Source: Clostridia bacterium (GTDB lineage: Bacteria > Bacillota > Clostridia > Oscillospirales > CAG-272). Taken from it: a stretch of DNA of 43,857 nt. The stretch is from NCBI GenBank assembly GCA_017456965.1, contig JAFTIJ010000178.1, positions 1 to 43,857 on the forward strand, read 5' to 3'. Of the stretch, positions 1 through 43,857 are shown piece after piece. The number at the start of each line of letters is the position of its first letter. Position 1 is the first letter of the stretch. The notes under the pieces were generated by a model that saw nothing but the letters and a program-made list of their open reading frames with translations, was not told where the DNA came from and ran no database searches. Both the position numbers and the translations under genes were made by a program.

Positions 1-783
1 CTCTCGCCGTACCCCACGGAGAAGGTCGCGGAGCTGATCGGTGACAGGCTACATGGGATAGAGATTACCGATGCCCGCGCATGTGCTGACGGGGCGGGAA
101 CGTATCTTGCGATCCAGACGAGCCGAGGAGAGACGCTTTTCGCCCGTATGAGGGATGAGGGGCTTCTTTGGCTCTGTACACTGAGGAATCAATTCCGCAA
201 AACGCATACCGACTTCGACTTTTTTCAGGATTCCCTGCGTCACAGCGTTGCCGCCGAGATCAGTGTGTGCGCGGTTTACCGGGACGCCGAGTATCCCGAC
301 GCGCTCTTCGTTGCCTTCCTTGCGGATGAAACGGAGAAAACACAGCAGGATATGCGTCAGATGGGCTTTGCGCTCTTCCGCGTTTTTGACGGACGCTATT
401 TTGCGCTGTCGGAGGTTTACGTTTGCGACGAGCGAGATCTCTTGTATGACGGCGTTTACCGTCCTCAGCTCCCCGTTCGTCTCGGCACGGAGGAAACGGA
501 TCGCTATTACGTTCTCCTCGTTCATCCGAAAAACGACGGTCTTCGCTTTGTGCAGACGGCGGAGAACGGCGAGGTGATCAAGGGCTCGGGCTGGGGGATT
601 CATCTTTTCTCGTGGGATACGGCAGAGAGCTACAGCATCACATATCGGATCTACGATTCCGACGGGGTGCTTTTGACGGAGCGCAAGATCTATAACGGAG
701 AGGATATTGCCCTTGAACGGGGTGGCGTGAACGTAGAGACGTTTCTTCGGGAGGGTATATTATCATATGAAGTGCAACACTGA
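1..783 (+). CDS. hypothetical protein, 5'-truncated by the window edge
   Basis: Frame 1 is open from nt 1 (LSPYPTEKVAELIG...) into the listed 148..783 ORF, with stop TGA at 781-783. No family recognised. The C-terminal YRIYDSDGVLLTERKIY looks like one YD-type repeat unit. Confidence 0.5.
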   Translation, partial: LSPYPTEKVAELIGDRLHGIEITDARACADGAGTYLAIQTSRGETLFARMRDEGLLWLCTLRNQFRKTHTDFDFFQDSLRHSVAAEISVCAVYRDAEYPDALFVAFLADETEKTQQDMRQMGFALFRVFDGRYFALSEVYVCDERDLLYDGVYRPQLPVRLGTEETDRYYVLLVHPKNDGLRFVQTAENGEVIKGSGWGIHLFSWDTAESYSITYRIYDSDGVLLTERKIYNGEDIALERGGVNVETFLREGILSYEVQH

Positions 784-975
784 AAAAAATCAGGATAAAA
801 CACAGAATAATGAATCCTTGCAAAAATAACGATGCCGTTTCCGTTTGCCCGATGTGTCCCGAAAGTATTTTGCCGTCTTCTCTGTATGCCGTACGGGGAG
901 AAACGCACGTACACCCTTGACGAAAAGCGACAAATATGGTATTCTGTATTTAACGAAACAAAAGGAGAAGATGCT

Positions 976-2628
976 ATGGCAATTCAAATGAAACTGATTT
1001 CCTCTCAGGAGAAATGCTTCATGGAGGAAATGATCTACTTGAAGCCTGCGATGACGCACACGAGCTGCTTGCGCGGTGAGGATTTTCACTTCCAGATCGT
1101 TTGCACCACGGTGCATACGCCGGGATGGGTCTTTGAGAATCCCGCGACGCTCGTTTGCCGCTCGGAGCTTACGGCTACGTTTGAGCGCGTGGAGCAGATT
1201 CCCGTCCGCTTCCCGTGCTATCCCATCCGAAACGATGAGAACTATCTGAGAAAGACCCCGGGGCTTTACCCCGATCTTCTGACGCCCCTCGCCATCGGTG
1301 ACTCCGTCTCCGTTCCCACGGGCATTCTGCAGTCGATCTACGCTACGGTTCACGTGCCCGAGGAGACCCGTGGCGGCGACTATCCCGTGACCGTCGGCTT
1401 TGCCATGGAGGACGGCACGGAGACCGTGCAGACCTTCACGCTCCACGTTGTGGATGCCGTATTGCCGAAGCAGGAGATTGCCGTCGCGCAATGGATGCAT
1501 TACGACTGCATTGCGGACGCACACGGGATCGAGATCTTCTCCGAGGCGCATTGGGAGGCAATGGCGAATTATATCCGTATGGCAGTCGAGCACGGCGTGA
1601 ATACGATCATGACGCCCGTCGTGACTCCCCCGCTGGATACCGCCGTCGGCGGTGAGCGCCCGACCGTTCAGCTCGTGGATATCGAGAAAACGGGTGATGA
1701 GTATCACTTTGGCTTTGATAAGCTCCGCCGATTCGTTGCCATGTGCCTTGATATCGGTGTCAGAACCTTTGAGATCGCGCATCTCTTTACGCAGTGGGGT
1801 GCATATCATGCGCCCAAGATCATGGCAACCGTGGACGGCGAGTATAAGCGGATCTTCGGTTGGGATACCGACGCCGCCTCCGACGAGTACATTGGCTTCC
1901 TGCGTGCCTTCCTTACGGCACTGATCGCGGAGATGAAGGCGCTCGGCGTTGACGATCGCATGATCTTCCACATCTCGGACGAGCCGAACGAGGAGCAGCT
2001 GGAGCAGTATCTCACCGTCAAGAGCAAGATCGCGGATCTGCTTGAGGAGTATCCGCTCTGCGACGCACTCTCCGACTTTGCGTTCTATGAGAAGGGCGTT
2101 GTCAAGCGTCCCATCCCCGCCTCCAATCATATCGAGCCCTTCCTGGAGGCCAAGGTCGAGGATCTCTGGACCTACTATTGTTGCGGTCAGTGGAGAGACG
2201 TCTCCAACCGCTTTATCGCGATGCCTCTTGCCCGTGAGAGGATCATCGGTACGCAGTTCTGGAAGTATCATATCGTCGGCTTCCTGCATTGGGGCTTCAA
2301 CTTCTGGTATTCCCGCTATTCCAAGCGACAGATCAATCCCTTTATCAATACCGATGCGGATTGCTTCGCACCCGCAGGCGACGCCTTCTCCGTATATCCC
2401 GCACCCGATAACAAGCCGTATCGCAGTCTGCGTCTGGTCGCCTTCCGGGAGGCGCTCTACGACCTCAGCGCAATGAAGCTTGCCGAGGAGCTTTGCGGCA
2501 GAGAGGCGGTGCGCTCTCTCCTTGAGGAGCAGGGCGAGGTCACCTTCTCCTCCTATCCCAAGGATGCGGAATTTTTACTTAGCTTCCGTGACCGTCTGAA
2601 CCGCATGATCGAGGCGCATCTTGCATAA
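976..2628 (+). CDS. DUF4091-like protein (putative glycoside hydrolase)
   Basis: The 832..2628 ORF is trimmed to ATG 976, which follows AAAGGAGA at 961-968. The N-terminus MAIQMKLISSQEKCF and the overall length resemble DUF4091/GH123-like proteins as I remember them. No signal peptide. Confidence 0.6.
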   Translation: MAIQMKLISSQEKCFMEEMIYLKPAMTHTSCLRGEDFHFQIVCTTVHTPGWVFENPATLVCRSELTATFERVEQIPVRFPCYPIRNDENYLRKTPGLYPDLLTPLAIGDSVSVPTGILQSIYATVHVPEETRGGDYPVTVGFAMEDGTETVQTFTLHVVDAVLPKQEIAVAQWMHYDCIADAHGIEIFSEAHWEAMANYIRMAVEHGVNTIMTPVVTPPLDTAVGGERPTVQLVDIEKTGDEYHFGFDKLRRFVAMCLDIGVRTFEIAHLFTQWGAYHAPKIMATVDGEYKRIFGWDTDAASDEYIGFLRAFLTALIAEMKALGVDDRMIFHISDEPNEEQLEQYLTVKSKIADLLEEYPLCDALSDFAFYEKGVVKRPIPASNHIEPFLEAKVEDLWTYYCCGQWRDVSNRFIAMPLARERIIGTQFWKYHIVGFLHWGFNFWYSRYSKRQINPFINTDADCFAPAGDAFSVYPAPDNKPYRSLRLVAFREALYDLSAMKLAEELCGREAVRSLLEEQGEVTFSSYPKDAEFLLSFRDRLNRMIEAHLA

Positions 2629-2640
2629 TTTTCAATGAAG

Positions 2641-2687
2641 AAACCTCCCGTCGGAAAGGAGCGATCCTTTCCGACGGGAGGTTTTAT
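2641..2687 (+). terminator. rho-independent terminator
   Basis: Perfect 19-bp stem (aacctcccgtcggaaagga / tcctttccgacgggaggtt) with loop gcga, running into T residues, 13 nt after the stop codon. Confidence 0.85.
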
Positions 2688-2719
2688 ATCATGTGGGAAT
2701 ACTAAATTGTAAACAAATT

Positions 2720-2745
2720 GTGAACAATAAATTTTTTCTGCGTGA
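2720..2745 (+). promoter_or_regulatory. candidate ECF-type promoter (GTGAAC-N15-CGTGA)
   Basis: An AAC-containing -35-like element and a CGT-containing -10-like element lie about 55 nt upstream of the sigma gene. The 15-nt spacer is shorter than the usual 16-17. Confidence 0.2.
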
Positions 2746-2800
2746 TTTTTATGGTTTTTCCGTGTATCAGATATAGAAAATCTCGAAAGGGCATCATTGC

Positions 2801-3361
2801 ATGTTGATATATTTATCCATGATCGAGGTCGGAGGAGACCGAGAGAATTTTGAACGTTACTACAGAAAGTACGCCGAGGATATCTTCGGCAGAATATATT
2901 CCATCCTGAAAAACCGTGAGGACGCGGAGGACGTCATGCAGGAGACGTGGCGAACTGTCGTCGAGCACATAGCGAAATTCCGAGGGAAGGATGACCGCGA
3001 GGTCCGCGCGTATATCATGCGCATCGCACATAATCGGGCGATCGACGTGTTAAGGGGCAAAAAGCGGGAGCGGGAGCTTTTCCGTGAGCTCACCCTTGTC
3101 GAGCCGATGGAGGAGCAAGCACTCTTTGCCCTTTGCGGCGAGACCGACCCGTCCGATATTCTTGCCTGCTTTTCCTCGTTGGATGCGATTTATCGCGACG
3201 TGCTGAATCTTTATTATCTTCATGATCACTCGGTCAAGGAGATCGCAAGGCTTCTTTGCCTCTCGGAGACGGCGGTTGGCTCTCGCCTGACCAGAGGGCG
3301 CAAAAAGCTGTACGATATGATGACGGAGACAGCAAGCAAAGGAAAGGGGGAAAGAAAATGA
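2801..3361 (+). CDS. RNA polymerase sigma factor, ECF/sigma-70 family (regions 2 and 4)
   Basis: DAEDVMQETW...YIMRIAHNRAIDVLR matches region 2. YYLHDHSVKEIARLLCLSETAVGSRLTRGRKKL matches the region 4 HTH. 186 aa. Paralog of 36419..36970. Confidence 0.85.
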   Translation: MLIYLSMIEVGGDRENFERYYRKYAEDIFGRIYSILKNREDAEDVMQETWRTVVEHIAKFRGKDDREVRAYIMRIAHNRAIDVLRGKKRERELFRELTLVEPMEEQALFALCGETDPSDILACFSSLDAIYRDVLNLYYLHDHSVKEIARLLCLSETAVGSRLTRGRKKLYDMMTETASKGKGERK

Positions 3362-4122
3362 CGGAGAAGGAACGTTTGGGTAAGACGGCTCTGCTTGAGG
3401 CCATGCGGCGGTTTGATCTAACCTATCCCGAGAGCTTCCCGCGTGAGGAGACGGGGATCCCGCACTCACGGGCGTATCTGAGAGCGCTCCGCCGTCTCTC
3501 GCAGTCGATCGACCGCGTGGAGCACAGGCCACGCCTCTCTGCATGGAAGCGTGCCATGATGGTTGCGATCACGCTTACCGCCGTGCTTTTCAGCGCGGTG
3601 ACCATTTCCGCCGCGGCTACGGGGAAGAGCTTCTCGTCGTACGTAACGACGCTCTATGAATATTTTGCGGAGATCGTTTTCGGTGAGGAGGAGATCGTGG
3701 CCGCACCGGAGAAGATCGACGCCGTGTATTCGCTCTCGTGGTTTCCGCAGCATTATGCGATCGAGAGCGCGGATATCGGTGCGATGACCTCGCAGATCGT
3801 ATGGCGAAACGGCGAGGGTGACAGGCTGATCCTGCACCAGGGGCTGTTGACCTCGCACGAGCTGATGATACACGGGGAGGCGGGGCTTGAGACGCTGACT
3901 GTCAACGGAACCGAGGTCACACGCTTTGCGCGTGGCGGACAGGTCTTTTTCTTCTGGTCGCAGTATGGCTACGCCTTTGAGCTCAGCGGACCTACCACCG
4001 TGTCACGGGAGGACTACGTTCGCATGATCGAATCTCTGAGGGAATCGAGCCTTTCCCGTGACCGCACAAATTCATGGTGGACAGTATACCGCGATGCGTA
4101 TACCGTCCGAGAGGAGGAGTAG
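3358..4122 (+). CDS. single-pass membrane protein, putative anti-sigma factor with a DUF4367-like extracytoplasmic domain
   Basis: ATG 3358 overlaps the sigma stop (ATGA). One TM segment (AMMVAITLTAVLFSAVTISAA). The C-terminal domain is similar to that of 36963..37637. No zf-HC2 (H..C..C) motif. The DUF4367 assignment is from memory. Confidence 0.55.
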   Translation: MTEKERLGKTALLEAMRRFDLTYPESFPREETGIPHSRAYLRALRRLSQSIDRVEHRPRLSAWKRAMMVAITLTAVLFSAVTISAAATGKSFSSYVTTLYEYFAEIVFGEEEIVAAPEKIDAVYSLSWFPQHYAIESADIGAMTSQIVWRNGEGDRLILHQGLLTSHELMIHGEAGLETLTVNGTEVTRFARGGQVFFFWSQYGYAFELSGPTTVSREDYVRMIESLRESSLSRDRTNSWWTVYRDAYTVREEE

Positions 4123-4124
4123 GG

Positions 4125-4841
4125 ATGATGAAACGGATACTGATGCTGGGACTGATTTTGGCGATGCTGTCGGGCGTTGCCTGCGACCGTGAGCCCGTAT
4201 ATATCAATACGGCAACGACGACGACCGATTTCTGCATTTTGGATCAGGGGGTCGCGGTCGTGGATACCCGCTACATGGGCTACCGTGGGCAGACTGAGGG
4301 TGCGACCGTGTCGGTCACGGTTGAGCTTTTGGATGAGCACGGCCGCTTTCGCTCCGTGATAAGCGAGACCTATTCTGCCGAGGGATATTACCACGTGGAG
4401 CAGAGACGCTATCGGATCGAGCGGCTTGGTACCTACCGTCTCATTGTCACCTATCTTGTATCGGGTGTGGATGGCTCGACGGATACCGTTACCACGACGA
4501 GGGAATACACGATCTCGGAGGGGGCAGTTTGTCCGAGGGGCTCGGGGATCGCCTTCTGCGTCCTTGACCCTGTCCCCGACTGCGCCGCGCCCGTCGTATG
4601 TCTGCGGTGCGGGCAGACGCCCGAGGATATGAGGCAGACCGTACGTATCATGCAGTCGATGGGCGGCGTGATCGCAGACCGTGACGAGACCTATCACTAT
4701 AAGCAATGCTTCCATACTACGGCACTGGGTGTGCCTTGCACGGCGCACGGCAGAGAGGAGCATATCTACTCGGACGGCGTCTGTACAGTCTGTCAATATG
4801 CACGCACCCGTTTGTCACGGAGAACGGAGGTGTCGGAATGA
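4125..4841 (+). CDS. probable secreted/lipoprotein with shared N-terminal domain and Cys/His-rich C-terminus
   Basis: GAGGAGGAG lies 5 nt upstream of ATG 4125. Signal peptide MMKRILMLGLILAMLSGVAC (non-canonical lipobox). Paralog of 4838..5521. Confidence 0.7.
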   Translation: MMKRILMLGLILAMLSGVACDREPVYINTATTTTDFCILDQGVAVVDTRYMGYRGQTEGATVSVTVELLDEHGRFRSVISETYSAEGYYHVEQRRYRIERLGTYRLIVTYLVSGVDGSTDTVTTTREYTISEGAVCPRGSGIAFCVLDPVPDCAAPVVCLRCGQTPEDMRQTVRIMQSMGGVIADRDETYHYKQCFHTTALGVPCTAHGREEHIYSDGVCTVCQYARTRLSRRTEVSE

Positions 4842-5521
4842 AGCGTAAGGGTCTTGCAATACTTTTGAGTACAGTGATGCTTTTTTTCTGCGCCTGTGCT
4901 CCGACGGAGTACGTCTATCACAATACCGCGACGGTGACGACCAATTTTTTTATTACCGAACTTGGTCTGATGGTGATCGACGTTCGCTATATGGGCTATC
5001 GGGATCGCACGGCGGGGGCGGAGATCTCTCTTGCCGTGGAGGAGAGGATGGGCGACGGCACATGGTCGGCTCTTTTTACTAAGAGCTATGCCGTCGAGGG
5101 CTACTGCTACACAGAGCAGTACACCGACTGGGTCGGGCATCTCGGTACCTACCGTCTTACCGCTTGCTATCTCGTTTTGGGACGGGACGGAAGCACGGAT
5201 ACGATCACTGCCACGCGGGAATATGTGCTGTCTGAGGGTGTTGTTTGCTCGGCGGCGGCGAACGGTGTACTTTGTCGTTATCTCCCGAACGCGGATTGCA
5301 CGGCGCCCGGCGTGTGCGAGCGGTGCAAAACGGTGCCCGAGAAGATGAAGCAGTCTGCGCATTTCCCGTCGGGAGAGGTCGTGTATTGGGATGAGACCTA
5401 TCACTACTGTCGGTGCGACCATGTTACGCCATTTGGCGATCCGTGCACCTATATCGGAGGGCGCGAGCATAGCTTCTCCGAGCAGGTCAGGGGATGTCTC
5501 TATTGCGGCTACGGAAAATAA
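4838..5521 (+). CDS. probable secreted/lipoprotein, paralog of 4125..4841
   Basis: ATG 4838 overlaps the upstream stop (ATGA). Signal peptide MKRKGLAILLSTVMLFFCAC. Motifs shared with its neighbour: D.RYMGYR, LGTYRL, GxDGSTDT, DETYHY. Confidence 0.7.
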   Translation: MKRKGLAILLSTVMLFFCACAPTEYVYHNTATVTTNFFITELGLMVIDVRYMGYRDRTAGAEISLAVEERMGDGTWSALFTKSYAVEGYCYTEQYTDWVGHLGTYRLTACYLVLGRDGSTDTITATREYVLSEGVVCSAAANGVLCRYLPNADCTAPGVCERCKTVPEKMKQSAHFPSGEVVYWDETYHYCRCDHVTPFGDPCTYIGGREHSFSEQVRGCLYCGYGK

Positions 5522-5544
5522 TATGTGATAAAAGGGAGGTTGCG

Positions 5545-6054
5545 ATGATGAAAAGGATGCTTTGCGTGCTATTGCTTGGCTGTCTGCTGCTTTCACTGTC
5601 CGCCTGTGAGCGTAACGGCACGCTTCTGCACGCGGAGAACTACGGGGAGGCGTTTCGCATGAAGAATGCGATCCTGTATCCAAACCCCGACTGCAAACAT
5701 GCGCTGATCAGCTCCTCTGCCGAAAAATATTTGAATGAGGCGGATTGCACCCGATATCATATGACGATATGTAAGCACGGCGGATGCGACTACGGGAGAC
5801 AGTTTCATCCGCATTCGATTCGGATCGGCGGTCTTATCATGTTCAATCAGGTCATACAGATGACGGACGGATATCTGTATCATCGGTATGCTGTTGCCTG
5901 TGCCGATTGTAATTTGCGCGTGGATCTGTATTCGCCCTGCGAGGTGCAGCGCCTTGATTGCAATACACAGGAGACGGCAAAAAGGAATGGGTGCCTCAAT
6001 AAAAATTGGGAGGAGATCTTATGCGATACACCTTACGAAATATTGTACGATTGA
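5545..6054 (+). CDS. Cys/His-rich lipoprotein of unknown function
   Basis: AAGGGAGG precedes ATG 5545. Canonical lipobox LSLSAC. Paralog of 10076..10624 with conserved Cys/His positions and a NWEEI...PYE(I/L)L C-terminus. Confidence 0.75.
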   Translation: MMKRMLCVLLLGCLLLSLSACERNGTLLHAENYGEAFRMKNAILYPNPDCKHALISSSAEKYLNEADCTRYHMTICKHGGCDYGRQFHPHSIRIGGLIMFNQVIQMTDGYLYHRYAVACADCNLRVDLYSPCEVQRLDCNTQETAKRNGCLNKNWEEILCDTPYEILYD

Positions 6055-7487
6055 AGACGAGAACGCTTCTGACTCTGCTGATTTCCTTTGCGATCCTATT
6101 TCTTTCCATGTTCGGCGTTCTTGTGATGCGGCTCTGTGAGGATAACCGTGCCATGTTTTACGGTCCCTTGGACGGTTCGGTTCACGTCACCGATGCTGAA
6201 TATCAGCCCTTCATGACCTATCATGCGGCGATGACGATCGGTGAGGATGCCGATCTCGTCACACGTGTCTCCGCCGTCAAAGCCTATAGCGGCATTTTGG
6301 AAGACGTGTCCTACGTTGGGTACGGTACCTTCCGCAGAGCGCGTTTTACAGGTGAAGTCTCGACGGATGAGGACAGAAAGATGAATTACGTCAAGGGCTT
6401 TCGCATCGTTGCCGTCAGCGAAATGGAGATGCTGGAGGACGTTTTCTCGGGGAAGCTCACGATGGTGCAGGGAAGGATGCTGACACGGGAGGATCACGAG
6501 AGCGCTGCCGATCGGATCGTGATCTCTGAGGAGCTTGCCCTGCAAAACGGTCTATCTCTCGGGGATACCGTAACGCTGGATATGCCCTCTCTCTACCGTA
6601 CGGAGTGGGAGTCCCGCTTCTACGCCGGGTCAGACGAGGCGAGCGGGTACGATTTTGTGATCAGCGGCATCTACCGACACCGCGAGGACAACCGCGCGGG
6701 CGTCAATATGCCGTGGCTGCTGAACGCAAATCAGGTATATATCCCGATATCTACTTTGGCGGAGATCGCGGAATGTGAAACCGTCCTGTCGCTTTATCAC
6801 ACTGAGGGGGAGGATGCGCTGAGCGAAAACCCGTGTCTTATCCCCGATTCACTCTATCTGCATCTCTCTGATATGAACCGAGCGCAAGCGCTCTCGGACG
6901 AGCTGAATGCGCTCGGGTTTCTGAGAAGAGTGATCCTGACCGAGTACGTCTCCGATGCGTCGAGCTCACCGACGGCTCGCCTCTCTGAGATCACTGCGAT
7001 CATCCTTGTCGGTATCGTTGCCATCGGTTTTCTCGTATTGCTGCTCTCTGCGCTCTTTCAGATGAAGACGAGACACCGCGAGCTTGCCGTTCTGACCGCA
7101 CTTGGGAAAAGGCGGCGTCGGGTCGCGCTCTCGTTTTTTGCGGAGCTCTGTCTGCTTCTTGCCGTCGCCTTTTTGGGTGCGGGTGCTCTGATCTGTGCCG
7201 TGGTATTCGTGATCGCGGCACCGCTTGTCGGCTATCTTCACGCCGCAGAGCTCTCCGAGCAGATCCTGACGGAGACGGCGGCGCACGTCCTCTCGGGGGC
7301 GGCGTCCGACGCGCAGACCCTGATCGGACAAATGGAGAATTACGACTTTCTGCTTTTGGAATACGTTTTTCCCTGTATCTCGTTTGCCGCGGCGGTCTGG
7401 TTTTGCCTGATGGGGGTGCTTTTGGTCATTACACAGATATACGTCGGACGGATCAACGCGCTGTCGGATGTCGGCGGAAAGGAGTAG
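6021..7487 (+). CDS. ABC transporter permease, FtsX/MacB family (type 1: TM1, large extracytoplasmic domain, TM2-4)
   Basis: GGAGGAG precedes ATG 6021, which lies inside the 3' end of the previous gene. N-terminus MRYTLRNIVRLKTR. FtsX-type segment FQMKTRHRELAVLTALGKRR followed by hydrophobic helices. Confidence 0.85.
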   Translation: MRYTLRNIVRLKTRTLLTLLISFAILFLSMFGVLVMRLCEDNRAMFYGPLDGSVHVTDAEYQPFMTYHAAMTIGEDADLVTRVSAVKAYSGILEDVSYVGYGTFRRARFTGEVSTDEDRKMNYVKGFRIVAVSEMEMLEDVFSGKLTMVQGRMLTREDHESAADRIVISEELALQNGLSLGDTVTLDMPSLYRTEWESRFYAGSDEASGYDFVISGIYRHREDNRAGVNMPWLLNANQVYIPISTLAEIAECETVLSLYHTEGEDALSENPCLIPDSLYLHLSDMNRAQALSDELNALGFLRRVILTEYVSDASSSPTARLSEITAIILVGIVAIGFLVLLLSALFQMKTRHRELAVLTALGKRRRRVALSFFAELCLLLAVAFLGAGALICAVVFVIAAPLVGYLHAAELSEQILTETAAHVLSGAASDAQTLIGQMENYDFLLLEYVFPCISFAAAVWFCLMGVLLVITQIYVGRINALSDVGGKE

Positions 7488-7553
7488 GGGCTTCGTGCTT
7501 TCCTTTGTGTTGCGAGGATCTGCGCTGATCGAAAAAATATAAAGGAGTTTGCC

Positions 7554-9392
7554 ATGCTTATCAAATTTGCATTTCGGAATCTGCGCCGTCTTCCGTGGAG
7601 AACGGTGCTCTACAGCTCTGCGGTCTTTCTTGTTATCCTTGCGATGACCGCATCGCTCCTTGTTCTGTGTGCGTGTGAAAACGCGAGGACGACGCTGGAG
7701 GAGGAATATATGTTTGTTGCATCTCTCGTGCACCGTCCCAATACCAACGTCTATATGTCGGACGTCGGGCTCTGCACGCAGGGGAATGAGATCCTTGGCA
7801 TAAATCTTGCCATGGCGGAGGGGCAAGCGGTGATCCCGGGCGGTGTGCATATGACGGAGTATCCCGATGAGGACAATATGCCGTCCGAGCCCTCTGCCTT
7901 GTATATGGAGCCGTTCGGATGCAATCTGTTTGCCGTGGAAAATCTCTCGATGGTCTATCCCTTTTTTACGGGGGAGTACACCATTCGGGAGGGAACGGGA
8001 CTGACCGCCGAGGGATATACGGGAGAGCGCGCGGAGCTTGTCATTCCGTGGTGGCTTGCGGATCAATACGGTATCGGCGTTGGCGATACCGTCATGCGGC
8101 GGTATAATCATTACGGTCACAATAATAACGGCCATTACAGCTATCGTGAGTGCACGGTCGTCGGGATCTACGAGGCAAAAAACAAGAGCGCATCCCCCGA
8201 CAGCTATCCTGCATATATGACGGTCGGCAGAGCGGAGCGTGATTACGATAACTTTTTTATTCCAAGAACCGTCACGCCCATCGTCCTTGACCGCGTGGAT
8301 TTCGTGCTTCGGGGACGGGATAGCTTCGGCACGTTTGTAAAAACGGCAGAGGCCAACGGCCTTGCGCTTGACCGCGTGGATCTGGTCTTTAACAATGCCA
8401 CCTACGATACGCTCCTTGCTGAGCTTGACAGTATTCGGACGGTCGCCCTCTTTGTTTTTCTGACCGTCCTTACCGTAGGGCTTGGCGTGCTCATTTTCTT
8501 TACGGTGCTTCTTTGTCATACGCGGGAGCGCGAGCGCCGTTTGCTCGTGTCCCTCGGTATGACAAGAGGCGGCGTTTGCAGGATGCTCGCATGGGAGCTT
8601 GCCGTGATGCTGCTCGTTGCCGTAACGCTCGGACTTGGCGTCGGGTATCTTGCGGCGGAGGGCGTTTGCTCCTATGTCAACGGGAGCGTGCTTGCGCGGG
8701 CTTCCGCATCACAGAGAGTCCGTAACCTTTCGTCGGACGAGGCCTTTGACGAGACGATGCCGCTGGAGAAAAGGATCGAGCTCTCCGTTTCCGTCTTTGA
8801 CACAACGGTATCGGCAAGCGCGCTCTATTTCAATTCGATGTGTCTGCCGGATGAAAATGAACTTGGTATCAGCCGTCTGACGCTTCCGTTTATCGAAACG
8901 GGCGAAAACGGTTATCCCCGTGAGGGGATTGAAAACGGCGTGTGGCATCCGACGACGATCGTTGCCGTTACCGACCCAGACGCCGTTGGCGTTTCGGTTT
9001 CGACCGAGGCGCTGAGAGCAAGGGCGGATTACAATCCGTATTCCATTTATATGTATGTCAGCGAGAGCTCGCCGTTTGCGCCCAAGGACGGTGACGACGG
9101 TCTGCTTCGTCTGTATTTTGGCAAGGATATGCAGGGCTGTGTTTCAGTCGTCGACGATTTCGCGATACGTCTTGGCGGTGAGCCGTTGGTTCGATACGGA
9201 CGGGAAAACGTGGCCGGTATCGTAGCGGCGTACGTCATCGGCACCTATCGGGACAACGCACTCTGCTCGGGAGAGGACGTCCTGATCTGTATGGAGGATT
9301 ACCACGATATGTTCGAGGCGCTTTCGGTGGATTTTGGCGGCTTTCGGTTTGAGCGGATCGGCCATATCATCAATAAGGAGGAATTGCAATGA
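7554..9392 (+). CDS. ABC transporter permease, FtsX family (type 2: atypical, long soluble C-terminal domain)
   Basis: AAAGGAG RBS. N-terminus MLIKFAFRNLRRLPWRT. FtsX-type loop HTRERERRLLVSLGMTRGG. By eye there is no hydrophobic stretch in the last 220 or so residues. Confidence 0.8.
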   Translation: MLIKFAFRNLRRLPWRTVLYSSAVFLVILAMTASLLVLCACENARTTLEEEYMFVASLVHRPNTNVYMSDVGLCTQGNEILGINLAMAEGQAVIPGGVHMTEYPDEDNMPSEPSALYMEPFGCNLFAVENLSMVYPFFTGEYTIREGTGLTAEGYTGERAELVIPWWLADQYGIGVGDTVMRRYNHYGHNNNGHYSYRECTVVGIYEAKNKSASPDSYPAYMTVGRAERDYDNFFIPRTVTPIVLDRVDFVLRGRDSFGTFVKTAEANGLALDRVDLVFNNATYDTLLAELDSIRTVALFVFLTVLTVGLGVLIFFTVLLCHTRERERRLLVSLGMTRGGVCRMLAWELAVMLLVAVTLGLGVGYLAAEGVCSYVNGSVLARASASQRVRNLSSDEAFDETMPLEKRIELSVSVFDTTVSASALYFNSMCLPDENELGISRLTLPFIETGENGYPREGIENGVWHPTTIVAVTDPDAVGVSVSTEALRARADYNPYSIYMYVSESSPFAPKDGDDGLLRLYFGKDMQGCVSVVDDFAIRLGGEPLVRYGRENVAGIVAAYVIGTYRDNALCSGEDVLICMEDYHDMFEALSVDFGGFRFERIGHIINKEELQ

Positions 9393-10054
9393 AAATTCTT
9401 GACTTGAACGGCATCAGCTACGATTATACCACGAAGGCGGGCAAGGTACACGCGCTGAAGGAGGCGACGGCGAGCTTTGAGACGGGCGTGGTCTACGCCA
9501 TCGTCGGCCGCTCGGGTAGCGGCAAATCCACGCTGATGTCGCTGATGGCGGGTCTGGACGTTCCGAGGGACGGGGACGTCCGTTATCGGGGCGAAAGTCT
9601 GCTATCCATGGACCGCGACCGCTATCGCAGAGAGCACGTTGGCATGATCTTCCAGAGCTACTATCTTCTCCCTCAACTCACCGCGGTCGAGAACGTGGAG
9701 CTCTCGCTGGAGCTTGCCAACTATAGGGGCAACAAAAGAGCGCGTGCCGAGGAGATGCTGACGCTCGTCGGTATCCGACGCGAGCAGTTCAGAAAGCGAA
9801 GCACGCAGTTCTCCGGCGGTGAGCAGCAGCGCATCGCCGTCGCACGCGCCATCGCCGCCGACCCCGAGCTGATCCTTGCGGACGAGCCGACGGGCAACCT
9901 CGACAACGAAAACAGCATGAACATCGTAGAGATCCTCACCGAGCTTGCGCATCGGTACGGGAAGTGCGTCATCATCATTACGCACGCCGCCGAGGTTGCG
10001 GAGCGAGCCGACCGCGTTCTCAGAATGGACGACGGATATCTGCGTGCCGAATGA
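9389..10054 (+). CDS. ABC transporter ATP-binding protein (MacB/LolD-type)
   Basis: Walker A GRSGSGKST, signature FSGGEQQRIAVARA, Walker B LILADEPTGNLD. ATGA overlap with the upstream permease. Confidence 0.95.
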   Translation: MKILDLNGISYDYTTKAGKVHALKEATASFETGVVYAIVGRSGSGKSTLMSLMAGLDVPRDGDVRYRGESLLSMDRDRYRREHVGMIFQSYYLLPQLTAVENVELSLELANYRGNKRARAEEMLTLVGIRREQFRKRSTQFSGGEQQRIAVARAIAADPELILADEPTGNLDNENSMNIVEILTELAHRYGKCVIIITHAAEVAERADRVLRMDDGYLRAE

Positions 10055-10075
10055 CCGTACGGAAAGGAGTCTTTG

Positions 10076-10624
10076 ATGAAAAAACTACCGTCTCTTTTTC
10101 TCATCCTTCTTTTTGCGTTGCTTCTTGGCGCTTGCGGGGAAGAGCAGGGCTCTTATTTGCACGGAGAACGCTACGGAGCGGAATTTCGCAAGGAAAACGA
10201 CAATCTGTTTCCCAATCCCGAGTGCGTGCATCGGATCGACGAGGTCGGCGCCGACGGCGTCCTGCCGCCGGAAGAGGCGGAGCTTTATCATATGGTCGTC
10301 TGCAAATATCCGAACTGCGATTACGAGCCGCAATACGAGCCCCACACCCTGTATCTCTACGAGCCGTATTTCAGGGGCTATCCTCAATACGCCGAGAACG
10401 GCTATCTCTATCATACGCCCCACGTCTATTGTTATGAGTGCTCCCGCGTGATCGGGGTGCGGATCCTGTGCTTGACGCAGGATGTGAACTGTGGGCGTGA
10501 GGGCGAGGTCCTCAGTAAGGAGACCAACTGTCTTTTGGGGGTGAATTGGGAGGAGATATTCCGTGAATATCCGTATGAGCTTCTGATCCGTGAGGAGACG
10601 ACCGCCCCGTCTCCGATCCCGTAA
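10076..10624 (+). CDS. Cys/His-rich lipoprotein, paralog of 5545..6054
   Basis: GGAAAGGAG precedes ATG 10076 (the listed start at 10073 is TTG). Lipobox LLLGAC. Shares the NP(D/E)C.H, YHM..CK, GYLYH and NWEEI motifs with the first copy. Confidence 0.75.
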   Translation: MKKLPSLFLILLFALLLGACGEEQGSYLHGERYGAEFRKENDNLFPNPECVHRIDEVGADGVLPPEEAELYHMVVCKYPNCDYEPQYEPHTLYLYEPYFRGYPQYAENGYLYHTPHVYCYECSRVIGVRILCLTQDVNCGREGEVLSKETNCLLGVNWEEIFREYPYELLIREETTAPSPIP

Positions 10625-10661
10625 GGCTATTTTTTCGTAACGATTGCAAAAGGAGGATCTT

Positions 10662-12137
10662 ATGCGATACGCGCTGAGAAACATCATCCGCCTGAGGGCA
10701 AGAAGCATTCTGAGTATGCTGATCGTCCTCTGTGTACTGCTCCTTGCCATGCTCGGCGTTTTTGTCCGACGGCTCTGCGAGGATACCCGTGCACACTTTT
10801 ACGGTCCGCTCGACGGCTCGGTTCACGTGACGGACGAATCGTATCACGGCGTCCTGAATTACGGGGCGGCGCTCACGGTCGCGGAGGACGCCGACGTCAT
10901 TACGGGCGTCTCCGCCGTCAAGGAATACACGGGGATGCTCTGCGATCTTTACTACGTCGGCTATGACGGCATGAGGCGCTACAGCTTCTCGGGTGAGGAA
11001 AAAACGGAGGATCGCAGGTCTCCGTATCTCAAGGCCTTCTCCGTCTGTGCCGTCAGCTCGATGGCGATCTTGCCGGAGGTCTACGGCGGTGACCTTACTC
11101 TTTTGGGTGGCTCCATGATTACGGATGCAGATACGGCGGAGATCGAAAACAAGATCGTGATCTCCGAGGCGCTTGCCATGTAAAATGGGCTTTCTCTCGG
11201 GGATACGGTCGTTTTGCATACGCTCTCTCTTTTTTACGAGGAATATACCCTTTGCAAATATCTTCAGCTTTCGGAGAGCGAGGGGCTCTCGCCGCCCACG
11301 CGGGCGTACGTGATCGGTGGGATCTACCGCCACGCCGTGGATAATGCGGCGGCAGTCTCCGAGCCGTGGTCGCTCCACGCGAATACTGTGTATATTCCGA
11401 TCTCCACGGTAAGCGAGGTCGCGGAATCCGAGGCGATACGGGAGCTCTACGGCAGTCAGGGGGGCTACGCGATCAAGAGCGAGCCCCGCGTCGTTCCCGA
11501 CGCGCTGTATTTTCATCTGTCGGATATGCGTGTCGCCGAGGCGCTGGAGGAGGAGCTGAATCAGCTTGGCTTCCTTAAAACGGTCCGACTGACGGAGTAC
11601 GTTTCGGATACGGCGTCGTCTCCGTCCGTCCGCCTGTCGCAGAGCCTCTCCTACGTGCTTGTCGGCGTGATCGCTGTCGGCTTTGCGATCCTTGGGCTCT
11701 CCGTATTCTTCGATATGAAAACGCGGCACCGCGAGCTTGCGATGCTGATCGCGCTCGGCAAGCGGCGGTCCCATGTGACGGGGTCCTTTTTTGCGGAGCG
11801 GGTCCTTCTGATTCTGCTTGGCGGTCTTTTGGCCACGGCGCTACTTGCTACGTTCGTTTTGCTTTGTGCCGAGCCGCTTTTGCAGTATCTGTACTCCGCG
11901 GAGCTCTCCGCGCAGTTTTACGGGGAGACTGCCGACATGGTGCTGATGAGCACGCCCGTCGGGGCGCTGATCTCGCAGAGCATGGCACGGCCGTCGTATC
12001 TTATCACGGCGTATCTGCTCCCGAGCGTTGCCTTGGTGTGGGTCGCGGTCCCCGTGCTGTCGGTGATCCTTTATACCGTCGTTTTGCTTTATGCCCGTAA
12101 GATCCGACCGCTCTGTGATGTCGGAGGAAAGGAATAA
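10662..12137 (+). pseudogene. FtsX permease type 1, second copy, interrupted by an in-frame TAA at 11181-11183
   Basis: ORFs 10644..11183 and 11214..12137 are in the same frame. Homology to 6021..7487 runs across the stop: VISEALAM-stop-NGLSLGDTV versus VISEELALQNGLSLGDTV. Confidence 0.8.
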
Positions 12138-12140
12138 AGG

Positions 12141-12176
12141 GCAACGTCGTCGGGTGTCCGCGCCCGGCGACGTTGC
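12141..12176 (+). other. GC-rich hairpin (possible terminator or stabiliser) with no U-tract
   Basis: gcaacgtcg / cgacgttgc outer stem with an inner cggg/cccg stem, 4 nt after the stop at 12137. There is no counterpart in the first gene copy. Confidence 0.35.
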
Positions 12177-12265
12177 AGTGAAGTATTCCGCTGATCGCGG
12201 AACGTTAAGGTAAAATTTATTATAATTTTTAAGTTGGCGACATGAGAATAGGAGGAGGGTATATC

Positions 12266-14077
12266 GTGATCTTCAAATTTGCTATGAGAAATCTCGTGCG
12301 TTTTCCGTAGAGGACGCTTCTGTACGGCTTCACCGTGCTTTTCGTCGTCATGACCGTGACCGCATCCTTCGTTGTCCGCGGCGCCTGTGAGCAGACGGAG
12401 CGGTCGCTGGCGCGGGACTATATCTTCGTTGCCTCTCTCGTTAAGCGCTCGGCGGCGAACGATTTCCCACTTGCCGAGGTGGTCCGATGCCTGGAGTACC
12501 CGGGCGTCGTTGCCTTCAACGCGACGCTCTCCTATGCAAACGGTGGGATCCCCGAGGGGGAGACGCTCCTTGCGTACCCGTCACGGACGGAGGGTGTGGG
12601 GGCGTCGGTCCTTTTGCCGGAGGCACTCTGTCCGATTCAGGGTGTTGAGAATCTGGCGCTGGTCTATCCCTTCTTTTCTGGGGAGTGTACGGTCCGAGAG
12701 GGAACGGGACTCACGCCAAGGGGCTATGCGGGTGAGGTGGCGGAGGTCGTCATCCCTTGGTATCTTGCCGAGCGCCACGGAATTCGGGTCGGGGATACGG
12801 TCAATCGCCGATATTACAGCGACGTTGTCGGAGACGACGGTTATTGGTATATCCCGACGGTCGTCGTCGGGATCTATGAGACCTCCGCCCCCGACCCCGA
12901 GACGGAGGACTATCCCGCCTATATGCCGCTTGCCGTGACCGAGCTTGATTTCGGTGAGCTACAGTATGATGAGCGCGTTTTCAATATGTCGGAGCATCAC
13001 AAGGCGGTGCGTGCGGATTTCGTTCTGGAGGGAAGAGAGGCATTTGCGTCGTTCGTTGCCTTTGCCAAGGAACGCGGCGTCAATTTTCAGAACGTGAATA
13101 TGGTATTCAATAACAGCACCTACGACGTGCTTGCCTCGGAGATCGGCAACATCCGCATGATTGCGACGATCGTATGGATCTCCGTGATCGTGGTCGGCCT
13201 TGGTATTCTGATCTTTTTCACGGTCTATTTGTATCATGCGAGAGACAAGGAGCGACTTCTCCTCGGCTCGCTCGGTATGAAAAGGGGCGCGGTGCGCGGC
13301 ACGATCGCGTTGGAGCTGATCGTGCTTTTCGTCGTCTTTGCGGTGATGGGCCTCGGCGTCGGTGAGCTTGCCGCCGAGGCACTTTGCCGCACGGTCGATG
13401 ACACCGTGCTTGCCCGTGCGTCGGCCTCCGATGCGGTCAGGGACGTGACCTCCGCCTCCGAGTTTGACATCACCATGCCGCTTGAAAAAAATATGCGGCT
13501 TCGCATCCTCGGACGGGATGACGGCACGGAGGAGCCAAGCCTTGCGTGGAACCGCATCGTTCGTCTTGCCGAGGACGAGCTCGGCGTATCAAGGCATCGG
13601 CTCTTCGTTTACCAAACGATATCGGAGCTTCGGAAATACGCGCCTCCCTACGTTCCGACCGCAGAGGAAACCATGGAGATTTTTACGAGGGAGCGTACCG
13701 CCGTGGACGTCATCGGCGTGACCGATCTTTCCGCCTTCATTTTGCACGAGACGTCAGGTGTGCAGAATGAGCAGGCGATACGGTTGTACGTCAGCGAGGA
13801 TTTCTGCTACAGGGACGAGGGCAGTCTCTTTTTGTGCAGATTCAACGCGGGGGATACCTTTTTTAACGACGTCAGCTACACCCGATTCATGCCGTCGATG
13901 CCCTGCAGGAGCTATAGGGTGGTCATTGCGGGAACCTATGAGAAAAACGAATTTTGCTCGGGAAACGAGGTTCTCGTTTCCATGGAGGACTACCACAAGC
14001 TCTACAGCCTGATCTCTCTCACCGATCCCGACTACCATTTCCATCGCATCGGTGAGGTCGTGTCCGCTTCTCATTAA
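12266..14077 (+). pseudogene. FtsX permease type 2, second copy, interrupted by an in-frame TAG at 12308-12310
   Basis: GGAGGAGGG RBS and GTG 12266 give VIFKFAMRNLVRFP-stop-RTLLYG, versus MLIKFAFRNLRRLPWRTVLYS in 7554..9392. Same frame as ORF 12335..14077. Confidence 0.8.
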
Positions 14078-14102
14078 GGAGTAAAGAACGCAAGAGCGTG
14101 AT

Positions 14103-14150
14103 ATTCTCCGCGGAGAATCATGATCCCCGACGGTCAAATCCGTCGGGGAT
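14103..14150. terminator. hairpins between convergent genes
   Basis: Palindrome attctccg/cggagaat at 14103-14118. An 11-bp stem atccccgacgg/ccgtcggggat at 14123-14150 is followed by ttgctgtttt on the + strand. Confidence 0.6.
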
Positions 14151-14182
14151 TTGCTGTTTTATAAACCGGGGATTGTAGTACG

Positions 14183-16330
14183 TTATCCGCTTTCCTTTGG
14201 CTCGAAGGGGATCTTGTGCGATTTTGCGTAGCGGTGCGCGTAGCTGCCCTTGCGGGCGCGGACAGAGAGGGCGCGGCACCCGTAAAACGCCATGGCGGAG
14301 ATCTTTTTGACGCTCTCGGGGATCTCGATGCAGGCGAGCGCGGTGCACGTCGCAAACGCGAGGCCGTCGATCTGCGGGATGCCCTCGCAGAGCGTGATCT
14401 TGCGCAGATTGGGACAAGATGCGAAGGCAAAGGGATATATACGCTGCACGGTACTCGGAATGACGACGGAGCACAGATTTTCCTGCTCCGCAAGCGCACG
14501 GATACCGACCGTATGAATATCGCTTGGAATCGTCAGATCTTCGGATACGGAGAAGGCGTCGTACAGGACGCCGTTTACTGCGACCAGCCCGTTTGGATCG
14601 GACAGTGCCCTGCATCCGTCGAAGGCCCCAAGTCCGAGCGTGACGGCTTTTGCGGGCGGCGCGGAAAGCACGAGCTCGGCGCAGTTGCGAAATGCGTCGC
14701 GCCCGATCTCGCGAAGCGTCTCCGGAAGTGTCAGCTCCTTAAGCTTGACACAATGGCAAAAGGCGGCTTCCTCGATGGTTTGCAACTGTTTCGGAAGCGT
14801 AAGCTTCTCAAGCCGTATACACTCGCGAAAGGCACTGTCCCCGATCGTTACGACGCTATCGGGGAGGGTGACCTTCGTTAGCCCCTCGCAATAGGTAAAG
14901 GCGCTGTCCCCGATCATCGCGACGGTATTGGGGAGGGTGACCTCCGTTAACCCCTCGCAACCGTAAAAGGCATGGGTTGGCACGGATTGGAGCCCGCCAT
15001 AGAACGTGACCGCCTCCAGCGTTGTGCACACGCGGAAGGCGGCGTGCCCAAGCTGTCGGAGTCCCTTGCCGAAGCGGACGTGTCGGAGCTTCAGGCAATG
15101 TTCAAAGGCGCTTTCCTCAATCACGGTAACGCTGTCGGGGATCTCGATCTCCTCAAGCTCCTCGCAGTGTGAAAACGCCGCTTTGCCGATTCGTGTGACG
15201 GTGTCGGGGAGCGACGCGCGCCTTAGCGCCGTACAGCCGAAAAACGCACGATCTCCGATCTCGGTCACGCCCGACTCGATCTGTACCGTTTCGATCGACG
15301 CGTCGTTATAAAAGGCGTGGCCCTTGATGGAGACCGTATGCCCCTCGATGATGCCGGGAATCTGCAGATTGCCGTCTCGCCCCTTGTATTCGCTGATCTG
15401 ATAGGTGCCGTCCTTACGCCGCCCGACGGAAAACAGGCGGCGATGATCCGCGAGCGTCTTCTCGACCAGCCCGAATTCCTTGTCGATACGGTCGGCGTCC
15501 ATTTGCGCTAACTGCTCCGCAGTATACCGCTCGTTTTTGTATTGGAGCAGAAGAAGGCGGGTGGCGGCATCCTTGGCAAGCTCGATATAGCCGTCGAGCT
15601 CGTCGACGGAGAGCTTGCGCACACGGGAGAGCAGGGCGGCGGTCCGTTCCGCGTCGCCTGTGTAAAGAAACGTGTGAAAGAGCTCCGTGCGGATGGGCTT
15701 GGAGATCAGATAGCGGAGAAGCTCCTTGTGCAATGGCGGCGGTGCACCGATCTCGTCGTCGAGGAAGGCGATGAGCAGATCGATGTCGTTAAACATCCTG
15801 AGCACCTTTTTGGCGTCAGGCGTATACGTGGGATCGAACGCGAACGAAAGGGCGCGGAATTCGTGAAAACGGTTAAAGGCGCCGAGGCCGAAGCTTTTTA
15901 CCGTAGAGGGAATCGTGAGGCGCCCGATCTTATCGCATCCCGTGAAGGCGTGATTACCGATGCTCTCCAACCCCTCGTTCAAGGTAAGCTCGCATAGCGC
16001 ATTGCAATGGAGAAACGCCAGATCTCCGATCGTGCGTACACTCGTGGGGAGCACGACGCGCCGCAGGCGGCTACAGTCGGAGAATGCCGCCTCACCGATC
16101 GAGACAACTCCCTGCGGCAGGACGAGCTCCTTTAGATTCTTACACTCCCAAAATGCGCGTTCGGCAATTTCCGATACACTGTCGGGTAAGAGGAGCGTGT
16201 GCAGGCTTTCGCATTTCTCGAAGGCTCTCTCTCCGATCTCCGTTACACCGTCGGGGACGGCAACTGTTTCCGCGTCGCCCCGATATTTTTTCAAAATGAG
16301 GTTTTCAATCAAAAAATCATGCGCCGACAT
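14183..16330 (-). CDS. leucine-rich repeat protein (BspA-type LRR_5 repeats), no signal peptide
   Basis: Repeating units of the form (I/V)P..V..IG..AF..C..L..(V/L).LP sit at both ends around a helical middle region. Start is set at ATG 16330 (MSAHDF), 9 nt after AAAGGAGA. The alternative upstream start is 16354. Confidence 0.8.
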   Translation of the reverse strand: MSAHDFLIENLILKKYRGDAETVAVPDGVTEIGERAFEKCESLHTLLLPDSVSEIAERAFWECKNLKELVLPQGVVSIGEAAFSDCSRLRRVVLPTSVRTIGDLAFLHCNALCELTLNEGLESIGNHAFTGCDKIGRLTIPSTVKSFGLGAFNRFHEFRALSFAFDPTYTPDAKKVLRMFNDIDLLIAFLDDEIGAPPPLHKELLRYLISKPIRTELFHTFLYTGDAERTAALLSRVRKLSVDELDGYIELAKDAATRLLLLQYKNERYTAEQLAQMDADRIDKEFGLVEKTLADHRRLFSVGRRKDGTYQISEYKGRDGNLQIPGIIEGHTVSIKGHAFYNDASIETVQIESGVTEIGDRAFFGCTALRRASLPDTVTRIGKAAFSHCEELEEIEIPDSVTVIEESAFEHCLKLRHVRFGKGLRQLGHAAFRVCTTLEAVTFYGGLQSVPTHAFYGCEGLTEVTLPNTVAMIGDSAFTYCEGLTKVTLPDSVVTIGDSAFRECIRLEKLTLPKQLQTIEEAAFCHCVKLKELTLPETLREIGRDAFRNCAELVLSAPPAKAVTLGLGAFDGCRALSDPNGLVAVNGVLYDAFSVSEDLTIPSDIHTVGIRALAEQENLCSVVIPSTVQRIYPFAFASCPNLRKITLCEGIPQIDGLAFATCTALACIEIPESVKKISAMAFYGCRALSVRARKGSYAHRYAKSHKIPFEPKESG

Positions 16331-16374
16331 GGCGTAGCGTCTCCTTTTTCTCATGTTGTCGTTTGGGATGCGGA

Positions 16375-16400
16375 TGCCCCGTACCGCAAGCGATACGGGG
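16375..16400 (-). other. hairpin between the flotillin and LRR genes (weak terminator or processing site)
   Basis: gccccgta...tacggggc 8-bp stem with an inner cgc/gcg extension. No U-tract on either strand. Confidence 0.3.
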
Positions 16401-16440
16401 CACCGAATGTTTTATGCTGTCAGAGGCAATGGGGGTGGTC

Positions 16441-17856
16441 TCAGCCCTCGTCGGCCTCGGTCGGGGCACTTGCCTGTGCTGCCTTGCCGCCGGCAAAGCC
16501 TGCGAGCAGGCTCGAAAGGTCGATGCCCGTGGACTGCTTGACGCCCTCCATGATCTGGTCGGCGCTGGTCATCACGTCGCGCACGAGCCTTGTGGAGTTG
16601 CCGTCGCCGTACATAACGATCTTGTCGGTCTGTGCAAGCGGTGCGGCGGCGTTCTTGACGACCTCGGGAAGAGCGCTGAGGTACATTTCGAGCACGGACG
16701 CTTCGCCCATCTTCTTTTGTGCCTCTGCCTTCTTTTCGATCGCCTCAGCCTCGGCAAGACCCTTTGCGCGGATACCCTCGGCCTCCTGCTCCATCGCGTA
16801 GCGGAGAGCCTCGGCCTCGGCCTTTCTCGCCTCGGCGGCGCGGACAGCCTCGTACTGACGAGCGTCGGCTTCCTTCTGGCGCTTGACGAGGTCAGCCTCC
16901 GCTTCCTTTTCGGAGCGGTACTTCATAGCGTCTGCCTGCTTCTTGATCTCAGCGTCGAGCTCGCGCTCCTTGATGGCGATCTCCTTCTCGGCAAGCTCCG
17001 CCTCCTTTTCGCGGCGGGCGATGTCGGCGTTGGTCTTGGCGATCTCGATGATCTTACGCTGATTTTCCTGTTGGATGGAGTAGGCGGCGTCTGCCTCTGC
17101 GCGCTTGGTGTCGGCGCGCACCTTCATGTCGGCCTGCTGAACGGCAAGCTCGGCATTCTGCTCGGCGATCTTCTTTTCCGCCTCTACCTTGACGGCGTTT
17201 GCCTCCTGCTGTGCCTTGGAGGTCGCGATGGCGATGTCACGCTGTGCGTTTGCCTTGGCGATCTGTGCGTTTTTGCGGATCTGCTCGACGTTGTCGATAC
17301 CCATGTTTTCAATCGTGCCGGCGGCATCCTTGAAATTCTGGATATTGAAGTTGACGACCTCGATACCGAGCTTTTCCATGTCGGGGACGACGTTTTCCGT
17401 GATCTTCTTGGCGACGCCCTGACGGTCCTGTACCATCTCCTTGAGGCCGACGGAGCCGACGATCTCACGCATATTGCCCTCCAGCACCTGCGTGACGAGC
17501 GTGATCATCTCTGCGCGGTTCTTGCCGAGCAGGGCCTCTGCCGCGCGCTTCAGAAGCTCGGGGTCAGAGGAGATCTTGATGTTGGCGACACCGTCTACGG
17601 TGACGTTGATGAATTCGTTTGTGGGGACGGCCTCGCTTGTCTTGACGTCCACCTGCATGACGCTGAGCGAGAGGCGGTCTACGCGCTCAAAGAAGGGAAC
17701 GCGCCAGCCCGCTTTACCGATCAGGATGCGTTTTTTCCAGAGACCGGAAATGATATATGCGGTATCGGGCGGAGCCTTGAGATAGCCGAAAACGACGAAA
17801 AGCAAGATCACGCCGACGATTGCTCCAATGAGTATAAGGGTAGTGATGGGGTCCAT
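16441..17856 (-). CDS. flotillin family protein (SPFH/Band 7 domain, FloT/YqiK-like)
   Basis: N-terminal TM segment, an SPFH-like region, then a long Ala/Glu/Lys-rich coiled-coil (AEAEA, EKEAEA repeats). Start is set at ATG 17856 (MDPITT) after CAGGAGGAAG. Confidence 0.9.
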   Translation of the reverse strand: MDPITTLILIGAIVGVILLFVVFGYLKAPPDTAYIISGLWKKRILIGKAGWRVPFFERVDRLSLSVMQVDVKTSEAVPTNEFINVTVDGVANIKISSDPELLKRAAEALLGKNRAEMITLVTQVLEGNMREIVGSVGLKEMVQDRQGVAKKITENVVPDMEKLGIEVVNFNIQNFKDAAGTIENMGIDNVEQIRKNAQIAKANAQRDIAIATSKAQQEANAVKVEAEKKIAEQNAELAVQQADMKVRADTKRAEADAAYSIQQENQRKIIEIAKTNADIARREKEAELAEKEIAIKERELDAEIKKQADAMKYRSEKEAEADLVKRQKEADARQYEAVRAAEARKAEAEALRYAMEQEAEGIRAKGLAEAEAIEKKAEAQKKMGEASVLEMYLSALPEVVKNAAAPLAQTDKIVMYGDGNSTRLVRDVMTSADQIMEGVKQSTGIDLSSLLAGFAGGKAAQASAPTEADEG

Positions 17857-18054
17857 AGTGCTTCCTCCTGAAATAATTTGATCGAGCGGAGAGTGGCTTC
17901 CTTCCGACAAAAAAGAAAAGACTCTCAGCGTAGCGGCTACACTAAAAGTCTCGTTTTCATCTTTTGGATTTAGTAAGCACCGAGCTTCTGCAGTTGCTGT
18001 CCTGACGATGCGTACACACTACCGCAAGCGGTAATGAACTACTCCCTTTTCGAT
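17857..18054 (-). promoter_or_regulatory. structured 5' leader of the flotillin gene (candidate riboswitch/attenuator or small RNA)
   Basis: Lies between the predicted TSS (about 18054) and the RBS. Contains a CAUUACCG-CUUG-CGGUAGUG hairpin, a 10-position helix GUACGCAUCG/CGGUGCUUAC with one mismatch, and then an intrinsic terminator. Confidence 0.5.
17909..17950 (-). terminator. intrinsic terminator inside the flotillin leader
   Basis: On the minus strand GACUUUUAGUGUAG-CCG-CUACGCUGAGAGUC forms 14 bp including three G-U pairs, followed by UUUUCUUUUUU. The G-U pairs become A-C mismatches on the + strand, so the element is strand-specific. Confidence 0.7.
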
Positions 18055-18060
18055 GTATCC

Positions 18061-18089
18061 AGTATAGCACAAAATGGATATATTGTCAA
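18061..18089 (-). promoter_or_regulatory. sigma-70-type promoter for the flotillin leader
   Basis: Minus strand reads TTGACA (18089-18084), a 17-nt spacer ending in TGc, then TATACT (18066-18061). Confidence 0.65.
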
Positions 18090-18241
18090 GCATCCAAATC
18101 AAATTTTGTATGGATGCACAATTTTGAAAAATGGGATTTATGCAAGATAAATAGAAAAATTATCCATTTTTGAGACGCTATCCTATTATATAAATAAAGA
18201 CGCCGATATAGCATATTTCATAAATAATTCACAGAGATTTC

Positions 18242-18270
18242 TTGATTTTTTGCTTGAAACTTGATATAAT
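18242..18270 (+). promoter_or_regulatory. sigma-70-type promoter for the LysR-type regulator gene
   Basis: TTGATT (18242-18247), a 17-nt spacer with TGa immediately upstream of the -10, then TATAAT (18265-18270). It lies 38 nt upstream of ATG 18308. Confidence 0.6.
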
Positions 18271-18307
18271 AGGAGATACGATATTTGGCGGGAGGGAAGA
18301 GCACGCG

Positions 18308-19237
18308 ATGAATACGCTTCATTTCAAATACGCCGTAGAGGTCGAGCGAACGGGCTCGATCACACAGGCGGCAGAGAATCTTTTCATGGGGCAGCCCAAT
18401 CTGAGTAAGGCGATCATGGAGCTTGAGGAGACGCTCGGCTACCAGATCTTTCAGCGAACCTCCAAGGGCGTGATCCCGACAGAAAAGGGCTCTGCGTTTC
18501 TCATCTATGCCAAGAATATTCTGGCAAGCATCGAGAAGATGGAGGCGCTCTCCGACCGTCATTCGGCAGGGCAGACGCTCAGCATCGCCTTCGTTCGCAG
18601 TACCTATATCGCCTTCGCGCTCAAGACGCTGATCTCGGAAATGGACCATACGGGCAAGCTCCGTCTGAACGTGCGCGAGACCAATGCCGTCCAGATCATC
18701 AACAGCGTCGTTTCGGGCTCCTTCAGCCTTGGAATCGTGCGCTACCGACTCTTTCACGAGAAGTATTTTATGGATTACATCCGCGATAAGGATCTTGACG
18801 TCATTCCATTTTGGGAATTTGACAGCATGGTTCTAACCTCAGAACGGAATTGCCGCGAACGCGATAAAATCACGGGCAGAGACCTCGGCAGCATGACGCC
18901 CGTGAGCTTTGGCGACGAAAGTATCCCGTATCTCTCATTCGGTGAGGTGCGCCGCGAGGCAAAATCGCCCGTTGCGGATAAGGCTCTCTTTGTTTATGAC
19001 AGGGCGACGGCGTATGATTTTCTGCATACGATTCCCGATTCCTATATGCTGACGGCACCGGTCCCCCCGTCCGAGCTTGAAAAATACGGGTTGACACAGC
19101 GAAAATGCGATATTCCGAACGAGCGCTCCAAGGATGTGATCGTCTTCCAGAGGGGATACAAGCTCACCGATCTTGACCGACGCTTTATCAATATTCTCTC
19201 CGAGATCAAAAATTCGGCGGAGTTTGATCTGCGATAA
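18308..19237 (+). CDS. LysR-family transcriptional regulator
   Basis: N-terminal winged HTH LHFKYAVEVERTGSITQAAENLFMGQPNLSKAIMELEETLGYQIFQR plus a roughly 200-aa effector domain. The ORF is trimmed to ATG 18308 after GGGAGGGA. Confidence 0.85.
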   Translation: MNTLHFKYAVEVERTGSITQAAENLFMGQPNLSKAIMELEETLGYQIFQRTSKGVIPTEKGSAFLIYAKNILASIEKMEALSDRHSAGQTLSIAFVRSTYIAFALKTLISEMDHTGKLRLNVRETNAVQIINSVVSGSFSLGIVRYRLFHEKYFMDYIRDKDLDVIPFWEFDSMVLTSERNCRERDKITGRDLGSMTPVSFGDESIPYLSFGEVRREAKSPVADKALFVYDRATAYDFLHTIPDSYMLTAPVPPSELEKYGLTQRKCDIPNERSKDVIVFQRGYKLTDLDRRFINILSEIKNSAEFDLR

Positions 19238-19456
19238 CGATTCGTTTGCGGAGTTGCTATGTGTTTCTCGGAATATTGTCATTCTGAAAAAGAATGTGAG
19301 TATTCCCGATAATTTTATAAAATTCTTTGTTGCCAAAAATGGGTGTATAATGTTGTTTAATTTGTCCAAATCAAAAAACGCATTTTTTTCTCGGGAATCC
19401 TTTTCAAGTCGATAAACGCTTATTGATAAAAGAATATTGATATGCGAATTTCATAT

Positions 19457-19485
19457 TTTACATATGCTTTTTCATATGATAAAAT
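19457..19485 (+). promoter_or_regulatory. candidate promoter for the mdh-frd operon
   Basis: TTTACA, 17 nt, TAAAAT within the AT-rich spacer. Other weaker candidates exist, for example TATAAT near 19347. Confidence 0.3.
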
Positions 19486-19605
19486 AAAATCATGGTAGAG
19501 TGGATCATTGTGTACCGTTTCCGATCGTGCGATACGCGGACACAACCCGCTTTTTCACGGGCAATGCCCAAGGCACCCTCCCCGAAAGGGGAACATAAAC
19601 AAAGT

Positions 19606-19633
19606 CAAAAGGGACTTCCTTTTGTCGTTTTTT
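19606..19633 (+). terminator. weak terminator-like hairpin in the mdh leader
   Basis: CAAAAGG-GACUU-CCUUUUG followed by UCGUUUUUU. It sits 110 nt upstream of ATG 19743 and about 370 nt downstream of the LysR stop. Confidence 0.35.
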
Positions 19634-19742
19634 GCGTTTGCGACAGCCAAAAAACGCAGAACGTCACCCGTGCAGGTGTAAACGGGATCCCGTCCGTGCA
19701 CGCGGCGGATCAAAGAAAAACAGAAAGTAGGATGGTACACTT

Positions 19743-20690
19743 ATGGGAAAGAAAATTACGGTTATCGGCGCAGGCAGCGTTGGCGCTACCATTGCGTACA
19801 CACTTTCCGTCAAAGGCATCGCTGATGAGATCGTCATGATCGACATCAACGAAAACAAGGTGCTCGGTGAGGCACTTGACATTCGACAGGGTCTTCCTTT
19901 CTGCAGAGCAACCTCCGTATATGCGGGCGGTTACGCGGAAGCGGTCAACTCCGACATTGTCGTTATCACCTCCGGTCTGCCGAGAAAGCCCGGCCAGACC
20001 CGTCTTGAGCTCGCACAGGCAAACGTGGATATTCTGAAGAGCATTATGCCCAGAATCACCAAGTACGCTCCCGATGCGATCTATATCCTGGTAGCAAACC
20101 CCGTCGATATCCTTACCTATACCTTCGTAAAGTATTCCGGTATTCCGGAAAATCATATCTTCGGCTCGGGTACGATGCTCGACTCCGTCCGTCTGCGCTC
20201 CAGACTTGCAGAGTACTACGGCATCGACTCCACTTACATCAACGCATACATGCTCGGTGAGCACGGCGACTCCATGTTCTTGCCCTGGTCTCTTGTTAAG
20301 ATCAACGGCAACGGCGTCCGTCTCCACGAGGAGGTCAAGGCAAGAGAGGGCGGTCTTCTCCCCGAGATCGACAAGGATGCGATCGAGAAATACGTCCGCA
20401 CCTCCGGCGGCAGAGTTATCGCGAGAAAGGGCGCAACCTTCTACGCGGTCTCCATGTCCGTGGCTCATATGTGTGAGTGCGTGCTCAACAACGTCGGCTG
20501 CGTTCTCCCCGTATCCGTCATGATGAACGGTGAGCATGGCGTCAGCGACGTATGTCTGAGTTACCCGACGATGATCAACAGCGACGGCGTTTTCGCTAAG
20601 GTCCCCACGCCTCTGACCGAGGAGGAGGAGGCCGCTCTGCGCAGTAGCGGCGACGCGCTCAAGGCCGTTATTTCCGGTCTTGCATTCTAA
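19743..20690 (+). CDS. mdh: LDH-family 2-hydroxyacid dehydrogenase, predicted malate dehydrogenase
   Basis: GAGSVG Rossmann motif. LDH-like NPVDILTY, GSGTMLDS.R.R and GEHGDS motifs. It reads SGLPRKPGQTR (Arg81, codon 19983-19985) where LDHs have Gln. Sits directly upstream of fumC. Confidence 0.65.
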   Translation: MGKKITVIGAGSVGATIAYTLSVKGIADEIVMIDINENKVLGEALDIRQGLPFCRATSVYAGGYAEAVNSDIVVITSGLPRKPGQTRLELAQANVDILKSIMPRITKYAPDAIYILVANPVDILTYTFVKYSGIPENHIFGSGTMLDSVRLRSRLAEYYGIDSTYINAYMLGEHGDSMFLPWSLVKINGNGVRLHEEVKAREGGLLPEIDKDAIEKYVRTSGGRVIARKGATFYAVSMSVAHMCECVLNNVGCVLPVSVMMNGEHGVSDVCLSYPTMINSDGVFAKVPTPLTEEEEAALRSSGDALKAVISGLAF

Positions 20691-20740
20691 TCAAGGTAAG
20701 CAAATAACAAAAGAATAAATCAACAGAAACGGAGATCAAT

Positions 20741-22126
20741 ATGGAATATCGTGTGGAACATGATTCTATGGGCGAGGTCAAGGTGCCTGCGGACAAGCTC
20801 TGGGGCGCTCAGACCGAAAGAAGCCACGAGAATTTCAAAATCGGCGTCGGCATTGAAACGATGCCGCGCGAGATCACGCACGCCTTCGGCATCCTGAAAA
20901 AGGCGTGCGCCATCGCCAATCACTCGCTGAAGCCCGAGCGTATGACCGACGCAAAGCTTGCCGCTATTTCTGCGGCGTGCGACGAGGTCATCGCCGGTAC
21001 GCTCAACGAGCATTTTCCGCTCGTCGTATGGCAGACCGGCTCCGGTACGCAGTCCAACATGAACGCAAACGAGGTCATTGCCAGACGCGGCACCGAGATC
21101 GGCGGCGGAACGCTTGAGAAGGCGCTCCATCCCAACGACGATATCAACATGAGCCAGTCCTCCAACGACACCTTCCCGACGGCAATGCACATTGCCGCAG
21201 TCCTCGCCATCGAGGAGAAGGTCTTCCCCGCAGTTGACAAGCTGATCGCCACCTTCAAGCGCCTTGAGGCCGAGAACGAGGGCATCGTCAAGAGCGGCAG
21301 AACCCACCTTCAGGACGCAACGCCCATCAAGTTCTCTCAGGAGATCAGCGGCTGGCGCTCCTCTCTTGAGAAGGACAGAAAGATGCTGGAGATCGCACTT
21401 CCCGCGCTCTACGAGCTCGCACTCGGCGGCACCGCGGTCGGCACCGGTCTGAATGCACCCAAGGGCTTTGACACCAAGGTTGCCGAGGCCGTTGCAACGC
21501 TTACCGGCAAGCCCTTCGTCACCGCTCCCAACAAATTCCACGCCCTCACCTCCAAGGATGAGCTCGTATTCGCTCACGGCGCACTCAAGGCACTCGCCGC
21601 CGACATGATGAAGATCGCAAACGACGTCAGATGGCTGGCATCCGGCCCTCGCGACGGTCTTGGCGAGATCTTTATCCCCGAGAACGAGCCCGGCTCCTCC
21701 ATCATGCCCGGTAAGGTCAACCCCACCCAGTGTGAGGCTGTTACCATGGTAGCCGTTCAGGTTATGGGTAACGACGTGGCTGTCGGCATGGCGGCATCTC
21801 AGGGCAACTTTGAGCTCAACGTATTCATGCCCGTGTGCATCTACAACTTCCTCCAGTCCGCAAGACTGCTCGCGGAGTCCATCGTTTCCTTCAACGATAA
21901 CTGCGCCGTCGGCATTACCGCCAACAAGGAAAAGATGCATCACAACCTTTATAACTCTCTGATGCTCGTCACCGCTCTCAACCCCTACATCGGCTACGAG
22001 AATGCGGCAAAGACGGCAAAGAAAGCATACAAGGACAATATTTCCCTGAAAGAAGCCTGCGTTGCGCTCGGCTTCCTGACTGCTGAGAAATTTGACGAAG
22101 TATTCCACCCCGAAGAAATGGCATAA
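20741..22126 (+). CDS. fumC: class II fumarate hydratase
   Basis: [16 protein letters not shown] signature. N-terminus [28 protein letters not shown]. 461 aa. Confidence 0.95.
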
Positions 22127-22143
22127 GGAAAGGGGGAAAAACC

Positions 22144-22920
22144 ATGACCTTCAGCTATTATCCCGGTTGCACCCTCAAAACCAAGGCAAAGGAGCTCGAC
22201 GGCTACGCCAGAAGAAGCGCTGAGGCGCTCGGCATCACGCTCGACGAGCTTGCCGATTGGCAGTGCTGCGGTGGCGTTTACACCACGGCGAAGGACGAGA
22301 TCGCAACCAAGCTCTCCTCCGTACGTGCGCTGATGTCTGCGAAGAAAGAGGGTAACGCGCTCGTGACGCTTTGCTCTGCCTGCCACAACGTGATCAAGCA
22401 GACCAAGCACGAGCTCGACACAAACGACGATATGAACCTCAGAGCAAGCAACTACATGGGCTGCAATGCAAGAGAGGCTGCGGACACCGAGGTCATCCAT
22501 TACCTCGAAATGCTCCGTGACGTCGTCGGCTTTGACAAGATCAAGGAGAAAGTCGTCAATCCCCTGACGGGCAGAAAGATCGCGGCATATTACGGTTGCC
22601 TGCTCCTGCGCCCCGGAAAGACGATGCAGTTTGATAACCCCGAGAACCCCAAGATCATCGAGGACTTCATCCGCGCGATCGGTGCGACTCCCGTGATCTA
22701 CCCGATGAGAAACGAATGCTGCGGCGGCTACATCACCGTCAAGGATGCCGAGGCGGCAAAGAAGAACAGCACAGCCGTTCATGAGAGCGCGGCGGGCTTT
22801 GGTGCGGACTGCATCATCACCGCTTGCCCCCTGTGCCGTTACAACCTCATCAAGGCGGAGAGCCCGATCCCCGTCATCTATTTCACTGAACTTCTTGCCG
22901 AAGCACTCGGTGTAAAATAA
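22144..22920 (+). CDS. hdrB: heterodisulfide reductase subunit B-like protein (two CCG domains)
   Basis: YPGC...CCGG...CSAC and YYGC...CCGG...CPLC modules. Confidence 0.8.
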   Translation: MTFSYYPGCTLKTKAKELDGYARRSAEALGITLDELADWQCCGGVYTTAKDEIATKLSSVRALMSAKKEGNALVTLCSACHNVIKQTKHELDTNDDMNLRASNYMGCNAREAADTEVIHYLEMLRDVVGFDKIKEKVVNPLTGRKIAAYYGCLLLRPGKTMQFDNPENPKIIEDFIRAIGATPVIYPMRNECCGGYITVKDAEAAKKNSTAVHESAAGFGADCIITACPLCRYNLIKAESPIPVIYFTELLAEALGVK

Positions 22921-22932
22921 GGAGGCAGACAA

Positions 22933-23316
22933 ATGAACAATAATCTCAAAGAAGAAATCATCCGCACAAGCGGCGTCAACGTTCTCAAATGTATGAGATG
23001 CGGCAAGTGCTCCGGCACCTGTCCCTCCTACGGAGAAATGGAATATCATCCGCATCAGTTTGTATATATGGTAGAGAAGGGTGAGATCGACAAGCTCATG
23101 GATTCTCCCTCCATTTACAAATGTCTTTCCTGCTTTGCCTGCGTAGAACGCTGTCCTCGCGGCGTTGAGCCCGCAAAGATCGTCGAGGCGGTCCGTCTCG
23201 CCGCAACCCGCCGTCAGGGCGGTAATCACCTGACCGCAGAAGAGATCCCCTGCATCGTCGACGACGATACGCCGGGTCAGCTCCTCGTCAGCGCATTCCG
23301 TAAGTATAAGAAATAA
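22933..23316 (+). CDS. hdrC: heterodisulfide reductase subunit C-like 4Fe-4S dicluster protein
   Basis: CMRCGKCSGTCP and CLSCFACVERCP motifs. 127 aa, between the hdrB- and hdrA-like genes. Confidence 0.75.
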   Translation: MNNNLKEEIIRTSGVNVLKCMRCGKCSGTCPSYGEMEYHPHQFVYMVEKGEIDKLMDSPSIYKCLSCFACVERCPRGVEPAKIVEAVRLAATRRQGGNHLTAEEIPCIVDDDTPGQLLVSAFRKYKK

Positions 23317-23330
23317 GGAAGGGGAAAGAT

Positions 23331-25322
23331 ATGCAAAAGATTGGTGTTTTCGTGTGCCATTGCGGCACGAATATCGCCGGCACCGTTGATGTAAAGGCGG
23401 TTGCCGAGGCGCTCGGCAAAGAGCCCGGCGTCGTTTTCTCCGCCGAATATCCGTATATGTGTTCCGAGGCAGGTCAGAACCTGATCAAGAACGCGATCAA
23501 GGACTACGGACTGACCGGCATCGTTGTATGCTCCTGCTCGCCCCGTATGCACGAGGCTACGTTCCGCAAGACCGCGGCGGCTGCAGGACTCAACTCCTAC
23601 ATGGTTGAGATTGCAAATATCCGTGAGCAGTGCTCCTGGATCCACAAGGATATCAAGGTCGCTACCGAAAAGGCGATCGTCCTCGGACGCACCGCCATCG
23701 CGAAGGTTGCTCTCAACACTCCTCTTACCGCAAGCTCCAGCCCCGTTGTCAAGCGTGCGCTCGTCATCGGTGGCGGTATCGCAGGTATCCAGACCGCGCT
23801 TGATATCGCAGACGCGGGCTACGAGGTCGATATCGTAGAGAAGGAGCCCACCATCGGCGGCAAGATGGCTCAGATCGACAAGACGTTCCCGACCCTCGAC
23901 TGCGCGGCTTGTATCCTCACGCCGAAGATGGTTGACTGCGCTCAGAACGAAAAGATCCATATTTACTCCTACAGTGAGGTAGAGAGTGTCAAGGGCTTCG
24001 TCGGTAACTTCACCGTCTCCATCAAGAAGAAGGCGCGTTACGTTGACGAAACCAAGTGTACCGGCTGCGGTCTGTGTACCGAAAAGTGCCCGATGAAGAA
24101 GACCCCCAACCTCTTCAACCTCGGACTTGACAACCGCTCCGCGATCTACATTCCCTTTGCTCAGGCGATCCCGAAGGTTGCGACCATCGATGCCGACTAC
24201 TGTAACATGCTGAAAAACGGCAAGTGCGGTGTCTGCTCCAAGGTCTGTGCCGCAGGCGCGATCGACTACAAGCAGAAGGATCAGATCATCGAGGAGAAGT
24301 ACGGTGCCATCGTCGTTGCTACCGGCTTCAATCCCATCAAGCTTGACGGCTACGATGAGTTCGCTTACAACGAGAGCCCCGACGTCGTAACCTCCCTTGA
24401 GCTTGAGAGACTGATGAACGCCGCAGGTCCCAACGGCGGTACGCTCCTGCGTCCCTCCGACAAGACGCATCCCAAGACCATCGTATTCGTACAGTGCGTA
24501 GGCTCCCGTGATACCACCGATTGCGGCAAGCCATACTGCTCCAAGATCTGCTGTATGTATACCGCGAAGCACGCAATGCTCATCCGCGACAAGTATCCGG
24601 ATACCGAGGTATACGTATTCTACATCGACGTCCGTACGCCCGGTAAGAACTTCGACGAGTTCTATCGCCGTGCCGTTGAGGAATACGGCGTGCATTACAT
24701 CAAGGGCATGGTAGGCAAGGTTATGCCTCAGCCCGACGGCAAGCTCCTCGTCCGCGCCGCTGACCTGATCATGAACGAGCAGGTTATGATCAACGCAGAC
24801 ATGGTCGTCCTCGCCGCCGCAATCGAGCCCGACAAGACCGCAAGACCTCTTGCGACCATGCTGACCGCAAGCATGGATACCAACGACTTCTTCACGGAGG
24901 CACATCCCAAGCTCCGTCCCGTTGAGAGCCCCACCGCAGGTATCTTCCTCTCCGGTGTATGCCAGGGTCCGAAGGATATCCCCGAGACCGTTGCACAGGC
25001 AAGTGCCGCAGCAGCGAAGGTTATCGGCCTGCTTGCCAAGGATAAGCTCCTGAGCAACCCCTGCGTTGCACACTCCGATGAGAACCTGTGTAACGGCTGC
25101 TCCTCTTGTGAAAGAGTATGTCCCTACGGCGCGATTTCCTACGTGGATAAGGAATTCCGTATGCCCGACAGAACCACAAAGATTCGCCGCGTAGCGTCCG
25201 TCAATGCCGCCGTTTGCCAGGGCTGCGGTGCTTGTACCGTTGCTTGTCCCTCCGGCGCGATGGACCTCTCCGGCTTCTCCAATAAACAGATCATGGCGGA
25301 GGTAGATGCAATATGTCGATGA
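23331..25322 (+). CDS. hdrA: heterodisulfide reductase subunit A-like FAD/FeS protein
   Basis: VFVCHCGTNIAG N-terminus, VIGGGIAGIQTALDIA dinucleotide fold, internal CTGCGLCTEKCP motif, and C-terminal CNGCSSCERVCP / CQGCGACTVACP ferredoxin domain. 663 aa. Confidence 0.85.
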   Translation: MQKIGVFVCHCGTNIAGTVDVKAVAEALGKEPGVVFSAEYPYMCSEAGQNLIKNAIKDYGLTGIVVCSCSPRMHEATFRKTAAAAGLNSYMVEIANIREQCSWIHKDIKVATEKAIVLGRTAIAKVALNTPLTASSSPVVKRALVIGGGIAGIQTALDIADAGYEVDIVEKEPTIGGKMAQIDKTFPTLDCAACILTPKMVDCAQNEKIHIYSYSEVESVKGFVGNFTVSIKKKARYVDETKCTGCGLCTEKCPMKKTPNLFNLGLDNRSAIYIPFAQAIPKVATIDADYCNMLKNGKCGVCSKVCAAGAIDYKQKDQIIEEKYGAIVVATGFNPIKLDGYDEFAYNESPDVVTSLELERLMNAAGPNGGTLLRPSDKTHPKTIVFVQCVGSRDTTDCGKPYCSKICCMYTAKHAMLIRDKYPDTEVYVFYIDVRTPGKNFDEFYRRAVEEYGVHYIKGMVGKVMPQPDGKLLVRAADLIMNEQVMINADMVVLAAAIEPDKTARPLATMLTASMDTNDFFTEAHPKLRPVESPTAGIFLSGVCQGPKDIPETVAQASAAAAKVIGLLAKDKLLSNPCVAHSDENLCNGCSSCERVCPYGAISYVDKEFRMPDRTTKIRRVASVNAAVCQGCGACTVACPSGAMDLSGFSNKQIMAEVDAICR

Positions 25323-25747
25323 ATGAATTCAAACCCAAAATCGTGGCGTTCTGCTGCAACTGGTGCTCCTATGCGGGCGCCGACCTTGCAGGCACAAACC
25401 GTCTGAACTATCCCGCCGACGTCAAGATCATCCGCGTTCCTTGCTCCTGCCGTGTCAATCCTCTCTTCATCCTTCGTGCATTCCAGAGAGGCGCGGACGG
25501 CGTGATCCTGTGCGGATGCCATCCCGGCGACTGCCACTATACGACGGGTAACTACTATGCGAGACGCCGTATGACCCTGCTTTTCTCCATGCTCGATTAC
25601 CTCGGCATCGAGAAGGAGCGTACCCGTGTAGAATGGGTTTCCGCCGCAGAAGGCGCGAAATTCGCTACTGTAATGAATGACTTTGTTAAGACCGTTACCG
25701 AACTCGGTGAAAACAAGAGACTGGAGGACCTCAGATGCAAGAAATGA
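25313..25747 (+). CDS. mvhD: MvhD/FlxD-like (methyl-viologen-reducing hydrogenase delta subunit family) protein
   Basis: KIVAFCCNWCSYAGADLAG...RVPCSCRV...GADGVILCGCHPGDCHY. Overlaps the hdrA stop by 10 nt. Confidence 0.8.
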   Translation: MSMNEFKPKIVAFCCNWCSYAGADLAGTNRLNYPADVKIIRVPCSCRVNPLFILRAFQRGADGVILCGCHPGDCHYTTGNYYARRRMTLLFSMLDYLGIEKERTRVEWVSAAEGAKFATVMNDFVKTVTELGENKRLEDLRCKK

Positions 25748-26706
25748 TGAAGAAAAGAGCGAAAGAGCTCCTCGCTTCCGGTGAAGTAACCAGAGTCATC
25801 GGTTGGAAAAAGAATGAATTTGACTACGATATCACTCCCGCCGTATTCACGAGTGCGGAGGAGATCGACCGCGATTTCATCTATGACGATTTCTGCGGTG
25901 TCAACCTCTCCAAGTTTACCTTCCAGCATCAGAAGAACGATACCAAGACGCTCGTTTTCCTGAAGCCCTGCGATTCCTACAGCATGACCCAGCTCATTAC
26001 CGAGCACCGTGTTGACAGAAACGCACTGTATATCATCGGCGTACCGTCCTACGGCAAGATCGACGTTGAGAAGATCAAGGCTGACGGTGTGACCGGTATC
26101 CTCTCCATCACCTCCGAGGGCGGCGACGTACACGTTCACACCCTTTACGGTGACAAGACCTACGCAAAGTACGAGGTCACCTCCGAGCGCTGTCTCAACT
26201 GCAAGAGCAAGATGCACCCCACCTACGACGAGCTCATCGGCTTTGAGGGCGAGGTCATGGAGACTGAGCGCTTTGACGAGGTTGCAAAGCTTGAGGCGAT
26301 GACCCCCGAGGAGCGCTTCGAGTTCTGGCGCGGCGAGCTCTCCCGTTGCATCCGTTGCAACGCCTGCCGCAACGCTTGTCCCGCATGTACCTGTGAGACC
26401 TGTATTTTCGATAACAACGATTCCGGCGTTGCGCAGAAGGCGGCCGCTGACTCGTTTGAAGAGAATATGTTCCATATCATCCGCGCATTCCACGTTGCAG
26501 GCCGTTGCACCGACTGCGGCGAATGCTCCAGAGTATGTCCTCAGCACATCCCGCTCCACCTTCTGAACCGTAAGTTTATCAGCGATATCAATAAATTCTA
26601 CGGTGACTATCAGGCAGGTGCCGAGATTGGTCAGAGAGCACCTCTCGTCAACTTCACCAAGGAAGACGTGGAGCCCGATATCGTGGCAAAAGGAGGTAAA
26701 GCATAA
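25735..26706 (+). CDS. iron-sulfur electron-transfer protein (HydB/AsrA/FlxB-C-like)
   Basis: CIRCNACRNACPACTC and CTDCGECSRVCP cluster motifs. Overlaps the mvhD stop. The family name is from memory. Confidence 0.6.
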   Translation: MQEMMKKRAKELLASGEVTRVIGWKKNEFDYDITPAVFTSAEEIDRDFIYDDFCGVNLSKFTFQHQKNDTKTLVFLKPCDSYSMTQLITEHRVDRNALYIIGVPSYGKIDVEKIKADGVTGILSITSEGGDVHVHTLYGDKTYAKYEVTSERCLNCKSKMHPTYDELIGFEGEVMETERFDEVAKLEAMTPEERFEFWRGELSRCIRCNACRNACPACTCETCIFDNNDSGVAQKAAADSFEENMFHIIRAFHVAGRCTDCGECSRVCPQHIPLHLLNRKFISDINKFYGDYQAGAEIGQRAPLVNFTKEDVEPDIVAKGGKA

Positions 26707-27737
26707 TGCTTAAGATCCTTCGTGAAAATCTCGATCAGCTTTTCGCGCTGATCGCTGAGAAAGAGACCCTTTACATCCCCACCGATGCAACCAGCGGTAT
26801 CGCACAGTTCAAGAAGTGGGAAGCAGGCATGAAAATGTCTGAGAAGCTCAAGACCTCCCGCAGTGCAAAGGATTTCTTCTTCCCGCAGACTGAGGATCTC
26901 GTATCCTTCAAGACGAACGGCAGAAAGATTGATATTATCGACCCCCGCACCGAGACCGAGGACTTCGTGATCTTCGGCGTACGTGCGTGCGATGCCAAGA
27001 GCTTCACCATCCTCGATCGCGTATTCCTCGTCGATCCCGTAGATACCTATTACAAGAATCGCCGTGAGCACGGCACCGTCGTTACTCTTGCTTGCTCCAA
27101 GCCCGCTGAGACCTGCTTCTGCACCACCTTCGGCATCGATCCCACTGAGCCCGCAGGCGACGTCAGCGCATGGCTCACCGAGGATGCACTCTATATCAAG
27201 GCCGTAACCGAGAAGGGAACTGCCTTCGTTGAGAGTGTCAAGGCGATCGCAGAGGAGAGCGACGAGACCGCAGTCGAGGCACAGAAGGCTGCAACCAAGC
27301 AGATCCTCGACAAGCTCCCGATCAAGAACCTCAAGACCGAGGCCTTCGGCGGCGGTAAGACCGAGACCTACTTCAAGTCCGAGGAGTGGGCAAAGCTCTC
27401 CGAGGCTTGCCTTGGATGCGGCACCTGCACCTTCGTATGCCCCACCTGTCAGTGCTACGATATCCGCGACTTCGACACGGGACACGGCATCGACCGTTTC
27501 CGTTGCTGGGACAGCTGTATGTACTCCGACTTTACCAAGATGGCACACGGCAACCCCAGACTCTCCCAGAAGGAACGCTTCCGTCAGCGCTTCATGCATA
27601 AGCTCGTTTATTTCCCCGAGAACAATGAGGGTATCTTCGGCTGCGTCGGCTGCGGCAGATGCGTAGAGAAGTGCCCGATCTCGATGAATATCGTCAAAGT
27701 CATGAGAACACTTGCAAAGGAGGAAGAAGGAAAATGA
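26706..27737 (+). CDS. iron-sulfur electron-transfer protein (sulfhydrogenase beta / AsrA / FlxB-C-like)
   Basis: CLGCGTCTFVCPTCQC and CVGCGRCVEKCP motifs. TAATG overlap with the upstream gene. Confidence 0.6.
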   Translation: MLKILRENLDQLFALIAEKETLYIPTDATSGIAQFKKWEAGMKMSEKLKTSRSAKDFFFPQTEDLVSFKTNGRKIDIIDPRTETEDFVIFGVRACDAKSFTILDRVFLVDPVDTYYKNRREHGTVVTLACSKPAETCFCTTFGIDPTEPAGDVSAWLTEDALYIKAVTEKGTAFVESVKAIAEESDETAVEAQKAATKQILDKLPIKNLKTEAFGGGKTETYFKSEEWAKLSEACLGCGTCTFVCPTCQCYDIRDFDTGHGIDRFRCWDSCMYSDFTKMAHGNPRLSQKERFRQRFMHKLVYFPENNEGIFGCVGCGRCVEKCPISMNIVKVMRTLAKEEEGK

Positions 27738-28567
27738 ACAACGAAACCCTTATTCCCGTAGTTGGCGTCATCACCGAAGTAAAGCTTGATACCCCTGATA
27801 TCAAAAACTTCCGTGTCGTCGGCAGAGACGGTAAGAAGCCCTTCGCTCACAAGCCCGGTCAGTGCGCAATGGTTTCTCTGCCCGGTATCGGTGAAGCAAT
27901 GTTTTCCATCACCTCTTCTCCCACAAACGAAGAGTACATGGAATTTGAAATCAAGAAGTGCGGTTGTCTGACCACTTGGTTCCATATGCTTGAGCCCGGT
28001 CAGGAGATCACCGTACGCGGACCTTACGGAAATGCATTCCCCGTAGACGACGCTTTCGTCGGCAAGGATCTTCTGATCATCGCCGGCGGTGTCGGTCTCG
28101 CCCCCGTCCGCTCCGTCATCAACTATTGCCGTCACTACAGAGACCGTTACGGCAAGATCGATATCGTTTACGGCTCCCGCTCCAAGGAGGACCTTGCCTT
28201 CTATCAGGAGATCGTTGACGAGTGGATGAGCCCCGATGAGAAGGACGTCAACGTCCACCTCACCATCGACCGCGAGCAGGATAACTGGGACGGTCACGTC
28301 GGCTTTGTTCCCAACTACGTCAAGGAGCTGAATTTCTCCACCGACAAGACCGTTATCATGTGCGGACCTCCGATCATGATCAAGTTCACGCTTGCAGGTC
28401 TGAAGGAGTGCGGCTTTGACGAGACGCAGATCTTCACGACGATGGAGCTCAAGATGAAGTGCGGTATCGGCAAATGCGGCAGATGCAACATCGGCTCCAA
28501 GTACGTTTGCAAGGACGGCCCCGTATTCCGTATGGATGAGCTTTCCGAGCTTCCGGATGAATATTAA
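27734..28567 (+). CDS. FAD/NAD(P)H-binding oxidoreductase with C-terminal 2Fe-2S (HydG/AsrB/PyrK/FlxA-like)
   Basis: Ferredoxin-reductase-type layout (GQCAMVSLPG, LLIIAGGVGLAPV) ending in CGIGKCGRCNIG..YVCKDGP. ATGA overlap with the upstream gene. Confidence 0.7.
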   Translation: MNNETLIPVVGVITEVKLDTPDIKNFRVVGRDGKKPFAHKPGQCAMVSLPGIGEAMFSITSSPTNEEYMEFEIKKCGCLTTWFHMLEPGQEITVRGPYGNAFPVDDAFVGKDLLIIAGGVGLAPVRSVINYCRHYRDRYGKIDIVYGSRSKEDLAFYQEIVDEWMSPDEKDVNVHLTIDREQDNWDGHVGFVPNYVKELNFSTDKTVIMCGPPIMIKFTLAGLKECGFDETQIFTTMELKMKCGIGKCGRCNIGSKYVCKDGPVFRMDELSELPDEY

Positions 28568-28590
28568 TCTTGAAACGGAGGTCATTTGAC

Positions 28591-29265
28591 ATGGAAAATA
28601 TGGTGAATGTCTATCTTTTTGGTAAGAAGTATGAGGTCCCGTCCAATCTTACGATCATGGGCGCGATGGAATACGCAGGCTATCAGCTCGTCCGCGGTTG
28701 CGGATGCCGTAACGGCTTCTGCGGCGCTTGCGCTACGATCTACAGAATCAAAGGTCAGAATGAGCTGAAGTCCTGCCTCGCTTGCCAGACCAAGGTAGAG
28801 GACAATATGTACGTCGCAACCCTTCCTTTCTTCCCGCTGGAAAAGAAGGTTTACGATATTGAAAAGATCAAACCCACGGAACAGATCATGATGCAGCTTT
28901 ACCCCGAGATCTACAGCTGCATCGGATGCAATGCCTGCACCAAGGCGTGCACGCAGGAGCTCAACGTTATGCAGTACATCGCTTACGCTCAGAGAGGCGA
29001 GTACGAGAAGTGCGCAGAGGAATCCTTCGACTGCGTTATGTGCGGCGTTTGCTCCTCCCGTTGCCCCGCAGGTATCTCTCATCCCCAGGTCGCTCTCCTT
29101 GCAAGACGCCTGAACGGCAAGTATCTTGCACCGAAGTCGGCACATCTCGAAAATCGCGTACAGGAGATCAAGGACGGTACCTTCCGGGAGCTCCTTGAGG
29201 CGCTGATGCAGAAGCCGATTTCCGAAATGAAAGAGCTCTACAATAACAGAGAGATCGAGAAGTAA
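28591..29265 (+). CDS. frdB: succinate dehydrogenase/fumarate reductase iron-sulfur subunit-like protein
   Basis: CRNGFCGAC...CLAC (2Fe-2S-like), then CIGCNACTKAC and CVMCGVCSSRCP. Start is set at ATG 28591 after ACGGAGG. Confidence 0.7.
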   Translation: MENMVNVYLFGKKYEVPSNLTIMGAMEYAGYQLVRGCGCRNGFCGACATIYRIKGQNELKSCLACQTKVEDNMYVATLPFFPLEKKVYDIEKIKPTEQIMMQLYPEIYSCIGCNACTKACTQELNVMQYIAYAQRGEYEKCAEESFDCVMCGVCSSRCPAGISHPQVALLARRLNGKYLAPKSAHLENRVQEIKDGTFRELLEALMQKPISEMKELYNNREIEK

Positions 29266-29278
29266 GGAGGAACGACTG

Positions 29279-30892
29279 ATGTATAATGAGAAAATGCTGG
29301 AGTCCATGCGTAAGGTTGCCGCAAACCGCGAAGCCAATGCAGAGCTTGAGCCCCGCAGAATGACCGCGGACGAAAAGGACGCGCTCCTCGCTGAATTCCA
29401 TCCCGACTACAAGCAGAACGAGTTTGCAATTCTCTCCATTGGTGAAAACAAGGGCGAGAAGGTTCCCACCGAGCTTTGCGAGCTCCTTCAGGCGCATAGC
29501 CGTATTTCTGCCGCAGACGTTGACCTTACCAAGGTTGACTATGAGACCGATGTTCTGATCATCGGCGGCGGCGGTGCAGGCGCATCTGCCGCGATCGAGG
29601 CGGATGAGGCAGGCGCAAAGGCAATGATCGTCACCAAGCTCCGCATCGGTGACGCAAATACCATGATGGCTGAGGGTGGCATCCAGGCTGCCGACAAGCC
29701 CAACGATTCCCCCGCGATCCACTATCTCGACGCTTTCGGCGGCGGACACTTCGCCGCAAAGCCCGAGCTGCTTTATAAGCTCGTAAATGAAGCACCCGAG
29801 GCGATCCAGTGGCTCAACAATCTCGGTGTCGAATTCGATAAGACCGAGGACGGCACGATGGTCACGACCCACGGTGGCGGTACCTCCCGCAAGAGAATGC
29901 ACGCCGCAAAGGACTACTCCGGTGCGGAGATCATGAGAACGCTTCGCGATGAGGTTCTCAATCGCGGTATTCCCGTGATCGACTTTACCGCCGCAGTTGA
30001 GCTCATCCTCGATGAGAACGGCAACTGCGCAGGCGCAGTCCTCATGAATATGGAGACCAAGGAGCTCCTCGTTGCCAAGGCTAAGACCGTTATCCTTGCT
30101 ACGGGTGGCGCGGGCCGTCTCCACTATCAGGGCTTCCCGACCTCCAACCACTACGGTGCAACCGCGGACGGTCTCGTTCTCGGTTACCGTGTCGGCGCGA
30201 AGCTCCTCTACGCAGATACCCTCCAGTATCACCCCACGGGTGCGGCATATCCCGAGCAGATCTTCGGTGCGCTCGTTACCGAGAAGGTACGTTCCATCGG
30301 TGCGAAGCTCGTCAACGCGGACGGTGAGGTCTTCATGCATCCGCTGGAGACCCGTGACGTTTCCGCCGCCTCCATCATCCGTGAGTGCAACGCAAGAGGC
30401 AAGGGCATCGAGACCTCCGACGGTGTCGGTGTATGGCTCGATACGCCTATGATCGAGCTCAAGAACGGCGAGGGCACGATCGAGAAGAGAATCCCCGCGA
30501 TGCTCCGTATGTTCGGTAAGTACGGCATCGACATCCGCAAGGAGCCGATCCTCGTATATCCCACGCTCCACTATCAGAACGGCGGTCTCGATATCAACGC
30601 AGACTGCATGACCAAGGTAGAGAATCTCTACGCCGCAGGCGAGGTCGTCGGCGGTATCCACGGTCGCAACCGTCTGATGGGCAACTCTCTGCTTGATATC
30701 ATCGTATTCGGCAGAGACGCAGGTCGCGCAGCAGCAGAGAAGGCAAAGGATGTTACCGTCGGTGCACTCACCCTCGATCACATGGCAGCGTTCGACGCAG
30801 AGAGAGCGGCTGCAGGTCTTGAGACTGAAGCGATCTCTCCCAAGCTTCTCCCCACCTATACCCACGGCAACCCCAAGTTTGAAGCGAAATAA
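29279..30892 (+). CDS. frdA: fumarate reductase/succinate dehydrogenase flavoprotein-like subunit (soluble type)
   Basis: DVLIIGGGGAGASAA FAD fold, LQYHPTG, GRNRLMGNSLLDIIVFGR. It reads GDANTMMAEGG where covalent-FAD enzymes carry the SHT motif. 537 aa. Confidence 0.75.
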   Translation: MYNEKMLESMRKVAANREANAELEPRRMTADEKDALLAEFHPDYKQNEFAILSIGENKGEKVPTELCELLQAHSRISAADVDLTKVDYETDVLIIGGGGAGASAAIEADEAGAKAMIVTKLRIGDANTMMAEGGIQAADKPNDSPAIHYLDAFGGGHFAAKPELLYKLVNEAPEAIQWLNNLGVEFDKTEDGTMVTTHGGGTSRKRMHAAKDYSGAEIMRTLRDEVLNRGIPVIDFTAAVELILDENGNCAGAVLMNMETKELLVAKAKTVILATGGAGRLHYQGFPTSNHYGATADGLVLGYRVGAKLLYADTLQYHPTGAAYPEQIFGALVTEKVRSIGAKLVNADGEVFMHPLETRDVSAASIIRECNARGKGIETSDGVGVWLDTPMIELKNGEGTIEKRIPAMLRMFGKYGIDIRKEPILVYPTLHYQNGGLDINADCMTKVENLYAAGEVVGGIHGRNRLMGNSLLDIIVFGRDAGRAAAEKAKDVTVGALTLDHMAAFDAERAAAGLETEAISPKLLPTYTHGNPKFEAK

Positions 30893-31071
30893 TCTGATGT
30901 CAACCTGAAACGCCGTGTCTTCTTTTGGTGTGTATACCACCGCCCCCCGCTTCGTAATCGCGAGACGTAAGTGGCGGACGCGTGTCGTACCCATCCGATG
31001 GAGGCATGGCGTGGATGGAACCGCATCGGTGCATTTAAATTTGAAAATTTTAATTGAAAGGATAGATCAGT

Positions 31072-32865
31072 ATGAACAGATTTACCAAAAACCCCACCGT
31101 TCTCGCTTGGATCGAGGAGATGAAAGCTCTCCTCACTCCCGACAACGTCGTTGTCATTGACGGCAGCGAAGAGCAGCTCGAAGCACTCCGTGCAGAGGCT
31201 GTTGCAACCGGCGAAATGATCAAGCTCAACCAAGAGAAGCTTCCCGGCTGCTACTACCACAGAACCAAGCCCAATGACGTTGCCCGCGTTGAGGACAGAA
31301 CCTTTATCTGCTCCAGAGAAAAGGAAAACGCAGGTCCCACCAACAACTGGTGCGACCCCAAGGAAATGTACGCTAAGCTCTACGATATCGCTCGCGGTAC
31401 CTACAAGGGCAGAACTATGTACATCATTCCTTTCTCCATGGGGCCGATCGGCTCTCCTCTCGCAAAAGCAGGTATCGAAGTTACCGACTCTATCTACGTT
31501 GTCCTCAACATGGCTATCATGACCCGTGTCGGTGCTGAGGTCCTCACCGTTCTCGGTGACTCCAACGACTGGGTAAGAGGTCTCCATGCAAAGTGCGATG
31601 TTGATCCCGAGAAGAGATACATCTGCCAGTTCCCCGAAGACAACACCATCATCTCCGTTAACTCCGCTTACGGCGGCAACGTACTTCTCGGTAAGAAGTG
31701 CTTTGCTCTCCGTATCGCTTCCTACCAGGGCTGGAAGGAAGGCTGGATGGCTGAGCATATGCTCATCCTCGGCGTTGAGAATCCTCAGGGTGAGGTTAAG
31801 TACGTTGCCGCCGCATTCCCCTCTGCTTGCGGTAAGACCAACCTCGCAATGATGATTCCTCCCGCATACCTCCGTGAAAAGGGCTACAAGGTATGGACTG
31901 TCGGCGACGATATCGCTTGGATGCGTATCGGCGAGGACGGCAGACTCTACGCGATCAACCCTGAGAACGGCTTCTTCGGCGTAGCTCCCGGTACCAACGA
32001 GCACTCCAACTACAACGCGCTCGCTTCTACCAAGAAGAACACCATCTTCACCAACGTTGCGATCAACCTCGATGACAACACCGTTTGGTGGGAAGGTCTC
32101 GACAAGAATCCTCCTCAGAACGCTCAGGAGTGGAAGGGCAATCCTTGGAATCCCTCTATGTTCGTAAAGGCTGACAAGACCACCTATGCCGCTCACCCCA
32201 ACTCCCGTTTCACTGCTCCCGCAGTAAACTGCCCCTGCATCTCCTCCGAGTTTGACAAGGGCGCAGGCGTTCCGATCTCCGCTATCATCTTCGGCGGCCG
32301 CCGTGCTAAGTGCGCTCCGCTGGTATATCAGTCCAAGGACTGGAAGAACGGCGTATTCGTAGGCTCCTCCATGGCTTCCGAAACCACCGCTGCAGCTGCA
32401 GGTGCAGTCGGCGTCGTTCGTCGTGACCCCATGGCTATGCTTCCTTTCTGTGGCTACCACATGGGCGACTATTTCGCACACTGGCTCGCAATGGGCGAGA
32501 AGCTCGGCGACAAGGCTCCTAAGATCTTCAACGTTAACTGGTTCCGTACCGACGACGAAGGCAACTTCATCTGGCCCGGCTTCGGCGACAACATGAGAGT
32601 CCTCAACTGGATCCTCGACCGTTGCGAAGGCAAGGTTGGCGCTGTTGAGACCGCAATCGGTTACGTTCCCAATCCCGAAGACATCGACCTCACCGACCTC
32701 GAAGGCTTCGACATCGAGGTTCTCAAGTCCATCCTCGACGTTGACAACGACGTATGGGCTAAGGAAGCTGCTGAGATCGAAGAGCACTACAAGAAGTTTG
32801 GCGACAAGCTTCCCGCAGAGCTCAGAAATCAGCTCGAAACCCTCAAGGCTGCTGTTTGCAAATAA
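31072..32865 (+). CDS. pck: phosphoenolpyruvate carboxykinase (GTP)
   Basis: FPSACGKTNLAMM kinase-1a motif, a length near 600 aa, and overall similarity to GTP-type PEPCK. Confidence 0.9.
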   Translation: MNRFTKNPTVLAWIEEMKALLTPDNVVVIDGSEEQLEALRAEAVATGEMIKLNQEKLPGCYYHRTKPNDVARVEDRTFICSREKENAGPTNNWCDPKEMYAKLYDIARGTYKGRTMYIIPFSMGPIGSPLAKAGIEVTDSIYVVLNMAIMTRVGAEVLTVLGDSNDWVRGLHAKCDVDPEKRYICQFPEDNTIISVNSAYGGNVLLGKKCFALRIASYQGWKEGWMAEHMLILGVENPQGEVKYVAAAFPSACGKTNLAMMIPPAYLREKGYKVWTVGDDIAWMRIGEDGRLYAINPENGFFGVAPGTNEHSNYNALASTKKNTIFTNVAINLDDNTVWWEGLDKNPPQNAQEWKGNPWNPSMFVKADKTTYAAHPNSRFTAPAVNCPCISSEFDKGAGVPISAIIFGGRRAKCAPLVYQSKDWKNGVFVGSSMASETTAAAAGAVGVVRRDPMAMLPFCGYHMGDYFAHWLAMGEKLGDKAPKIFNVNWFRTDDEGNFIWPGFGDNMRVLNWILDRCEGKVGAVETAIGYVPNPEDIDLTDLEGFDIEVLKSILDVDNDVWAKEAAEIEEHYKKFGDKLPAELRNQLETLKAAVCK

Positions 32866-32886
32866 TTACATCCCCGCATTTTCGCC

Positions 32887-32910
32887 CTCCGACAGAGCGA
32901 TCTGTCGGAG
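32887..32910 (+). terminator. hairpin after pck (terminator candidate, no clear U-tract)
   Basis: 10-bp stem ctccgacaga/tctgtcggag with a GCGA loop, 22 nt after the stop. Confidence 0.45.
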
Positions 32911-32959
32911 AGCCACCTAAGTAATTTTGAAAAGCCGCGCTTGCGGCATGGAGAAATCT

Positions 32960-33595
32960 ATGGCTCATCACGAAATATCCGTTGCGACGATCCAAAGATT
33001 GCCACTTTATCTCGACTACCTCAAATCCGTTGAGAAGGATATAGAGTTTATTTCCGCCACCACCATCGCGTTCTCGCTCGGTCTCGGAGAGGTACAGGTA
33101 CGCAAGGACCTTGCGTCGGTATCCTCCTCGGGAAAGCCGAAGATCGGGTACAACATCCATGAGCTGATCTCGCAGCTTGAAGATGCATTGGGTTATCATC
33201 ATGTGAATAACGCCATCATCGTCGGCGCGGGCAAGCTCGGATGCGCGCTTCTGGGGTATGAGGGGTTTTGTCGTTCGGGACTGGAGATCCTTGCGGCGTT
33301 TGATTCCGATCAGACGAAGGCAGGGCAGTACGAATCCGGAAAACCCATCTACACCGTGGATGCGTTACCCGACTTTTGCAGAGACAAAGAGGTGCGTATC
33401 GGTATCATTACCGTTCCCGGCGAACACGCGCAGAAGGTGTGTGATCTGCTGGTTGAGGCGGGGATCCTTGCCATCTGGAACTTTGCACCCGTCAGATTGG
33501 ATATTCCCAAAAACATCATCGTAAAAAATGAAAACATGGCTTCCTCTCTCGCCGTCTTGTCCACCAGTCTGGCGAAGAAGTTAAGAGAAGCCTGA
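32960..33595 (+). CDS. rex: redox-sensing transcriptional repressor Rex
   Basis: ATIQRLPLYLDYL HTH region, IVGAGKLGCALL Rossmann motif, and C-terminal ILAIWNFAP. Start is ATG 32960 after GGAGA; the alternative start is 32948. Confidence 0.85.
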   Translation: MAHHEISVATIQRLPLYLDYLKSVEKDIEFISATTIAFSLGLGEVQVRKDLASVSSSGKPKIGYNIHELISQLEDALGYHHVNNAIIVGAGKLGCALLGYEGFCRSGLEILAAFDSDQTKAGQYESGKPIYTVDALPDFCRDKEVRIGIITVPGEHAQKVCDLLVEAGILAIWNFAPVRLDIPKNIIVKNENMASSLAVLSTSLAKKLREA

Positions 33596-33612
33596 TCTCG
33601 TGGGCTGCCTAC

Positions 33613-33668
33613 AAAAAGAGCAAGAACAAAAGGATTTTTTCCTTTTGGACTTGCTCTTTTCTTTTTTG
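33613..33668 (+). terminator. rho-independent terminator after rex
   Basis: Long stem aaaagagcaag...cttgctctttt with an inner caaaagg/ccttttg helix, followed by cttttttg. Confidence 0.85.
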
Positions 33669-33775
33669 CGTGGTATCCTGTATCATGAAATCAATGGATG
33701 AAATTTTAAAATCCTGTATAATTTCCTTTCCTTTTATCGTCTTTTATAATAGAAGTATTCTATGAAAGGAAGAAA

Positions 33776-36385
33776 ATGATGATGAAGAAAAAACAAGTAA
33801 TCGTGACGATGCTGATCGTCGCAGTTGCCATCGCGGCGGTATTATGCATCCGTCCCGTGTATGCCATCTTTTTTGGCGGTGGCTATGGGGTGACACAGGC
33901 GAATTTACATACCGCATCAACCCACACGAGCTTTACCGTAACGGAGGAGGGGATCGCACGCGTGTATACCGATTTTCTCGGCTATGACAGCGCGGTCGGC
34001 ACAGAGCTTCAGATCACGCTTTTACGTGATGGCGAGGAGGTCGTGTCCGACGTGCACGTTGTACGGGAGAGATCGCATACCGAGGTCTATGAGTATCCCC
34101 TCTACGAGGTAGGCGAGTATCAGTGTACCGTCGTCTATACTGTGAGCGGCGCGGACGGCACGAGCGACGTGATCCGATTCGAGGGCTCAGCGACGTGCAC
34201 TGTGCCTGCCAAGGCAGTTGTAACAAATCCGTTTCCGCCGACGGAGGAAACGCTATACAACGGGAGCGGCAAGCTCGTTGAGAAGCTCGTGACAGAGTAT
34301 GATGACAAGGGTAACCGTATTCTCGATACCGTGACGGACGGGCAGGGGCGTCTGATCGCAACGCTCTCCTATCACGCCGTGAGCCGTGAGCGTGACGGCT
34401 ATTATACACTCGGAACGTGGCAGGATATCCGCGAGGGTGTGATCCCGCTTGCGGTAGCTTCCTTTACCGTATGGGATACCAACGGCGCGAAGCTCGTCAC
34501 GGGCTCACAGGTGTATGACGAGCAGGGCGGTATTGCGCTGACCATTCAGCGCACGGACGGCACCAAGGAGACGCGCCGATTTGATGAGAATGGGCGCATC
34601 CTTTCCGTGACGGCGTATAACGCGGCGCAGGAGATTACGGAGACGCGACGCTACGAGTATACGGACGGTGGCCATATCTGCTACGTGGAGTCGGATGCGA
34701 CGCCCGATACCGTGACATGGGAGCACTATGACGCGCACGGCGTTTTGCTGACGGAGGACCGATACCGTCGGGACGGCATCCTTGCCGAGCGGACGCATTA
34801 CGACGCAAGCGGTGGTATCACGGGTGTGGAATATTACGATCAGGGCGGTGAGATCACGCGAGAGATCCTCTATCCCGTCCCGACAGACGGCGAGCGCCGT
34901 ACGGAGCGCACCTATGCCGACGAGTGGATCACCGACCGCGATACGGAGGAGCGTATGATCGTGGGAGAACGGGAGTACGACGCAGACGGCGTGCTGATCC
35001 GTATGAGCTCCTATCACGGTGGGGTGCTTTTTGAAGAGACCTTCTCCCATGGCAATCAGCTTACGGAGACCTACTTGCGTAAGGGGACGGAGGGCGTGCG
35101 GACCTTTTACGGTCTCGACGGCTCCGTTACCCGTGTAACGCGCTACCAATATGCCGAGGACGGCAGAGCGCTCGGGGAATATACCTATCGCGGTACGACC
35201 CTTCTCTCCGCTGTTCTGTATGAGGACGACGGCACCTCGATTACGTTGACCTATCGCCCCGACGGCGCGGCAGAAACCGCGGTATATACGGATCAGAACG
35301 GACAGATCACAGAGAAAAGATACTACGCCGCTGACGGTAGCTATACGTCCTCTGCCTTCCGATACGATAGCAAGGGACGCATCAGCGAAGAGACGCGCAA
35401 GAGCATGGATAATTTCAGCGATCTGCTCGACAGTCCCGGTGTACCGACGACCGTGATTCAGAATCCTGCGTCCAAGGGATATCGCTTTGGTAAGATCGAG
35501 ACACCTGTCATGACGGTCATGACAGGCAAATACAGCTATAACGGTGATCGGCTGACGAAGATCACGTATTACGATGACGGGGACGGCACGCTTGCCTTGC
35601 GCGTGGACTATCGCTACGGTCAGCACGGCGTTTCCGAGATCCTGTGGTACACGGAGGGCACGACCCTGATCGAAAAGCAGACCTTCCGCTATCGTGCGGA
35701 CGGCACGCTGATGAGTATGACAGATTTTGACTACGAGATCACGACAAGTGCGCCTAAGACGGTCACGGAGTATGCATCCGACGGCGTTACCGTGTCCGCA
35801 CGAACGACGTACGGCAGAGACGGCAAGGTCGCGACCGAGGACTACTACCGTGCAGACGGACAGCCCGACAGAGTTCTTTTTTATCAAAACGGCGCACATA
35901 TCAAAACCGAGCAGTATACCTATGATGAGAACGGCGTGCCGCTTGGCAGTCAAACGACCGCCGCAAACGGCACGAGACTTGCAGAGCGCGTTTATAAGGA
36001 CGGCAGGCTCTCGTATGAGAAGGAGTGGGTCAAGCAGACGGTCGTAAGCTATGCGTCGGCGGGCGCAAAGCCGACCACCAAGGAGCAGACTGTGATCCGT
36101 CTTATAACTTATACCTACGACAAGGAGGGCTATCTTTCCGAGGTTCGAGAGGAGAGAGGCGGCGCGTTGTACACGGTTGCATCCTATCAGCATACCTCGC
36201 GCGGCGTATTGAATCAAGTGATCCTCAAGATAAACGAGGCGCAGATGACGTGTGCGTACGACGCCTGCGGTATGGCGACGCAGGATAAGATGACTGTTTA
36301 CAATTATATTCTCTACGGCGTCAGCTACGCACAGCTACAGGGGCTTGGCGAGGTATCGACCTATATCTGCCGATACGATTTCTGA
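33776..36385 (+). CDS. membrane-anchored YD-repeat-like protein with shared N-terminal domain
   Basis: N-terminal hydrophobic anchor. A roughly 100-aa domain similar to those in 4125..5521. Then well over ten degenerate Y.YD..G.L-type units (RYEYTDGG, EREYDADGVL, FRYDSKGRI, YTYDENGVP and others). No C-terminal toxin-like domain recognised. Confidence 0.75.
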   Translation: MMMKKKQVIVTMLIVAVAIAAVLCIRPVYAIFFGGGYGVTQANLHTASTHTSFTVTEEGIARVYTDFLGYDSAVGTELQITLLRDGEEVVSDVHVVRERSHTEVYEYPLYEVGEYQCTVVYTVSGADGTSDVIRFEGSATCTVPAKAVVTNPFPPTEETLYNGSGKLVEKLVTEYDDKGNRILDTVTDGQGRLIATLSYHAVSRERDGYYTLGTWQDIREGVIPLAVASFTVWDTNGAKLVTGSQVYDEQGGIALTIQRTDGTKETRRFDENGRILSVTAYNAAQEITETRRYEYTDGGHICYVESDATPDTVTWEHYDAHGVLLTEDRYRRDGILAERTHYDASGGITGVEYYDQGGEITREILYPVPTDGERRTERTYADEWITDRDTEERMIVGEREYDADGVLIRMSSYHGGVLFEETFSHGNQLTETYLRKGTEGVRTFYGLDGSVTRVTRYQYAEDGRALGEYTYRGTTLLSAVLYEDDGTSITLTYRPDGAAETAVYTDQNGQITEKRYYAADGSYTSSAFRYDSKGRISEETRKSMDNFSDLLDSPGVPTTVIQNPASKGYRFGKIETPVMTVMTGKYSYNGDRLTKITYYDDGDGTLALRVDYRYGQHGVSEILWYTEGTTLIEKQTFRYRADGTLMSMTDFDYEITTSAPKTVTEYASDGVTVSARTTYGRDGKVATEDYYRADGQPDRVLFYQNGAHIKTEQYTYDENGVPLGSQTTAANGTRLAERVYKDGRLSYEKEWVKQTVVSYASAGAKPTTKEQTVIRLITYTYDKEGYLSEVREERGGALYTVASYQHTSRGVLNQVILKINEAQMTCAYDACGMATQDKMTVYNYILYGVSYAQLQGLGEVSTYICRYDF

Positions 36386-36418
36386 GACATCGACACAGCA
36401 AAGGAGTAATAGACCAAA

Positions 36419-36970
36419 ATGATGAGTCTGTTTCTGTCCATGCTCGATAACGAGACAGACAGGATAAATTTTGAAAGGATATATAAAAAATATTCTGACG
36501 GCATATTCCGCCGCGTTCTCTCCATGACGCGCAATGTACAGGATGCGGAGGATATTGTGCAGGAGTGCTGGATCAAGGCCGCAAAAAACATGGCGCTTTT
36601 TCGGGGAAGGGACGAGAGTATGATCCGCTCTTATATCATGCGTATCGCCTATCACGAGACGGTCTCCTTTGCGCGCACCAAAAAGCGAGAGGCGGCGCTT
36701 GTGACCGAGCTTGAGGATGCAGAGCCGCTTGCGGACGATGGGGAGCTTTTCACCGTGTGCGAGCGGGAGGGCGTGGAGACGATCCGTGCGTGCATCCGCG
36801 AGCTCGGCGACGTTTACAGCGAGACGCTGATCTATCATTATCTCTATCACTATACGCCGAAGGAGATCGCGACGATGCTGGATATGAAGGAGATCACCGT
36901 AAGAAAAAGAATATCCCGCGGACGGGAAAGGTTAGTGAAATTATTGGAGAGGAGGGGGATCCATGACTGA
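36419..36970 (+). CDS. RNA polymerase sigma factor, ECF/sigma-70 family, paralog of 2801..3361
   Basis: DAEDIVQECW...YIMRIAYHETVSFAR (region 2) and YHYTPKEIATMLDMKEITVRKRISRGRERL (region 4). Same N-terminal (F/Y)LSM(L/I) start as the first sigma. Confidence 0.85.
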   Translation: MMSLFLSMLDNETDRINFERIYKKYSDGIFRRVLSMTRNVQDAEDIVQECWIKAAKNMALFRGRDESMIRSYIMRIAYHETVSFARTKKREAALVTELEDAEPLADDGELFTVCEREGVETIRACIRELGDVYSETLIYHYLYHYTPKEIATMLDMKEITVRKRISRGRERLVKLLERRGIHD

Positions 36971-37637
36971 TGACAAGAGTGGCAGACAACGCTTGGAGGA
37001 GGCGCTGTTATTGTACGATCGGGCGTATTACGACTCGTTTCCCGTAGCGACGGAAAAGTATACGCACACGCGTGGCTTTGGGAAACGAATGCGCGAGGCA
37101 CTGTTTCAAGCGCCATCGCAGACGGAGAATGCGAGATCGCTTGGCAAGCGCACGGTGTTTATGCTGCTTGCCGCCGCGCTGATGGTGGCGGGGGCGATGG
37201 GAGTGACGGCGATCGGAGAGCGCCACGGCGGCTTCTATCTGCATTCGGGGGGCAATTTTATGGAGCTTGTCTCGGGTGGCGAGTATGCCGCGGGGGCACC
37301 TATGCGCATTGAGACGGTATACTGTCCGACCGTGCCGTCGGCGTTTCGCGTGACGAGGGAGCATGTTACCTCATACGAGGTGAAATATATCTGGGAGGAT
37401 GAGACGGGTGCGCGGATCATTTTCACCCAGCTTCTGCTCGGTGCGAAATCCACGATGGATAATGAAAACGCGGATCTCCATATCCGCTACGTCGGTCACC
37501 TGCGCCTCGCTTGCTCCGACAAAAACGGACTGAAGAGCTTCTATTGGAATGACTCGGGGTATTCCTTCTCGCTCGTGGTTCCAAGTGCAATGCCCGATGC
37601 CGTATGCGTGGAGCTCATACGCTCCGCTTGTGAATAG
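36963..37637 (+). CDS. single-pass putative anti-sigma factor with DUF4367-like domain, paralog of 3358..4122
   Basis: 8-nt overlap with the sigma gene. One TM segment (TVFMLLAAALMVAGAMGVTAI). The C-terminal domain ends GYSFSLVVPSAMPDAVCVELIRSA, like GYAFELSGPTTVSREDYVRMIESL in the paralog. Confidence 0.55.
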   Translation: MTDDKSGRQRLEEALLLYDRAYYDSFPVATEKYTHTRGFGKRMREALFQAPSQTENARSLGKRTVFMLLAAALMVAGAMGVTAIGERHGGFYLHSGGNFMELVSGGEYAAGAPMRIETVYCPTVPSAFRVTREHVTSYEVKYIWEDETGARIIFTQLLLGAKSTMDNENADLHIRYVGHLRLACSDKNGLKSFYWNDSGYSFSLVVPSAMPDAVCVELIRSACE

Positions 37638-37656
37638 AGATCGAAAGGGGACCCGT

Positions 37657-40119
37657 ATGAAGAAATGGATTGTTTTTTCGGCGGCGCTGACGGCCGTATT
37701 GCTGAGTGTCTGCGTATGCATCACACCCGTCCGTGCACTGTTTTTTGAGATCACGGAGCCCGAGCAGGTCAATCTCCATACCGCCAAGACGCATACCGCT
37801 TTTTTGATCACGGAGGAGGGGCTCGCCCGTGTTTGCGTGGATTATCTCGGCTATGAGAGCGCGGCGGGCGGAAGCGTGCGGGTCACGATCCGCTCCGAGC
37901 GAGATTCGGTGGTCGACCGGACCTACGATATCGAGGGAAATCTGCATTTTGAGGTATATGAGTATCCTTTGTATGAGACGGGGCGCTACCATTGCACCGT
38001 CGTGTATACGATACGGGGAAATACGGCGGGTACCGACGTTATTACCTTTGAGGGTGATGCCGAGTGCCTGATCCCTGCGGTAGTGCCTGAGGTCCATCTG
38101 CCGACAGAGCAGGTTTTGCTTGATCAGAACGGAAAGCTTTGTGAAAAGCTTCTGATCGAGCACGGAAAAAACGGTGAGCGTCTCCGTGACGCCGTGTACG
38201 ATGCGGGCGGCAATAAGATCGCAGAGTTTTTGTATCATACAAAAACGCCGTACAACGCCTCCTTGGACGCATACTATGCTCTCGGTACGTTACATGAGAT
38301 CAAGCAGCACGAGATCCCGCCGGCGACGGCATCCTTTACCGTTTGGGATTCGGGCGGGAGAAAGGTGATGTCGGGATATGGCGTATACCTTGAGGACAAT
38401 CGGGTGCATCTCACCGTGAATGACGGCAATGACGGCTTTCTGCTATCCGAGAGCCGTGAGTACGATGCCGATGGGCGAGTGACCCTTGTCATCGGATACG
38501 ACGCCGAGGGGAACACGATCAGAACGAGCTCCTATGAGTACGGTACAGAGAGCTACGTCTGCATATACAAAGACGGGGAAACGACCGTTTATGAGACCTA
38601 CGGTAATGACGGCGCTCTGCAAAAAAAGGAGACCGTCAATGCGGACGGACTGCTTGCAAGTGAGACCGTATATCAATACGACGAGGCAACCGAGACCTTG
38701 CGACCGTCATCCGTTACCGATTTTTTCTACACGCCCGACGGTGAGCGTGAACACGTGCTTACGTATGACGGGGAGCACAGACTGCTCGGACGGACGGATT
38801 ACGAGGGTGGGCTCGTGCTCACGGAAACGTCGTATCTAAGAAACGGAGAGGTCTCCCAAAAGACGCTTTACGAGTACGATACGGAGAAAAAACTGAGCAA
38901 AAAAACGTGTTACCGTGACGGTAGCTTGTTTGCCGTGTGGTATCCGCTAAAGAATAGCGAGCTTCTCTACGTGGAGCACGGAGAGCACGGCATCGTGGAG
39001 CTTGCACAGTATCGGAGTCGGGACAATATTCTGACGGAGCAGATCCGATTTGATCATGAGAGCTCCCGCTATGAGTACTCGACGTTCCGCTATGACGAGC
39101 GAGGGCGTATGATCGAGGAGAATATTGAGGTGCTGTACGGCTTTGGCGGGCATTTCCATGAGGATATTTCTGCGCTGTACGCCTATGACGTTTCCTATGT
39201 CCCCTATATTTCCGTCGGACAGGATCTGTCGCAAACGCATGAGAGCACACGCCGCTATCGGTACGATACGGACGACCGCCTCACGGAGATGTCGATCTAT
39301 GAGCAGGGGGCACTCTGTTACGTGGAGGGCTACGCCTACAGAGAGGACGGAACGGTGCTGAAAAAGACAGTCTCTCAATATCAAAGCGAGAGATTGCGCT
39401 CTGAGGTCGTGACAGACTTTGCCGCCGACGGCAGGACACCGACAAGACAGACAACGTACAACAGGGGCAGAAGCATCTTGTCGAGAACCTATTATCGCGC
39501 AGACGGTATCCCCGAGATCACGACGTCGTATGAGGGTGAGATCCCGACGCAGGAGAAACGGTATGAGTACACCGAGGACGGGGTTTTTCTTTCCGCGACG
39601 CTTACGGATGCATACGGTATGTTTCTTTCACGCACGCAATATGCGTATGATGAATACGGACGACTGTCTCTTGCAGAGCATATCAATTGGCAGGGCGTGA
39701 CGGTCAACGGCGTTTCGTTTACGTATGACGACGCGGGGCGACGCCTCTCCAAGACCACCCGCGTGTTACAGACGGTCACCGAGCTCAGCGGAGACGGTAC
39801 ACCGATCACGGGGCAAAAGAATATGACATATCGCGAAATTTACGCTTATGACGAAAAGGGTCAGCTTACGGATCTGACGGAGAGCATCAATGCAAACGTC
39901 GTCCGTCATACCTGCTATCAGTATTACGCGACGGGCACGCTTGCACGCACCGTCGTGACGACTGCCAAGGGTAAGCTGAGCACAGACTACGACCGCTACG
40001 GAATTGTCGTAAAGGAAACCATGACCGTTGACAGTCTCAGGGATCCGGATTATTTTTATGAGAGCATACCGCGGTACAACGACTTTCGTTGTGATTACCG
40101 CGACCGGTGCAGTGAATAA
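37657..40119 (+). CDS. membrane-anchored YD-repeat-like protein, paralog of 33776..36385
   Basis: The ORF is trimmed to ATG 37657 after GAAAGGGGA. Same anchor motif (ITPVRALFF versus IRPVYAIFF). Same N-terminal domain and YD-like units (SREYDADGRV, FRYDERGRM, YRYDTDDRL, FTYDDAGRR). Confidence 0.75.
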   Translation: MKKWIVFSAALTAVLLSVCVCITPVRALFFEITEPEQVNLHTAKTHTAFLITEEGLARVCVDYLGYESAAGGSVRVTIRSERDSVVDRTYDIEGNLHFEVYEYPLYETGRYHCTVVYTIRGNTAGTDVITFEGDAECLIPAVVPEVHLPTEQVLLDQNGKLCEKLLIEHGKNGERLRDAVYDAGGNKIAEFLYHTKTPYNASLDAYYALGTLHEIKQHEIPPATASFTVWDSGGRKVMSGYGVYLEDNRVHLTVNDGNDGFLLSESREYDADGRVTLVIGYDAEGNTIRTSSYEYGTESYVCIYKDGETTVYETYGNDGALQKKETVNADGLLASETVYQYDEATETLRPSSVTDFFYTPDGEREHVLTYDGEHRLLGRTDYEGGLVLTETSYLRNGEVSQKTLYEYDTEKKLSKKTCYRDGSLFAVWYPLKNSELLYVEHGEHGIVELAQYRSRDNILTEQIRFDHESSRYEYSTFRYDERGRMIEENIEVLYGFGGHFHEDISALYAYDVSYVPYISVGQDLSQTHESTRRYRYDTDDRLTEMSIYEQGALCYVEGYAYREDGTVLKKTVSQYQSERLRSEVVTDFAADGRTPTRQTTYNRGRSILSRTYYRADGIPEITTSYEGEIPTQEKRYEYTEDGVFLSATLTDAYGMFLSRTQYAYDEYGRLSLAEHINWQGVTVNGVSFTYDDAGRRLSKTTRVLQTVTELSGDGTPITGQKNMTYREIYAYDEKGQLTDLTESINANVVRHTCYQYYATGTLARTVVTTAKGKLSTDYDRYGIVVKETMTVDSLRDPDYFYESIPRYNDFRCDYRDRCSE

Positions 40120-40125
40120 AGATAA

Positions 40126-40160
40126 ATCCGAACCTCACCGTCGTGTGATAAGGTTCGGAT
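40126..40160 (+). terminator. hairpin after the second YD-repeat gene (terminator candidate)
   Basis: 10-bp stem atccgaacct/aggttcggat with a 15-nt loop and no U-tract. Confidence 0.35.
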
Positions 40161-40269
40161 CATTGCTGTCGCCACCCGATATTTGGGTGCCGACACTGTC
40201 GGCCGGTCTGAGAATATCAGATTTCCGTCTGCATGAGCGATGGAGCGGCCTTCTGAAATACAATAGAAA

Positions 40270-40875
40270 ATGAGAGTAAGCTTTATGACAAAACAGAAAA
40301 TTCATCGGGTGCTTATGCCACTTGCCGCCATTGCTCTGATTCTGATCGGTACGGCTTTACTTCTATACGCCTTGTCTGTAAACAATTGGAGCATCATATG
40401 TCTGCCGTTGTTGCTTTTCGCAATGGGACTGATGCTGTTGATCGTTGTGATCAACAAAGCAAATGATGCTCCCACCGATGGAATAAACAAAGAAATGAGC
40501 GCAAGGATCAAGCTGCTGCTGATTCTCGTGGGTGTGGTATTCAGCACGGGCTCCTTCCTGTATGAATATACGATCCCGTATGAGGATCCCGTTATCGGGA
40601 CAGTCATCCTGTCCGTGGATATCGTACTGCTTCTTTTGAATCTCTTTTATCTGTCCGTTGTTCTGACGGGAAACGTAAGCCGATCCATCATCAATTCCGT
40701 TTTATCCTCACTGCTGTACCTTACGGGGCTCTCGGGGGTGCTGATGGCCTTGGCGGAAGGAAATGCGAGCCTACGTCTGCTTTTGGGTATATTACAGGTC
40801 TTGATCTATGCCGCGCCCTCGATCATTCTGCTGTTACCCGTCATTTATTTTATAGCGTTGATCTTCGGGGGATAA
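40270..40875 (+). CDS. polytopic membrane protein of unknown function
   Basis: Several hydrophobic helices and no recognisable family. The start is uncertain (ATG 40270 or 40285). The local DNA is visibly more AT-rich than its surroundings. Confidence 0.5.
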   Translation: MRVSFMTKQKIHRVLMPLAAIALILIGTALLLYALSVNNWSIICLPLLLFAMGLMLLIVVINKANDAPTDGINKEMSARIKLLLILVGVVFSTGSFLYEYTIPYEDPVIGTVILSVDIVLLLLNLFYLSVVLTGNVSRSIINSVLSSLLYLTGLSGVLMALAEGNASLRLLLGILQVLIYAAPSIILLLPVIYFIALIFGG

Positions 40876-40895
40876 AACAAAGGGGGAAATTTCAT

Positions 40896-41291
40896 ATGTT
40901 TTTTATAGGAATTTTTCTTTGTGTTGTGATTGCCGTTATCGTCGGCATTGCGATACCGAAAAGGGGGGACTACAGTAAGTCGGATCGGATAGGCGTTGTA
41001 TTTAACGTGATCCTTTCGGTTCTCTACGTGCCCATATCGTTGTTCAGTGTGTTTTCGCTTTATGCCGCGGATAGTATGTTGATGTATTCCGAGCCTGCTC
41101 GGAAGATCGTTGAGCTTATGATTACGGTCGGCTTGTCGATGCCTTTTGTATCTATATTATGTATCGCGCTTTCCGTTTTCTTTCGTAAAAAACAAAAGCG
41201 AGCGTTAAGCTTTACGGTTCAGTTTATCCCTTGCATTCTTTTTATTATCATGATCGTGGCCTTTGAATGGGTAAGCGTTATGCAAGCATAA
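40896..41291 (+). CDS. small polytopic membrane protein of unknown function
   Basis: AAAGGGGGA RBS. Four hydrophobic segments in 131 aa. No family recognised. Confidence 0.55.
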   Translation: MFFIGIFLCVVIAVIVGIAIPKRGDYSKSDRIGVVFNVILSVLYVPISLFSVFSLYAADSMLMYSEPARKIVELMITVGLSMPFVSILCIALSVFFRKKQKRALSFTVQFIPCILFIIMIVAFEWVSVMQA

Positions 41292-41319
41292 CCAAGCAAA
41301 TCCGATTAAAATTCTGTAC

Positions 41320-41357
41320 AAAAAACACTTGCAACCATGGATTGCAAGTGTTTTTTG
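41320..41357. terminator. bidirectional rho-independent terminator
   Basis: cacttgcaa/ttgcaagtg 9-bp stem flanked by an A-run upstream and a T-run downstream, between convergent genes. Confidence 0.8.
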
Positions 41358-41368
41358 ATCTATAGCGT

Positions 41369-42400
41369 TTATGCTCTGAGCTCCGCGATATCGTAGATGA
41401 GCTGCTCGGTCTTGGTCCAGCCGAGGCAGGGGTCGGTGATGGACTTGCCGTATACGCCCTCGCCGATCTTCTGGGTGCCGTCCTCAATGTAGCTCTCGAT
41501 CATGAAGCCCTTGACGAGCTTGTTGATGTCTGCGTTCTGGCGGCAGCTCTGCAGAACCTCTTTTGCGATACGGATCTGCTCCAGATACTTCTTGCCGGAG
41601 TTTGCGTGGTTGGTATCCACGATGACCGCCTTGTTCTTGAGATCCTTGGCGGCATAGATCTCTGCGAGGTGCAAAAGATCCTCGTAGTGGTAGTTCGGGA
41701 AGGAGTGACCCTTATCGTCCACGTAGCCGCGCAGGATCGCGTGTGCGAGGGGGTTACCCGTGCTCTCTACCTCCCAGCCGCGGTAGATGAAGGCGTGCGC
41801 GTGCTGAGCGGCGGTGATGGCGTTCATCATGATGGAGAGGTCGCCCGAGGTGGGGTTCTTCATGCCGACGGGGATATCGAGACCGCTGGAGGTCAGACGG
41901 TGCTCCTGGTTCTCAACGGAGCGTGCACCGATGGCAACGTAGGAGAGCAGGTCGTTGAGGTAACGGTAGTTGTCGGGATAGAGCATCTCGTCCGCACAGC
42001 TGAAGCCCGTCTCGCGGAGTGCGCGCATATGGAGCTCACGGATCGCAATGATACCCTTGATCAGGTCGGGCTTGCCGTTCGGATCGGGCTGGTGAAGCAT
42101 ACCCTTGTAGCCGTCGCCTGTGGTGCGGGGCTTACCCGTGTAGATACGGGGGACGATCACGATCTGATCCTTGACCTTCTCCTGTACGGTACGAAGTCTG
42201 GAAATGTAATCGAGAACGCTGTCCTCGTTATCTGCGGAGCAGGGACCGATCACGAGAAGAAACTTGTCGGATTCGCCCGTGAAGACCTTCTGGATCTCTG
42301 CGTCGTTTGCCGCCTTGACTGCGGCGAGCTCGTCGGTGAGGGGGTACTGTGCCTTGATTTCCTGAGGGATCGGAAGCTTACCAATGAAGTTCATATTCAT
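41369..42400 (-). CDS. 3-deoxy-7-phosphoheptulonate (DAHP) synthase, class I alpha (AroF/G/H type)
   Basis: LLVIGPCS, KPRTT, GARSVENQEHR and KSITDPCLGW are collinear with E. coli AroG-type enzymes. Confidence 0.9.
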   Translation of the reverse strand: MNMNFIGKLPIPQEIKAQYPLTDELAAVKAANDAEIQKVFTGESDKFLLVIGPCSADNEDSVLDYISRLRTVQEKVKDQIVIVPRIYTGKPRTTGDGYKGMLHQPDPNGKPDLIKGIIAIRELHMRALRETGFSCADEMLYPDNYRYLNDLLSYVAIGARSVENQEHRLTSSGLDIPVGMKNPTSGDLSIMMNAITAAQHAHAFIYRGWEVESTGNPLAHAILRGYVDDKGHSFPNYHYEDLLHLAEIYAAKDLKNKAVIVDTNHANSGKKYLEQIRIAKEVLQSCRQNADINKLVKGFMIESYIEDGTQKIGEGVYGKSITDPCLGWTKTEQLIYDIAELRA

Positions 42401-42442
42401 AATTATTTACCATCCTTTTCTTGGAGAGATTATAAGATATTT

Positions 42443-43306
42443 TCAGTTTGCTTTTTTATCGAAGAGTGCGCGGCGCTCGGTGGAGTATCGCATCATGTCG
42501 CGCAGTCCCTCCACGTCGTCCGTTTCCAGAAGACAACGCAGACGGTTCAGCTCGCCCTCAAAGAGGGTCATCTGATGCAGGAGGGCATCCTTGTTGAGTA
42601 AGAAGAGCTCGCTCCACATTTCGTCATTCATGCGTGCGATCCTCGTCAGATCACGGAAGGAGTCACCCGTGTAGTCCTGTAGGTTTTCTTCCTTCTGACA
42701 GGTCATCAGCGTCATGGCGATGCAATGCGTGAGCTGAGAAACGAAGCCGATGATCTGATCGTGCTTTTTCGGGGACAGGGAAGAGACTCTGGCAAAGCCA
42801 AGCGTTTCACCGAGGTCACGGCAGAGCTCGATTGCGTCCTCCGTATTTTTTTCGGAGGGCGTCACAACGTAGTTTGCGCCCTTGAAGATCGCGTCGCTAC
42901 TGTTCTGTACGCCGTAGACCTCGCGGCCCGCCATGGGGTGTGCCGCGATGAATTCCACGTCTGTGCGAAGCATCGTCTGGATCTTGTCCACGATCATGCC
43001 TTTGACACCCGTCACGTCCGTGATGACCGTGCCGGGCTTGAAGAGGTGCTGGTTCTCGCGGATCCAGTCGATCAGTACGTGGGGGTACAGTGCGAGAACG
43101 ACGAGATCTGCCTCGCCGACGAGCGCGGGATCGACAAAGGAAGCACCCTTGACGATGATATTTTCGGACAGCGCGTAATCAATAGAGCTCCGGCTTCTCG
43201 TAATGGCGGTGACGTAATACCCCTTTTTGACCAGCGCGCGGGCATAACTGCCGCCGAGCAGACCAAGGCCTACGATGAGAATTTTTTTGTCGGTAGTGAG
43301 TTTCAT
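42443..43306 (-). CDS. tyrA: prephenate dehydrogenase
   Basis: ILIVGLGLLGGS NAD fold and the AAHPMAGRE active-site motif. 287 aa. Confidence 0.85.
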   Translation of the reverse strand: MKLTTDKKILIVGLGLLGGSYARALVKKGYYVTAITRSRSSIDYALSENIIVKGASFVDPALVGEADLVVLALYPHVLIDWIRENQHLFKPGTVITDVTGVKGMIVDKIQTMLRTDVEFIAAHPMAGREVYGVQNSSDAIFKGANYVVTPSEKNTEDAIELCRDLGETLGFARVSSLSPKKHDQIIGFVSQLTHCIAMTLMTCQKEENLQDYTGDSFRDLTRIARMNDEMWSELFLLNKDALLHQMTLFEGELNRLRCLLETDDVEGLRDMMRYSTERRALFDKKAN

Positions 43307-43329
43307 ATCAAAAGTTCTTCCTTTCGTTC

Positions 43330-43857
43330 CTATTCGGTGACGATGTCTGCGCCGAGTGCGCGGATCATGTCAAAATATTCGGGCAGACTCTTTTTGACTG
43401 CCTGTGCACCGTCGATCGTGCCACCTGTCAGCAGGAGCAGGGTCGTCAGCGCCATGACGATGCGGTGATCGTTATGTCCTTGTAGCGTTTCTGTCGGTGC
43501 ATGGAACGTGAGCGGATAGACCACGATGGAGTCCTCGTGCACCGTGACCGAGACACCGAACTTGGCAAGCTCCATTGCCATCACGTGTCCTCGGTCGCTC
43601 TCCTTGATCTTTAAGCGCTTCGTTCCCGTAAAGACCGCGCCGTGCTTTGCCGCCGCGACCGCCATGAGGATCGGTCCGAGATCGGGGCAGTCGCCGATGT
43701 GGATCGTCGGTGTGCCGCCCTTGGAGAGCATCTCAAAAAATTTAATATAGGCTTTATCGCCCTGACTGCTGGATTCGCGCAGTCCCGTAATATTGATATC
43801 GTGTCCAAAAAGCTTCAGCGCCGCAAAGAATGCGGCATTGGAGTAGTCTCCCTCGAC
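43330..43857 (-). CDS. aroA: 3-phosphoshikimate 1-carboxyvinyltransferase (EPSP synthase), N-terminally truncated by the window edge
   Basis: The frame stays open to nt 43857 (VEGDYSNAAFFAAL...QGDKAY...). C-terminal motifs KESDR and DHRIVMAL are present. Confidence 0.9.
   Translation of the reverse strand, partial: VEGDYSNAAFFAALKLFGHDINITGLRESSSQGDKAYIKFFEMLSKGGTPTIHIGDCPDLGPILMAVAAAKHGAVFTGTKRLKIKESDRGHVMAMELAKFGVSVTVHEDSIVVYPLTFHAPTETLQGHNDHRIVMALTTLLLLTGGTIDGAQAVKKSLPEYFDMIRALGADIVTE

Follow-up and report, generated by a model that had tools for sequence, protein, structure and literature searches.

Gene organization of the locus

The window analysed here, a 43,857-nucleotide contig of Clostridia bacterium (GCA_017456965.1, JAFTIJ010000178.1:1-43857), carries between positions 2801 and 10054 eight co-directional genes, each preceded by a GGAGG-like ribosome-binding site and spaced by short gaps where they do not overlap (Table 1). 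As the original prediction had it, the genes are chained by overlaps: ATGA junctions lie at 3358, 4838 and 9389, and the start codon at 6021, that of the permease PermA, falls 34 nt inside the gene of a Cys/His-rich lipoprotein whose true start is the ATG at 5545. This last overlap, also found at about ten other loci, is consistent with translational coupling of the two proteins. The unit does not end at 10054 as first proposed but runs on through a second Cys/His lipoprotein, PermA' and PermB', and terminator-like hairpins flank it at both ends. Pfam has no family for four of the eight products, none of the eight reaches an NCBIfam equivalog cut-off, and a description of the gene combination was not found in the literature searched; the operon-like unit is real and, as had been suspected, is named by no library searched.

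Table 1. Features of the transcription unit and its boundaries (positions counted from the first nucleotide of the window)
Feature	Position	Strand	Length	Remarks
Bidirectional terminator-like hairpin	2644..2690			3' of upstream GH123 gene; upstream boundary
ECF-type promoter-like motif	2718..2744	+		TTGTGAAC-N15-CGTG; single match in window
ECF sigma factor	2801..3361	+	186 aa	Sigma70_r2 1.4e-15, r4_2 2.1e-14; TIGR02937
Anti-sigma-like protein	3358..4122	+	254 aa	Cytoplasmic N-terminus, TM 65-89 (hydropathy), extracytoplasmic DUF4367
Lipoprotein lipoA1	4125..4841	+	238 aa	Beta-rich N-terminal domain, Cys/His-rich C-terminal region; no Pfam match
Lipoprotein lipoA2	4838..5521	+	227 aa	44% identical to lipoA1; no Pfam match
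Core subunit 1, Cys/His-rich lipoprotein	5545..6054	+	169 aa	No Pfam match; always adjoins permease pair
Core subunit 2, PermA	6021..7487	+	488 aa	Type VII ABC permease; MacB_PCD and FtsX (Pfam)
Core subunit 3, PermB	7554..9392	+	612 aa	NCBI MBQ9748801.1; FtsX and weak MacB_PCD (Pfam)
Core subunit 4, ABC ATPase	9389..10054	+	221 aa	LolD/MacB/YbbA/YtrE type; ABC_tran 2.9e-32 (Pfam)
Second Cys/His lipoprotein	10076..10624	+	182 aa	35% identical to first
PermA'	10662..12137	+		50% identical to PermA
PermB'	12266..14077	+		38% identical to PermB
Intrinsic terminator-like hairpin	14122..14151	+		Strong; 12 pairs, 8 G-C, T-rich tail; downstream boundary

The downstream genes duplicate the module made of the Cys/His lipoprotein, PermA and PermB, with one ATPase common to both copies, an arrangement shared with another locus (L014) in which both copies are intact. 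In the window PermA' contains an in-frame TAA (11181-11183) that reads CAA (Gln) in the ENA copy of the contig, where the gene is intact. The in-frame TAG of PermB' (12308-12310), a Trp codon in relatives, stands in both contig copies, and PermB' is probably inactivated or N-terminally truncated.

Conservation and distribution of the cassette

The order Cys/His lipoprotein-PermA-PermB is kept in all 20 cassette copies, from 18 distinct loci, as far as the contigs reach, and P0100, the farthest diverged of the Cys/His family members tested, shows the same linkage. Since this core order recurs in every related locus examined, the association of these genes goes beyond chance. The conserved core consists of the Cys/His lipoprotein, PermA with four transmembrane (TM) helices, PermB with three and a C-terminal outside domain, and the ATPase. 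The co-encoding of lipoproteins with the permeases, remarked at this one locus, turns out to be obligatory at the related ones; gene-order conservation holds for the core, but does not extend to the sigma pair and the paralogous lipoproteins.

Both the PermB family (37 clusters among 5.8 billion proteins) and the Cys/His family (48 representatives among 1.84 billion) are equally small and equally narrow in host range, the hosts being only uncultured gut Clostridia that NCBI labels Clostridia or Eubacteriales. The ATPase is 70-84% identical to the window protein across loci, against 38-56% for PermA and PermB; genomes hold one to three diverged cassette copies, and PermA splits into at least six deep lineages at 45-55% identity.

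Two unlike permeases and one ATPase

The two dissimilar FtsX permeases and the single ATPase recognised at the outset are conserved together, the permeases being 21% identical to each other. PermA has the four TM helices expected of an FtsX module; its outside domain is of the MacB_PCD type, and about 30-45 aa form the loop from TM3 to TM4. PermB, by contrast, is not a standard FtsX permease: TM1 is followed by a PCD-like domain, TM2, TM3 and an extra C-terminal alpha/beta domain of about 220 aa, and TM4 is absent. Hydropathy gives the same counts, four for PermA and three for PermB, the latter holding across the family alignment. The AF2 model of PermB (pLDDT 81.7, pTM 0.77) shows three long TM/stalk helices (14-51, 282-323 and 338-391) and then the soluble domain, a count drawn from a monomer in which a re-entrant or partner-supplied helix could be missed. 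An amphipathic helix at the N-terminus is retained in both permeases, as is the R-x-x-E...LG loop that joins TM2 to TM3.

The type VII permease architecture, in which an amphipathic helix at the N-terminus and TM1 lead into a periplasmic core domain and an FtsX-type helical bundle whose TM1 and TM2 form long stalks, is recovered by Pfam, by the PermB model and by Foldseek. As modelled, PermB has the type VII ABC fold, its structural matches being LolE/LolC, YbbP, MacB, Spr0694-0695, YtrEF (YtrF), BceB and HrtB (E 1e-8 to 1e-4), led by LolE (9rlc_E, E 1.8e-8) and then YbbP (9ge6_A); identity to LolE, LolC, YbbP, MacB, YtrF, BceB and HrtB is 10-14%, and FtsEX structures match weakly (E above 0.2). 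Against PDB sequences, the PermA profile has YbbP as its sole significant match (E 1.2e-4), and the best matches of the PermB profile, PsdB and BceB, are marginal (E about 1e-3, over TM2-3). Membership of PermB in any characterised clade was not found, and the permeases lie outside the characterised antimicrobial-peptide exporter clades, a placement singled out for checking in the original prediction. The ATPase is a nucleotide-binding subunit of the MacB/LolD/FtsE type that goes with the type VII superfamily; it matches the LolD, MacB, DevA and FtsE models of NCBIfam (E 1e-55 to 1e-52, LolD best) and LolD, MacB, YbbA and YtrE in the PDB.

The Cys/His-rich lipoproteins

Beyond its lipobox cysteine (Cys21), the core lipoprotein has nine further conserved cysteines, five invariant and four nearly so, together with three invariant histidines and a nearly invariant fourth. 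Its predicted model (pLDDT 86.6), for which no match was found among solved structures, places the C76/C81 and C119-x2-C122 pairs at beta-hairpin turns. F37 is invariant and L44 and F45 nearly so, in a segment where ordinary lipoproteins have a variable tether. Judged from this pattern, it is probably a multi-zinc protein, and the knuckles at beta-hairpins look like structural rather than exchangeable zinc sites.

The paralogous lipoproteins lipoA1 and lipoA2, correctly foreseen as such, are on the other hand not part of the conserved core. Their C-terminal region carries YH-x3-C...C...H and C-x2-C patterns, similar to those of a secreted Cys/His-rich protein of about 160 aa that accompanies an XRE regulator at some other loci. 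Where upstream sequence is available, the gene of another lipoprotein or secreted protein almost always lies ahead of the cassette. The families filling this slot (lipoA; the L003_295/L001_501 family) are unrelated, aligning with one another over signal peptides only, and at L009 and at L016 the slot is occupied by a protein whose signal peptide is plain, without a lipobox. None of the lipoproteins has a detectable enzyme domain whose activity the machine might regulate.

Such an abundance of cysteine and histidine raises the idea of zinc or other thiophilic-metal handling, in which the outside proteins would bind the metal and the ABC machine would load, unload or export it. The nine cysteines and four histidines of the core lipoprotein, the patterns shared by lipoA and the 160-aa protein, and a gut-anaerobe host in which extracytoplasmic disulfide formation would be unlikely all speak for it. 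Yet the loci examined yielded no metal-responsive regulator (Zur, Fur, ArsR or CsoR type), the hairpin knuckles resemble structural sites, and we know of no type VII ABC system that moves metal ions, so that we regard metal handling as very improbable.

Putative regulation by a sigma/anti-sigma pair

The first two genes encode, as anticipated, a sigma factor and a single-pass anti-sigma-like protein. The former has sigma regions 2 and 4 only, with the gene of an ATGA-coupled single-pass protein on its 3' side, in keeping with ECF (group 4 sigma-70) factors and their co-transcribed membrane anti-sigma, and scores 84.5 bits against TIGR02937 (cut-off 42.9); no NCBIfam subfamily or equivalog cut-off was reached. 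In the latter a zinc-finger motif was not found, in agreement with the prediction, and homologues lie 3' of sigma genes at L009, at L016 and elsewhere in the window (36963-37637). Motifs similar to the promoter-like motif of Table 1, TTGTCCA(A/C)-N15-CGTCT, precede the sigma genes of L009 and L016; as 23 of 100 shuffles also gave at least one match to the motif of the window (mean 0.26), the latter is only suggestive. The pair resembles the ECF258 group, Firmicute ECF sigma factors associated with ABC transporters and DUF4179 anti-sigma factors (PMC7826278), but its single-pass anti-sigma matches DUF4367 instead. Although it had been presented as integral to the system, the sigma/anti-sigma pair is optional and outside the conserved core: an ECF sigma occurs at 7 loci, and an XRE-type regulator takes its place at others.

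Comparison with known systems

Two different FtsX/MacB-fold permeases, a single ATPase gene and a functional link to lipoproteins recall LolCDE, the type VII ABC transporter that releases lipoproteins in diderm bacteria, and the LolC/LolE/LolD layout on which the original prediction was built is indeed conserved; the gene content at all loci would suit a LolCDE-type permease heterodimer with two ATPase copies. Lol membership, in turn, is not borne out by the curated models. PermA scores 16.6 bits against the lolCE equivalog (TIGR02212, cut-off 362.45) and PermB does not match it; the ATPase reaches 186.3 of 307.75 bits (TIGR02211) and 183.7 of 360 (NF008639) for LolD. The likeness is one of subunit layout only.

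In a Lol-like reading, which takes up the idea of the original prediction, PermA and PermB would grip the acyl chains of the co-encoded lipoproteins, pull these out of the membrane and hand them on to the wall, the medium or a carrier. The one ATPase serving two unlike permeases, as in LolC/LolE/LolD2, the rank of LolE among the structural matches of PermB and of LolD among the ATPase models, and the constant presence of lipoprotein genes argue for this extractor, as does DUF4367, which we take to be a member of the LolA/LolB-like Pfam clan. A preprint ties this domain to the LolA-like protein SsdC (10.1101/2025.01.13.632879). Against it stand the wide miss of the curated models, the extra C-terminal domain of PermB and its lack of TM4, and the absence of any LolA/LolB Pfam match in the unit and of a LolA- or LolB-like carrier gene in the core. 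The hosts presumably have no outer membrane to which lipoproteins could be sent; the substrates of Lol systems are encoded outside the Lol operons, whereas type VII partners are often co-encoded, and the upstream protein of L009 and L016 has no lipobox. On balance such extraction seems to us improbable.

YbbAP-TesA, the type VII ABC transporter of E. coli that works with a lipid hydrolase (PMC12646458), offers a further parallel: a MacB-fold permease with a dedicated outside partner, a YbbA-type nucleotide-binding domain, and YbbP as a match of both PermB and PermA. YbbP, however, is one 10-TM chain with two PCDs, against separate 4-TM and 3-TM chains here, and the partner here is a Cys/His lipoprotein without hydrolase signature or known fold. 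FtsEX with EnvC, PcsB, CwlO or RipC passes an ATP-driven conformational signal to an outside partner without transport, which is what we propose below; it differs in that FtsX forms a homodimer, is about 300 aa long and carries a small outside domain. The ATPase scores 176.3 bits against the FtsE equivalog (TIGR02673, cut-off 264.85), and no peptidoglycan hydrolase domain was found in the cassette.

BceAB/PsdAB and YknXYZ are Firmicute FtsX-family ABC systems induced by envelope stress, and they bring up the reading of the cassette as a pump that confers resistance or immunity to an antimicrobial peptide, a bacteriocin or another membrane-active compound. It would act in the manner of BceAB, YknXYZ or the pneumococcal MacAB-like Spr0693-0695, its lipoproteins binding or sequestering the compound as LanI lipoproteins do alongside LanFEG. 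ECF-sigma induction is typical of envelope-stress resistance modules, sigma-W controlling yknWXYZ in B. subtilis; the diverged copies and deep PermA lineages are reminiscent of Firmicutes with their several Bce-like modules, the outside parts change more quickly than the ATPase, and the loci with an XRE regulator and the 160-aa secreted protein, like the PsdB and BceB matches of PermB, point the same way. Those matches are nonetheless marginal and confined to TM2-3. In a BceAB module the permease is one chain of about 650 aa and 10 TM helices, in which a large outside domain separates TM7 from TM8, and a BceRS-type two-component system is encoded next to it; here the helices number three and four, the unit contains no histidine kinase or response regulator, and no two-component system directly adjoins the cassette at any locus, that of L001 being some 4 kb farther downstream, on the far side of a block of genes on the opposite strand. 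YknXYZ requires the membrane-fusion protein YknX, and no HlyD/MFP domain of the kind found in MacAB/YknXYZ/DevCBA-type pumps occurs in any cassette protein (window, L001-L004). Neither BceAB/PsdAB nor YknXYZ includes a Cys/His lipoprotein, whose invariant scaffold suggests a structural part that stays fixed and not a binder that diversifies, and bacteriocin biosynthesis genes were not seen nearby. We hold a resistance pump to be unlikely, while still worth serious consideration.

A candidate asymmetric mechanotransducer

Those structural matches of PermB that have been characterised functionally are described as working by mechanotransmission, with substrates or partners that are extracytoplasmic or embedded in the membrane (PMC5985334, PMC12646458). 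It is therefore tempting to propose, tentatively and at slightly less than an even chance, that the cassette encodes a PermA/PermB/ATPase2 machine that spends ATP on partners beyond the membrane, the Cys/His lipoprotein serving as its fixed adaptor. One PermA and one PermB, each docking one copy of the shared ATPase, would form a heteromeric type VII (MacB-fold) complex of 1:1:2 stoichiometry. Its membrane part would be asymmetric, with seven TM helices, and to our knowledge without precedent among MacB-type assemblies; it would expose three outside domains, one from PermA (its PCD) and two from PermB (a PCD-like domain and the extra one at the C-terminus). ATP binding and hydrolysis inside the cell would move the long stalk helices, and this motion would perform work on the outside partners rather than carry a solute across. 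Held at the membrane by its lipid anchor and conserved N-terminal helix, the Cys/His lipoprotein may play a part parallel to that of MacA, LolA, EnvC or TesA in other type VII systems, and the variable upstream lipoproteins, here lipoA1 and lipoA2, may, as clients or effectors, lend specificity to the individual paralogous cassettes. Because the cassette stands here behind an ECF sigma, putatively autoregulated, and its DUF4367 anti-sigma, we propose that an envelope signal would switch it on. That genomes keep several diverged copies whose outside domains vary more than the ATPase would suit a resistance or immunity role equally well.

Whichever partner the machine may serve, the cassette is a previously undescribed one, restricted to uncultured gut Clostridia, and its core pairs unlike MacB/LolCE-type subunits, one of them without the fourth membrane helix, with a Cys/His-rich lipoprotein.

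Gene organization of the unit and its contig

Eleven co-directional ORFs, each preceded by a GGAGG-type ribosome-binding site, lie between two terminator-like hairpins, and no terminator was found to break the unit between them (see the table). The genes are closely packed, with ATGA overlaps at 3358, 4838 and 9389, a 34-nt overlap at 6021 and gaps of 2-128 nt at the other junctions. The original prediction had described an operon of eight genes running from an ECF sigma factor to an ABC-transporter ATPase; all eight are present as described. Its end at 10054 was nevertheless placed too early, as three more genes follow and the unit reaches 14151. The two permeases of the first module, PermA and PermB, share only 21% identity.

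Positions of the features in the window (forward-strand numbering)
Feature	Position	Strand	Remarks
GH123	upstream of unit
Terminator-like hairpin	2644-2690		5' boundary of unit
ECF sigma	2801-3361
Single-pass protein	3358-4122		outside DUF4367 domain, no zinc-finger motif
lipoA pair	4125-4841 and 4838-5521		lipoproteins lipoA1 and lipoA2, 44% identical to one another
Cys/His-rich lipoprotein	5545-6054
PermA	6021-7487		FtsX-family permease, 488 aa
PermB	7554-9392		FtsX-family permease, 612 aa, NCBI MBQ9748801.1
ATPase	9389-10054		LolD/MacB-type
Second Cys/His lipoprotein	10076-10624		35% identical to first
PermA'	10662-12137		50% identical to PermA
PermB'	12266-14077		38% identical to PermB
Strong terminator-like hairpin	14122-14151		3' boundary of unit
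BspA-type leucine-rich-repeat protein	14183-16354	-	723 aa, convergent to unit end
Flotillin-like Band_7 protein	16441-17856	-	convergent to unit end
Reductive C4 (succinate) branch cluster	19743-32865	+
Rex-like repressor	32927-33595		after C4 cluster

The second module looks like a decaying or polymorphic copy, as the stop in PermA' is variable and that in PermB' occurs in both available copies of the contig. In the window, PermA' has TAA in frame at 11181-11183, a position that is Gln in its paralogue; the ENA copy (ERZ27256821 k141_4882) reads CAA at 11181, which leaves PermA' intact in that record. The in-frame TAG of PermB' (12308-12310) stands where relatives have Trp. Over 21.7 kb the two records differ by 12 single-base substitutions, 11 of them transitions (window positions 3624, 7959, 11181, 14149, 14814, 14834, 15389, 16073, 17156, 19994, 20498 and 23414), the one at 11181 creating the stop in PermA'. 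They could stem from variation in the population or from one assembly having been polished differently for its two deposits.

The window, a 43,857-bp contig of an uncultured Clostridia MAG, bears ordinary chromosomal genes, including DAHP synthase and prephenate dehydrogenase. The C4 cluster encodes malate dehydrogenase, class II fumarase, a CCG-domain protein, GTP-type PEP carboxykinase, several ferredoxin/Hdr-like and NAD-binding subunits, and a FAD_binding_2 flavoprotein (fumarate reductase-like). A guess from skew that the genes at 19.7-32.8 kb are on the minus strand was discarded: all ten minus-strand ORFs are without a Pfam match, and the real genes are the plus-strand ORFs. The G+C content falls to 0.47 at 18001-20000, against about 0.55-0.58 elsewhere, and a LysR-type regulator gene (18242-19237) is located there.

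A four-gene core conserved in gut Clostridia

Relatives of PermB are rare: only 37 (clusters at 90% identity) were recovered among 5.8 billion proteins, all from uncultured gut Clostridia, 575-612 aa in length and alignable from end to end, with 95-100% of the query covered. When a single genome per species was scanned, nine MAGs (goat, deer, human and other animal guts) proved to hold 17 loci, and six of the nine have two or three cassette copies. When the window proteins were mapped onto these loci and onto contigs from an exact look-up, with repeat recoveries of the same sequence discounted, the total came to 20 cassette copies at 18 distinct loci (handles below of the form L001 designate such loci). 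All of them, as far as the contigs reach, have Cys/His lipoprotein, PermA, PermB and ATPase in this order, so the conservation in relatives that the original prediction proposed to look for holds for the core. Internal stops are confined to the second module of the window, an ATPase at L010 and a disrupted PermB at L021.

The Cys/His lipoprotein is just as restricted, an exhaustive profile search of 1.84 billion proteins returning only 48 representatives. Short fragments apart, each stands alone as a protein of about 130-190 aa; the single exception, P0109 (788 aa), is repetitive, probably a spurious ORF, and was left aside. Even the most divergent member looked up (P0100, E 3e-8) is followed by FtsX proteins of 507 and 586 aa and an ATPase. 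The lipoprotein-PermA-PermB trio is doubled at L014, with both sets intact and one ATPase after them, while L015 holds a tandem pair of Cys/His genes. At many loci (window 6021-6054, L001, L003, L005, L006, L007, L008, L010, L014 and L020), the Cys/His gene ends 34 nt inside PermA, in another frame, and the shared bases encode both the conserved lipoprotein C-terminus W-E-E-I-L-C-D-T-P-Y and the conserved PermA N-terminus M-R-Y-x-L-R-N; this overlap suggests translational coupling.

At 45-55% identity, a tree of PermA identities separates six or more deep lineages, which follow neither regulator type nor upstream-lipoprotein type. In the lineage of L001, L002 and L018, type I restriction-modification genes (HsdR, HsdS, HsdM) and Fic-domain genes adjoin the cassette, with an IS21-type helper gene nearby, which hints at a variable genomic island.

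Exchangeable front ends

A lipoprotein or secreted protein lies directly upstream of the core at 15 of the 16 loci with upstream sequence, L021 being the exception, and these proteins come from unrelated families: lipoA at the window, L009 and L016, and the family of L003_295/L001_501 elsewhere. A common origin of these two families and the Cys/His family was rejected, only their signal peptides aligning in hhalign; a YH-x3-C...C...H pattern common to the three was noticed by eye only. The regulators vary likewise, with an ECF sigma factor at the window, L007, L008, L009, L012, L014 and L016, and an XRE-type HTH protein at L003, L010, L013, L017 and L021. The set of sigma factor, three lipoproteins and transporter put forward by the original prediction as one unit is therefore one combination of a conserved four-gene core and exchangeable front ends, and the interpretation given there is borne out in part.

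In the window, the ECF sigma factor would induce the cassette. The sigma gene is preceded at 57 nt by a promoter-like motif, TTGTGAAC-N15-CGTG, which has similar counterparts ahead of the sigma genes at L009 and L016. A profile search found no PDB match for the outside domain of the anti-sigma protein, whose DUF4367 domain may have a LolA-like affinity. XRE-regulator loci carry an additional gene upstream of the cassette, for a secreted, Cys/His-rich product of about 160 aa that is intact in L005 (898-1386), L013 (3177-3668) and L019 (5899-6360) and frameshifted in L003 (6494-6987); a 53-aa peptide of L003, considered as a signalling peptide beside the XRE regulator, is this frameshifted protein. 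By eye, its C-terminal half (DC...C-x2-C...H...YHY-x2-C...C...H...C-x2-CGY) is like the C-terminal regions of the two lipoA proteins.

A second ECF sigma factor lies in the window at 36419-36970; it shares 40% identity with the first and is accompanied by a DUF4367 anti-sigma (36963-37637). The two are flanked by large proteins of 869 aa (33776-36385) and 856 aa (about 37549-40119), each with an N-terminal domain of about 120 aa similar to that of the two lipoA proteins, and a CGTC-containing promoter-like stretch occurs at about 33713-33752. Sigma factor, DUF4367 anti-sigma and lipoA-type domain may be a signalling trio that recurs independently of the ABC cassette.

An unusual permease pair and its lipoprotein

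PermA is of FtsX type and has four transmembrane (TM) segments. Its outside domain is MacB_PCD, and its TM3-TM4 loop is unusually long. PermB has three TM segments by hydropathy and thus breaks the four-helix rule. Its AlphaFold2 (AF2) model, built with 27 family members (pLDDT 81.7, pTM 0.77), shows helices at 14-51, 282-323 and 338-391. The first two enclose a PCD-like domain, and the third is followed by a separate alpha/beta domain (409-611) predicted by topology to be extracellular; the alignment indicates that this layout is common to the whole family. Pfam scans of this C-terminal domain in ten members were empty up to E 10. An internal duplication was rejected: when the profiles of the first outside domain and the C-terminal one were compared, the probability was 1.2%, and the sole hint is an insignificant LolC match (E 0.15).

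Structural neighbours of the PermB model, all at 10-14% identity, are LolE/LolC, YbbP, MacB, the pneumococcal Spr0694-0695 pump, YtrEF, BceB and HrtB. At the profile level PermA reaches only YbbP (E 1.2e-4, TM region). PermB reaches only PsdB and BceB, at E about 1e-3 over TM2-3, so the pair does not fall into a characterised clade of antimicrobial-peptide exporters, a placement that the original prediction had named as telling against it. Scores stayed below the curated NCBIfam cut-offs throughout: lolCE 16.6 bits vs 362, LolD 186 vs 308 and FtsE 176 vs 265. Given these neighbours and the failure of the curated models, the pair belongs to the type VII ABC superfamily, outside its characterised branches.

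In a 33-member alignment of the Cys/His lipoprotein, the lipobox Cys, H52, H90, Y112-H113, C119-x2-C122, C132, Q135, C139, C150 and P163-Y164 are invariant, and C50, Y71-H72, C76, C81 and C160 nearly so. The AF2 model is mostly beta (pLDDT 86.6 overall, above 90 over the folded part) and places the pairs C76/C81 and C119/C122 at hairpin turns, in a zinc-ribbon-like manner; Foldseek against the PDB and viral models gave no neighbour better than E 0.1 and TM 0.25. From the thirteen conserved Cys/His ligands, the odd number of cysteines and the strictly anaerobic hosts, we infer that several structural zinc sites are more likely than disulfides. Between anchor and domain runs a conserved segment (with F37 invariant and L44 and F45 almost so) that is predicted to be helical, unlike the flexible tether of an ordinary lipoprotein.

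Discussion

The cassette is real, conserved and structurally unusual, and its most likely reading is a heteromeric mechanotransducer. PermA and PermB would each bind one copy of the ATPase, and ATP-driven movement of the stalk helices would act on partners outside the membrane, the Cys/His lipoprotein serving as the fixed partner and the variable upstream proteins as clients or effectors. This reading is best supported because lipoprotein and permease pair are linked strictly one to one and duplicated jointly, because the 34-nt overlap is frequent, because the membrane-proximal helix of the lipoprotein is conserved and because the partners or substrates on which characterised type VII systems act lie outside the membrane or in it (PMC5985334, PMC12646458); contacts, stoichiometry, metal binding and regulation are proposed.

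Other functions deserve consideration. The multiple diverged copies and stress-type regulation speak for a resistance or immunity pump. A metal-handling system is a second alternative, and a Lol-like extractor of the co-encoded lipoproteins a third: the cassette resembles LolCDE in layout, but the Lol models fail and PermB is without TM4. With FtsEX-EnvC and YbbAP-TesA the likeness is in the proposed, partner-dependent mechanism, and the FtsE model fails. Since the cassette moreover has neither a membrane-fusion protein nor a Bce-type sensor, it belongs to none of these three systems. Anti-phage defence was set aside, PADLOC giving only generic ABC-ATPase similarity.

It is tempting to go further than the mechanotransducer reading and to picture a new class of type VII ABC machine: an intrinsically asymmetric 7-TM PermA/PermB heterodimer, in which a third outside domain has replaced the fourth helix, in permanent association with a multi-zinc lipoprotein of new fold, the two jointly extracting, releasing or activating Cys/His-rich surface proteins in single-membrane gut Clostridia. 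We regard this full picture as rather unlikely; if true, LolCDE-LolA, YbbAP-TesA and similar partner-dependent systems would have a Gram-positive counterpart in which the adaptor is new.

The original prediction had recognised no named system here, and we likewise found no description of the cassette in the literature that we searched on DUF4367, Gram-positive type VII ABC transporters, YtrEF, three-TM FtsX proteins and the ECF/FtsX context. Fold class and ATPase are familiar. New with respect to characterised members are the three-helix permease and its third outside domain, an obligatorily heteromeric layout in hosts that presumably have a single membrane, and a dedicated, obligatory Cys/His lipoprotein devoid of detectable structural relatives. 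The value of the finding is limited by the narrow host range, the uncultured hosts and functional clues drawn solely from architecture. The type VII ABC systems form a small group of mechanical envelope devices, which serve cell division, lipoprotein sorting, efflux and lipid extraction, and to our knowledge each newly understood member has brought a new partner and a new task. As the genomes of these uncultured Clostridia from ruminant and human guts carry one to three diverged copies each, the cassette probably matters for how its hosts deal with their surroundings.

Follow-up and report, generated by a model that had tools for sequence, protein, structure and literature searches.

What does a segment of some 100 residues do behind the export signals of four proteins at two loci that lie 30 kb apart, each beside its own sigma/anti-sigma pair? 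The question is raised by a 43,857-nt stretch of clostridial DNA (contig JAFTIJ010000178.1), referred to here as the window. A preliminary description had placed the shared segment in two lipoproteins (LipA and LipB) and two YD-repeat proteins (YD1 and YD2) and had suggested that it might be recognized by the anti-sigma sensor or by the ectodomains of ABC permeases. In the light of the analyses presented here, the segment most likely marks the third gene of a compact gut-Clostridia module consisting of an ECF sigma factor, a single-pass DUF4367 anti-sigma factor, and one or two exported proteins that carry the domain.

Four Exported Proteins Share a Homologous Domain

LipA, LipB, YD1, and YD2 carry a collinear domain of ~105 aa directly behind the signal peptide or anchor:

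4125-4841, + strand: LipA ORF, 238 aa; domain at aa 25-137 (nt 4197-4535), followed by a Cys-rich C-terminal module
4838-5521, + strand: LipB ORF, 227 aa; domain at aa 25-138 (nt 4910-5251)
33776-36385, + strand: YD1 ORF, 869 aa; domain at aa 41-144 (nt 33896-34207), then ~720 aa of YD-like repeats
37657-40119, + strand: YD2 ORF, 820 aa; domain at aa 37-140 (nt 37765-38076), then YD-like repeats

All four ORFs and the peptides quoted for them in the preliminary description are present, and its approximate coordinates agree with the domain limits given above. LipA and LipB are tandem paralogs with 44% identity. Once signal peptides were removed, phmmer searches of a six-frame window database returned cross-hits between the Lip and YD proteins at E values from 1.3e-10 to 3.9e-6 (22-38 bits), with no further ORF in the window matching the domain (unrelated ORFs all at E > 0.2), and full-length BLASTP between the domain proteins gave 8e-10 and 1e-9. 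Reciprocal and exclusive cross-hits of this kind (in round figures, E 1e-10 to 4e-6) mark the similarity as real homology. Chance or compositional resemblance, for which the low pairwise identity of the domain copies (27-39%) is the sole point in favor, is ruled out by this exclusivity together with the 129 sequence clusters found at E <= 1e-10 (see below), and is also contradicted by a confident predicted fold and by conserved protein position and gene neighborhood; we give it next to no credence.

The four-way alignment contains 17 invariant columns, among them the motif residues listed earlier and the Cys that trails them. The described pattern is therefore correct for the four copies but not, as far as the Cys is concerned, for the family, since that residue is kept only in the four window proteins and most family members stop before it. 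The YD-repeat label likewise suits YD2, which has one TIGR01643 YD_repeat_2x stretch (33.9 bits vs. a cut-off of 15.8; no PF05593 match), but not YD1, for which Pfam and NCBIfam gave no RHS/YD match and only a sub-threshold one to MORN_2. Neither protein matches an RHS-core or toxin model at E <= 0.1 (NCBIfam) or E <= 0.01 (Pfam) or has a PDB relative by sequence, and at E <= 0.01 Pfam assigns no family to LipA or LipB. That the latter two are lipoproteins is plausible from their N-termini: the hydrophobic region ends in a Cys preceded by GVA in one and FCA in the other (GVAC, FCAC), a noncanonical lipobox when judged by [LVI][ASTVI][GAS]C at the signal peptide end. The family relative P0010 has LCSC in this place, and clear lipoboxes are present in many fused members.

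A Large Unnamed Family with a Generic Predicted Fold

A word-indexed protein search found only 4 relatives of the domain and 3 to 26 of the anti-sigma factors, and the true size of the family comes from an exhaustive profile search alone: among 1.84 billion representatives, 309 clusters match at E <= 1e-3 and 129 at E <= 1e-10, so that the similarity is significant by the very kind of search that the preliminary description had called for. Near-full-length matches number 134, with 100 stand-alone proteins and 33 that have a C-terminal extension of > 60 aa; nearly all place the domain ~20-60 residues into the chain, directly behind a Sec or lipoprotein signal peptide, and the few later starts have the appearance of over-extended gene calls. 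Overall, about three quarters of the family are stand-alone secreted proteins of ~140 aa with an ordinary cleavable signal peptide and no anchor. The fused remainder carries BspA-type LRR, YD-like, Cys-rich, or DUF5050 modules, with LRR_5 and DUF5050 among the C-terminal ones.

The domain had not been recognized as a named one, and this holds for the wider family. When 66 members were compared with a 2025 copy of Pfam-A, no Pfam family appeared in more than 3 of them (best E 0.004), none had an NCBIfam match, neither Pfam-A nor NCBIfam 20.0 containing a model that covers the domain, and a sequence-profile search of the PDB reached a best E of 0.61. Judged by its sequence, the ~105-aa segment is a genuine and so far unnamed exported domain, which at the least deserves a domain model that would give consistent annotation to hundreds of "hypothetical proteins".

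The AF2 model of the domain (pLDDT 87.8, pTM 0.80) predicts an Ig-like two-sheet beta-sandwich of seven strands. Its top Foldseek matches are all generic Ig-like sandwiches, with query-normalized TM up to 0.72, a best E of only 1e-3, and sequence identities of 8-19%. These Ig-like/E-set structures, which include factor XIII barrel domains, B. subtilis IPI (3isy), NPC2/ML, and CARDB, have the seven-strand topology in common with the domain, whereas the domain has no sequence-profile relation to any PDB chain, Pfam, or NCBIfam family; neither Foldseek nor the sequence profile brought out a specific PDB relative. The preliminary description had allowed that the domain might turn out to be a common, already annotated Ig-like module with no particular genomic association. 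This is true of the fold only, the domain being neither annotated nor, as described below, devoid of a specific genomic association.

A generic sandwich is also what might be expected if the sigma regulon served chiefly to make the domain proteins, with the domain as a spacer, stalk, adhesive, or shield near the membrane that neither touches the anti-sigma factor nor takes part in signaling. Fusions to typical surface modules (LRR_5, YD-like repeats) point the same way, as does DUF1735 in Bacteroidota, for which PMC11216935 proposes an N-terminal beta-sandwich spacer behind the lipobox. Against such a role stands the composition of the family itself, three quarters of which consist of the domain with no further part that it could space or anchor.

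Two Paralogous Modules in the Window

The window holds two paralogous copies of one module, namely sigma1/anti-sigma1/LipA/LipB/MacB-type transporter (locus 1) and YD1/sigma2/anti-sigma2/YD2 (locus 2). In addition to the four ORFs listed above, they comprise the following features:

2642..2681, + strand: terminator-like hairpin after the GH123 gene, a GC-rich inverted repeat followed by a T run, which sets the sigma1 operon apart from upstream transcription
2739..2780, + strand: ECF-type promoter-like motif upstream of sigma1, TGCGTGA-N15-CGTGT...ATAGAA
2801..3361, + strand: ECF sigma factor 1, 186 aa; Sigma70_r2 1.4e-15, Sigma70_r4_2 2.1e-14; TIGR02937 84.5 bits vs. a cut-off of 42.9
3358..4122, + strand: anti-sigma factor 1, 254 aa; ~60 aa cytoplasmic, TM helix aa 65-89, DUF4367 ectodomain
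5545..10054, + strand: rest of the locus-1 operon, with a lipoprotein (5545-6054), FtsX/MacB_PCD permeases (~6021-7487 and 7554-9392), and an ABC ATPase (9389-10054)
33715..33756, + strand: ECF-type promoter-like motif upstream of YD1, TGTATAA-N16-CGTCT...ATAGAA
36419..36970, + strand: ECF sigma factor 2, 183 aa; sigma1 paralog with Sigma70_r2 and Sigma70_r4_2; TIGR02937 above cut-off
36963..37637, + strand: anti-sigma factor 2, 224 aa; TM helix aa 63-86, DUF4367-like ectodomain

Start and stop codons in the window operons overlap or lie 3-33 nt apart, and terminator-like hairpins are found on the flanks. Anti-sigma1, for which the source contig record has an identical gene call, shares an ATGA with the end of sigma1, LipA begins 3 nt after the anti-sigma1 stop, and the LipB start overlaps the LipA stop, again as ATGA; at locus 2, 33 nt separate the YD1 stop from the sigma2 start and 19 nt the anti-sigma2 stop from the YD2 start. 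Both sigma factors have the hallmarks of the ECF group (group 4), with regions 2 and 4 only and a length of about 180-200 aa. The paralogy of the two sigma/anti-sigma pairs noted earlier is confirmed, by a phmmer E of 4e-41 between sigma1 and sigma2 and an E of 1e-16 between the anti-sigma factors. The further claim that the loci belong to one functional family or regulon stands insofar as they are paralogous copies of one module type, but does not extend to a demonstrated single regulon; each locus has a separate sigma factor.

Both anti-sigma factors show a single hydrophobic helix and a start that overlaps the sigma gene stop. Anti-sigma1 matches PF14285 at 25.3 bits against a cut-off of 22.1, and anti-sigma2 remains below that cut-off at 18.8 bits but is homologous to anti-sigma1, to the anti-sigma factor of locus L017 (3e-49), and to those of other loci, including loci with PF14285 proteins; among the anti-sigma relatives, PF14285 is present in 25 of 26. 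We thus regard both as putative DUF4367-type membrane anti-sigma factors. The AF2 model of the anti-sigma1 ectodomain (pLDDT about 90) has RseB as its top Foldseek match (2v43, 2p4b, 3m4w), if only marginally so (E 1e-3 to 8e-3, TM about 0.27-0.29), weakly suggesting an RseB/LolA-like ectodomain. The literature searched contained no description of DUF4367 anti-sigma factors and no occurrence of PF14285; DUF4367 was met there only in a preprint on the LolA-like GerS and B. subtilis SsdC, and the ECF re-classification paper leaves it unmentioned in its main text.

Transcription of the window modules is putatively sigma-dependent. The layout of the motif upstream of sigma1 is common to sites upstream of the sigma genes in L006, L013, L017, and L019. 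A scan with the window-type promoter pattern gave 9 matches vs. 2.4 expected, which is only suggestive because 7 of the 9 are sites from which the pattern was built. For L017, whose sigma factor is the closest relative of sigma2, the best match of the 42-nt promoter region in the whole window lies upstream of YD1, with 28 of 42 positions identical vs. 22-27 in 20 shuffles.

The Domain Gene Adjoins Sigma/Anti-Sigma Pairs across Genomes

The co-occurrence with DUF4367-type anti-sigma factors that the preliminary description had put forward for examination extends well beyond the window. Each of the 16 genome loci retrieved has a domain-carrying gene immediately behind its ECF sigma/DUF4367 anti-sigma pair; L006 has a second, divergent module in which the domain gene again directly follows the anti-sigma gene, and L013 and L019 have tandem domain genes like LipA/LipB. 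Look-ups that started from three anti-sigma homologs found a domain gene adjacent each time, although they are not independent because the anti-sigma profile was built from the same loci. Of 59 informative loci from a distant human-gut subgroup, 41 have the pair no more than 3 kb away, and the arrangement is convergent in 38 of the 41, so that the linkage is independent of co-transcription; the other 18 (e.g., the L063 and L088 groups) have no anti-sigma gene within 3 kb. The loci were sampled with sub-alignments A6 and A7 and are consequently biased toward two subgroups, and the nonredundant modules gathered, roughly 40, are too few for covariation analysis. Several modules can occupy one genome: four in RGIG4737, two in L006, and two in the window.

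In the distant subgroup, a motif of fixed spacing, GTnnyC-N17-TGTTGwA, is present at 22 sites in 19 loci vs. 0-2 in shuffles, these sites lying upstream of the domain gene (6 loci), of the sigma gene (4 loci), and of neighboring RHS genes. Together, these data make it probable that sigma factor, anti-sigma factor, and domain protein form a conserved module and that the domain gene belongs to the sigma regulon. The near-constant adjacency to one kind of sigma/anti-sigma pair further indicates that the domain is probably the third part or the main product of the switch.

It is important to note that adjacency and shared promoters fit recognition by the anti-sigma factor and a pure target gene equally well: co-transcription with the sigma operon, or a promoter motif in common with it, would be found for any target. 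Stand-alone members, having a cleavable signal peptide and no anchor, may likewise diffuse away as a mere product. What argues against domain proteins that are only products is that the adjacency outlasts both divergence to about 25-30% identity and changes in gene order, as is more typical of signaling components than of regulon cargo, and that each of several paralogous sigma/anti-sigma pairs in a genome keeps a domain protein of its own. We regard a purely structural or adhesive output as somewhat less likely than not.

ABC Transporters and RHS/YD Proteins as Alternative Partners

Recognition by FtsX permease ectodomains, with the domain proteins as partners or substrates of a MacB-type ABC transporter, draws on locus 1, where MacB_PCD, FtsX, and ABC_tran matches and a separate ATPase identify a transporter of this type and where LipA and LipB are co-operonic with the two FtsX/MacB_PCD permeases and the ATPase. 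The orthologous L100 has the same gene set, in a different order, after its sigma/anti-sigma/LipA-like genes, and in L081 the domain gene is immediately preceded by an ABC ATPase gene (7e-62 to that of the window), which itself follows one for a 666-aa membrane protein. The proposed co-occurrence with FtsX pairs is nevertheless confined to the LipA lineage, that is, to the window and its close ortholog L100: the window FtsX proteins have no homolog in loci L001-L099, most modules lack any transporter, and within the window no ABC transporter is present at locus 2. Homologs of the window ATPase do lie within the flanks of 23 of L001-L099, and of the few permeases examined at least that of L063 is of a different ABC type (an ABC_membrane fusion). 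Permease recognition finds no support as a general rule, a general tie of FtsX to the domain is rejected, and we deem a transporter partnership very improbable.

Alternatively, the domain could tether, present, or help deploy large YD/RHS-repeat proteins, with the sigma/anti-sigma pair as no more than their regulator. The window contains fusions of the domain to YD-like repeat proteins; L071 and L073 have the domain gene back to back with, and under the same promoter motif as, a gene for a protein with RHS_repeat x15, Peptidase_C39_2, and DUF6531; in L101 and L102 it precedes the gene for a 1963-aa protein that matches RHS_repeat faintly and AHH weakly; and RHS-like neighbors or remnants also occur in L049 and the L084 group. 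By contrast, the majority of modules in the genome loci comprise just sigma factor, anti-sigma factor, and small protein, amid unrelated neighbors, the LipA/LipB locus has no YD/RHS gene, and the YD-like regions of the window proteins have no homolog in the other loci, all of which leaves an accessory role of this kind improbable. The Cys-rich tails of the window proteins have no homolog in the other loci either.

A Possible Role in Signaling

We propose, tentatively and as something that falls a little short of probable, that the domain is a signaling partner of the anti-sigma factor and makes putative contact with its ectodomain, much as RseB does with RseA, CnrX with CnrY, or the signaling domain at the FecA N-terminus with FecR. 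The sigma factor would drive its own operon and the domain gene; the domain protein would then be exported and kept close to the membrane, where the Ig-like domain could touch the anti-sigma ectodomain and thereby gate, or feed back on, anti-sigma inactivation. Specificity for a ligand or contact would come from the variable C-terminal modules (LRR, YD-like repeats, Cys-rich).

Much of bacterial signaling runs through ECF sigma systems, and for most ECF groups of the Firmicutes we know of no input signal. A conserved, unnamed extracytoplasmic partner would make one such group accessible to study in gut and rumen Clostridia that are abundant but uncultured, with three small proteins whose interactions are directly testable and a candidate promoter motif that may define the regulon. 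Furthermore, the module is repeatedly linked to RHS/YD-repeat proteins, to LRR proteins of the BspA type, and to a MacB-type transporter, all of them cell-surface and competition functions, the regulation of which is, to our knowledge, poorly understood in Gram-positive gut bacteria.

Comparison with Known Systems

As in the E. coli sigmaE-RseA-RseB system, genes for an ECF sigma factor, a single-pass anti-sigma factor, and an accessory protein located outside the cytoplasm lie together and are apparently autoregulated, and a LolA/RseB-like sensor fold may be involved, albeit on a weak match for anti-sigma1 (E 1e-3, TM about 0.28). The module differs in that the putatively RseB-like domain lies inside the anti-sigma factor itself (DUF4367), the separate third protein being a predicted Ig-like sandwich, and in its Gram-positive host, which has no outer membrane or LPS signal. 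CnrY-CnrX-CnrH of Cupriavidus is likewise an ECF system of three components, one of them a small separate protein that acts on the anti-sigma factor from outside the cytoplasm, as proposed here, but CnrX is a helical metal sensor and CnrY a very short anti-sigma factor, and there is no relation in sequence or fold.

Among the sigma/anti-sigma pairs of the Firmicutes, SigV-RsiV and SigI-RsgI are natural points of reference, SigI-RsgI being multiplied within one genome as are the modules of RGIG4737 and the window. The RsiV ectodomain binds lysozyme and that of RsgI polysaccharide; in both cases the ligand is foreign, unlike the proposed module, where it would be a product of the same operon, and RsgI ectodomains are carbohydrate-sensing modules, unlike DUF4367. 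SigI, moreover, is not a canonical ECF sigma factor, and DUF4179-type ectodomains are on record for anti-sigma factors of Firmicutes (PMC7826278).

A parallel in arrangement is provided by FecA-FecR-FecI and the SusC-like/anti-sigma/ECF trios of Bacteroides, in which a short extra domain also sits right after the signal peptide of varied surface proteins, the gene adjoins a dedicated sigma/anti-sigma pair and is apparently under its control, and many paralogous sets coexist in one genome. The likeness is one of logic and not of membership: the proteins described here have no STN, Plug, or TonB_dep_Rec match in Pfam, their predicted fold is Ig-like, their anti-sigma factors are not FecR-like, and most family members are the domain alone. 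Carried to its conclusion, the parallel would make the module a Gram-positive counterpart of cell-surface signaling, an idea that we consider unlikely in this full form: the domain, borne by varied receptors (LRR, YD-like, or Cys-rich lipoproteins) or acting as a free sensor, would dock onto its cognate RseB-like DUF4367 ectodomain and relay ligand binding or cell contact to the ECF sigma factor, which in turn would induce the receptor and, in many genomes, RHS-type toxins.

Two sigma/anti-sigma loci share an exported domain

The unnamed ~105-residue segment shared by two probable lipoproteins (LipA and LipB, locus 1) and two YD-like repeat proteins (YD1 and YD2, locus 2), first proposed in the preliminary description, is readily recovered by direct comparison. 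When the four domains, stripped of signal peptides, were each searched against the six-frame translation of the entire window, every one retrieved the other three and nothing else, with Lip-to-YD matches at E values of 1.3e-10 to 3.9e-6 and next-best ORFs at E > 0.2; such exclusive reciprocity shows that the similarity is genuine and, in the window, limited to these four proteins. Full-length BLASTP gave E values of 8e-10 and 1e-9, with LipA and LipB (44% identity, 1e-60) and YD1 and YD2 (31% identity, 4e-105) being full-length paralogs of one another. The four-way alignment of the post-signal-peptide regions contains 17 invariant columns, which take in the originally described motif T-A...T.F...G...GY...G.Y...Y...G...D and its trailing Cys. 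The genes concerned are arranged as follows.

2642-2681, terminator-like hairpin, behind which locus 1 starts
2801-3361, ECF sigma factor (sigma1), first gene of locus 1
3358-4122, anti-sigma1, with one TM helix and a DUF4367 ectodomain
4125-4841, LipA, exported, carries the domain
4838-5521, LipB, exported, carries the domain
33776-36385, YD1, exported, carries the domain
36419-36970, ECF sigma factor of locus 2 (sigma2)
36963-37637, anti-sigma2 of locus 2
37657-40119, YD2, exported, carries the domain

At locus 1 the sigma and anti-sigma genes are followed by LipA, LipB, a third lipoprotein, two FtsX/MacB_PCD permeases and an ABC ATPase, and from sigma1 through LipB the genes overlap or lie at most 3 nt apart; locus 2 reads YD1, 33 nt, sigma2, anti-sigma2, 19 nt, YD2. 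The sigma factors (4e-41) and the anti-sigma factors (1e-16) of the two loci are paralogous, as had been noted. The further suggestion of one functional family or regulon holds insofar as the loci are paralogous copies of one module (ECF sigma, DUF4367 anti-sigma, domain gene); since about 20 kb of central-metabolism genes lie between them, they represent two separate copies and not one system.

The window is a metagenome contig of 43,857 bp, and the run series behind it also produced contigs of a Clostridia MAG from roe-deer caecum. The metabolic block (18242-33595) encodes a LysR regulator, Ldh/Mdh, class II fumarase, CCG/Hdr-like and Fe-S proteins, a fumarate-reductase-type flavoprotein, GTP-dependent PEPCK and the redox repressor Rex; it is GC-rich, and many long antisense ORFs within it are spurious. 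Positions 10073-14077 are a tandem duplicate of the lipoprotein/FtsX/FtsX genes of 5545-9392, without the ATPase and followed by a strong terminator-like hairpin (14122-14151). The two permease copies there are each interrupted by a single in-frame stop, TAA (about 11181-11183) in place of a Gln of the paralog and TAG (about 12306-12308) in place of a Trp, and these copies are either pseudogenes or assembly errors. The minus strand at 14183-16354 encodes a 723-aa BspA-type LRR_5 protein with neither signal peptide nor domain, adjoined by long overlapping opposite-strand ORFs (16363-17871, plus, with no Pfam match; 16441-17910, minus). Downstream of YD2, two small multi-TM proteins (201 and 131 aa; 40270-41291), likewise without a Pfam match, are preceded by a hairpin (40125-40161) and a sigma70-like promoter match (40028-40056) and probably form a separate transcription unit.

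A new family of exported Ig-like domains

Only four relatives of the domain, all of ~136 aa and consisting of signal peptide plus domain, came out of a word-indexed search across 5.8 billion proteins. Exhaustive profile searching of 1.84 billion cluster representatives yielded 309 clusters at E ≤ 1e-3, of which 129 reach E ≤ 1e-10. Among the best 150 matches, 134 are near full length: 100 of these stand alone, at about 135-150 aa, and 33 continue far beyond the domain at the C-terminus. With few exceptions among the 134, the domain starts ~20-60 residues from the N-terminus, after a Sec or lipoprotein signal peptide; starts that fall later seem to reflect over-extended gene calls. Represented among the extensions are BspA-type LRR_5 repeats, DUF5050, YD-like repeats, Cys-rich modules resembling those of LipA and LipB, and regions without any model. 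Stand-alone members (family range P0035-P0151) conserve a motif, P-[RCY]-[YFL]-N-N-[TV], just past the predicted signal-peptide cleavage site, where the first strand starts; the window proteins have (Y/I)-N-T-A or L-H-T-A there.

The Cys-rich C-terminal modules of LipA (aa 138-238, window 4536-4838) and LipB (aa 139-227, window 5252-5518) include CxxC pairs, have no Pfam or NCBIfam match, and may represent a second unnamed module. By eye, similar stretches follow the domain in P0010, P0022, P0024 and P0046, and also in P0048, P0054 and P0063, where an HTHVW motif accompanies them.

The domain is not a named one: no Pfam-A model covers it in the 66 members scanned, nor does any NCBIfam model or PDB sequence. 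The AlphaFold2 model of the LipA domain (pLDDT 87.8, pTM 0.80) has seven strands, and Foldseek against the PDB returned generic Ig-like sandwiches, none better than E 1e-3, among them factor XIII barrels (TM about 0.7), B. subtilis IPI and NPC2. Thus, of the earlier caveat that this might be a common, annotated Ig-like module lacking specific association, only the fold class applies, as the domain has no database model and is Ig-like in prediction. A new exported Ig-like domain family with a fixed position behind the signal peptide is firmly established.

Linkage to ECF sigma/DUF4367 anti-sigma pairs

In three contigs P0003, a stand-alone relative, lies directly behind an ECF sigma factor and a DUF4367 protein. 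When one genome per GTDB species was scanned, 16 loci emerged, all from gut or rumen Clostridia MAGs, and in 16/16 a homolog of the window anti-sigma lies upstream on the same strand with the domain encoded by the gene immediately behind it, bearing out the expected co-occurrence; the sigma gene is also present in nearly all where contig extent permits. Tandem domain-protein pairs like LipA/LipB occur in two loci (L013, L019), two divergent modules in another (L006), and four modules in MAG RGIG4737. Look-ups begun from anti-sigma homologs gave the same arrangement but are not independent, because the anti-sigma profile was derived from the same loci.

A close ortholog of locus 1 (L100) contains GH123, sigma, anti-sigma, a LipA-like gene and a matching transporter gene set, with the transporter ATPase first. 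The proposed tie to the ABC permeases holds only in the LipA lineage, as the window FtsX proteins have no homolog in loci L001-L099, and a role of the domain as partner of the MacB-type transporter is very improbable.

Scanning metagenomes with a distant subgroup of stand-alone members produced 80 loci, most of them from human gut. Flanking DNA suffices in 59 of these, and in 41 of the 59 an anti-sigma gene lies within 3 kb; counted by sequence cluster, about 10 of 14 informative ones show the link. Domain gene and sigma/anti-sigma operon are convergent in 38 of the 41 and co-directional in only three. With Firmicutes averaging about 7 ECF sigma factors per genome (PMC7826278), the chance of a random gene lying within 3 kb of any of them is, by rough estimate, of the order of 1%. 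Together, the 16 close loci and the convergent distant ones show that the association is specific, reaches deep into the family and does not depend on gene order, and the link to one type of ECF sigma/DUF4367 anti-sigma pair is firmly established.

Relaxase, recombinase or ParM-like genes lie alongside the human-gut subgroup (L025, L063, L101, L102), which places it on mobilizable elements. In the L063 group a radical-SAM enzyme and an ABC exporter take the place of the sigma/anti-sigma side, and L025 has four small exported or membrane proteins, one VanZ-like, between the domain gene and the convergent anti-sigma.

Promoter-like motifs

Because the sigma/anti-sigma operon is convergent, the domain gene needs a separate promoter. 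Inspection by eye revealed a bipartite motif common to the regions upstream of both domain and sigma genes in convergent loci: GT[ACT][ACT][CT]C-N17-TGTTG[TA]A has 22 sites in 19 representative loci, 5-230 nt upstream of genes, vs. 0-2 in 30 shuffles; six sites defined the pattern and the remaining 16 are independent finds. It precedes the domain gene in L053, L059, L069, L071, L073 and L083, the sigma gene in L059, L071, L073 and L081, and other secreted-protein genes as well.

In L071 and L073 it also precedes a giant gene diverging from the domain gene (about 1-4760, minus strand), whose product has 15 RHS repeats (5e-87), Peptidase_C39_2 and DUF6531. In L101 and L102 the module, on a mobile element, is followed by a 1963-aa protein (about 7299-12675) with a faint RHS_repeat and a weak AHH match. 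This adjacency, and the motif shared by RHS, sigma and domain genes in L071 and L073, would suit a domain that is an accessory of RHS/YD proteins, a role we consider unlikely.

The window subfamily has a different motif, TGyrwnA-N15-16-CGTsT...ATAGAr, with these two sites in the window.

2739-2780, motif upstream of sigma1
33715-33756, motif upstream of YD1

No sigma factor is more closely related to sigma2 than that of L017, and the promoter region of this locus matches the window best at 33715 (28/42 vs. 22-27 in shuffles); the pattern scan for this motif is weak and circular. Sigma-regulon membership of the domain genes is well supported in the relatives, and in the window we infer that YD1-sigma2-anti-sigma2-YD2 forms one autoregulated operon and sigma1 through the ABC genes a second. 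Adjacency and promoter data fit equally well a domain protein that is simply the main product of the sigma regulon, a reading we rate as only slightly less likely than the signaling role discussed below.

Discussion

The initial observation is confirmed, and its interpretation is supported in part: the association with the anti-sigma is real, recognition by the anti-sigma is a hypothesis, and the ABC tie is confined to one lineage. The system is most likely a three-part ECF module of otherwise familiar type, with a new domain family at its center. We tentatively prefer a signaling partnership with the anti-sigma factor over pure output, as the linkage persists through deep divergence and changes in gene order, each paralogous sigma/anti-sigma pair has kept a domain protein for itself, surface proteins that are otherwise unrelated always carry the domain as their membrane-proximal N-terminal module, and the domain alone makes up three quarters of the family.

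On the sensor side, PF14285 is present in 25/26 anti-sigma relatives, and the literature searched holds no description of DUF4367 anti-sigma factors. The AlphaFold2 model of anti-sigma1 is confident for the ectodomain (pLDDT about 90) and poor for the cytoplasmic and TM parts; the best PDB matches of the ectodomain are E. coli RseB structures, at a weak E of 1e-3 and TM of about 0.28. In the signaling model the domain would contact this RseB-like ectodomain, such contact could gate or feed back on anti-sigma inactivation, and the variable C-terminal modules may serve as receptors. In logic, this proposed arrangement comes closest to the action of RseB on RseA, of CnrX on CnrY and of the FecA N-terminal signaling domain on FecR, none of which is a relative.

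Follow-up and report, generated by a model that had tools for sequence, protein, structure and literature searches.

A candidate electron-bifurcating, Hdr/Flx-linked fumarate reductase in a PEP-to-succinate gene cluster of a Clostridia bacterium

In the window analyzed here (43,857 nucleotides of a gut Clostridia bacterium, contig JAFTIJ010000178.1), nine tightly packed plus-strand genes at 22144-30892 encoded, in order, hdrB, hdrC, hdrA, flxD, flxC, flxB, flxA, a FrdB-like and a FrdA-like protein. Together with flanking mdh, fumC, GTP-dependent PEP carboxykinase and Rex genes, this block is a complete PEP-to-succinate branch. The explanation that we consider fairly probable as a whole is that mdh-fumC-hdrBCA-flxDCBA-frdBA, here followed by pckA and rex, forms a single pathway operon for the cytoplasmic conversion of PEP and CO2 to succinate, with the FrdA-like flavoprotein as the putative catalytic subunit for fumarate reduction. 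Judged from sequence, the operon would encode a bifurcating NADH:fumarate/ferredoxin enzyme, a reading that we hold with moderate confidence and that is well supported by genomics because of the conserved residues, synteny, anchor absence and C4 context. The genes were as follows.

19743..20690, plus strand: LDH-like malate dehydrogenase (oxaloacetate to malate; Pfam Ldh_1_N, Ldh_1_C)
20741..22126, plus strand: class II fumarate hydratase FumC (malate to fumarate; TIGR00979, 713 bits, cutoff 665)
22144..22920, plus strand: HdrB-like subunit (two Pfam CCG domains)
22933..23316, plus strand: HdrC-like subunit with two [4Fe-4S] motifs (two CxxCxxCxxxC)
23331..25322, plus strand: HdrA, 663 aa (NCBIfam HdrA2, 791 bits, below the 1100-bit cutoff)
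25313..25747, plus strand: FlxD/MvhD-like [2Fe-2S] connector subunit (Pfam FlpD, 189 bits, full length)
25735..26706, plus strand: FlxC-like iron-sulfur protein (generic Fer4 matches only)
26706..27737, plus strand: FlxB-like iron-sulfur protein, HydB/ShyB/AsrA type (Pfam Fer4_22, 107 bits)
27734..28567, plus strand: FlxA-like NAD(P)H-binding flavoprotein (Pfam NAD_binding_1, FAD_binding_6, DHODB_Fe-S_bind)
28591..29265, plus strand: FrdB-like iron-sulfur subunit (Pfam Fer2_4, Fer4_7; distant)
29279..30892, plus strand: FrdA-like flavoprotein, 537 aa (Pfam FAD_binding_2, 249 bits)
31072..32865, plus strand: GTP-dependent PEP carboxykinase (PEP + CO2 to oxaloacetate; NF003253, 866 bits, above cutoff)
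32927..33595, plus strand: redox-sensing repressor Rex (NADH/NAD+ sensor; NF003994, 269 bits, above cutoff)

The nine ORFs were separated by gaps of 12 nt (22920/22933), 14 nt (23316/23331), 23 nt (28567/28591) and 13 nt (29265/29279) or overlapped by 10 nt (25313/25322), 13 nt (25735/25747), 1 nt (26706) and 4 nt (27734/27737), bearing out the co-directional layout with short gaps and four overlaps given in the preliminary description. A GGAGG ribosome-binding site preceded both the flxA-like start at 27734 (as AGGAGG) and the FrdB-like start at 28591; in the program-made ORF list, they had been set at 27659 and 28570. Across all genes from 18.2 to 33.6 kb, the mean Kyte-Doolittle hydropathy of every 19-residue window was at most 1.63, showing that a membrane anchor is absent there, as had been claimed for FrdC/D-type anchors and TM-rich ORFs.

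Both CCG motifs of the HdrB-like subunit were complete (C9, C41, C42, C77, C80; C152, C192, C193, C228, C231), and these cysteines presumably ligate two non-cubane [4Fe-4S] clusters. Its best NCBIfam match was SdhE (MFR anchor, 149 bits), ahead of HdrB (125 bits), both below cutoffs; it matched PDB 8rvv_B at 103 bits. The SdhABE 8-methylmenaquinol:fumarate reductase has SdhE as its CCG subunit, which directly contacts SdhB. The HdrC-like subunit scored 70 bits against TIGR03290 (HdrC; cutoff 160). HdrA had a FAD-binding thioredoxin-reductase-like core and ferredoxin-type cluster motifs at the N-terminus, in an insertion and at the C-terminus; residues 3-661 matched PDB 5odc_A at 693 bits, so that it is full length relative to this structurally characterized bifurcating methanogen HdrA and carries a putative bifurcating flavin site. 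The HdrB-, HdrC-, HdrA- and MvhD-like identities first assigned to these genes were thus upheld by the domain and cysteine-motif matches.

The FlxC-like protein contained two CxxCxxCxxxC motifs and additional cysteines. By D. vulgaris nomenclature the order of this gene set is hdrBCA-flxDCBA, and the position of the gene at 25735-26706 corresponds to that of flxC in the reversed D. vulgaris order (as reported by Ramos et al. 2015). The FlxB-like protein matched ShyB (174 bits), HydB (159 bits) and AsrA (155 bits), all below the NCBIfam cutoffs. Of the two genes initially read as HydB/AsrA-type polyferredoxins, 26706-27737 therefore kept this assignment; for 25735-26706 it was not demonstrated because there were Fer4 matches only. 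The FlxA-like protein, presumed to be the NADH entry point, scored 227 bits against PRK08345, 200 against HydG and 197 against AsrB and had a C-terminal [2Fe-2S] motif, in agreement with its earlier description as a HydG/AsrB/FlxA-like module.

The FrdB-like subunit had a 2Fe-2S motif (C39x4C44x2C47x14C62) and two complete CxxCxxCxxxC(P) motifs; by Pfam and cysteine motifs, it had no CCG domain and no recognizable 3Fe-4S motif. It matched TfrB (residues 19-93) and dhsB in NCBIfam, and residues 38-160 matched PDB SdhB chains (E = 3.5e-5). A natural FrdB-FrdA fusion was also found (P0123). The FrdA-like flavoprotein was extended at its N-terminus by about 88 aa that are specific to the family and was truncated at its C-terminus, where PF02910 (C-terminal domain) gave no match in the Pfam search. 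Its NCBIfam scores, all below curated cutoffs, were highest for TfrA (355 bits), followed by nadB (282 bits) and sdhA_frdA (280 bits). The domain and chain matches agreed with the FrdB-like and FrdA-like identities originally proposed. H318, T334, E335, R338, R359, H431 and R465 aligned with E. coli FrdA H232, T244, E245, R248, R287, H355 and R390; every fumarate-binding and catalytic residue checked was thus kept. GDANTMMAEGG aligned with RSHTVAAEGG of E. coli FrdA, placing Asn127 at the position of His44, the covalent-FAD residue of the E. coli enzyme, whereas HPTG was kept, as had been noted before; the FAD is accordingly predicted to be non-covalent. Glu121 of NadB, typical of L-aspartate oxidase, was Gly in the FrdA-like protein. 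The top Foldseek match of its low-confidence model (pLDDT 65) was E. coli FrdA.

In all 58 species-level genomes of gut Clostridia that offered 7.3 kb or more of upstream sequence, the nine-gene block was intact and colinear, showing that the arrangement is not due to chance and answering the neighborhood survey that had been called for of frdAB beside hdrABC-mvhD across Clostridia. In 52 of 55 genomes, fumC lay immediately 5' of hdrB, and mdh was kept upstream of fumC in 44 of 55. Independently rearranged loci (L099/L101, L132, L133, L136, L144, L163) still placed frdBA beside hdrCB(A)-mvhD, with an Mvh-type [NiFe] hydrogenase as the donor module and no Flx in L101, and the hdrC-hdrB-frdB-frdA adjacency recurred in otherwise rearranged loci. 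Methanogen TfrB matched the FrdB-like (TfrB 19-93), HdrC-like (131-220) and HdrB-like (264-486) proteins in series, showing that it unites these three modules in one chain. Relatives of frdBA in other lineages adjoined sucCD, aconitase/IDH, class I fumarase and malic enzyme, or 2-oxoacid:ferredoxin oxidoreductase; the context was TCA or C4-dicarboxylate in every relative with neighbors examined. Among the well-flanked distant frdBA loci, roughly half (L086, L091, L094, L098, L103, L104, L111, L152) showed no Hdr/Flx genes within 10 kb, indicating that FrdBA can use other donors, e.g., the NuoF-like NADH module that alone accompanies it in L086.

In the proposed mechanism, anchor-less FrdBA would catalyze the last step with a FlxABCD-HdrABC-type complex, not quinol, as the donor. 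NADH would be oxidized by FlxA (FAD/2Fe-2S), and electrons would pass through the iron-sulfur clusters of FlxB, FlxC and FlxD to the HdrA flavin, where the pair would be bifurcated. The downhill electron would travel via HdrC, the HdrB CCG clusters and the FrdB clusters to FrdA-FAD and fumarate (E0' ~ +30 mV), and the uphill electron via the HdrA ferredoxin domains to ferredoxin, giving overall 2 NADH + fumarate + Fd(ox) -> 2 NAD+ + succinate + Fd(red, 2 e-). Known Hdr complexes use heterodisulfide or DsrC; here, fumarate would take that role. We infer that the operon proteins form a physical supercomplex in which HdrB passes electrons directly to FrdB, that this complex bifurcates and that it is specific for NADH. 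NADH to fumarate yields about -58 kJ/mol (PMC13147460, Table 1), which we estimate suffices to pay for ferredoxin reduction. The window contained no ferredoxin, Rnf or hydrogenase genes as an outlet for reduced ferredoxin, which counts against the proposed mechanism, as do the distant frdBA loci free of Hdr/Flx genes, the low-confidence FrdA model and the lack of a Rex operator consensus upstream of the operon.

The bifurcating NADH:fumarate/ferredoxin reading is not new, and at least two earlier proposals of such a complex exist. Pseudoclostridium thermosuccinogenes was described as carrying the same operon in 2019/2020 (PMC7282089, citing a 2019 preprint), and tubeworm symbionts as carrying a tfrAB/flx-hdr cluster in 2019 (PMC6315080). 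A 2026 survey still called the complex "suggested" (PMC13147460). The P. thermosuccinogenes operon, of the same layout, was transcribed as one unit and about 4-fold upregulated under CO2 limitation, and succinate formation was abolished by excess H2 (PMC7282089), which fits ferredoxin coupling.

It is rather unlikely that Flx and Hdr merely wire NADH to FrdBA as a soluble, non-bifurcating NADH:fumarate oxidoreductase, leaving ferredoxin unreduced. To our knowledge, bifurcation has been shown for only some HdrA-containing complexes and never for, e.g., Qmo or the Moorella MetFV-Hdr complex. The L086 locus, and the soluble five-subunit NADH-dependent fumarate reductase of Hydrogenobacter thermophilus, for which bifurcation is unreported (Miura 2008, via PMC13147460), also fit a simple wire. 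However, seven additional subunits, including MvhD and a full-length HdrA that retains its two ferredoxin domains, would be extravagant for this task, and the -58 kJ/mol would be lost (PMC13147460). The exchange of the donor module, Flx or Mvh hydrogenase, while the HdrABC-MvhD-FrdBA core stays constant resembles the pattern of known bifurcating Hdr complexes, and the inhibition of succinate formation by H2 in P. thermosuccinogenes (PMC7282089) likewise argues for bifurcation.

Two enzymes linked by a diffusible thiol/disulfide are unlikely as well; Flx-Hdr would reduce a disulfide (and ferredoxin) with NADH, and FrdBA would be a Tfr-like thiol:fumarate reductase. TfrA was the top match of the flavoprotein, and the disulfide-reducing site of methanogen Hdr is built from CCG motifs such as the two complete ones of the HdrB-like subunit. 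Lacking a CCG domain, however, the FrdB-like subunit is without the thiol-oxidation site found in TfrB; the operon has no DsrC-like or thiol-carrier gene, and synthesis of CoM or CoB is not known from Clostridia. In P. thermosuccinogenes, Flx-Hdr was said to transfer electrons "to ferredoxin (and thiols)" (PMC7282089), but the recurring hdrC-hdrB-frdB-frdA adjacency suggests direct contact.

Operation mainly in reverse, as a confurcating succinate dehydrogenase oxidizing succinate and reduced ferredoxin to form NADH, is very unlikely, although it would solve uphill succinate oxidation in syntrophic or oxidative metabolism. Flavin-based bifurcation is in principle reversible, succinate oxidation is not strictly barred by non-covalent FAD, and the aconitase/IDH or sucCD genes beside some distant relatives serve both TCA directions. 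However, non-covalent FAD is typical of fumarate-reducing enzymes, and PEP carboxykinase, MDH, fumarase and NADH-sensing Rex are typical neighbors in a reductive, NADH-consuming fermentative branch. Among the carriers, Ruminococcus flavefaciens (L024, L055), a classical succinate producer, excretes succinate. Succinate is also excreted by P. thermosuccinogenes, the carrier known from the literature (PMC7282089). The idea that the FrdA-like protein is an L-aspartate oxidase or another FAD_binding_2 enzyme, with Hdr/Flx adjacent for another reaction, was largely refuted and is highly improbable: the nadB score is close to that of sdhA_frdA, no NCBIfam score reaches its cutoff and the source of one homologue, P0089, labels it "L-aspartate oxidase", but NadB Glu121 is replaced by Gly, nadA and nadC are not among the neighbors, fumarase precedes the block, all relatives with neighbors examined have a TCA or C4 context, and L-aspartate oxidase ranked 46th behind FrdA/SdhA in the low-confidence Foldseek comparison. 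The kept catalytic residues and the mdh, fumC and pckA neighbors thus sustained the initial choice of a fumarate/succinate enzyme.

Three further elements flanked the genes.

18242..19237, plus strand: LysR-type transcriptional regulator (Pfam HTH_1, 63 bits; TTG start uncertain)
19457..19485, plus strand: sigma-70-like promoter candidate (TTTACA-17-TAAAAT, extended TG; 10/12 matches in a consensus scan)
33617..33668, plus strand: intrinsic terminator-like hairpin (AAGAGCAAG...CTTGCTCTT), then a T-run (read from sequence)

The malate dehydrogenase gene had L-LDH as its best NCBIfam match; in its specificity loop (SGLPRKPGQTR), Arg occupies the Gln/Arg102 discriminator position. No terminator-like site was found between frdA and the PEP carboxykinase gene, an adjacency common only to the window and L006, and no Rex operator consensus was found upstream of the operon; a Rex gene was present in 16 of 80 related genome loci. 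The hairpin at 33617..33668 is probably the end of the transcription unit; the consensus scan flagged its inner hairpin, on the minus strand. The candidate promoter was followed by a leader of about 250 nt, and the segment containing it (19408-19497) was 82% identical in L006. L076 and L082 likewise had LysR-like genes upstream of the operon.

Nine genes were arranged on the forward strand between 22144 and 30892 of the window, within the following gene set (coordinates, strand, identity).

Upstream of mdh, +, LysR-type regulator
19743-20690, +, LDH-like dehydrogenase (mdh), specificity loop SGLPRKPGQTR
20741-22126, +, class II fumarase FumC (TIGR00979, 713 bits, above cutoff)
22144-22920, +, HdrB, two Pfam CCG domains with cysteines C9/41/42/77/80 and C152/192/193/228/231
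22933-23316, +, HdrC, two CxxCxxCxxxC motifs (2 x [4Fe-4S])
23331-25322, +, HdrA, 663 aa, thioredoxin-reductase-like FAD domain and multiple [4Fe-4S] motifs
25313-25747, +, FlxD (MvhD/FlpD), Pfam FlpD, 189 bits
25735-26706, +, generic polyferredoxin in the FlxC position (Fer4)
26706-27737, +, FlxB-like Fe-S protein (Fer4_22, HydB/ShyB/AsrA-like)
27734-28567, +, FlxA-like, HydG/AsrB-like NAD(P)H flavoprotein (NAD_binding_1 and DHODB_Fe-S_bind; C-terminal 2Fe-2S motif)
28591-29265, +, FrdB-like Fe-S subunit
29279-30892, +, FrdA-like flavoprotein
31072-32865, +, GTP-dependent PEP carboxykinase, pckA (866 bits, above cutoff)
32927-33595, +, Rex, downstream of pckA

After two starts were corrected to the ATGs at 27734 and 28591, both behind GGAGG-type ribosome-binding sites, the spacings in the nine-gene block were 12, 14, -10, -13, -1, -4, 23 and 13 nt. 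The ORF positions and corrected spacings bore out the tight co-directional packing claimed in the preliminary description, and profile searches (Pfam, NCBIfam) agreed overall with its subunit identities. HdrA, a two-CCG HdrB, HdrC and contiguous genes for Flx A-D and HdrABC were all present by domain content. In Desulfovibrio nomenclature the order hdrB-hdrC-hdrA-flxD-flxC-flxB-flxA was the exact reverse of flxABCD-hdrABC. HdrA scored 791 bits against NCBIfam HdrA2, below the 1100-bit cutoff, and 693 bits against PDB 5odc_A over residues 3-661; by this alignment it is full length relative to that structurally characterised bifurcating enzyme. A hydropathy scan of the genes between 18.2 and 33.6 kb detected no membrane anchor of the FrdC/D or SdhC/D type. 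The maximum 19-residue mean hydropathy was at most 1.63 for every gene in this region, and the region was fully taken up by assigned genes with no ORF space left over, indicating that the fumarate reductase is anchor-less, as had been described at first.

The best-supported model for the observed gene content, motifs, conserved residues and synteny was a cytoplasmic bifurcating NADH:fumarate/ferredoxin complex, and we infer the formation of the complex, the contact of HdrB with FrdB, the bifurcation itself and the donor specificity. In this model NADH would enter the complex at FlxA, and its electrons would pass via FlxB, FlxC and FlxD to the HdrA flavin. One electron would then move through HdrC, HdrB and FrdB to the FAD of FrdA and on to fumarate, and the other would move through the ferredoxin domains of HdrA to ferredoxin. 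The reduction of fumarate by NADH releases about 58 kJ/mol (PMC13147460, Table 1), and the reduction of ferredoxin by NADH was estimated to cost about 25-39 kJ per electron pair, so that the coupled reaction would stay exergonic. No biochemical demonstration of fumarate/ferredoxin coupling in any member was found in the literature searched. The main rival explanation is an NADH:fumarate reductase that does not bifurcate, and a second is a complex that operates in reverse, by confurcation. The bifurcation interpretation agreed with every test available, and it is the one supported here.

A substrate other than fumarate is a further rival, on which the 537-aa flavoprotein (FAD_binding_2; exact record MBQ9748820.1, 'MAG: FAD-binding protein [Clostridia bacterium]') bears directly. 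Its best curated model was TfrA (NF004900), with 355 bits against a cutoff of 718; the nadB model (TIGR00551) gave 282 bits (cutoff 453), and the sdhA/frdA match was also at about 280 bits. When the protein was aligned to E. coli FrdA and NadB, both from NC_000913.3, the FrdA residues H232, T244, E245, R248, R287, H355 and R390 corresponded to H318, T334, E335, R338, R359, H431 and R465. The missing covalent-FAD histidine noted in the preliminary description was confirmed: the position of FrdA His44, which carries the 8-alpha-N3-histidyl FAD in complex II, was Asn127, invariant across the aligned subfamily. The grouping with L-aspartate oxidase that had been named there as a danger to the proposal was checked, and this role, or another FAD_binding_2 role, was rejected on active-site residues and gene context (NadB Glu121 replaced by Gly, nadB score below cutoff, C4-pathway genes as neighbours). 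The nearest solved structure by sequence was the SdhA of M. smegmatis Sdh1. An AlphaFold2 model built on a shallow alignment (30 sequences, 82-94% identical) reached a pLDDT of 65 and a pTM of 0.70, with active-site loops below 50. Foldseek searches with this low-confidence model placed E. coli FrdA and other FrdA/SdhA proteins at the top (TM about 0.5) and L-aspartate oxidase first at rank 46, a ranking that lends weak support to a predicted FrdA identity.

The membrane-bound enzymes E. coli FrdABCD (PDB 1kf6) and M. smegmatis Sdh1 (PDB 7d6v) share with the window the flavoprotein fold, the catalytic residues and the Cx4Cx2CxnC 2Fe-2S motif. Unlike them, the window has no FrdC/D and no covalent-FAD histidine. 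The flavoprotein also gave no match to the C-terminal domain PF02910; the chain ended about 60 aa past the FAD domain and lacked both the helical domain found at the C-terminus and the RKESRG motif within it. At the other end it carried a conserved extension of about 88 aa (motif HPDY...G.N.GE.VP.EL), again unlike complex II. The FrdB-like protein (224 aa), which showed a distant resemblance to FrdB, had the 2Fe-2S pattern C39x4C44x2C47x14C62 of the SdhB/FrdB type and two complete CxxCxxCxxxC(P) motifs, that is, two full four-cysteine [4Fe-4S] motifs, whereas complex II has one 4Fe-4S and one 3Fe-4S cluster beside the 2Fe-2S cluster.

No CCG domain was found in the FrdB-like protein by Pfam or in a map of its cysteine motifs. 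A thiol shuttle between Flx-Hdr and FrdBA is therefore disfavoured. HdrB matched methanogen HdrB structures at about 100 bits, and its best NCBIfam match was SdhE, the CCG subunit of the SdhABE 8-methylmenaquinol:fumarate reductase. Segments 19-93, 131-220 and 264-486 of methanogen TfrB matched the FrdB-like, HdrC-like and HdrB-like proteins in turn, so that TfrB can be read as three such modules fused into one chain, beside an FrdA-type flavoprotein. The thiol:fumarate reductase TfrAB of Methanothermobacter (Heim et al. 1998, as presented in PMC6315080) resembles the window system in being soluble and anchor-less, with TfrA as the top curated model for the flavoprotein. It differs in that TfrB joins an FrdB-like module and two CCG domains in one chain; in the window these modules lie in three genes, with the CCG domains on HdrB. 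HdrA, MvhD and Flx are present in the window as well, and the TfrA score falls far below the cutoff. Clostridia are not expected to have CoM-SH and CoB-SH, the donors of TfrAB. A natural fusion was found in the homologous protein P0123 (727 aa; from an NCBI-derived contig of 7.7 kb), in which the FrdA-like flavoprotein carries the FrdB-like protein at its N-terminus; this counts as Rosetta-stone evidence for an interaction of the two window proteins.

The flanking genes placed the block in C4 metabolism. The best match of the dehydrogenase at 19743-20690 was L-LDH (TIGR01771, 324 bits, above the cutoff of 304), and it carried Arg at the Gln/Arg102 specificity position, a discriminator that separates LDH from MDH. 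By this rule and by the malate/fumarate operon setting it was read as a putative malate dehydrogenase; an automatic annotation would probably call it LDH in error. PEPCK, MDH, fumarase and FrdBA together cover every reductive step between PEP and succinate. A promoter-like site lay ahead of mdh (19457-19485), no terminator-like site was seen between frdA and pckA in a sequence scan, and a strong hairpin with a T-run followed rex (about 33617-33668). A search upstream of the operon for the Rex operator TTGTGAA-N6-TTCACAA gave no match, and a single match with three mismatches elsewhere was at chance level, so that a Rex site ahead of the operon was dropped. The roughly 250-nt leader of mdh (19486-19742) folded somewhat better than shuffled sequences (z = -2.5) and contained a terminator-like hairpin with a T-run (19606-19624), which was not kept in the closest genome, L006. 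An Rfam gathering search of the whole window gave 0 matches, and a riboswitch or other known RNA in the leader was likewise dropped.

A gene-neighbourhood survey, an idea already raised in the preliminary description, was run on species-representative genomes. At least 591 relatives were confirmed, and the best 80 of these (74-91% identity) were examined; nearly all carried gut or rumen Clostridia labels. Of the 58 loci whose upstream sequence reached 7.3 kb or more, every one had the nine genes complete and colinear. Within the same best 80 of at least 591 loci, fumC lay directly upstream of the block in 52 of 55, and mdh and fumC were both present in 44 of 55. Three of the 80, labelled Treponema sp., Bacteroidaceae and Bacteroides uniformis (L011, L058, L084), carried the Clostridia-type operon in full order at 74-82% FrdA identity; mis-binned MAG contigs seem likelier here than horizontal transfer. 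Homologues at 82-95% identity came from gut MAGs and from isolates including Solibaculum mannosilyticum and Phocea massiliensis. In Solibaculum the entire mdh-fumC-hdrBCA-flxDCBA-frdBA cluster was present. There, the region beyond frdA (L001:11658-13375 and the equivalents in L002 and L003) held a conserved ORF of 96 aa without a Pfam match and, in the place of pckA-rex, a divergent transporter of the Na_H_antiporter family (PF03553); this transporter may export a C4-dicarboxylate or succinate.

The hypothesis of an Hdr/Flx-linked bifurcating fumarate reductase has been published before and is not new. The 'succinate operon' of Pseudoclostridium thermosuccinogenes (CDQ83_RS03365-03315) consists of a fumarate hydratase, a seven-gene Flx-Hdr set (CDQ83_RS03360-30), fumarate reductase (RS03325-20) and a hypothetical protein suggested to be a succinate transporter (PMC7282089, 2020, through which the preprint of Koendjbiharie & van Kranenburg 2019 on this operon, 10.20944/preprints201912.0288.v1, is cited). 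The window has the same layout, matched by description and not by sequence, with a fumarase, seven Flx/Hdr genes and two frd genes co-directional. The proposed role, NADH-dependent fumarate reduction coupled to ferredoxin reduction, is also the same, and both organisms are Clostridia with a GTP-PEPCK route to succinate. Unlike that operon, the window adds mdh upstream and pckA-rex downstream, and its host is an uncultured gut Clostridia MAG. For P. thermosuccinogenes a CRISPRi tool is available (PMC9044749).

The same coupling was proposed for tfrAB among flxABCD-hdrABC and korABCD in tubeworm symbionts (Ca. Endoriftia) and Thioflavicoccus mobilis (PMC6315080, 2019; PMC11636981, 2024). There too, an anchor-less AB-type fumarate reductase occurs with Flx-Hdr, the symbiont genes being co-located and co-expressed, and a bifurcating complex was proposed to feed fumarate and ferredoxin. 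However, these organisms are Gammaproteobacteria with autotrophic rTCA CO2 fixation and an embedded 2-oxoglutarate:ferredoxin oxidoreductase, the gene order differs, and the window pathway is a fermentative one from PEP to succinate. All seven subunit types of the FlxABCD-HdrABC NADH dehydrogenase/heterodisulfide reductase of Desulfovibrio vulgaris (Ramos et al. 2015, as presented in PMC7282089) were found in the window, in exactly reversed order. The high-potential acceptor proposed in D. vulgaris is the DsrC disulfide, in ethanol metabolism; by contrast, no DsrC-like gene was found among the scanned ORFs of the window, which has two appended fumarate reductase genes and C4-pathway flanks. 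The MvhADG-HdrABC of methanogens (PDB 5odc, 8rvu), an H2-dependent bifurcating heterodisulfide/ferredoxin reductase, shares HdrA, HdrB and MvhD with the window, but the window donor is the NADH-type Flx module and the proposed acceptor is fumarate via FrdBA, not CoM-S-S-CoB at HdrB. The soluble FrdABCDE of Hydrogenobacter thermophilus (Miura et al. 2008, as described in PMC13147460) is likewise a cytoplasmic enzyme of several subunits that depends on NADH, and its A subunit is a homologue of FrdA/SdhA; it is set apart by its five subunits, with HdrA/MvhD and ferredoxin coupling unreported in that description. A genome survey of April 2026 still words the Hdr-linked complex as 'it has been suggested' (PMC13147460). 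To this the present analysis adds the MDH/FumC/PEPCK/Rex context in this organism, an operon strictly conserved in at least 58 species of gut Clostridia, residue-level evidence for fumarate specificity, and a modular picture in which the donor is Flx or an Mvh-type hydrogenase in Hdr-linked loci and NuoF-like in one locus without Hdr.

This modular picture came from a metagenome scan seeded with the distant relative P0126, of a gammaproteobacterial type, in which frdBA adjoined Hdr genes in several independent arrangements: frdBA-hdrCBA-mvhD (loci L099 and L101), hdrCBA-mvhD-frdBA (L144, L163), hdrCB-frdBA-hdrA-mvhD (L132) and clusters with several hdrA copies (L110, L124, L134). At L101:9248-18222 (metagenome contig Ga0208039_1000450), frdB-frdA-hdrC-hdrB-hdrA-mvhD was followed by the small and large subunits of a [NiFe] hydrogenase (mvhG, mvhA) and a HycI protease, with no Flx, an arrangement resembling MvhADG-HdrABC. 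A 2-oxoacid:ferredoxin oxidoreductase lay divergently upstream of this cluster and was also adjacent in L163, which makes both loci analogous to the symbiont cluster. L101 thus resembles an Hdr-linked fumarate reductase driven by H2, in surroundings like those of a reductive TCA cycle. Roughly half of the well-flanked distant loci had no Hdr or Flx gene nearby, and the neighbours of four of them were scanned. At L086:9339-15006 frdBA was followed by a NuoF-like FMN/NADH subunit and sucCD, at L094 it lay between aconitase and IDH on one side and sucC on the other, and at L111 it stood after a class I fumarase and malic enzyme and before a CoA transferase. At L103 no C4-related gene was seen among the scanned neighbours, a TonB-dependent receptor and a radical SAM protein. 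In the contexts examined, the FrdA subfamily is a soluble fumarate/succinate enzyme for which HdrCB(A)-MvhD is a recurrent but not the sole possible partner, and the donor modules are exchangeable. A sister branch of the FrdA subfamily (the clusters of P0126 and P0133/P0286) at 41-48% identity came from marine Gammaproteobacteria/Thiotrichales MAGs and a record named Prochlorococcus sp. MIT 1201.

We put the chances slightly above even that the nine proteins form a single cytoplasmic supercomplex representing a new functional class of HdrABC, a bifurcating NADH:fumarate/ferredoxin oxidoreductase whose high-potential acceptor would be fumarate, reached through FrdBA docked on HdrCB, in place of a disulfide. 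The same broad proposal, at the same odds as a whole, makes this enzyme the main step of succinate formation and energy conservation in hundreds of gut Clostridia species that are independent of quinones, among them succinate producers of the Ruminococcus flavefaciens type, and one form of a modular 'Hdr-dependent fumarate reductase' family whose donor is Flx (NADH) or Mvh hydrogenase (H2) and whose ferredoxin feeds 2-oxoglutarate synthase of the reductive TCA cycle in autotrophs. If the complex bifurcates, fumarate reduction would conserve energy with no need of quinones, cytochromes or a membrane-bound enzyme; the energy would be recovered via reduced ferredoxin, with Rnf or hydrogenases as the next step. 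A substrate with a carbon-carbon double bond would join the short list of high-potential acceptors of HdrABC, and many 'orphan' bacterial Flx-Hdr clusters would gain a physiological acceptor. The invariance of the operon in at least 58 species-level genomes of Clostridia from animal and human guts suggests that it is more than a curiosity of one thermophile. Its breadth, with a relative in at least 591 genomic stretches of the species-representative collection, makes it relevant to the fluxes of succinate, propionate precursors and H2 in gut and rumen ecosystems. Since cultured carriers such as Solibaculum mannosilyticum and Yeguia hominis NSJ-40 exist, and MAGs assigned to the cultivable Ruminococcus flavefaciens also carry the operon, the hypothesis is directly testable.

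Elsewhere in the window, an 869-aa ORF with no Pfam match (33776-36385) lay just upstream of an ECF-type sigma factor (36419-36970), after which came two further ORFs without a Pfam match, of 224 aa and 856 aa (36419-37637, 37549-40119); the genes of 33776-40119 may be a cell-surface protein set under sigma/anti-sigma control. A second ECF sigma factor (2801-3361) was followed by four overlapping ORFs without Pfam matches. Beyond these lay a cluster of MacB/FtsX-type ABC transporter genes, at 6006-7487, 7554-9392, 9389-10054 (ATPase), 11214-12137 and 12335-14077. The genes at 832-2628, 14183-16354 (-), 16441-17910 (-) and 41369-43306 (-) encode a GH123 glycoside hydrolase, a BspA-type leucine-rich-repeat surface protein, a flotillin/SPFH protein and a DAHP synthase with prephenate dehydrogenase, and are unrelated to the Hdr/Flx-fumarate reductase finding.

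Follow-up and report, generated by a model that had tools for sequence, protein, structure and literature searches.

Proteins built from YD repeats are familiar from polymorphic toxin systems. For example, WapA of B. subtilis is an Rhs/YD-repeat shell protein of such systems. On the regulatory side, several ECF sigma/anti-sigma systems are known to include an accessory component, as sigmaE–RseA–RseB does. Further examples are SigY–YxlC–YxlD (ECF31), in which the accessory component is conserved (PMC7826278), and FecI–FecR–FecA (PMC9249621). The sigmaI–RsgI system of cellulolytic clostridia is a comparable sigma/anti-sigma system (PMC7826278, its ref. 57). The searchable literature on DUF4367 with sigma factors, and on YD repeats with ECF or anti-sigma factors, does not describe the arrangement reported below, in which these elements occur together. 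It was found in a 43,857-nt stretch of DNA from a Clostridia bacterium (GCA_017456965.1, JAFTIJ010000178.1:1-43857), the whole of which is referred to here as the window.

Four genes follow one another on the plus strand. YD1 (33776..36385, 869 aa) is separated by a 33-nt gap from the gene of the ECF sigma factor sigma-1 (36419..36970, 183 aa), whose end overlaps by 8 nt the gene of a putative anti-sigma factor, anti-sigma-1 (36963..37637, 224 aa). After a further gap of 19 nt comes YD2 (37657..40119, 820 aa), the conserved ‘+2’ gene of a recurrent cassette. The protein lengths, coordinates and both gaps given in the original prediction were reproduced in full when recomputed. A GAAAGGGG ribosome-binding site precedes the start codon of YD2 (ATG, 37657) by 6 nt, and this start position is common to all homologs. 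Directly 3' of the YD2 stop lies a hairpin of 15 base pairs (40125..40161, not assigned to a strand), the likely end of the operon; its T-run is on the minus-strand side, so its function as a plus-strand terminator is uncertain. YD1, sigma-1, anti-sigma-1 and YD2 most likely form a four-gene operon that starts from a promoter-like element at 33715.

By its domain matches (Sigma70_r2, 1.5e-11; Sigma70_r4_2, 3.8e-12; TIGR02937, 69.4 bits against a cut-off of 42.9), sigma-1 is an ECF (group 4) sigma factor with regions 2 and 4 only. Its identity to the sigma factors of two syntenic loci, L001 and L002, is 69-74%. Anti-sigma-1 is predicted to have a cytoplasmic N-terminal region of ~60 aa, to cross the membrane once (aa 63-86) and to continue outside it with a probable DUF4367 domain (PF14285). 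The DUF4367 match is 18.8 bits, below the gathering score of 22.1, and the same domain is matched by seven of eight aligned homologs, the best at 1e-10. No anti-sigma-domain family, zf-HC2 for example, matched the cytoplasmic part. A sigma-coupled gene whose product is single-pass with a cytoplasmic N-terminus is present in at least 12 loci, anti-sigma-1 included, and the protein probably acts as an anti-sigma factor. The TIGR02937 score and the putative single-pass DUF4367 partner support the sigma/anti-sigma pair predicted between the two YD genes.

YD1 and YD2 are 31% identical end to end (E 4e-105) and are therefore full-length paralogs, as had been proposed. YD1 consists of a signal/anchor (aa 4-30), a beta-sandwich N-domain (~aa 40-145), a hairpin array (~aa 150-845) and a tail; in YD2 the signal/anchor covers aa 2-27, the N-domain aa 44-137 and the array aa 150-813, again followed by a tail. 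The tails are similar, as first noticed, with DKMTV and C-x-Y in YD1 and ETMTV and C-x-Y in YD2. The original prediction also gave both proteins an N-terminal membrane anchor. One hydrophobic segment is indeed present in each, but anchoring is less secure, with a conserved P-V-x-A|(L/I)-F after the segment that is compatible with a signal-peptidase I site; many N-domain homologs have AXA sites or a lipobox Cys. Neither an LPxTG-type motif ([LIV]Px[TSA]G) nor, in Pfam, an SLH or cell-wall-binding repeat domain was found in YD1 or YD2. The N-domain itself, of ~100 aa, is modelled as a seven-stranded beta-sandwich (pLDDT 93.4, pTM 0.81). Its structural matches are generic Ig-like ones only (best E 1.3e-3), it has no Pfam family, and it is a previously undescribed domain. 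Intramolecular ester or isopeptide cross-links were considered for it and dropped, since it has no invariant Gln or Lys that could serve as the partner.

The array behind the N-domain is made of very degenerate beta-hairpin units, with the strict Y.YD..G motif only twice per protein. The looser Y-x3-G pattern occurs 31 times in YD1 (6.1 +/- 2.2 in shuffles) and 20 times in YD2 (5.2 +/- 2.1), with periods of ~12 and ~24 residues, which agrees with the long degenerate array first described. The YD family is tiny: only four proteins fall below 1e-30 among 1.84 billion cluster representatives, and none turned up when 185,579 GTDB species genomes were scanned with the full-length alignment. Relatives come from the MAGs GCA_054292545.1 and GCA_052843085.1 and from an ENA metagenome. 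PDB sequence searches with YD1, the family profile and the anti-sigma profile returned chance-level matches only. The AF2 model of YD2 shows a transmembrane helix, the sandwich and ~50 strands; it was built from an alignment of only 5 sequences and has a pTM of 0.50, and its global shape is unreliable. Rhs cores and teneurins are its top Foldseek matches, with E down to 4e-23, and TM-scores to their closed shells are 0.09-0.25 despite E ~1e-22. Structure prediction had been proposed as a way of seeing whether a closed shell forms, and its answer is divided: the predicted fold appears to resemble Rhs and teneurin sheets locally, not globally.

What kind of proteins these are can be judged from their repeats, their ends and their neighbours. 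A cryptic Rhs polymorphic toxin would have a YD shell, maybe built of YD1 and YD2 together like TcB/TcC, and the tail or an unrecognised domain as its cargo. This reading has in its favour that the YD2 model is closest to T6SS Rhs cores, Tse5, RhsP, YenBC and teneurins (E 1e-11 to 4e-23) and that the sequences most closely related to the repeat region mostly carry RHS_repeat (43 of 50, with MORN_2 in 17 of 50), but it is extremely improbable. A regular-expression scan of YD1 and YD2 found neither PxxxxDPxGL nor DPxGL, RHS-core models (TIGR03696; NCBIfam, Pfam) matched neither of them at E <= 1 or E <= 0.1, and no toxin model matched either at E <= 1. The array, of ~650-700 aa, is well short of the Rhs cores matched, which have at least 1,000 aa, and the low TM-scores to closed shells point the same way. 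Only ~25-50 residues follow the last hairpin; they match no family and can be aligned across five homologs, with MTV and C-x-Y in common, rather than being polymorphic. Features of T6SS, T7SS, LXG or PT-TG systems were not found, and L001 has a single YD gene. Nor is there a cognate immunity gene, YD1 being followed by sigma-1 and YD2 by the hairpin and two small ORFs (40270-40875 and 40896-41291). The original prediction had seen no small immunity-like ORF nearby; none was found, but these two small ORFs do follow YD2. Both encode polytopic membrane proteins, and a role as immunity proteins was ruled out because they are missing from the syntenic loci L001 and L002. With neither a core motif nor a toxin domain nor an immunity partner found, the predicted reading of YD1 and YD2 as something other than toxins is upheld, and the toxin reading appears, at the level of sequence, largely refuted. 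Alternatively, the proteins might not be YD proteins but MORN_2/YwqK-type repeat proteins that bind in the manner of immunity proteins or antitoxins. MORN_2 (PF07661) is the best Pfam match of YD1 (16.5 bits, E 0.009), it matches two of five YD family members, one homolog at E 1.1e-8, and it is the precomputed annotation of P0004; the ~24-residue period is also close to that of MORN_2. However, its gathering score of 29.6 is not reached in either window protein (YD2 has no MORN_2 match in the Pfam search), RHS_repeat (PF05593) matches four of the five family members at E <= 0.1 (best 2.8e-4), and TIGR01643 exceeds its cut-off of 15.8 in YD2 with 33.9 bits. The YwqK family is small and cytoplasmic, unlike the window proteins with their predicted export signals and at least 800 aa, and no LXG or other toxin gene is nearby, so that we give this reading very little credence. 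The profile searches suggested at the outset therefore gave a mixed picture, with no RHS core, TIGR01643 in YD2 only (YD1 has no match) and a sub-threshold MORN_2 match in YD1. RHS_repeat itself reaches only 15.3 bits in YD2, below its cut-off of 22. A MORN-type assignment, named in advance as one of the findings that would refute the first reading, came out half true: by these models the repeats seem to be degenerate beta-hairpins that score weakly with YD/RHS and MORN_2 alike, mostly below curated cut-offs.

The operon is preceded by an ECF-type promoter-like element, TGTATAATTT-N13-CGTCT (equivalent to TGTATA-N17-CGTC; 33715..33742, plus strand), 34 nt 5' of the YD1 start codon. It is unique in the 44-kb window, even with 3 mismatches allowed, and its background rate is 0.012 per 260 nt. 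The same element lies 5' of the operon's first gene in five YD-type loci (the window, L001, L002, L003 and L015); in L001 that first gene is the sigma gene. CGTC stands at a fixed distance of 17 nt downstream of TGTATA in all five, and the remaining intergenic sequence is unalignable. Sigma factors at these loci are 58-100% identical to sigma-1. At loci whose sigma is <= 48% identical the element is absent, and sigma-2, a 40%-identical paralog in the window, has a variant, TGTGAAC-N15-CGTG (2719..2744, plus strand), on its 5' side. An element that tracks sigma similarity in this way supports the predicted dedicated sigma control.

Comparison with other loci shows that the conserved unit is sigma factor, DUF4367 anti-sigma factor and a protein with the N-terminal beta-sandwich, with YD repeats as an optional add-on. 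This gene order is found in 12-13 of ~15 evaluable gut Clostridia loci, namely the window (twice), L001, L002, L004, L005, L006, L008, L010, L015, L016, L017 and L018/L019; in L007 it is present but cut at the contig edge, and L009 and L020 have N-domain proteins without a sigma/anti-sigma pair. The sister cassettes come from gut MAGs of Lachnospiraceae, Clostridia and Eubacteriales. Anti-sigma and N-domain genes often overlap or abut, as in L001 and L006 (4-nt overlaps) and in the window (19 nt). After the N-domain the third protein either stops or runs into YD repeats, BspA-type LRRs (LRR_5) or a Cys-rich region. Stand-alone N-domain proteins of 135 aa keep the cassette position, and a scan with their alignment (A5) recovered stand-alone-type loci only. 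Synteny runs Rex, sigma, anti-sigma, YD and DAHP synthase in L001, and Rex, YD, sigma, anti-sigma and YD in L002. The 869-aa protein of L002 is the ortholog of YD1, and L001 has no YD1 counterpart; the core thus includes the downstream paralog, YD2, only. The original picture of YD proteins as partners of the sigma pair needs amending accordingly, since the conserved partner is the N-domain and not the YD array, while the downstream paralog does belong to the core.

A second cassette lies in the window itself (2801-5521), with all four genes on the plus strand. Sigma-2 (2801..3361, 186 aa) is the paralog of sigma-1 mentioned above (40% identity, E 7e-46), and its stop overlaps by 4 nt the gene of anti-sigma-2 (3358..4122, 254 aa). 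The latter protein has one transmembrane segment and a DUF4367 domain, here at 25.6 bits and above the cut-off of 22.1, and it aligns with anti-sigma-1 at 27% identity (E 8e-19). Next come two N-domain proteins, A (4125..4841, 238 aa) and B (4838..5521, 227 aa), the gene of B overlapping the stop of A by 4 nt. An N-domain HMM built from alignment A7 detects them at E 4e-23 and E 7e-21. Protein A has a lipoprotein-like signal, then the beta-sandwich domain, then a Cys-rich C-terminal region, and has no Pfam match; protein B has the same architecture.

The explanation we lean towards, somewhat more than away from, is a self-regulated operon that arose on this recurrent cassette and displays toxin-less binding proteins. 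The third cassette protein, which here has ~650-700 aa of degenerate YD/MORN_2-type beta-hairpins behind its N-domain, would have been duplicated, with the extra copy, YD1, placed between promoter and sigma gene. In the resting state, anti-sigma-1 would keep sigma-1 at the membrane. An envelope or extracellular cue sensed by the DUF4367 ectodomain could then free sigma-1, which would transcribe its own operon from TGTATA-N17-CGTC (33715-33741). Both YD proteins would be exported via Sec, placing the beta-sandwich stalk and the extended YD beta-sheet outside the cell, where they may bind ligands or serve in adhesion at the surface and would carry no toxin. The surface exposure and the structural or sensing function first suggested are likewise inferred.

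Which sigma factor uses the promoter, and what the third protein does, can each be read differently. Because a perfect TATAAT lies within the element and could be a -10 box, the promoter might belong to sigma-A; housekeeping sigma-A would then transcribe the operon, the ECF pair would have other targets and the YD proteins would be mere neighbours. L001 has TTCACA 17 nt upstream of TATAAT, and in the distant cassettes L004, L006, L008 and L010 sigma-A-like promoters stand before the sigma genes. Nevertheless, TATAAT lacks a good -35 box in the window, L002 and L003, the variant before sigma-2 does without TATAAT altogether, and both the fixed 17-nt spacing of CGTC in five of five loci amid unalignable sequence and the way the motif follows sigma identity are against sigma-A, so that we regard this reading as unlikely. 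A generic sigma-70 promoter scan performed at chance level (6 sites found, 6.8 expected). The other alternative concerns the N-domain, which might dock on the DUF4367 ectodomain and make the third protein part of the sensor, with the swappable C-terminal module as an antenna or modulator of anti-sigma proteolysis or release. RseB on RseA, YxlD with YxlC/SigY and FecA with FecR/FecI would be functional analogues. That ‘+2’ genes can be required for ECF regulation has a precedent in ECF31 SigY/YxlC/YxlD (PMC7826278). The N-domain is constant across cassettes and encoded directly 3' of the anti-sigma gene, often overlapping or abutting it, while the module behind it is variable. Stand-alone 135-aa third proteins, moreover, lack a binding array yet hold their place in the cassette, which a regulatory partner fits better than a pure output. 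On the other hand, adjacency is equally expected of a dedicated target gene, L009 and L020 encode N-domain proteins without the pair, and YD1 comes before the sigma gene, where a stoichiometric partner would not usually be encoded. This docking arrangement is therefore a possibility to be taken seriously, if an improbable one. Its boldest form, a Gram-positive split cell-surface signalling device in which the constant beta-sandwich plugs into DUF4367 and YD, BspA LRR or Cys-rich arrays serve as ligand antennas, is speculative and rather doubtful. Were it true, gut Clostridia would carry families of cassettes in which every ECF sigma answers to a different extracellular ligand, and in function the device would parallel FecA/FecR/FecI or RsgI/sigmaI, though made from different parts.

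On the preferred reading of a self-regulated operon for toxin-less binding proteins, the locus is a clean example, in a Gram-positive gut anaerobe, of YD/Rhs-type repeat proteins that are not toxin shells, and it cautions against the automatic toxin annotation of ‘RHS/YD repeat’ proteins. It also defines a recurrent, multi-copy three-gene cassette with swappable surface modules in uncultured gut Clostridia, a handle on the regulation of surface and adhesion proteins in these bacteria. The candidate cognate promoter, TGTATA-N17-CGTC, makes the regulon testable and may offer an orthogonal sigma/promoter pair.

Set beside known systems, the YD proteins share long YD hairpin arrays with Rhs/YD shells, such as the T6SS Rhs cores (8QJD, 7PQ5), Tse5, RhsP and the TcB/TcC protein YenBC (4IGL). 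Unlike these, they have no RHS core, aspartyl-protease motif, C-terminal toxin, immunity gene or secretion-system adaptor; their array reaches at most about two-thirds of the length of such a T6SS core, they begin with an N-terminal Sec-type signal, and their genes lie in an ECF sigma operon. Teneurins and bacterial teneurin-like proteins (6FB3, 9IFO) show strong local structural similarity to the YD2 model. In teneurins the YD beta-sheet serves outside the cell as a scaffold or in adhesion and not to deliver a toxin, a use to which that proposed for the YD proteins can be likened, although the plug, NHL propeller and vestigial toxin of teneurins have no counterpart here. MORN_2 and YwqK-like proteins have similar beta-hairpin repeats, with sub-threshold to moderate family matches, whereas the YD proteins are predicted to be exported, are far larger and lack a toxin partner. 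BspA-type LRR surface proteins (PF13306) differ in repeat type, and the window proteins have no LRR, but in sister cassettes the same N-domain is followed by LRR_5 arrays, which suggests that the YD array stands in the position of a module for surface binding. The regulatory half is most like ECF systems with an accessory gene, in which, as in this cassette, the sigma gene is followed by that of a membrane anti-sigma factor and then by a third gene that is conserved. Autoregulation from an ECF-type promoter is a likely further point in common. In contrast to the SigY, RseA, FecR and RsgI types, the anti-sigma ectodomain here is DUF4367 and the third protein has a domain with no described family. 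As in the RsgI family, a genome has several paralogous cassettes that differ in their extracellular modules, but here it is a separate ‘+2’ protein, not the anti-sigma factor, that bears the variable module.

Four co-directional plus-strand genes make up the proposed operon. Two encode the paralogous exported-type repeat proteins YD1 (33776-36385; 869 aa in the ORF list) and YD2 (37657-40119; 820 aa counted from an ATG with a GAAAGGGG ribosome-binding site), and between them lie the genes for the ECF sigma factor sigma-1 (36419-36970; 183 aa, with Sigma70_r2 and Sigma70_r4_2) and for the putative anti-sigma factor anti-sigma-1, a single-pass membrane protein (36963-37637; 224 aa in the ORF list). 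The gaps of 33 nt after YD1 and 19 nt before YD2, as given in the original prediction, are borne out by the ORF coordinates, and the sigma-1 and anti-sigma-1 genes overlap by 8 nt (ATGACTGA). With 69.4 bits, sigma-1 is above the 42.9-bit threshold of TIGR02937, the model for the ECF superfamily. YD1 and YD2, already proposed to be paralogs, can be aligned over their full length (31% identity, E = 4e-105). They had also been called membrane-anchored; each does carry a lone N-terminal hydrophobic segment, but this may stay as an anchor or be cleaved after the alanine of a conserved PVxA(L/I)F motif, and an LPxTG motif is absent from both. The operon has the GC content of the remaining window and sits among housekeeping genes, with Rex and GTP-PEPCK upstream and DAHP synthase and prephenate dehydrogenase downstream. 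Rex transcription probably ends at a hairpin with a T-run (33627-33647) upstream of YD1, and a 15-bp hairpin lies 3' of YD2 (40125-40161). Further away, clustered genes for oxidoreductases that contain FAD and Fe-S (23331-30892) resemble an Hdr/Flx-type electron-transfer module; their order with Rex and PEPCK is kept in the comparison loci L001, where FlpD is called, and L002. GC content falls to 0.47 around 18000-20000, against a background of about 0.55.

Full-length relatives of the YD proteins are few. When 1.84 billion cluster representatives were searched exhaustively with HMMER, 389 matched at E <= 1e-3 but just 4 reached E <= 1e-30, and YD1 and YD2 themselves account for two of these. 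A word-index search found only three others, P0003, P0004 and P0005 (51%, 45% and 31% identity), to which the exhaustive search added P0006; none was found among GTDB species representatives. In L001, from an ENA metagenome, the order is Rex, sigma, anti-sigma, YD and DAHP synthase; the single YD gene and the end of the anti-sigma gene share 4 nt. L002 (GCA_054292545.1) has Rex, YD (869 aa), sigma, anti-sigma, YD (788 aa), FeoB and DAHP synthase, and the short contig L003 carries two tandem YD genes. From these gene orders, the downstream YD gene is read as the one that always accompanies the sigma/anti-sigma pair and the upstream paralog, in the position of YD1, as an optional duplicate.

Many of the HMMER matches cover only profile positions ~35-143, which is the N-terminal domain (N-domain). 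This domain matches no Pfam family. An AF2 model built on a 22-sequence alignment of its homologs is a confident seven-stranded beta-sandwich (pLDDT 93.4, pTM 0.81), whose structural neighbours in PDB and in BFVD, a set of predicted structures of viral proteins, are only generic Ig- or FN3-like folds (best E ~1e-3). N-domain proteins range from 130-aa stand-alone forms to 500-900 aa, the remainder being BspA-type LRR_5, DUF5050, YD-like or of no assigned family. A cysteine in G-x-Y-x-C-x-V-x-Y is invariant in all 22 aligned homologs (C117 in YD1, C113 in YD2), and the YD subfamily also conserves a Cys past the domain and carries C-x-Y at its very C terminus; a disulfide or another role is possible for these residues.

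Homologs of sigma-1 and anti-sigma-1 lie directly upstream of an N-domain gene in L004, L005, L006 and L008, and in L007, which is cut at a contig edge; these five come from Lachnospiraceae, Clostridia and Eubacteriales gut MAGs. The same holds for L010, L015, L016, L017 and L018/L019, L016 being an LRR_5 version from the MAG that holds L002. The exceptions are L009, with an HTH_3 protein upstream, and L020. On this comparison of gene contexts, what is conserved is a cassette of three genes organised around the new N-domain. In its anti-sigma homologs a single transmembrane segment is combined with a DUF4367 ectodomain; the DUF4367 model matches seven of eight (best 1e-10), and anti-sigma-1 falls just below the cut-off (18.8 against 22.1 bits). 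In L004 a DUF6514 ORF separates the sigma and anti-sigma genes. Directly after the stand-alone-type cassette of L006, a gene pair is repeated three times in tandem (1831-7068). Each pair encodes a trypsin-like secreted peptidase of 338-365 aa (Trypsin_2) together with a lipoprotein of ~175-190 aa, and these genes could be further regulon members of the L006 sigma. Serine-recombinase/resolvase-like ORFs stand within 1-2 kb of stand-alone-type cassettes in L004 (1970-3460) and L010 (1227-1841), so some cassettes may ride on mobile elements.

A second cassette also occurs within the window. Sigma-2 (2801-3361; 40% identical to sigma-1) is followed by anti-sigma-2 (3358-4122), which exceeds the DUF4367 cut-off (25.6 against 22.1 bits), and by a tandem pair of lipoprotein-like N-domain genes (4125-4841 and 4838-5521) whose products each have a Cys-rich C-terminal region. 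A Cys-rich lipoprotein-like ORF (~5542-6054) comes next, then a transporter with two MacB/FtsX-type permeases (6006-7487, 7554-9392) and its ABC ATPase (9389-10054); cassette and transporter may form one operon (2719-10054).

Regions 5' of the first operon gene cannot be aligned between loci, except for the element TGTATAATTT-N13-CGTC. It is found upstream of YD1 (33715-33741), of the 869-aa YD gene in L002, of a distant YD homolog in L003 (156-182), and of the sigma gene in L015 and in L001, the latter because L001 has no upstream YD paralog. It is the only copy in the 44-kb window, even with 3 mismatches tolerated, and a degenerate version has a background of 0.012 per 260 nt over all sequence examined. 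The sigmas of element-bearing loci are 58-74% identical to sigma-1; sigma-2 goes with a variant, TGTGAAC-N15-CGTG (2719-2744), and the pattern is absent from cassettes whose sigma is <=48% identical. The general ECF style, typified by the promoters of B. subtilis sigma-X, sigma-W and sigma-M, is matched by TGTATA as a -35-like box and CGTC as a -10-like box with a 17-nt spacer between them. The dedicated sigma control originally proposed thus gains a conserved ECF-like element, although an embedded TATAAT also permits a sigma-A promoter, an alternative that sits less well with CGTC at a fixed distance. In L003 a good sigma-A-type promoter, TTGACG-N17-TATACT (203-231), lies ~20 nt downstream of the element, and the presence of both suggests dual promoters there.

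The repeat array is degenerate. The strict Y.YD..G pattern occurs only twice per protein, and the looser Y-x3-G 31 times in YD1 and 20 times in YD2, against ~6 and ~5 expected from 1,000 shuffles. Tyr/Gly periodicity is ~12 and ~24 residues, the lengths of a strand with its turn and of a complete hairpin, respectively. The HMM check proposed earlier gave a mixed answer: YD/RHS models match, with YD2 passing TIGR01643 (YD_repeat_2x; 33.9 bits against 15.8) and sub-threshold for Pfam RHS_repeat (15.3 against 22), but MORN_2 matches too, sub-threshold in YD1 (16.5 against 29.6). Among five family members RHS_repeat matches four, MORN_2 two (best 1.1e-8) and TIGR01643 two; among relatives matching the repeat region, the counts are 43/50 for RHS_repeat and 17/50 for MORN_2. 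The AF2 model of YD2 (pLDDT 75.8, pTM 0.50) has an N-terminal helix, the seven-strand domain and ~50 beta-strands. Its top Foldseek matches are T6SS Rhs cores, teneurins, Tse5, RhsP and YenBC (E 4e-23 to 1e-11), with TM-scores of just 0.09-0.25, and single-layer OspA sheets match as well. We conclude that the arrays are degenerate YD/Rhs-type beta-hairpin arrays bordering on MORN_2, compatible with a closed shell and with an open sheet alike.

Could such arrays house a toxin? As predicted, the PxxxxDPxGL or DPxGL motif of an RHS core is absent from both proteins, and Pfam and NCBIfam gave no RHS-core or toxin family at permissive thresholds. The ~25-50 residues past the last hairpin align among homologs, which share MTV and C-x-Y, and are not polymorphic, in keeping with the predicted lack of a variable C-terminal toxin. 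Nor does an immunity-like ORF adjoin the YD genes: those after YD2 (40270-40875, 201 aa, ~6 hydrophobic segments; 40896-41291, 131 aa, 4 segments) encode polytopic membrane proteins with no Pfam family, and L001 and L002 lack them at the corresponding position of the chromosome. That stretch (40270-41291) has a lower GC content (0.49-0.50), is replaced by FeoB in L002, and resembles a slot for variable insertions between cassette and DAHP synthase. The toxin-hallmark results and the repeat tests make both a cryptic Rhs toxin and a MORN_2/YwqK-type immunity-like protein very improbable.

The best-supported reading, which we consider somewhat probable, is an autoregulated ECF operon that displays toxin-less binding or adhesive YD proteins. 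The DUF4367 anti-sigma-1 would hold sigma-1 sequestered until an envelope cue frees it, whereupon sigma-1 would transcribe YD1, its own gene, anti-sigma-1 and YD2 from the conserved element. Exported by their N-terminal signal, the YD proteins would serve as surface modules, each with a stalk formed by the beta-sandwich and an extended sheet formed by the YD array. A binding role is suggested by analogy, since the arrays occupy the slot behind the N-domain that BspA-type LRRs fill in sister cassettes. The main rival, which we hold to be unlikely, makes the third protein a component of the switch: its beta-sandwich, which is constant, would contact the equally constant DUF4367, and its variable array would act as sensor. 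In favour of this rival, stand-alone 135-aa versions are retained in the cassette, and "+2" regulators have a precedent in YxlD of ECF31 (PMC7826278). All functional statements here are inferred from sequence, predicted structure and comparative context.

In the searchable literature DUF4367 is mentioned in another context only, and YD repeats, ECF sigma and anti-sigma were not found together. ECF pairs with co-transcribed envelope genes are already well known, as are YD-repeat proteins. What appears to be undescribed is the recurrent ECF sigma/DUF4367 anti-sigma/beta-sandwich cassette with interchangeable C-terminal modules, its occurrence in several copies in gut Clostridia, and its toxin-less form with YD repeats, in which a duplicated paralog stands next to the promoter.
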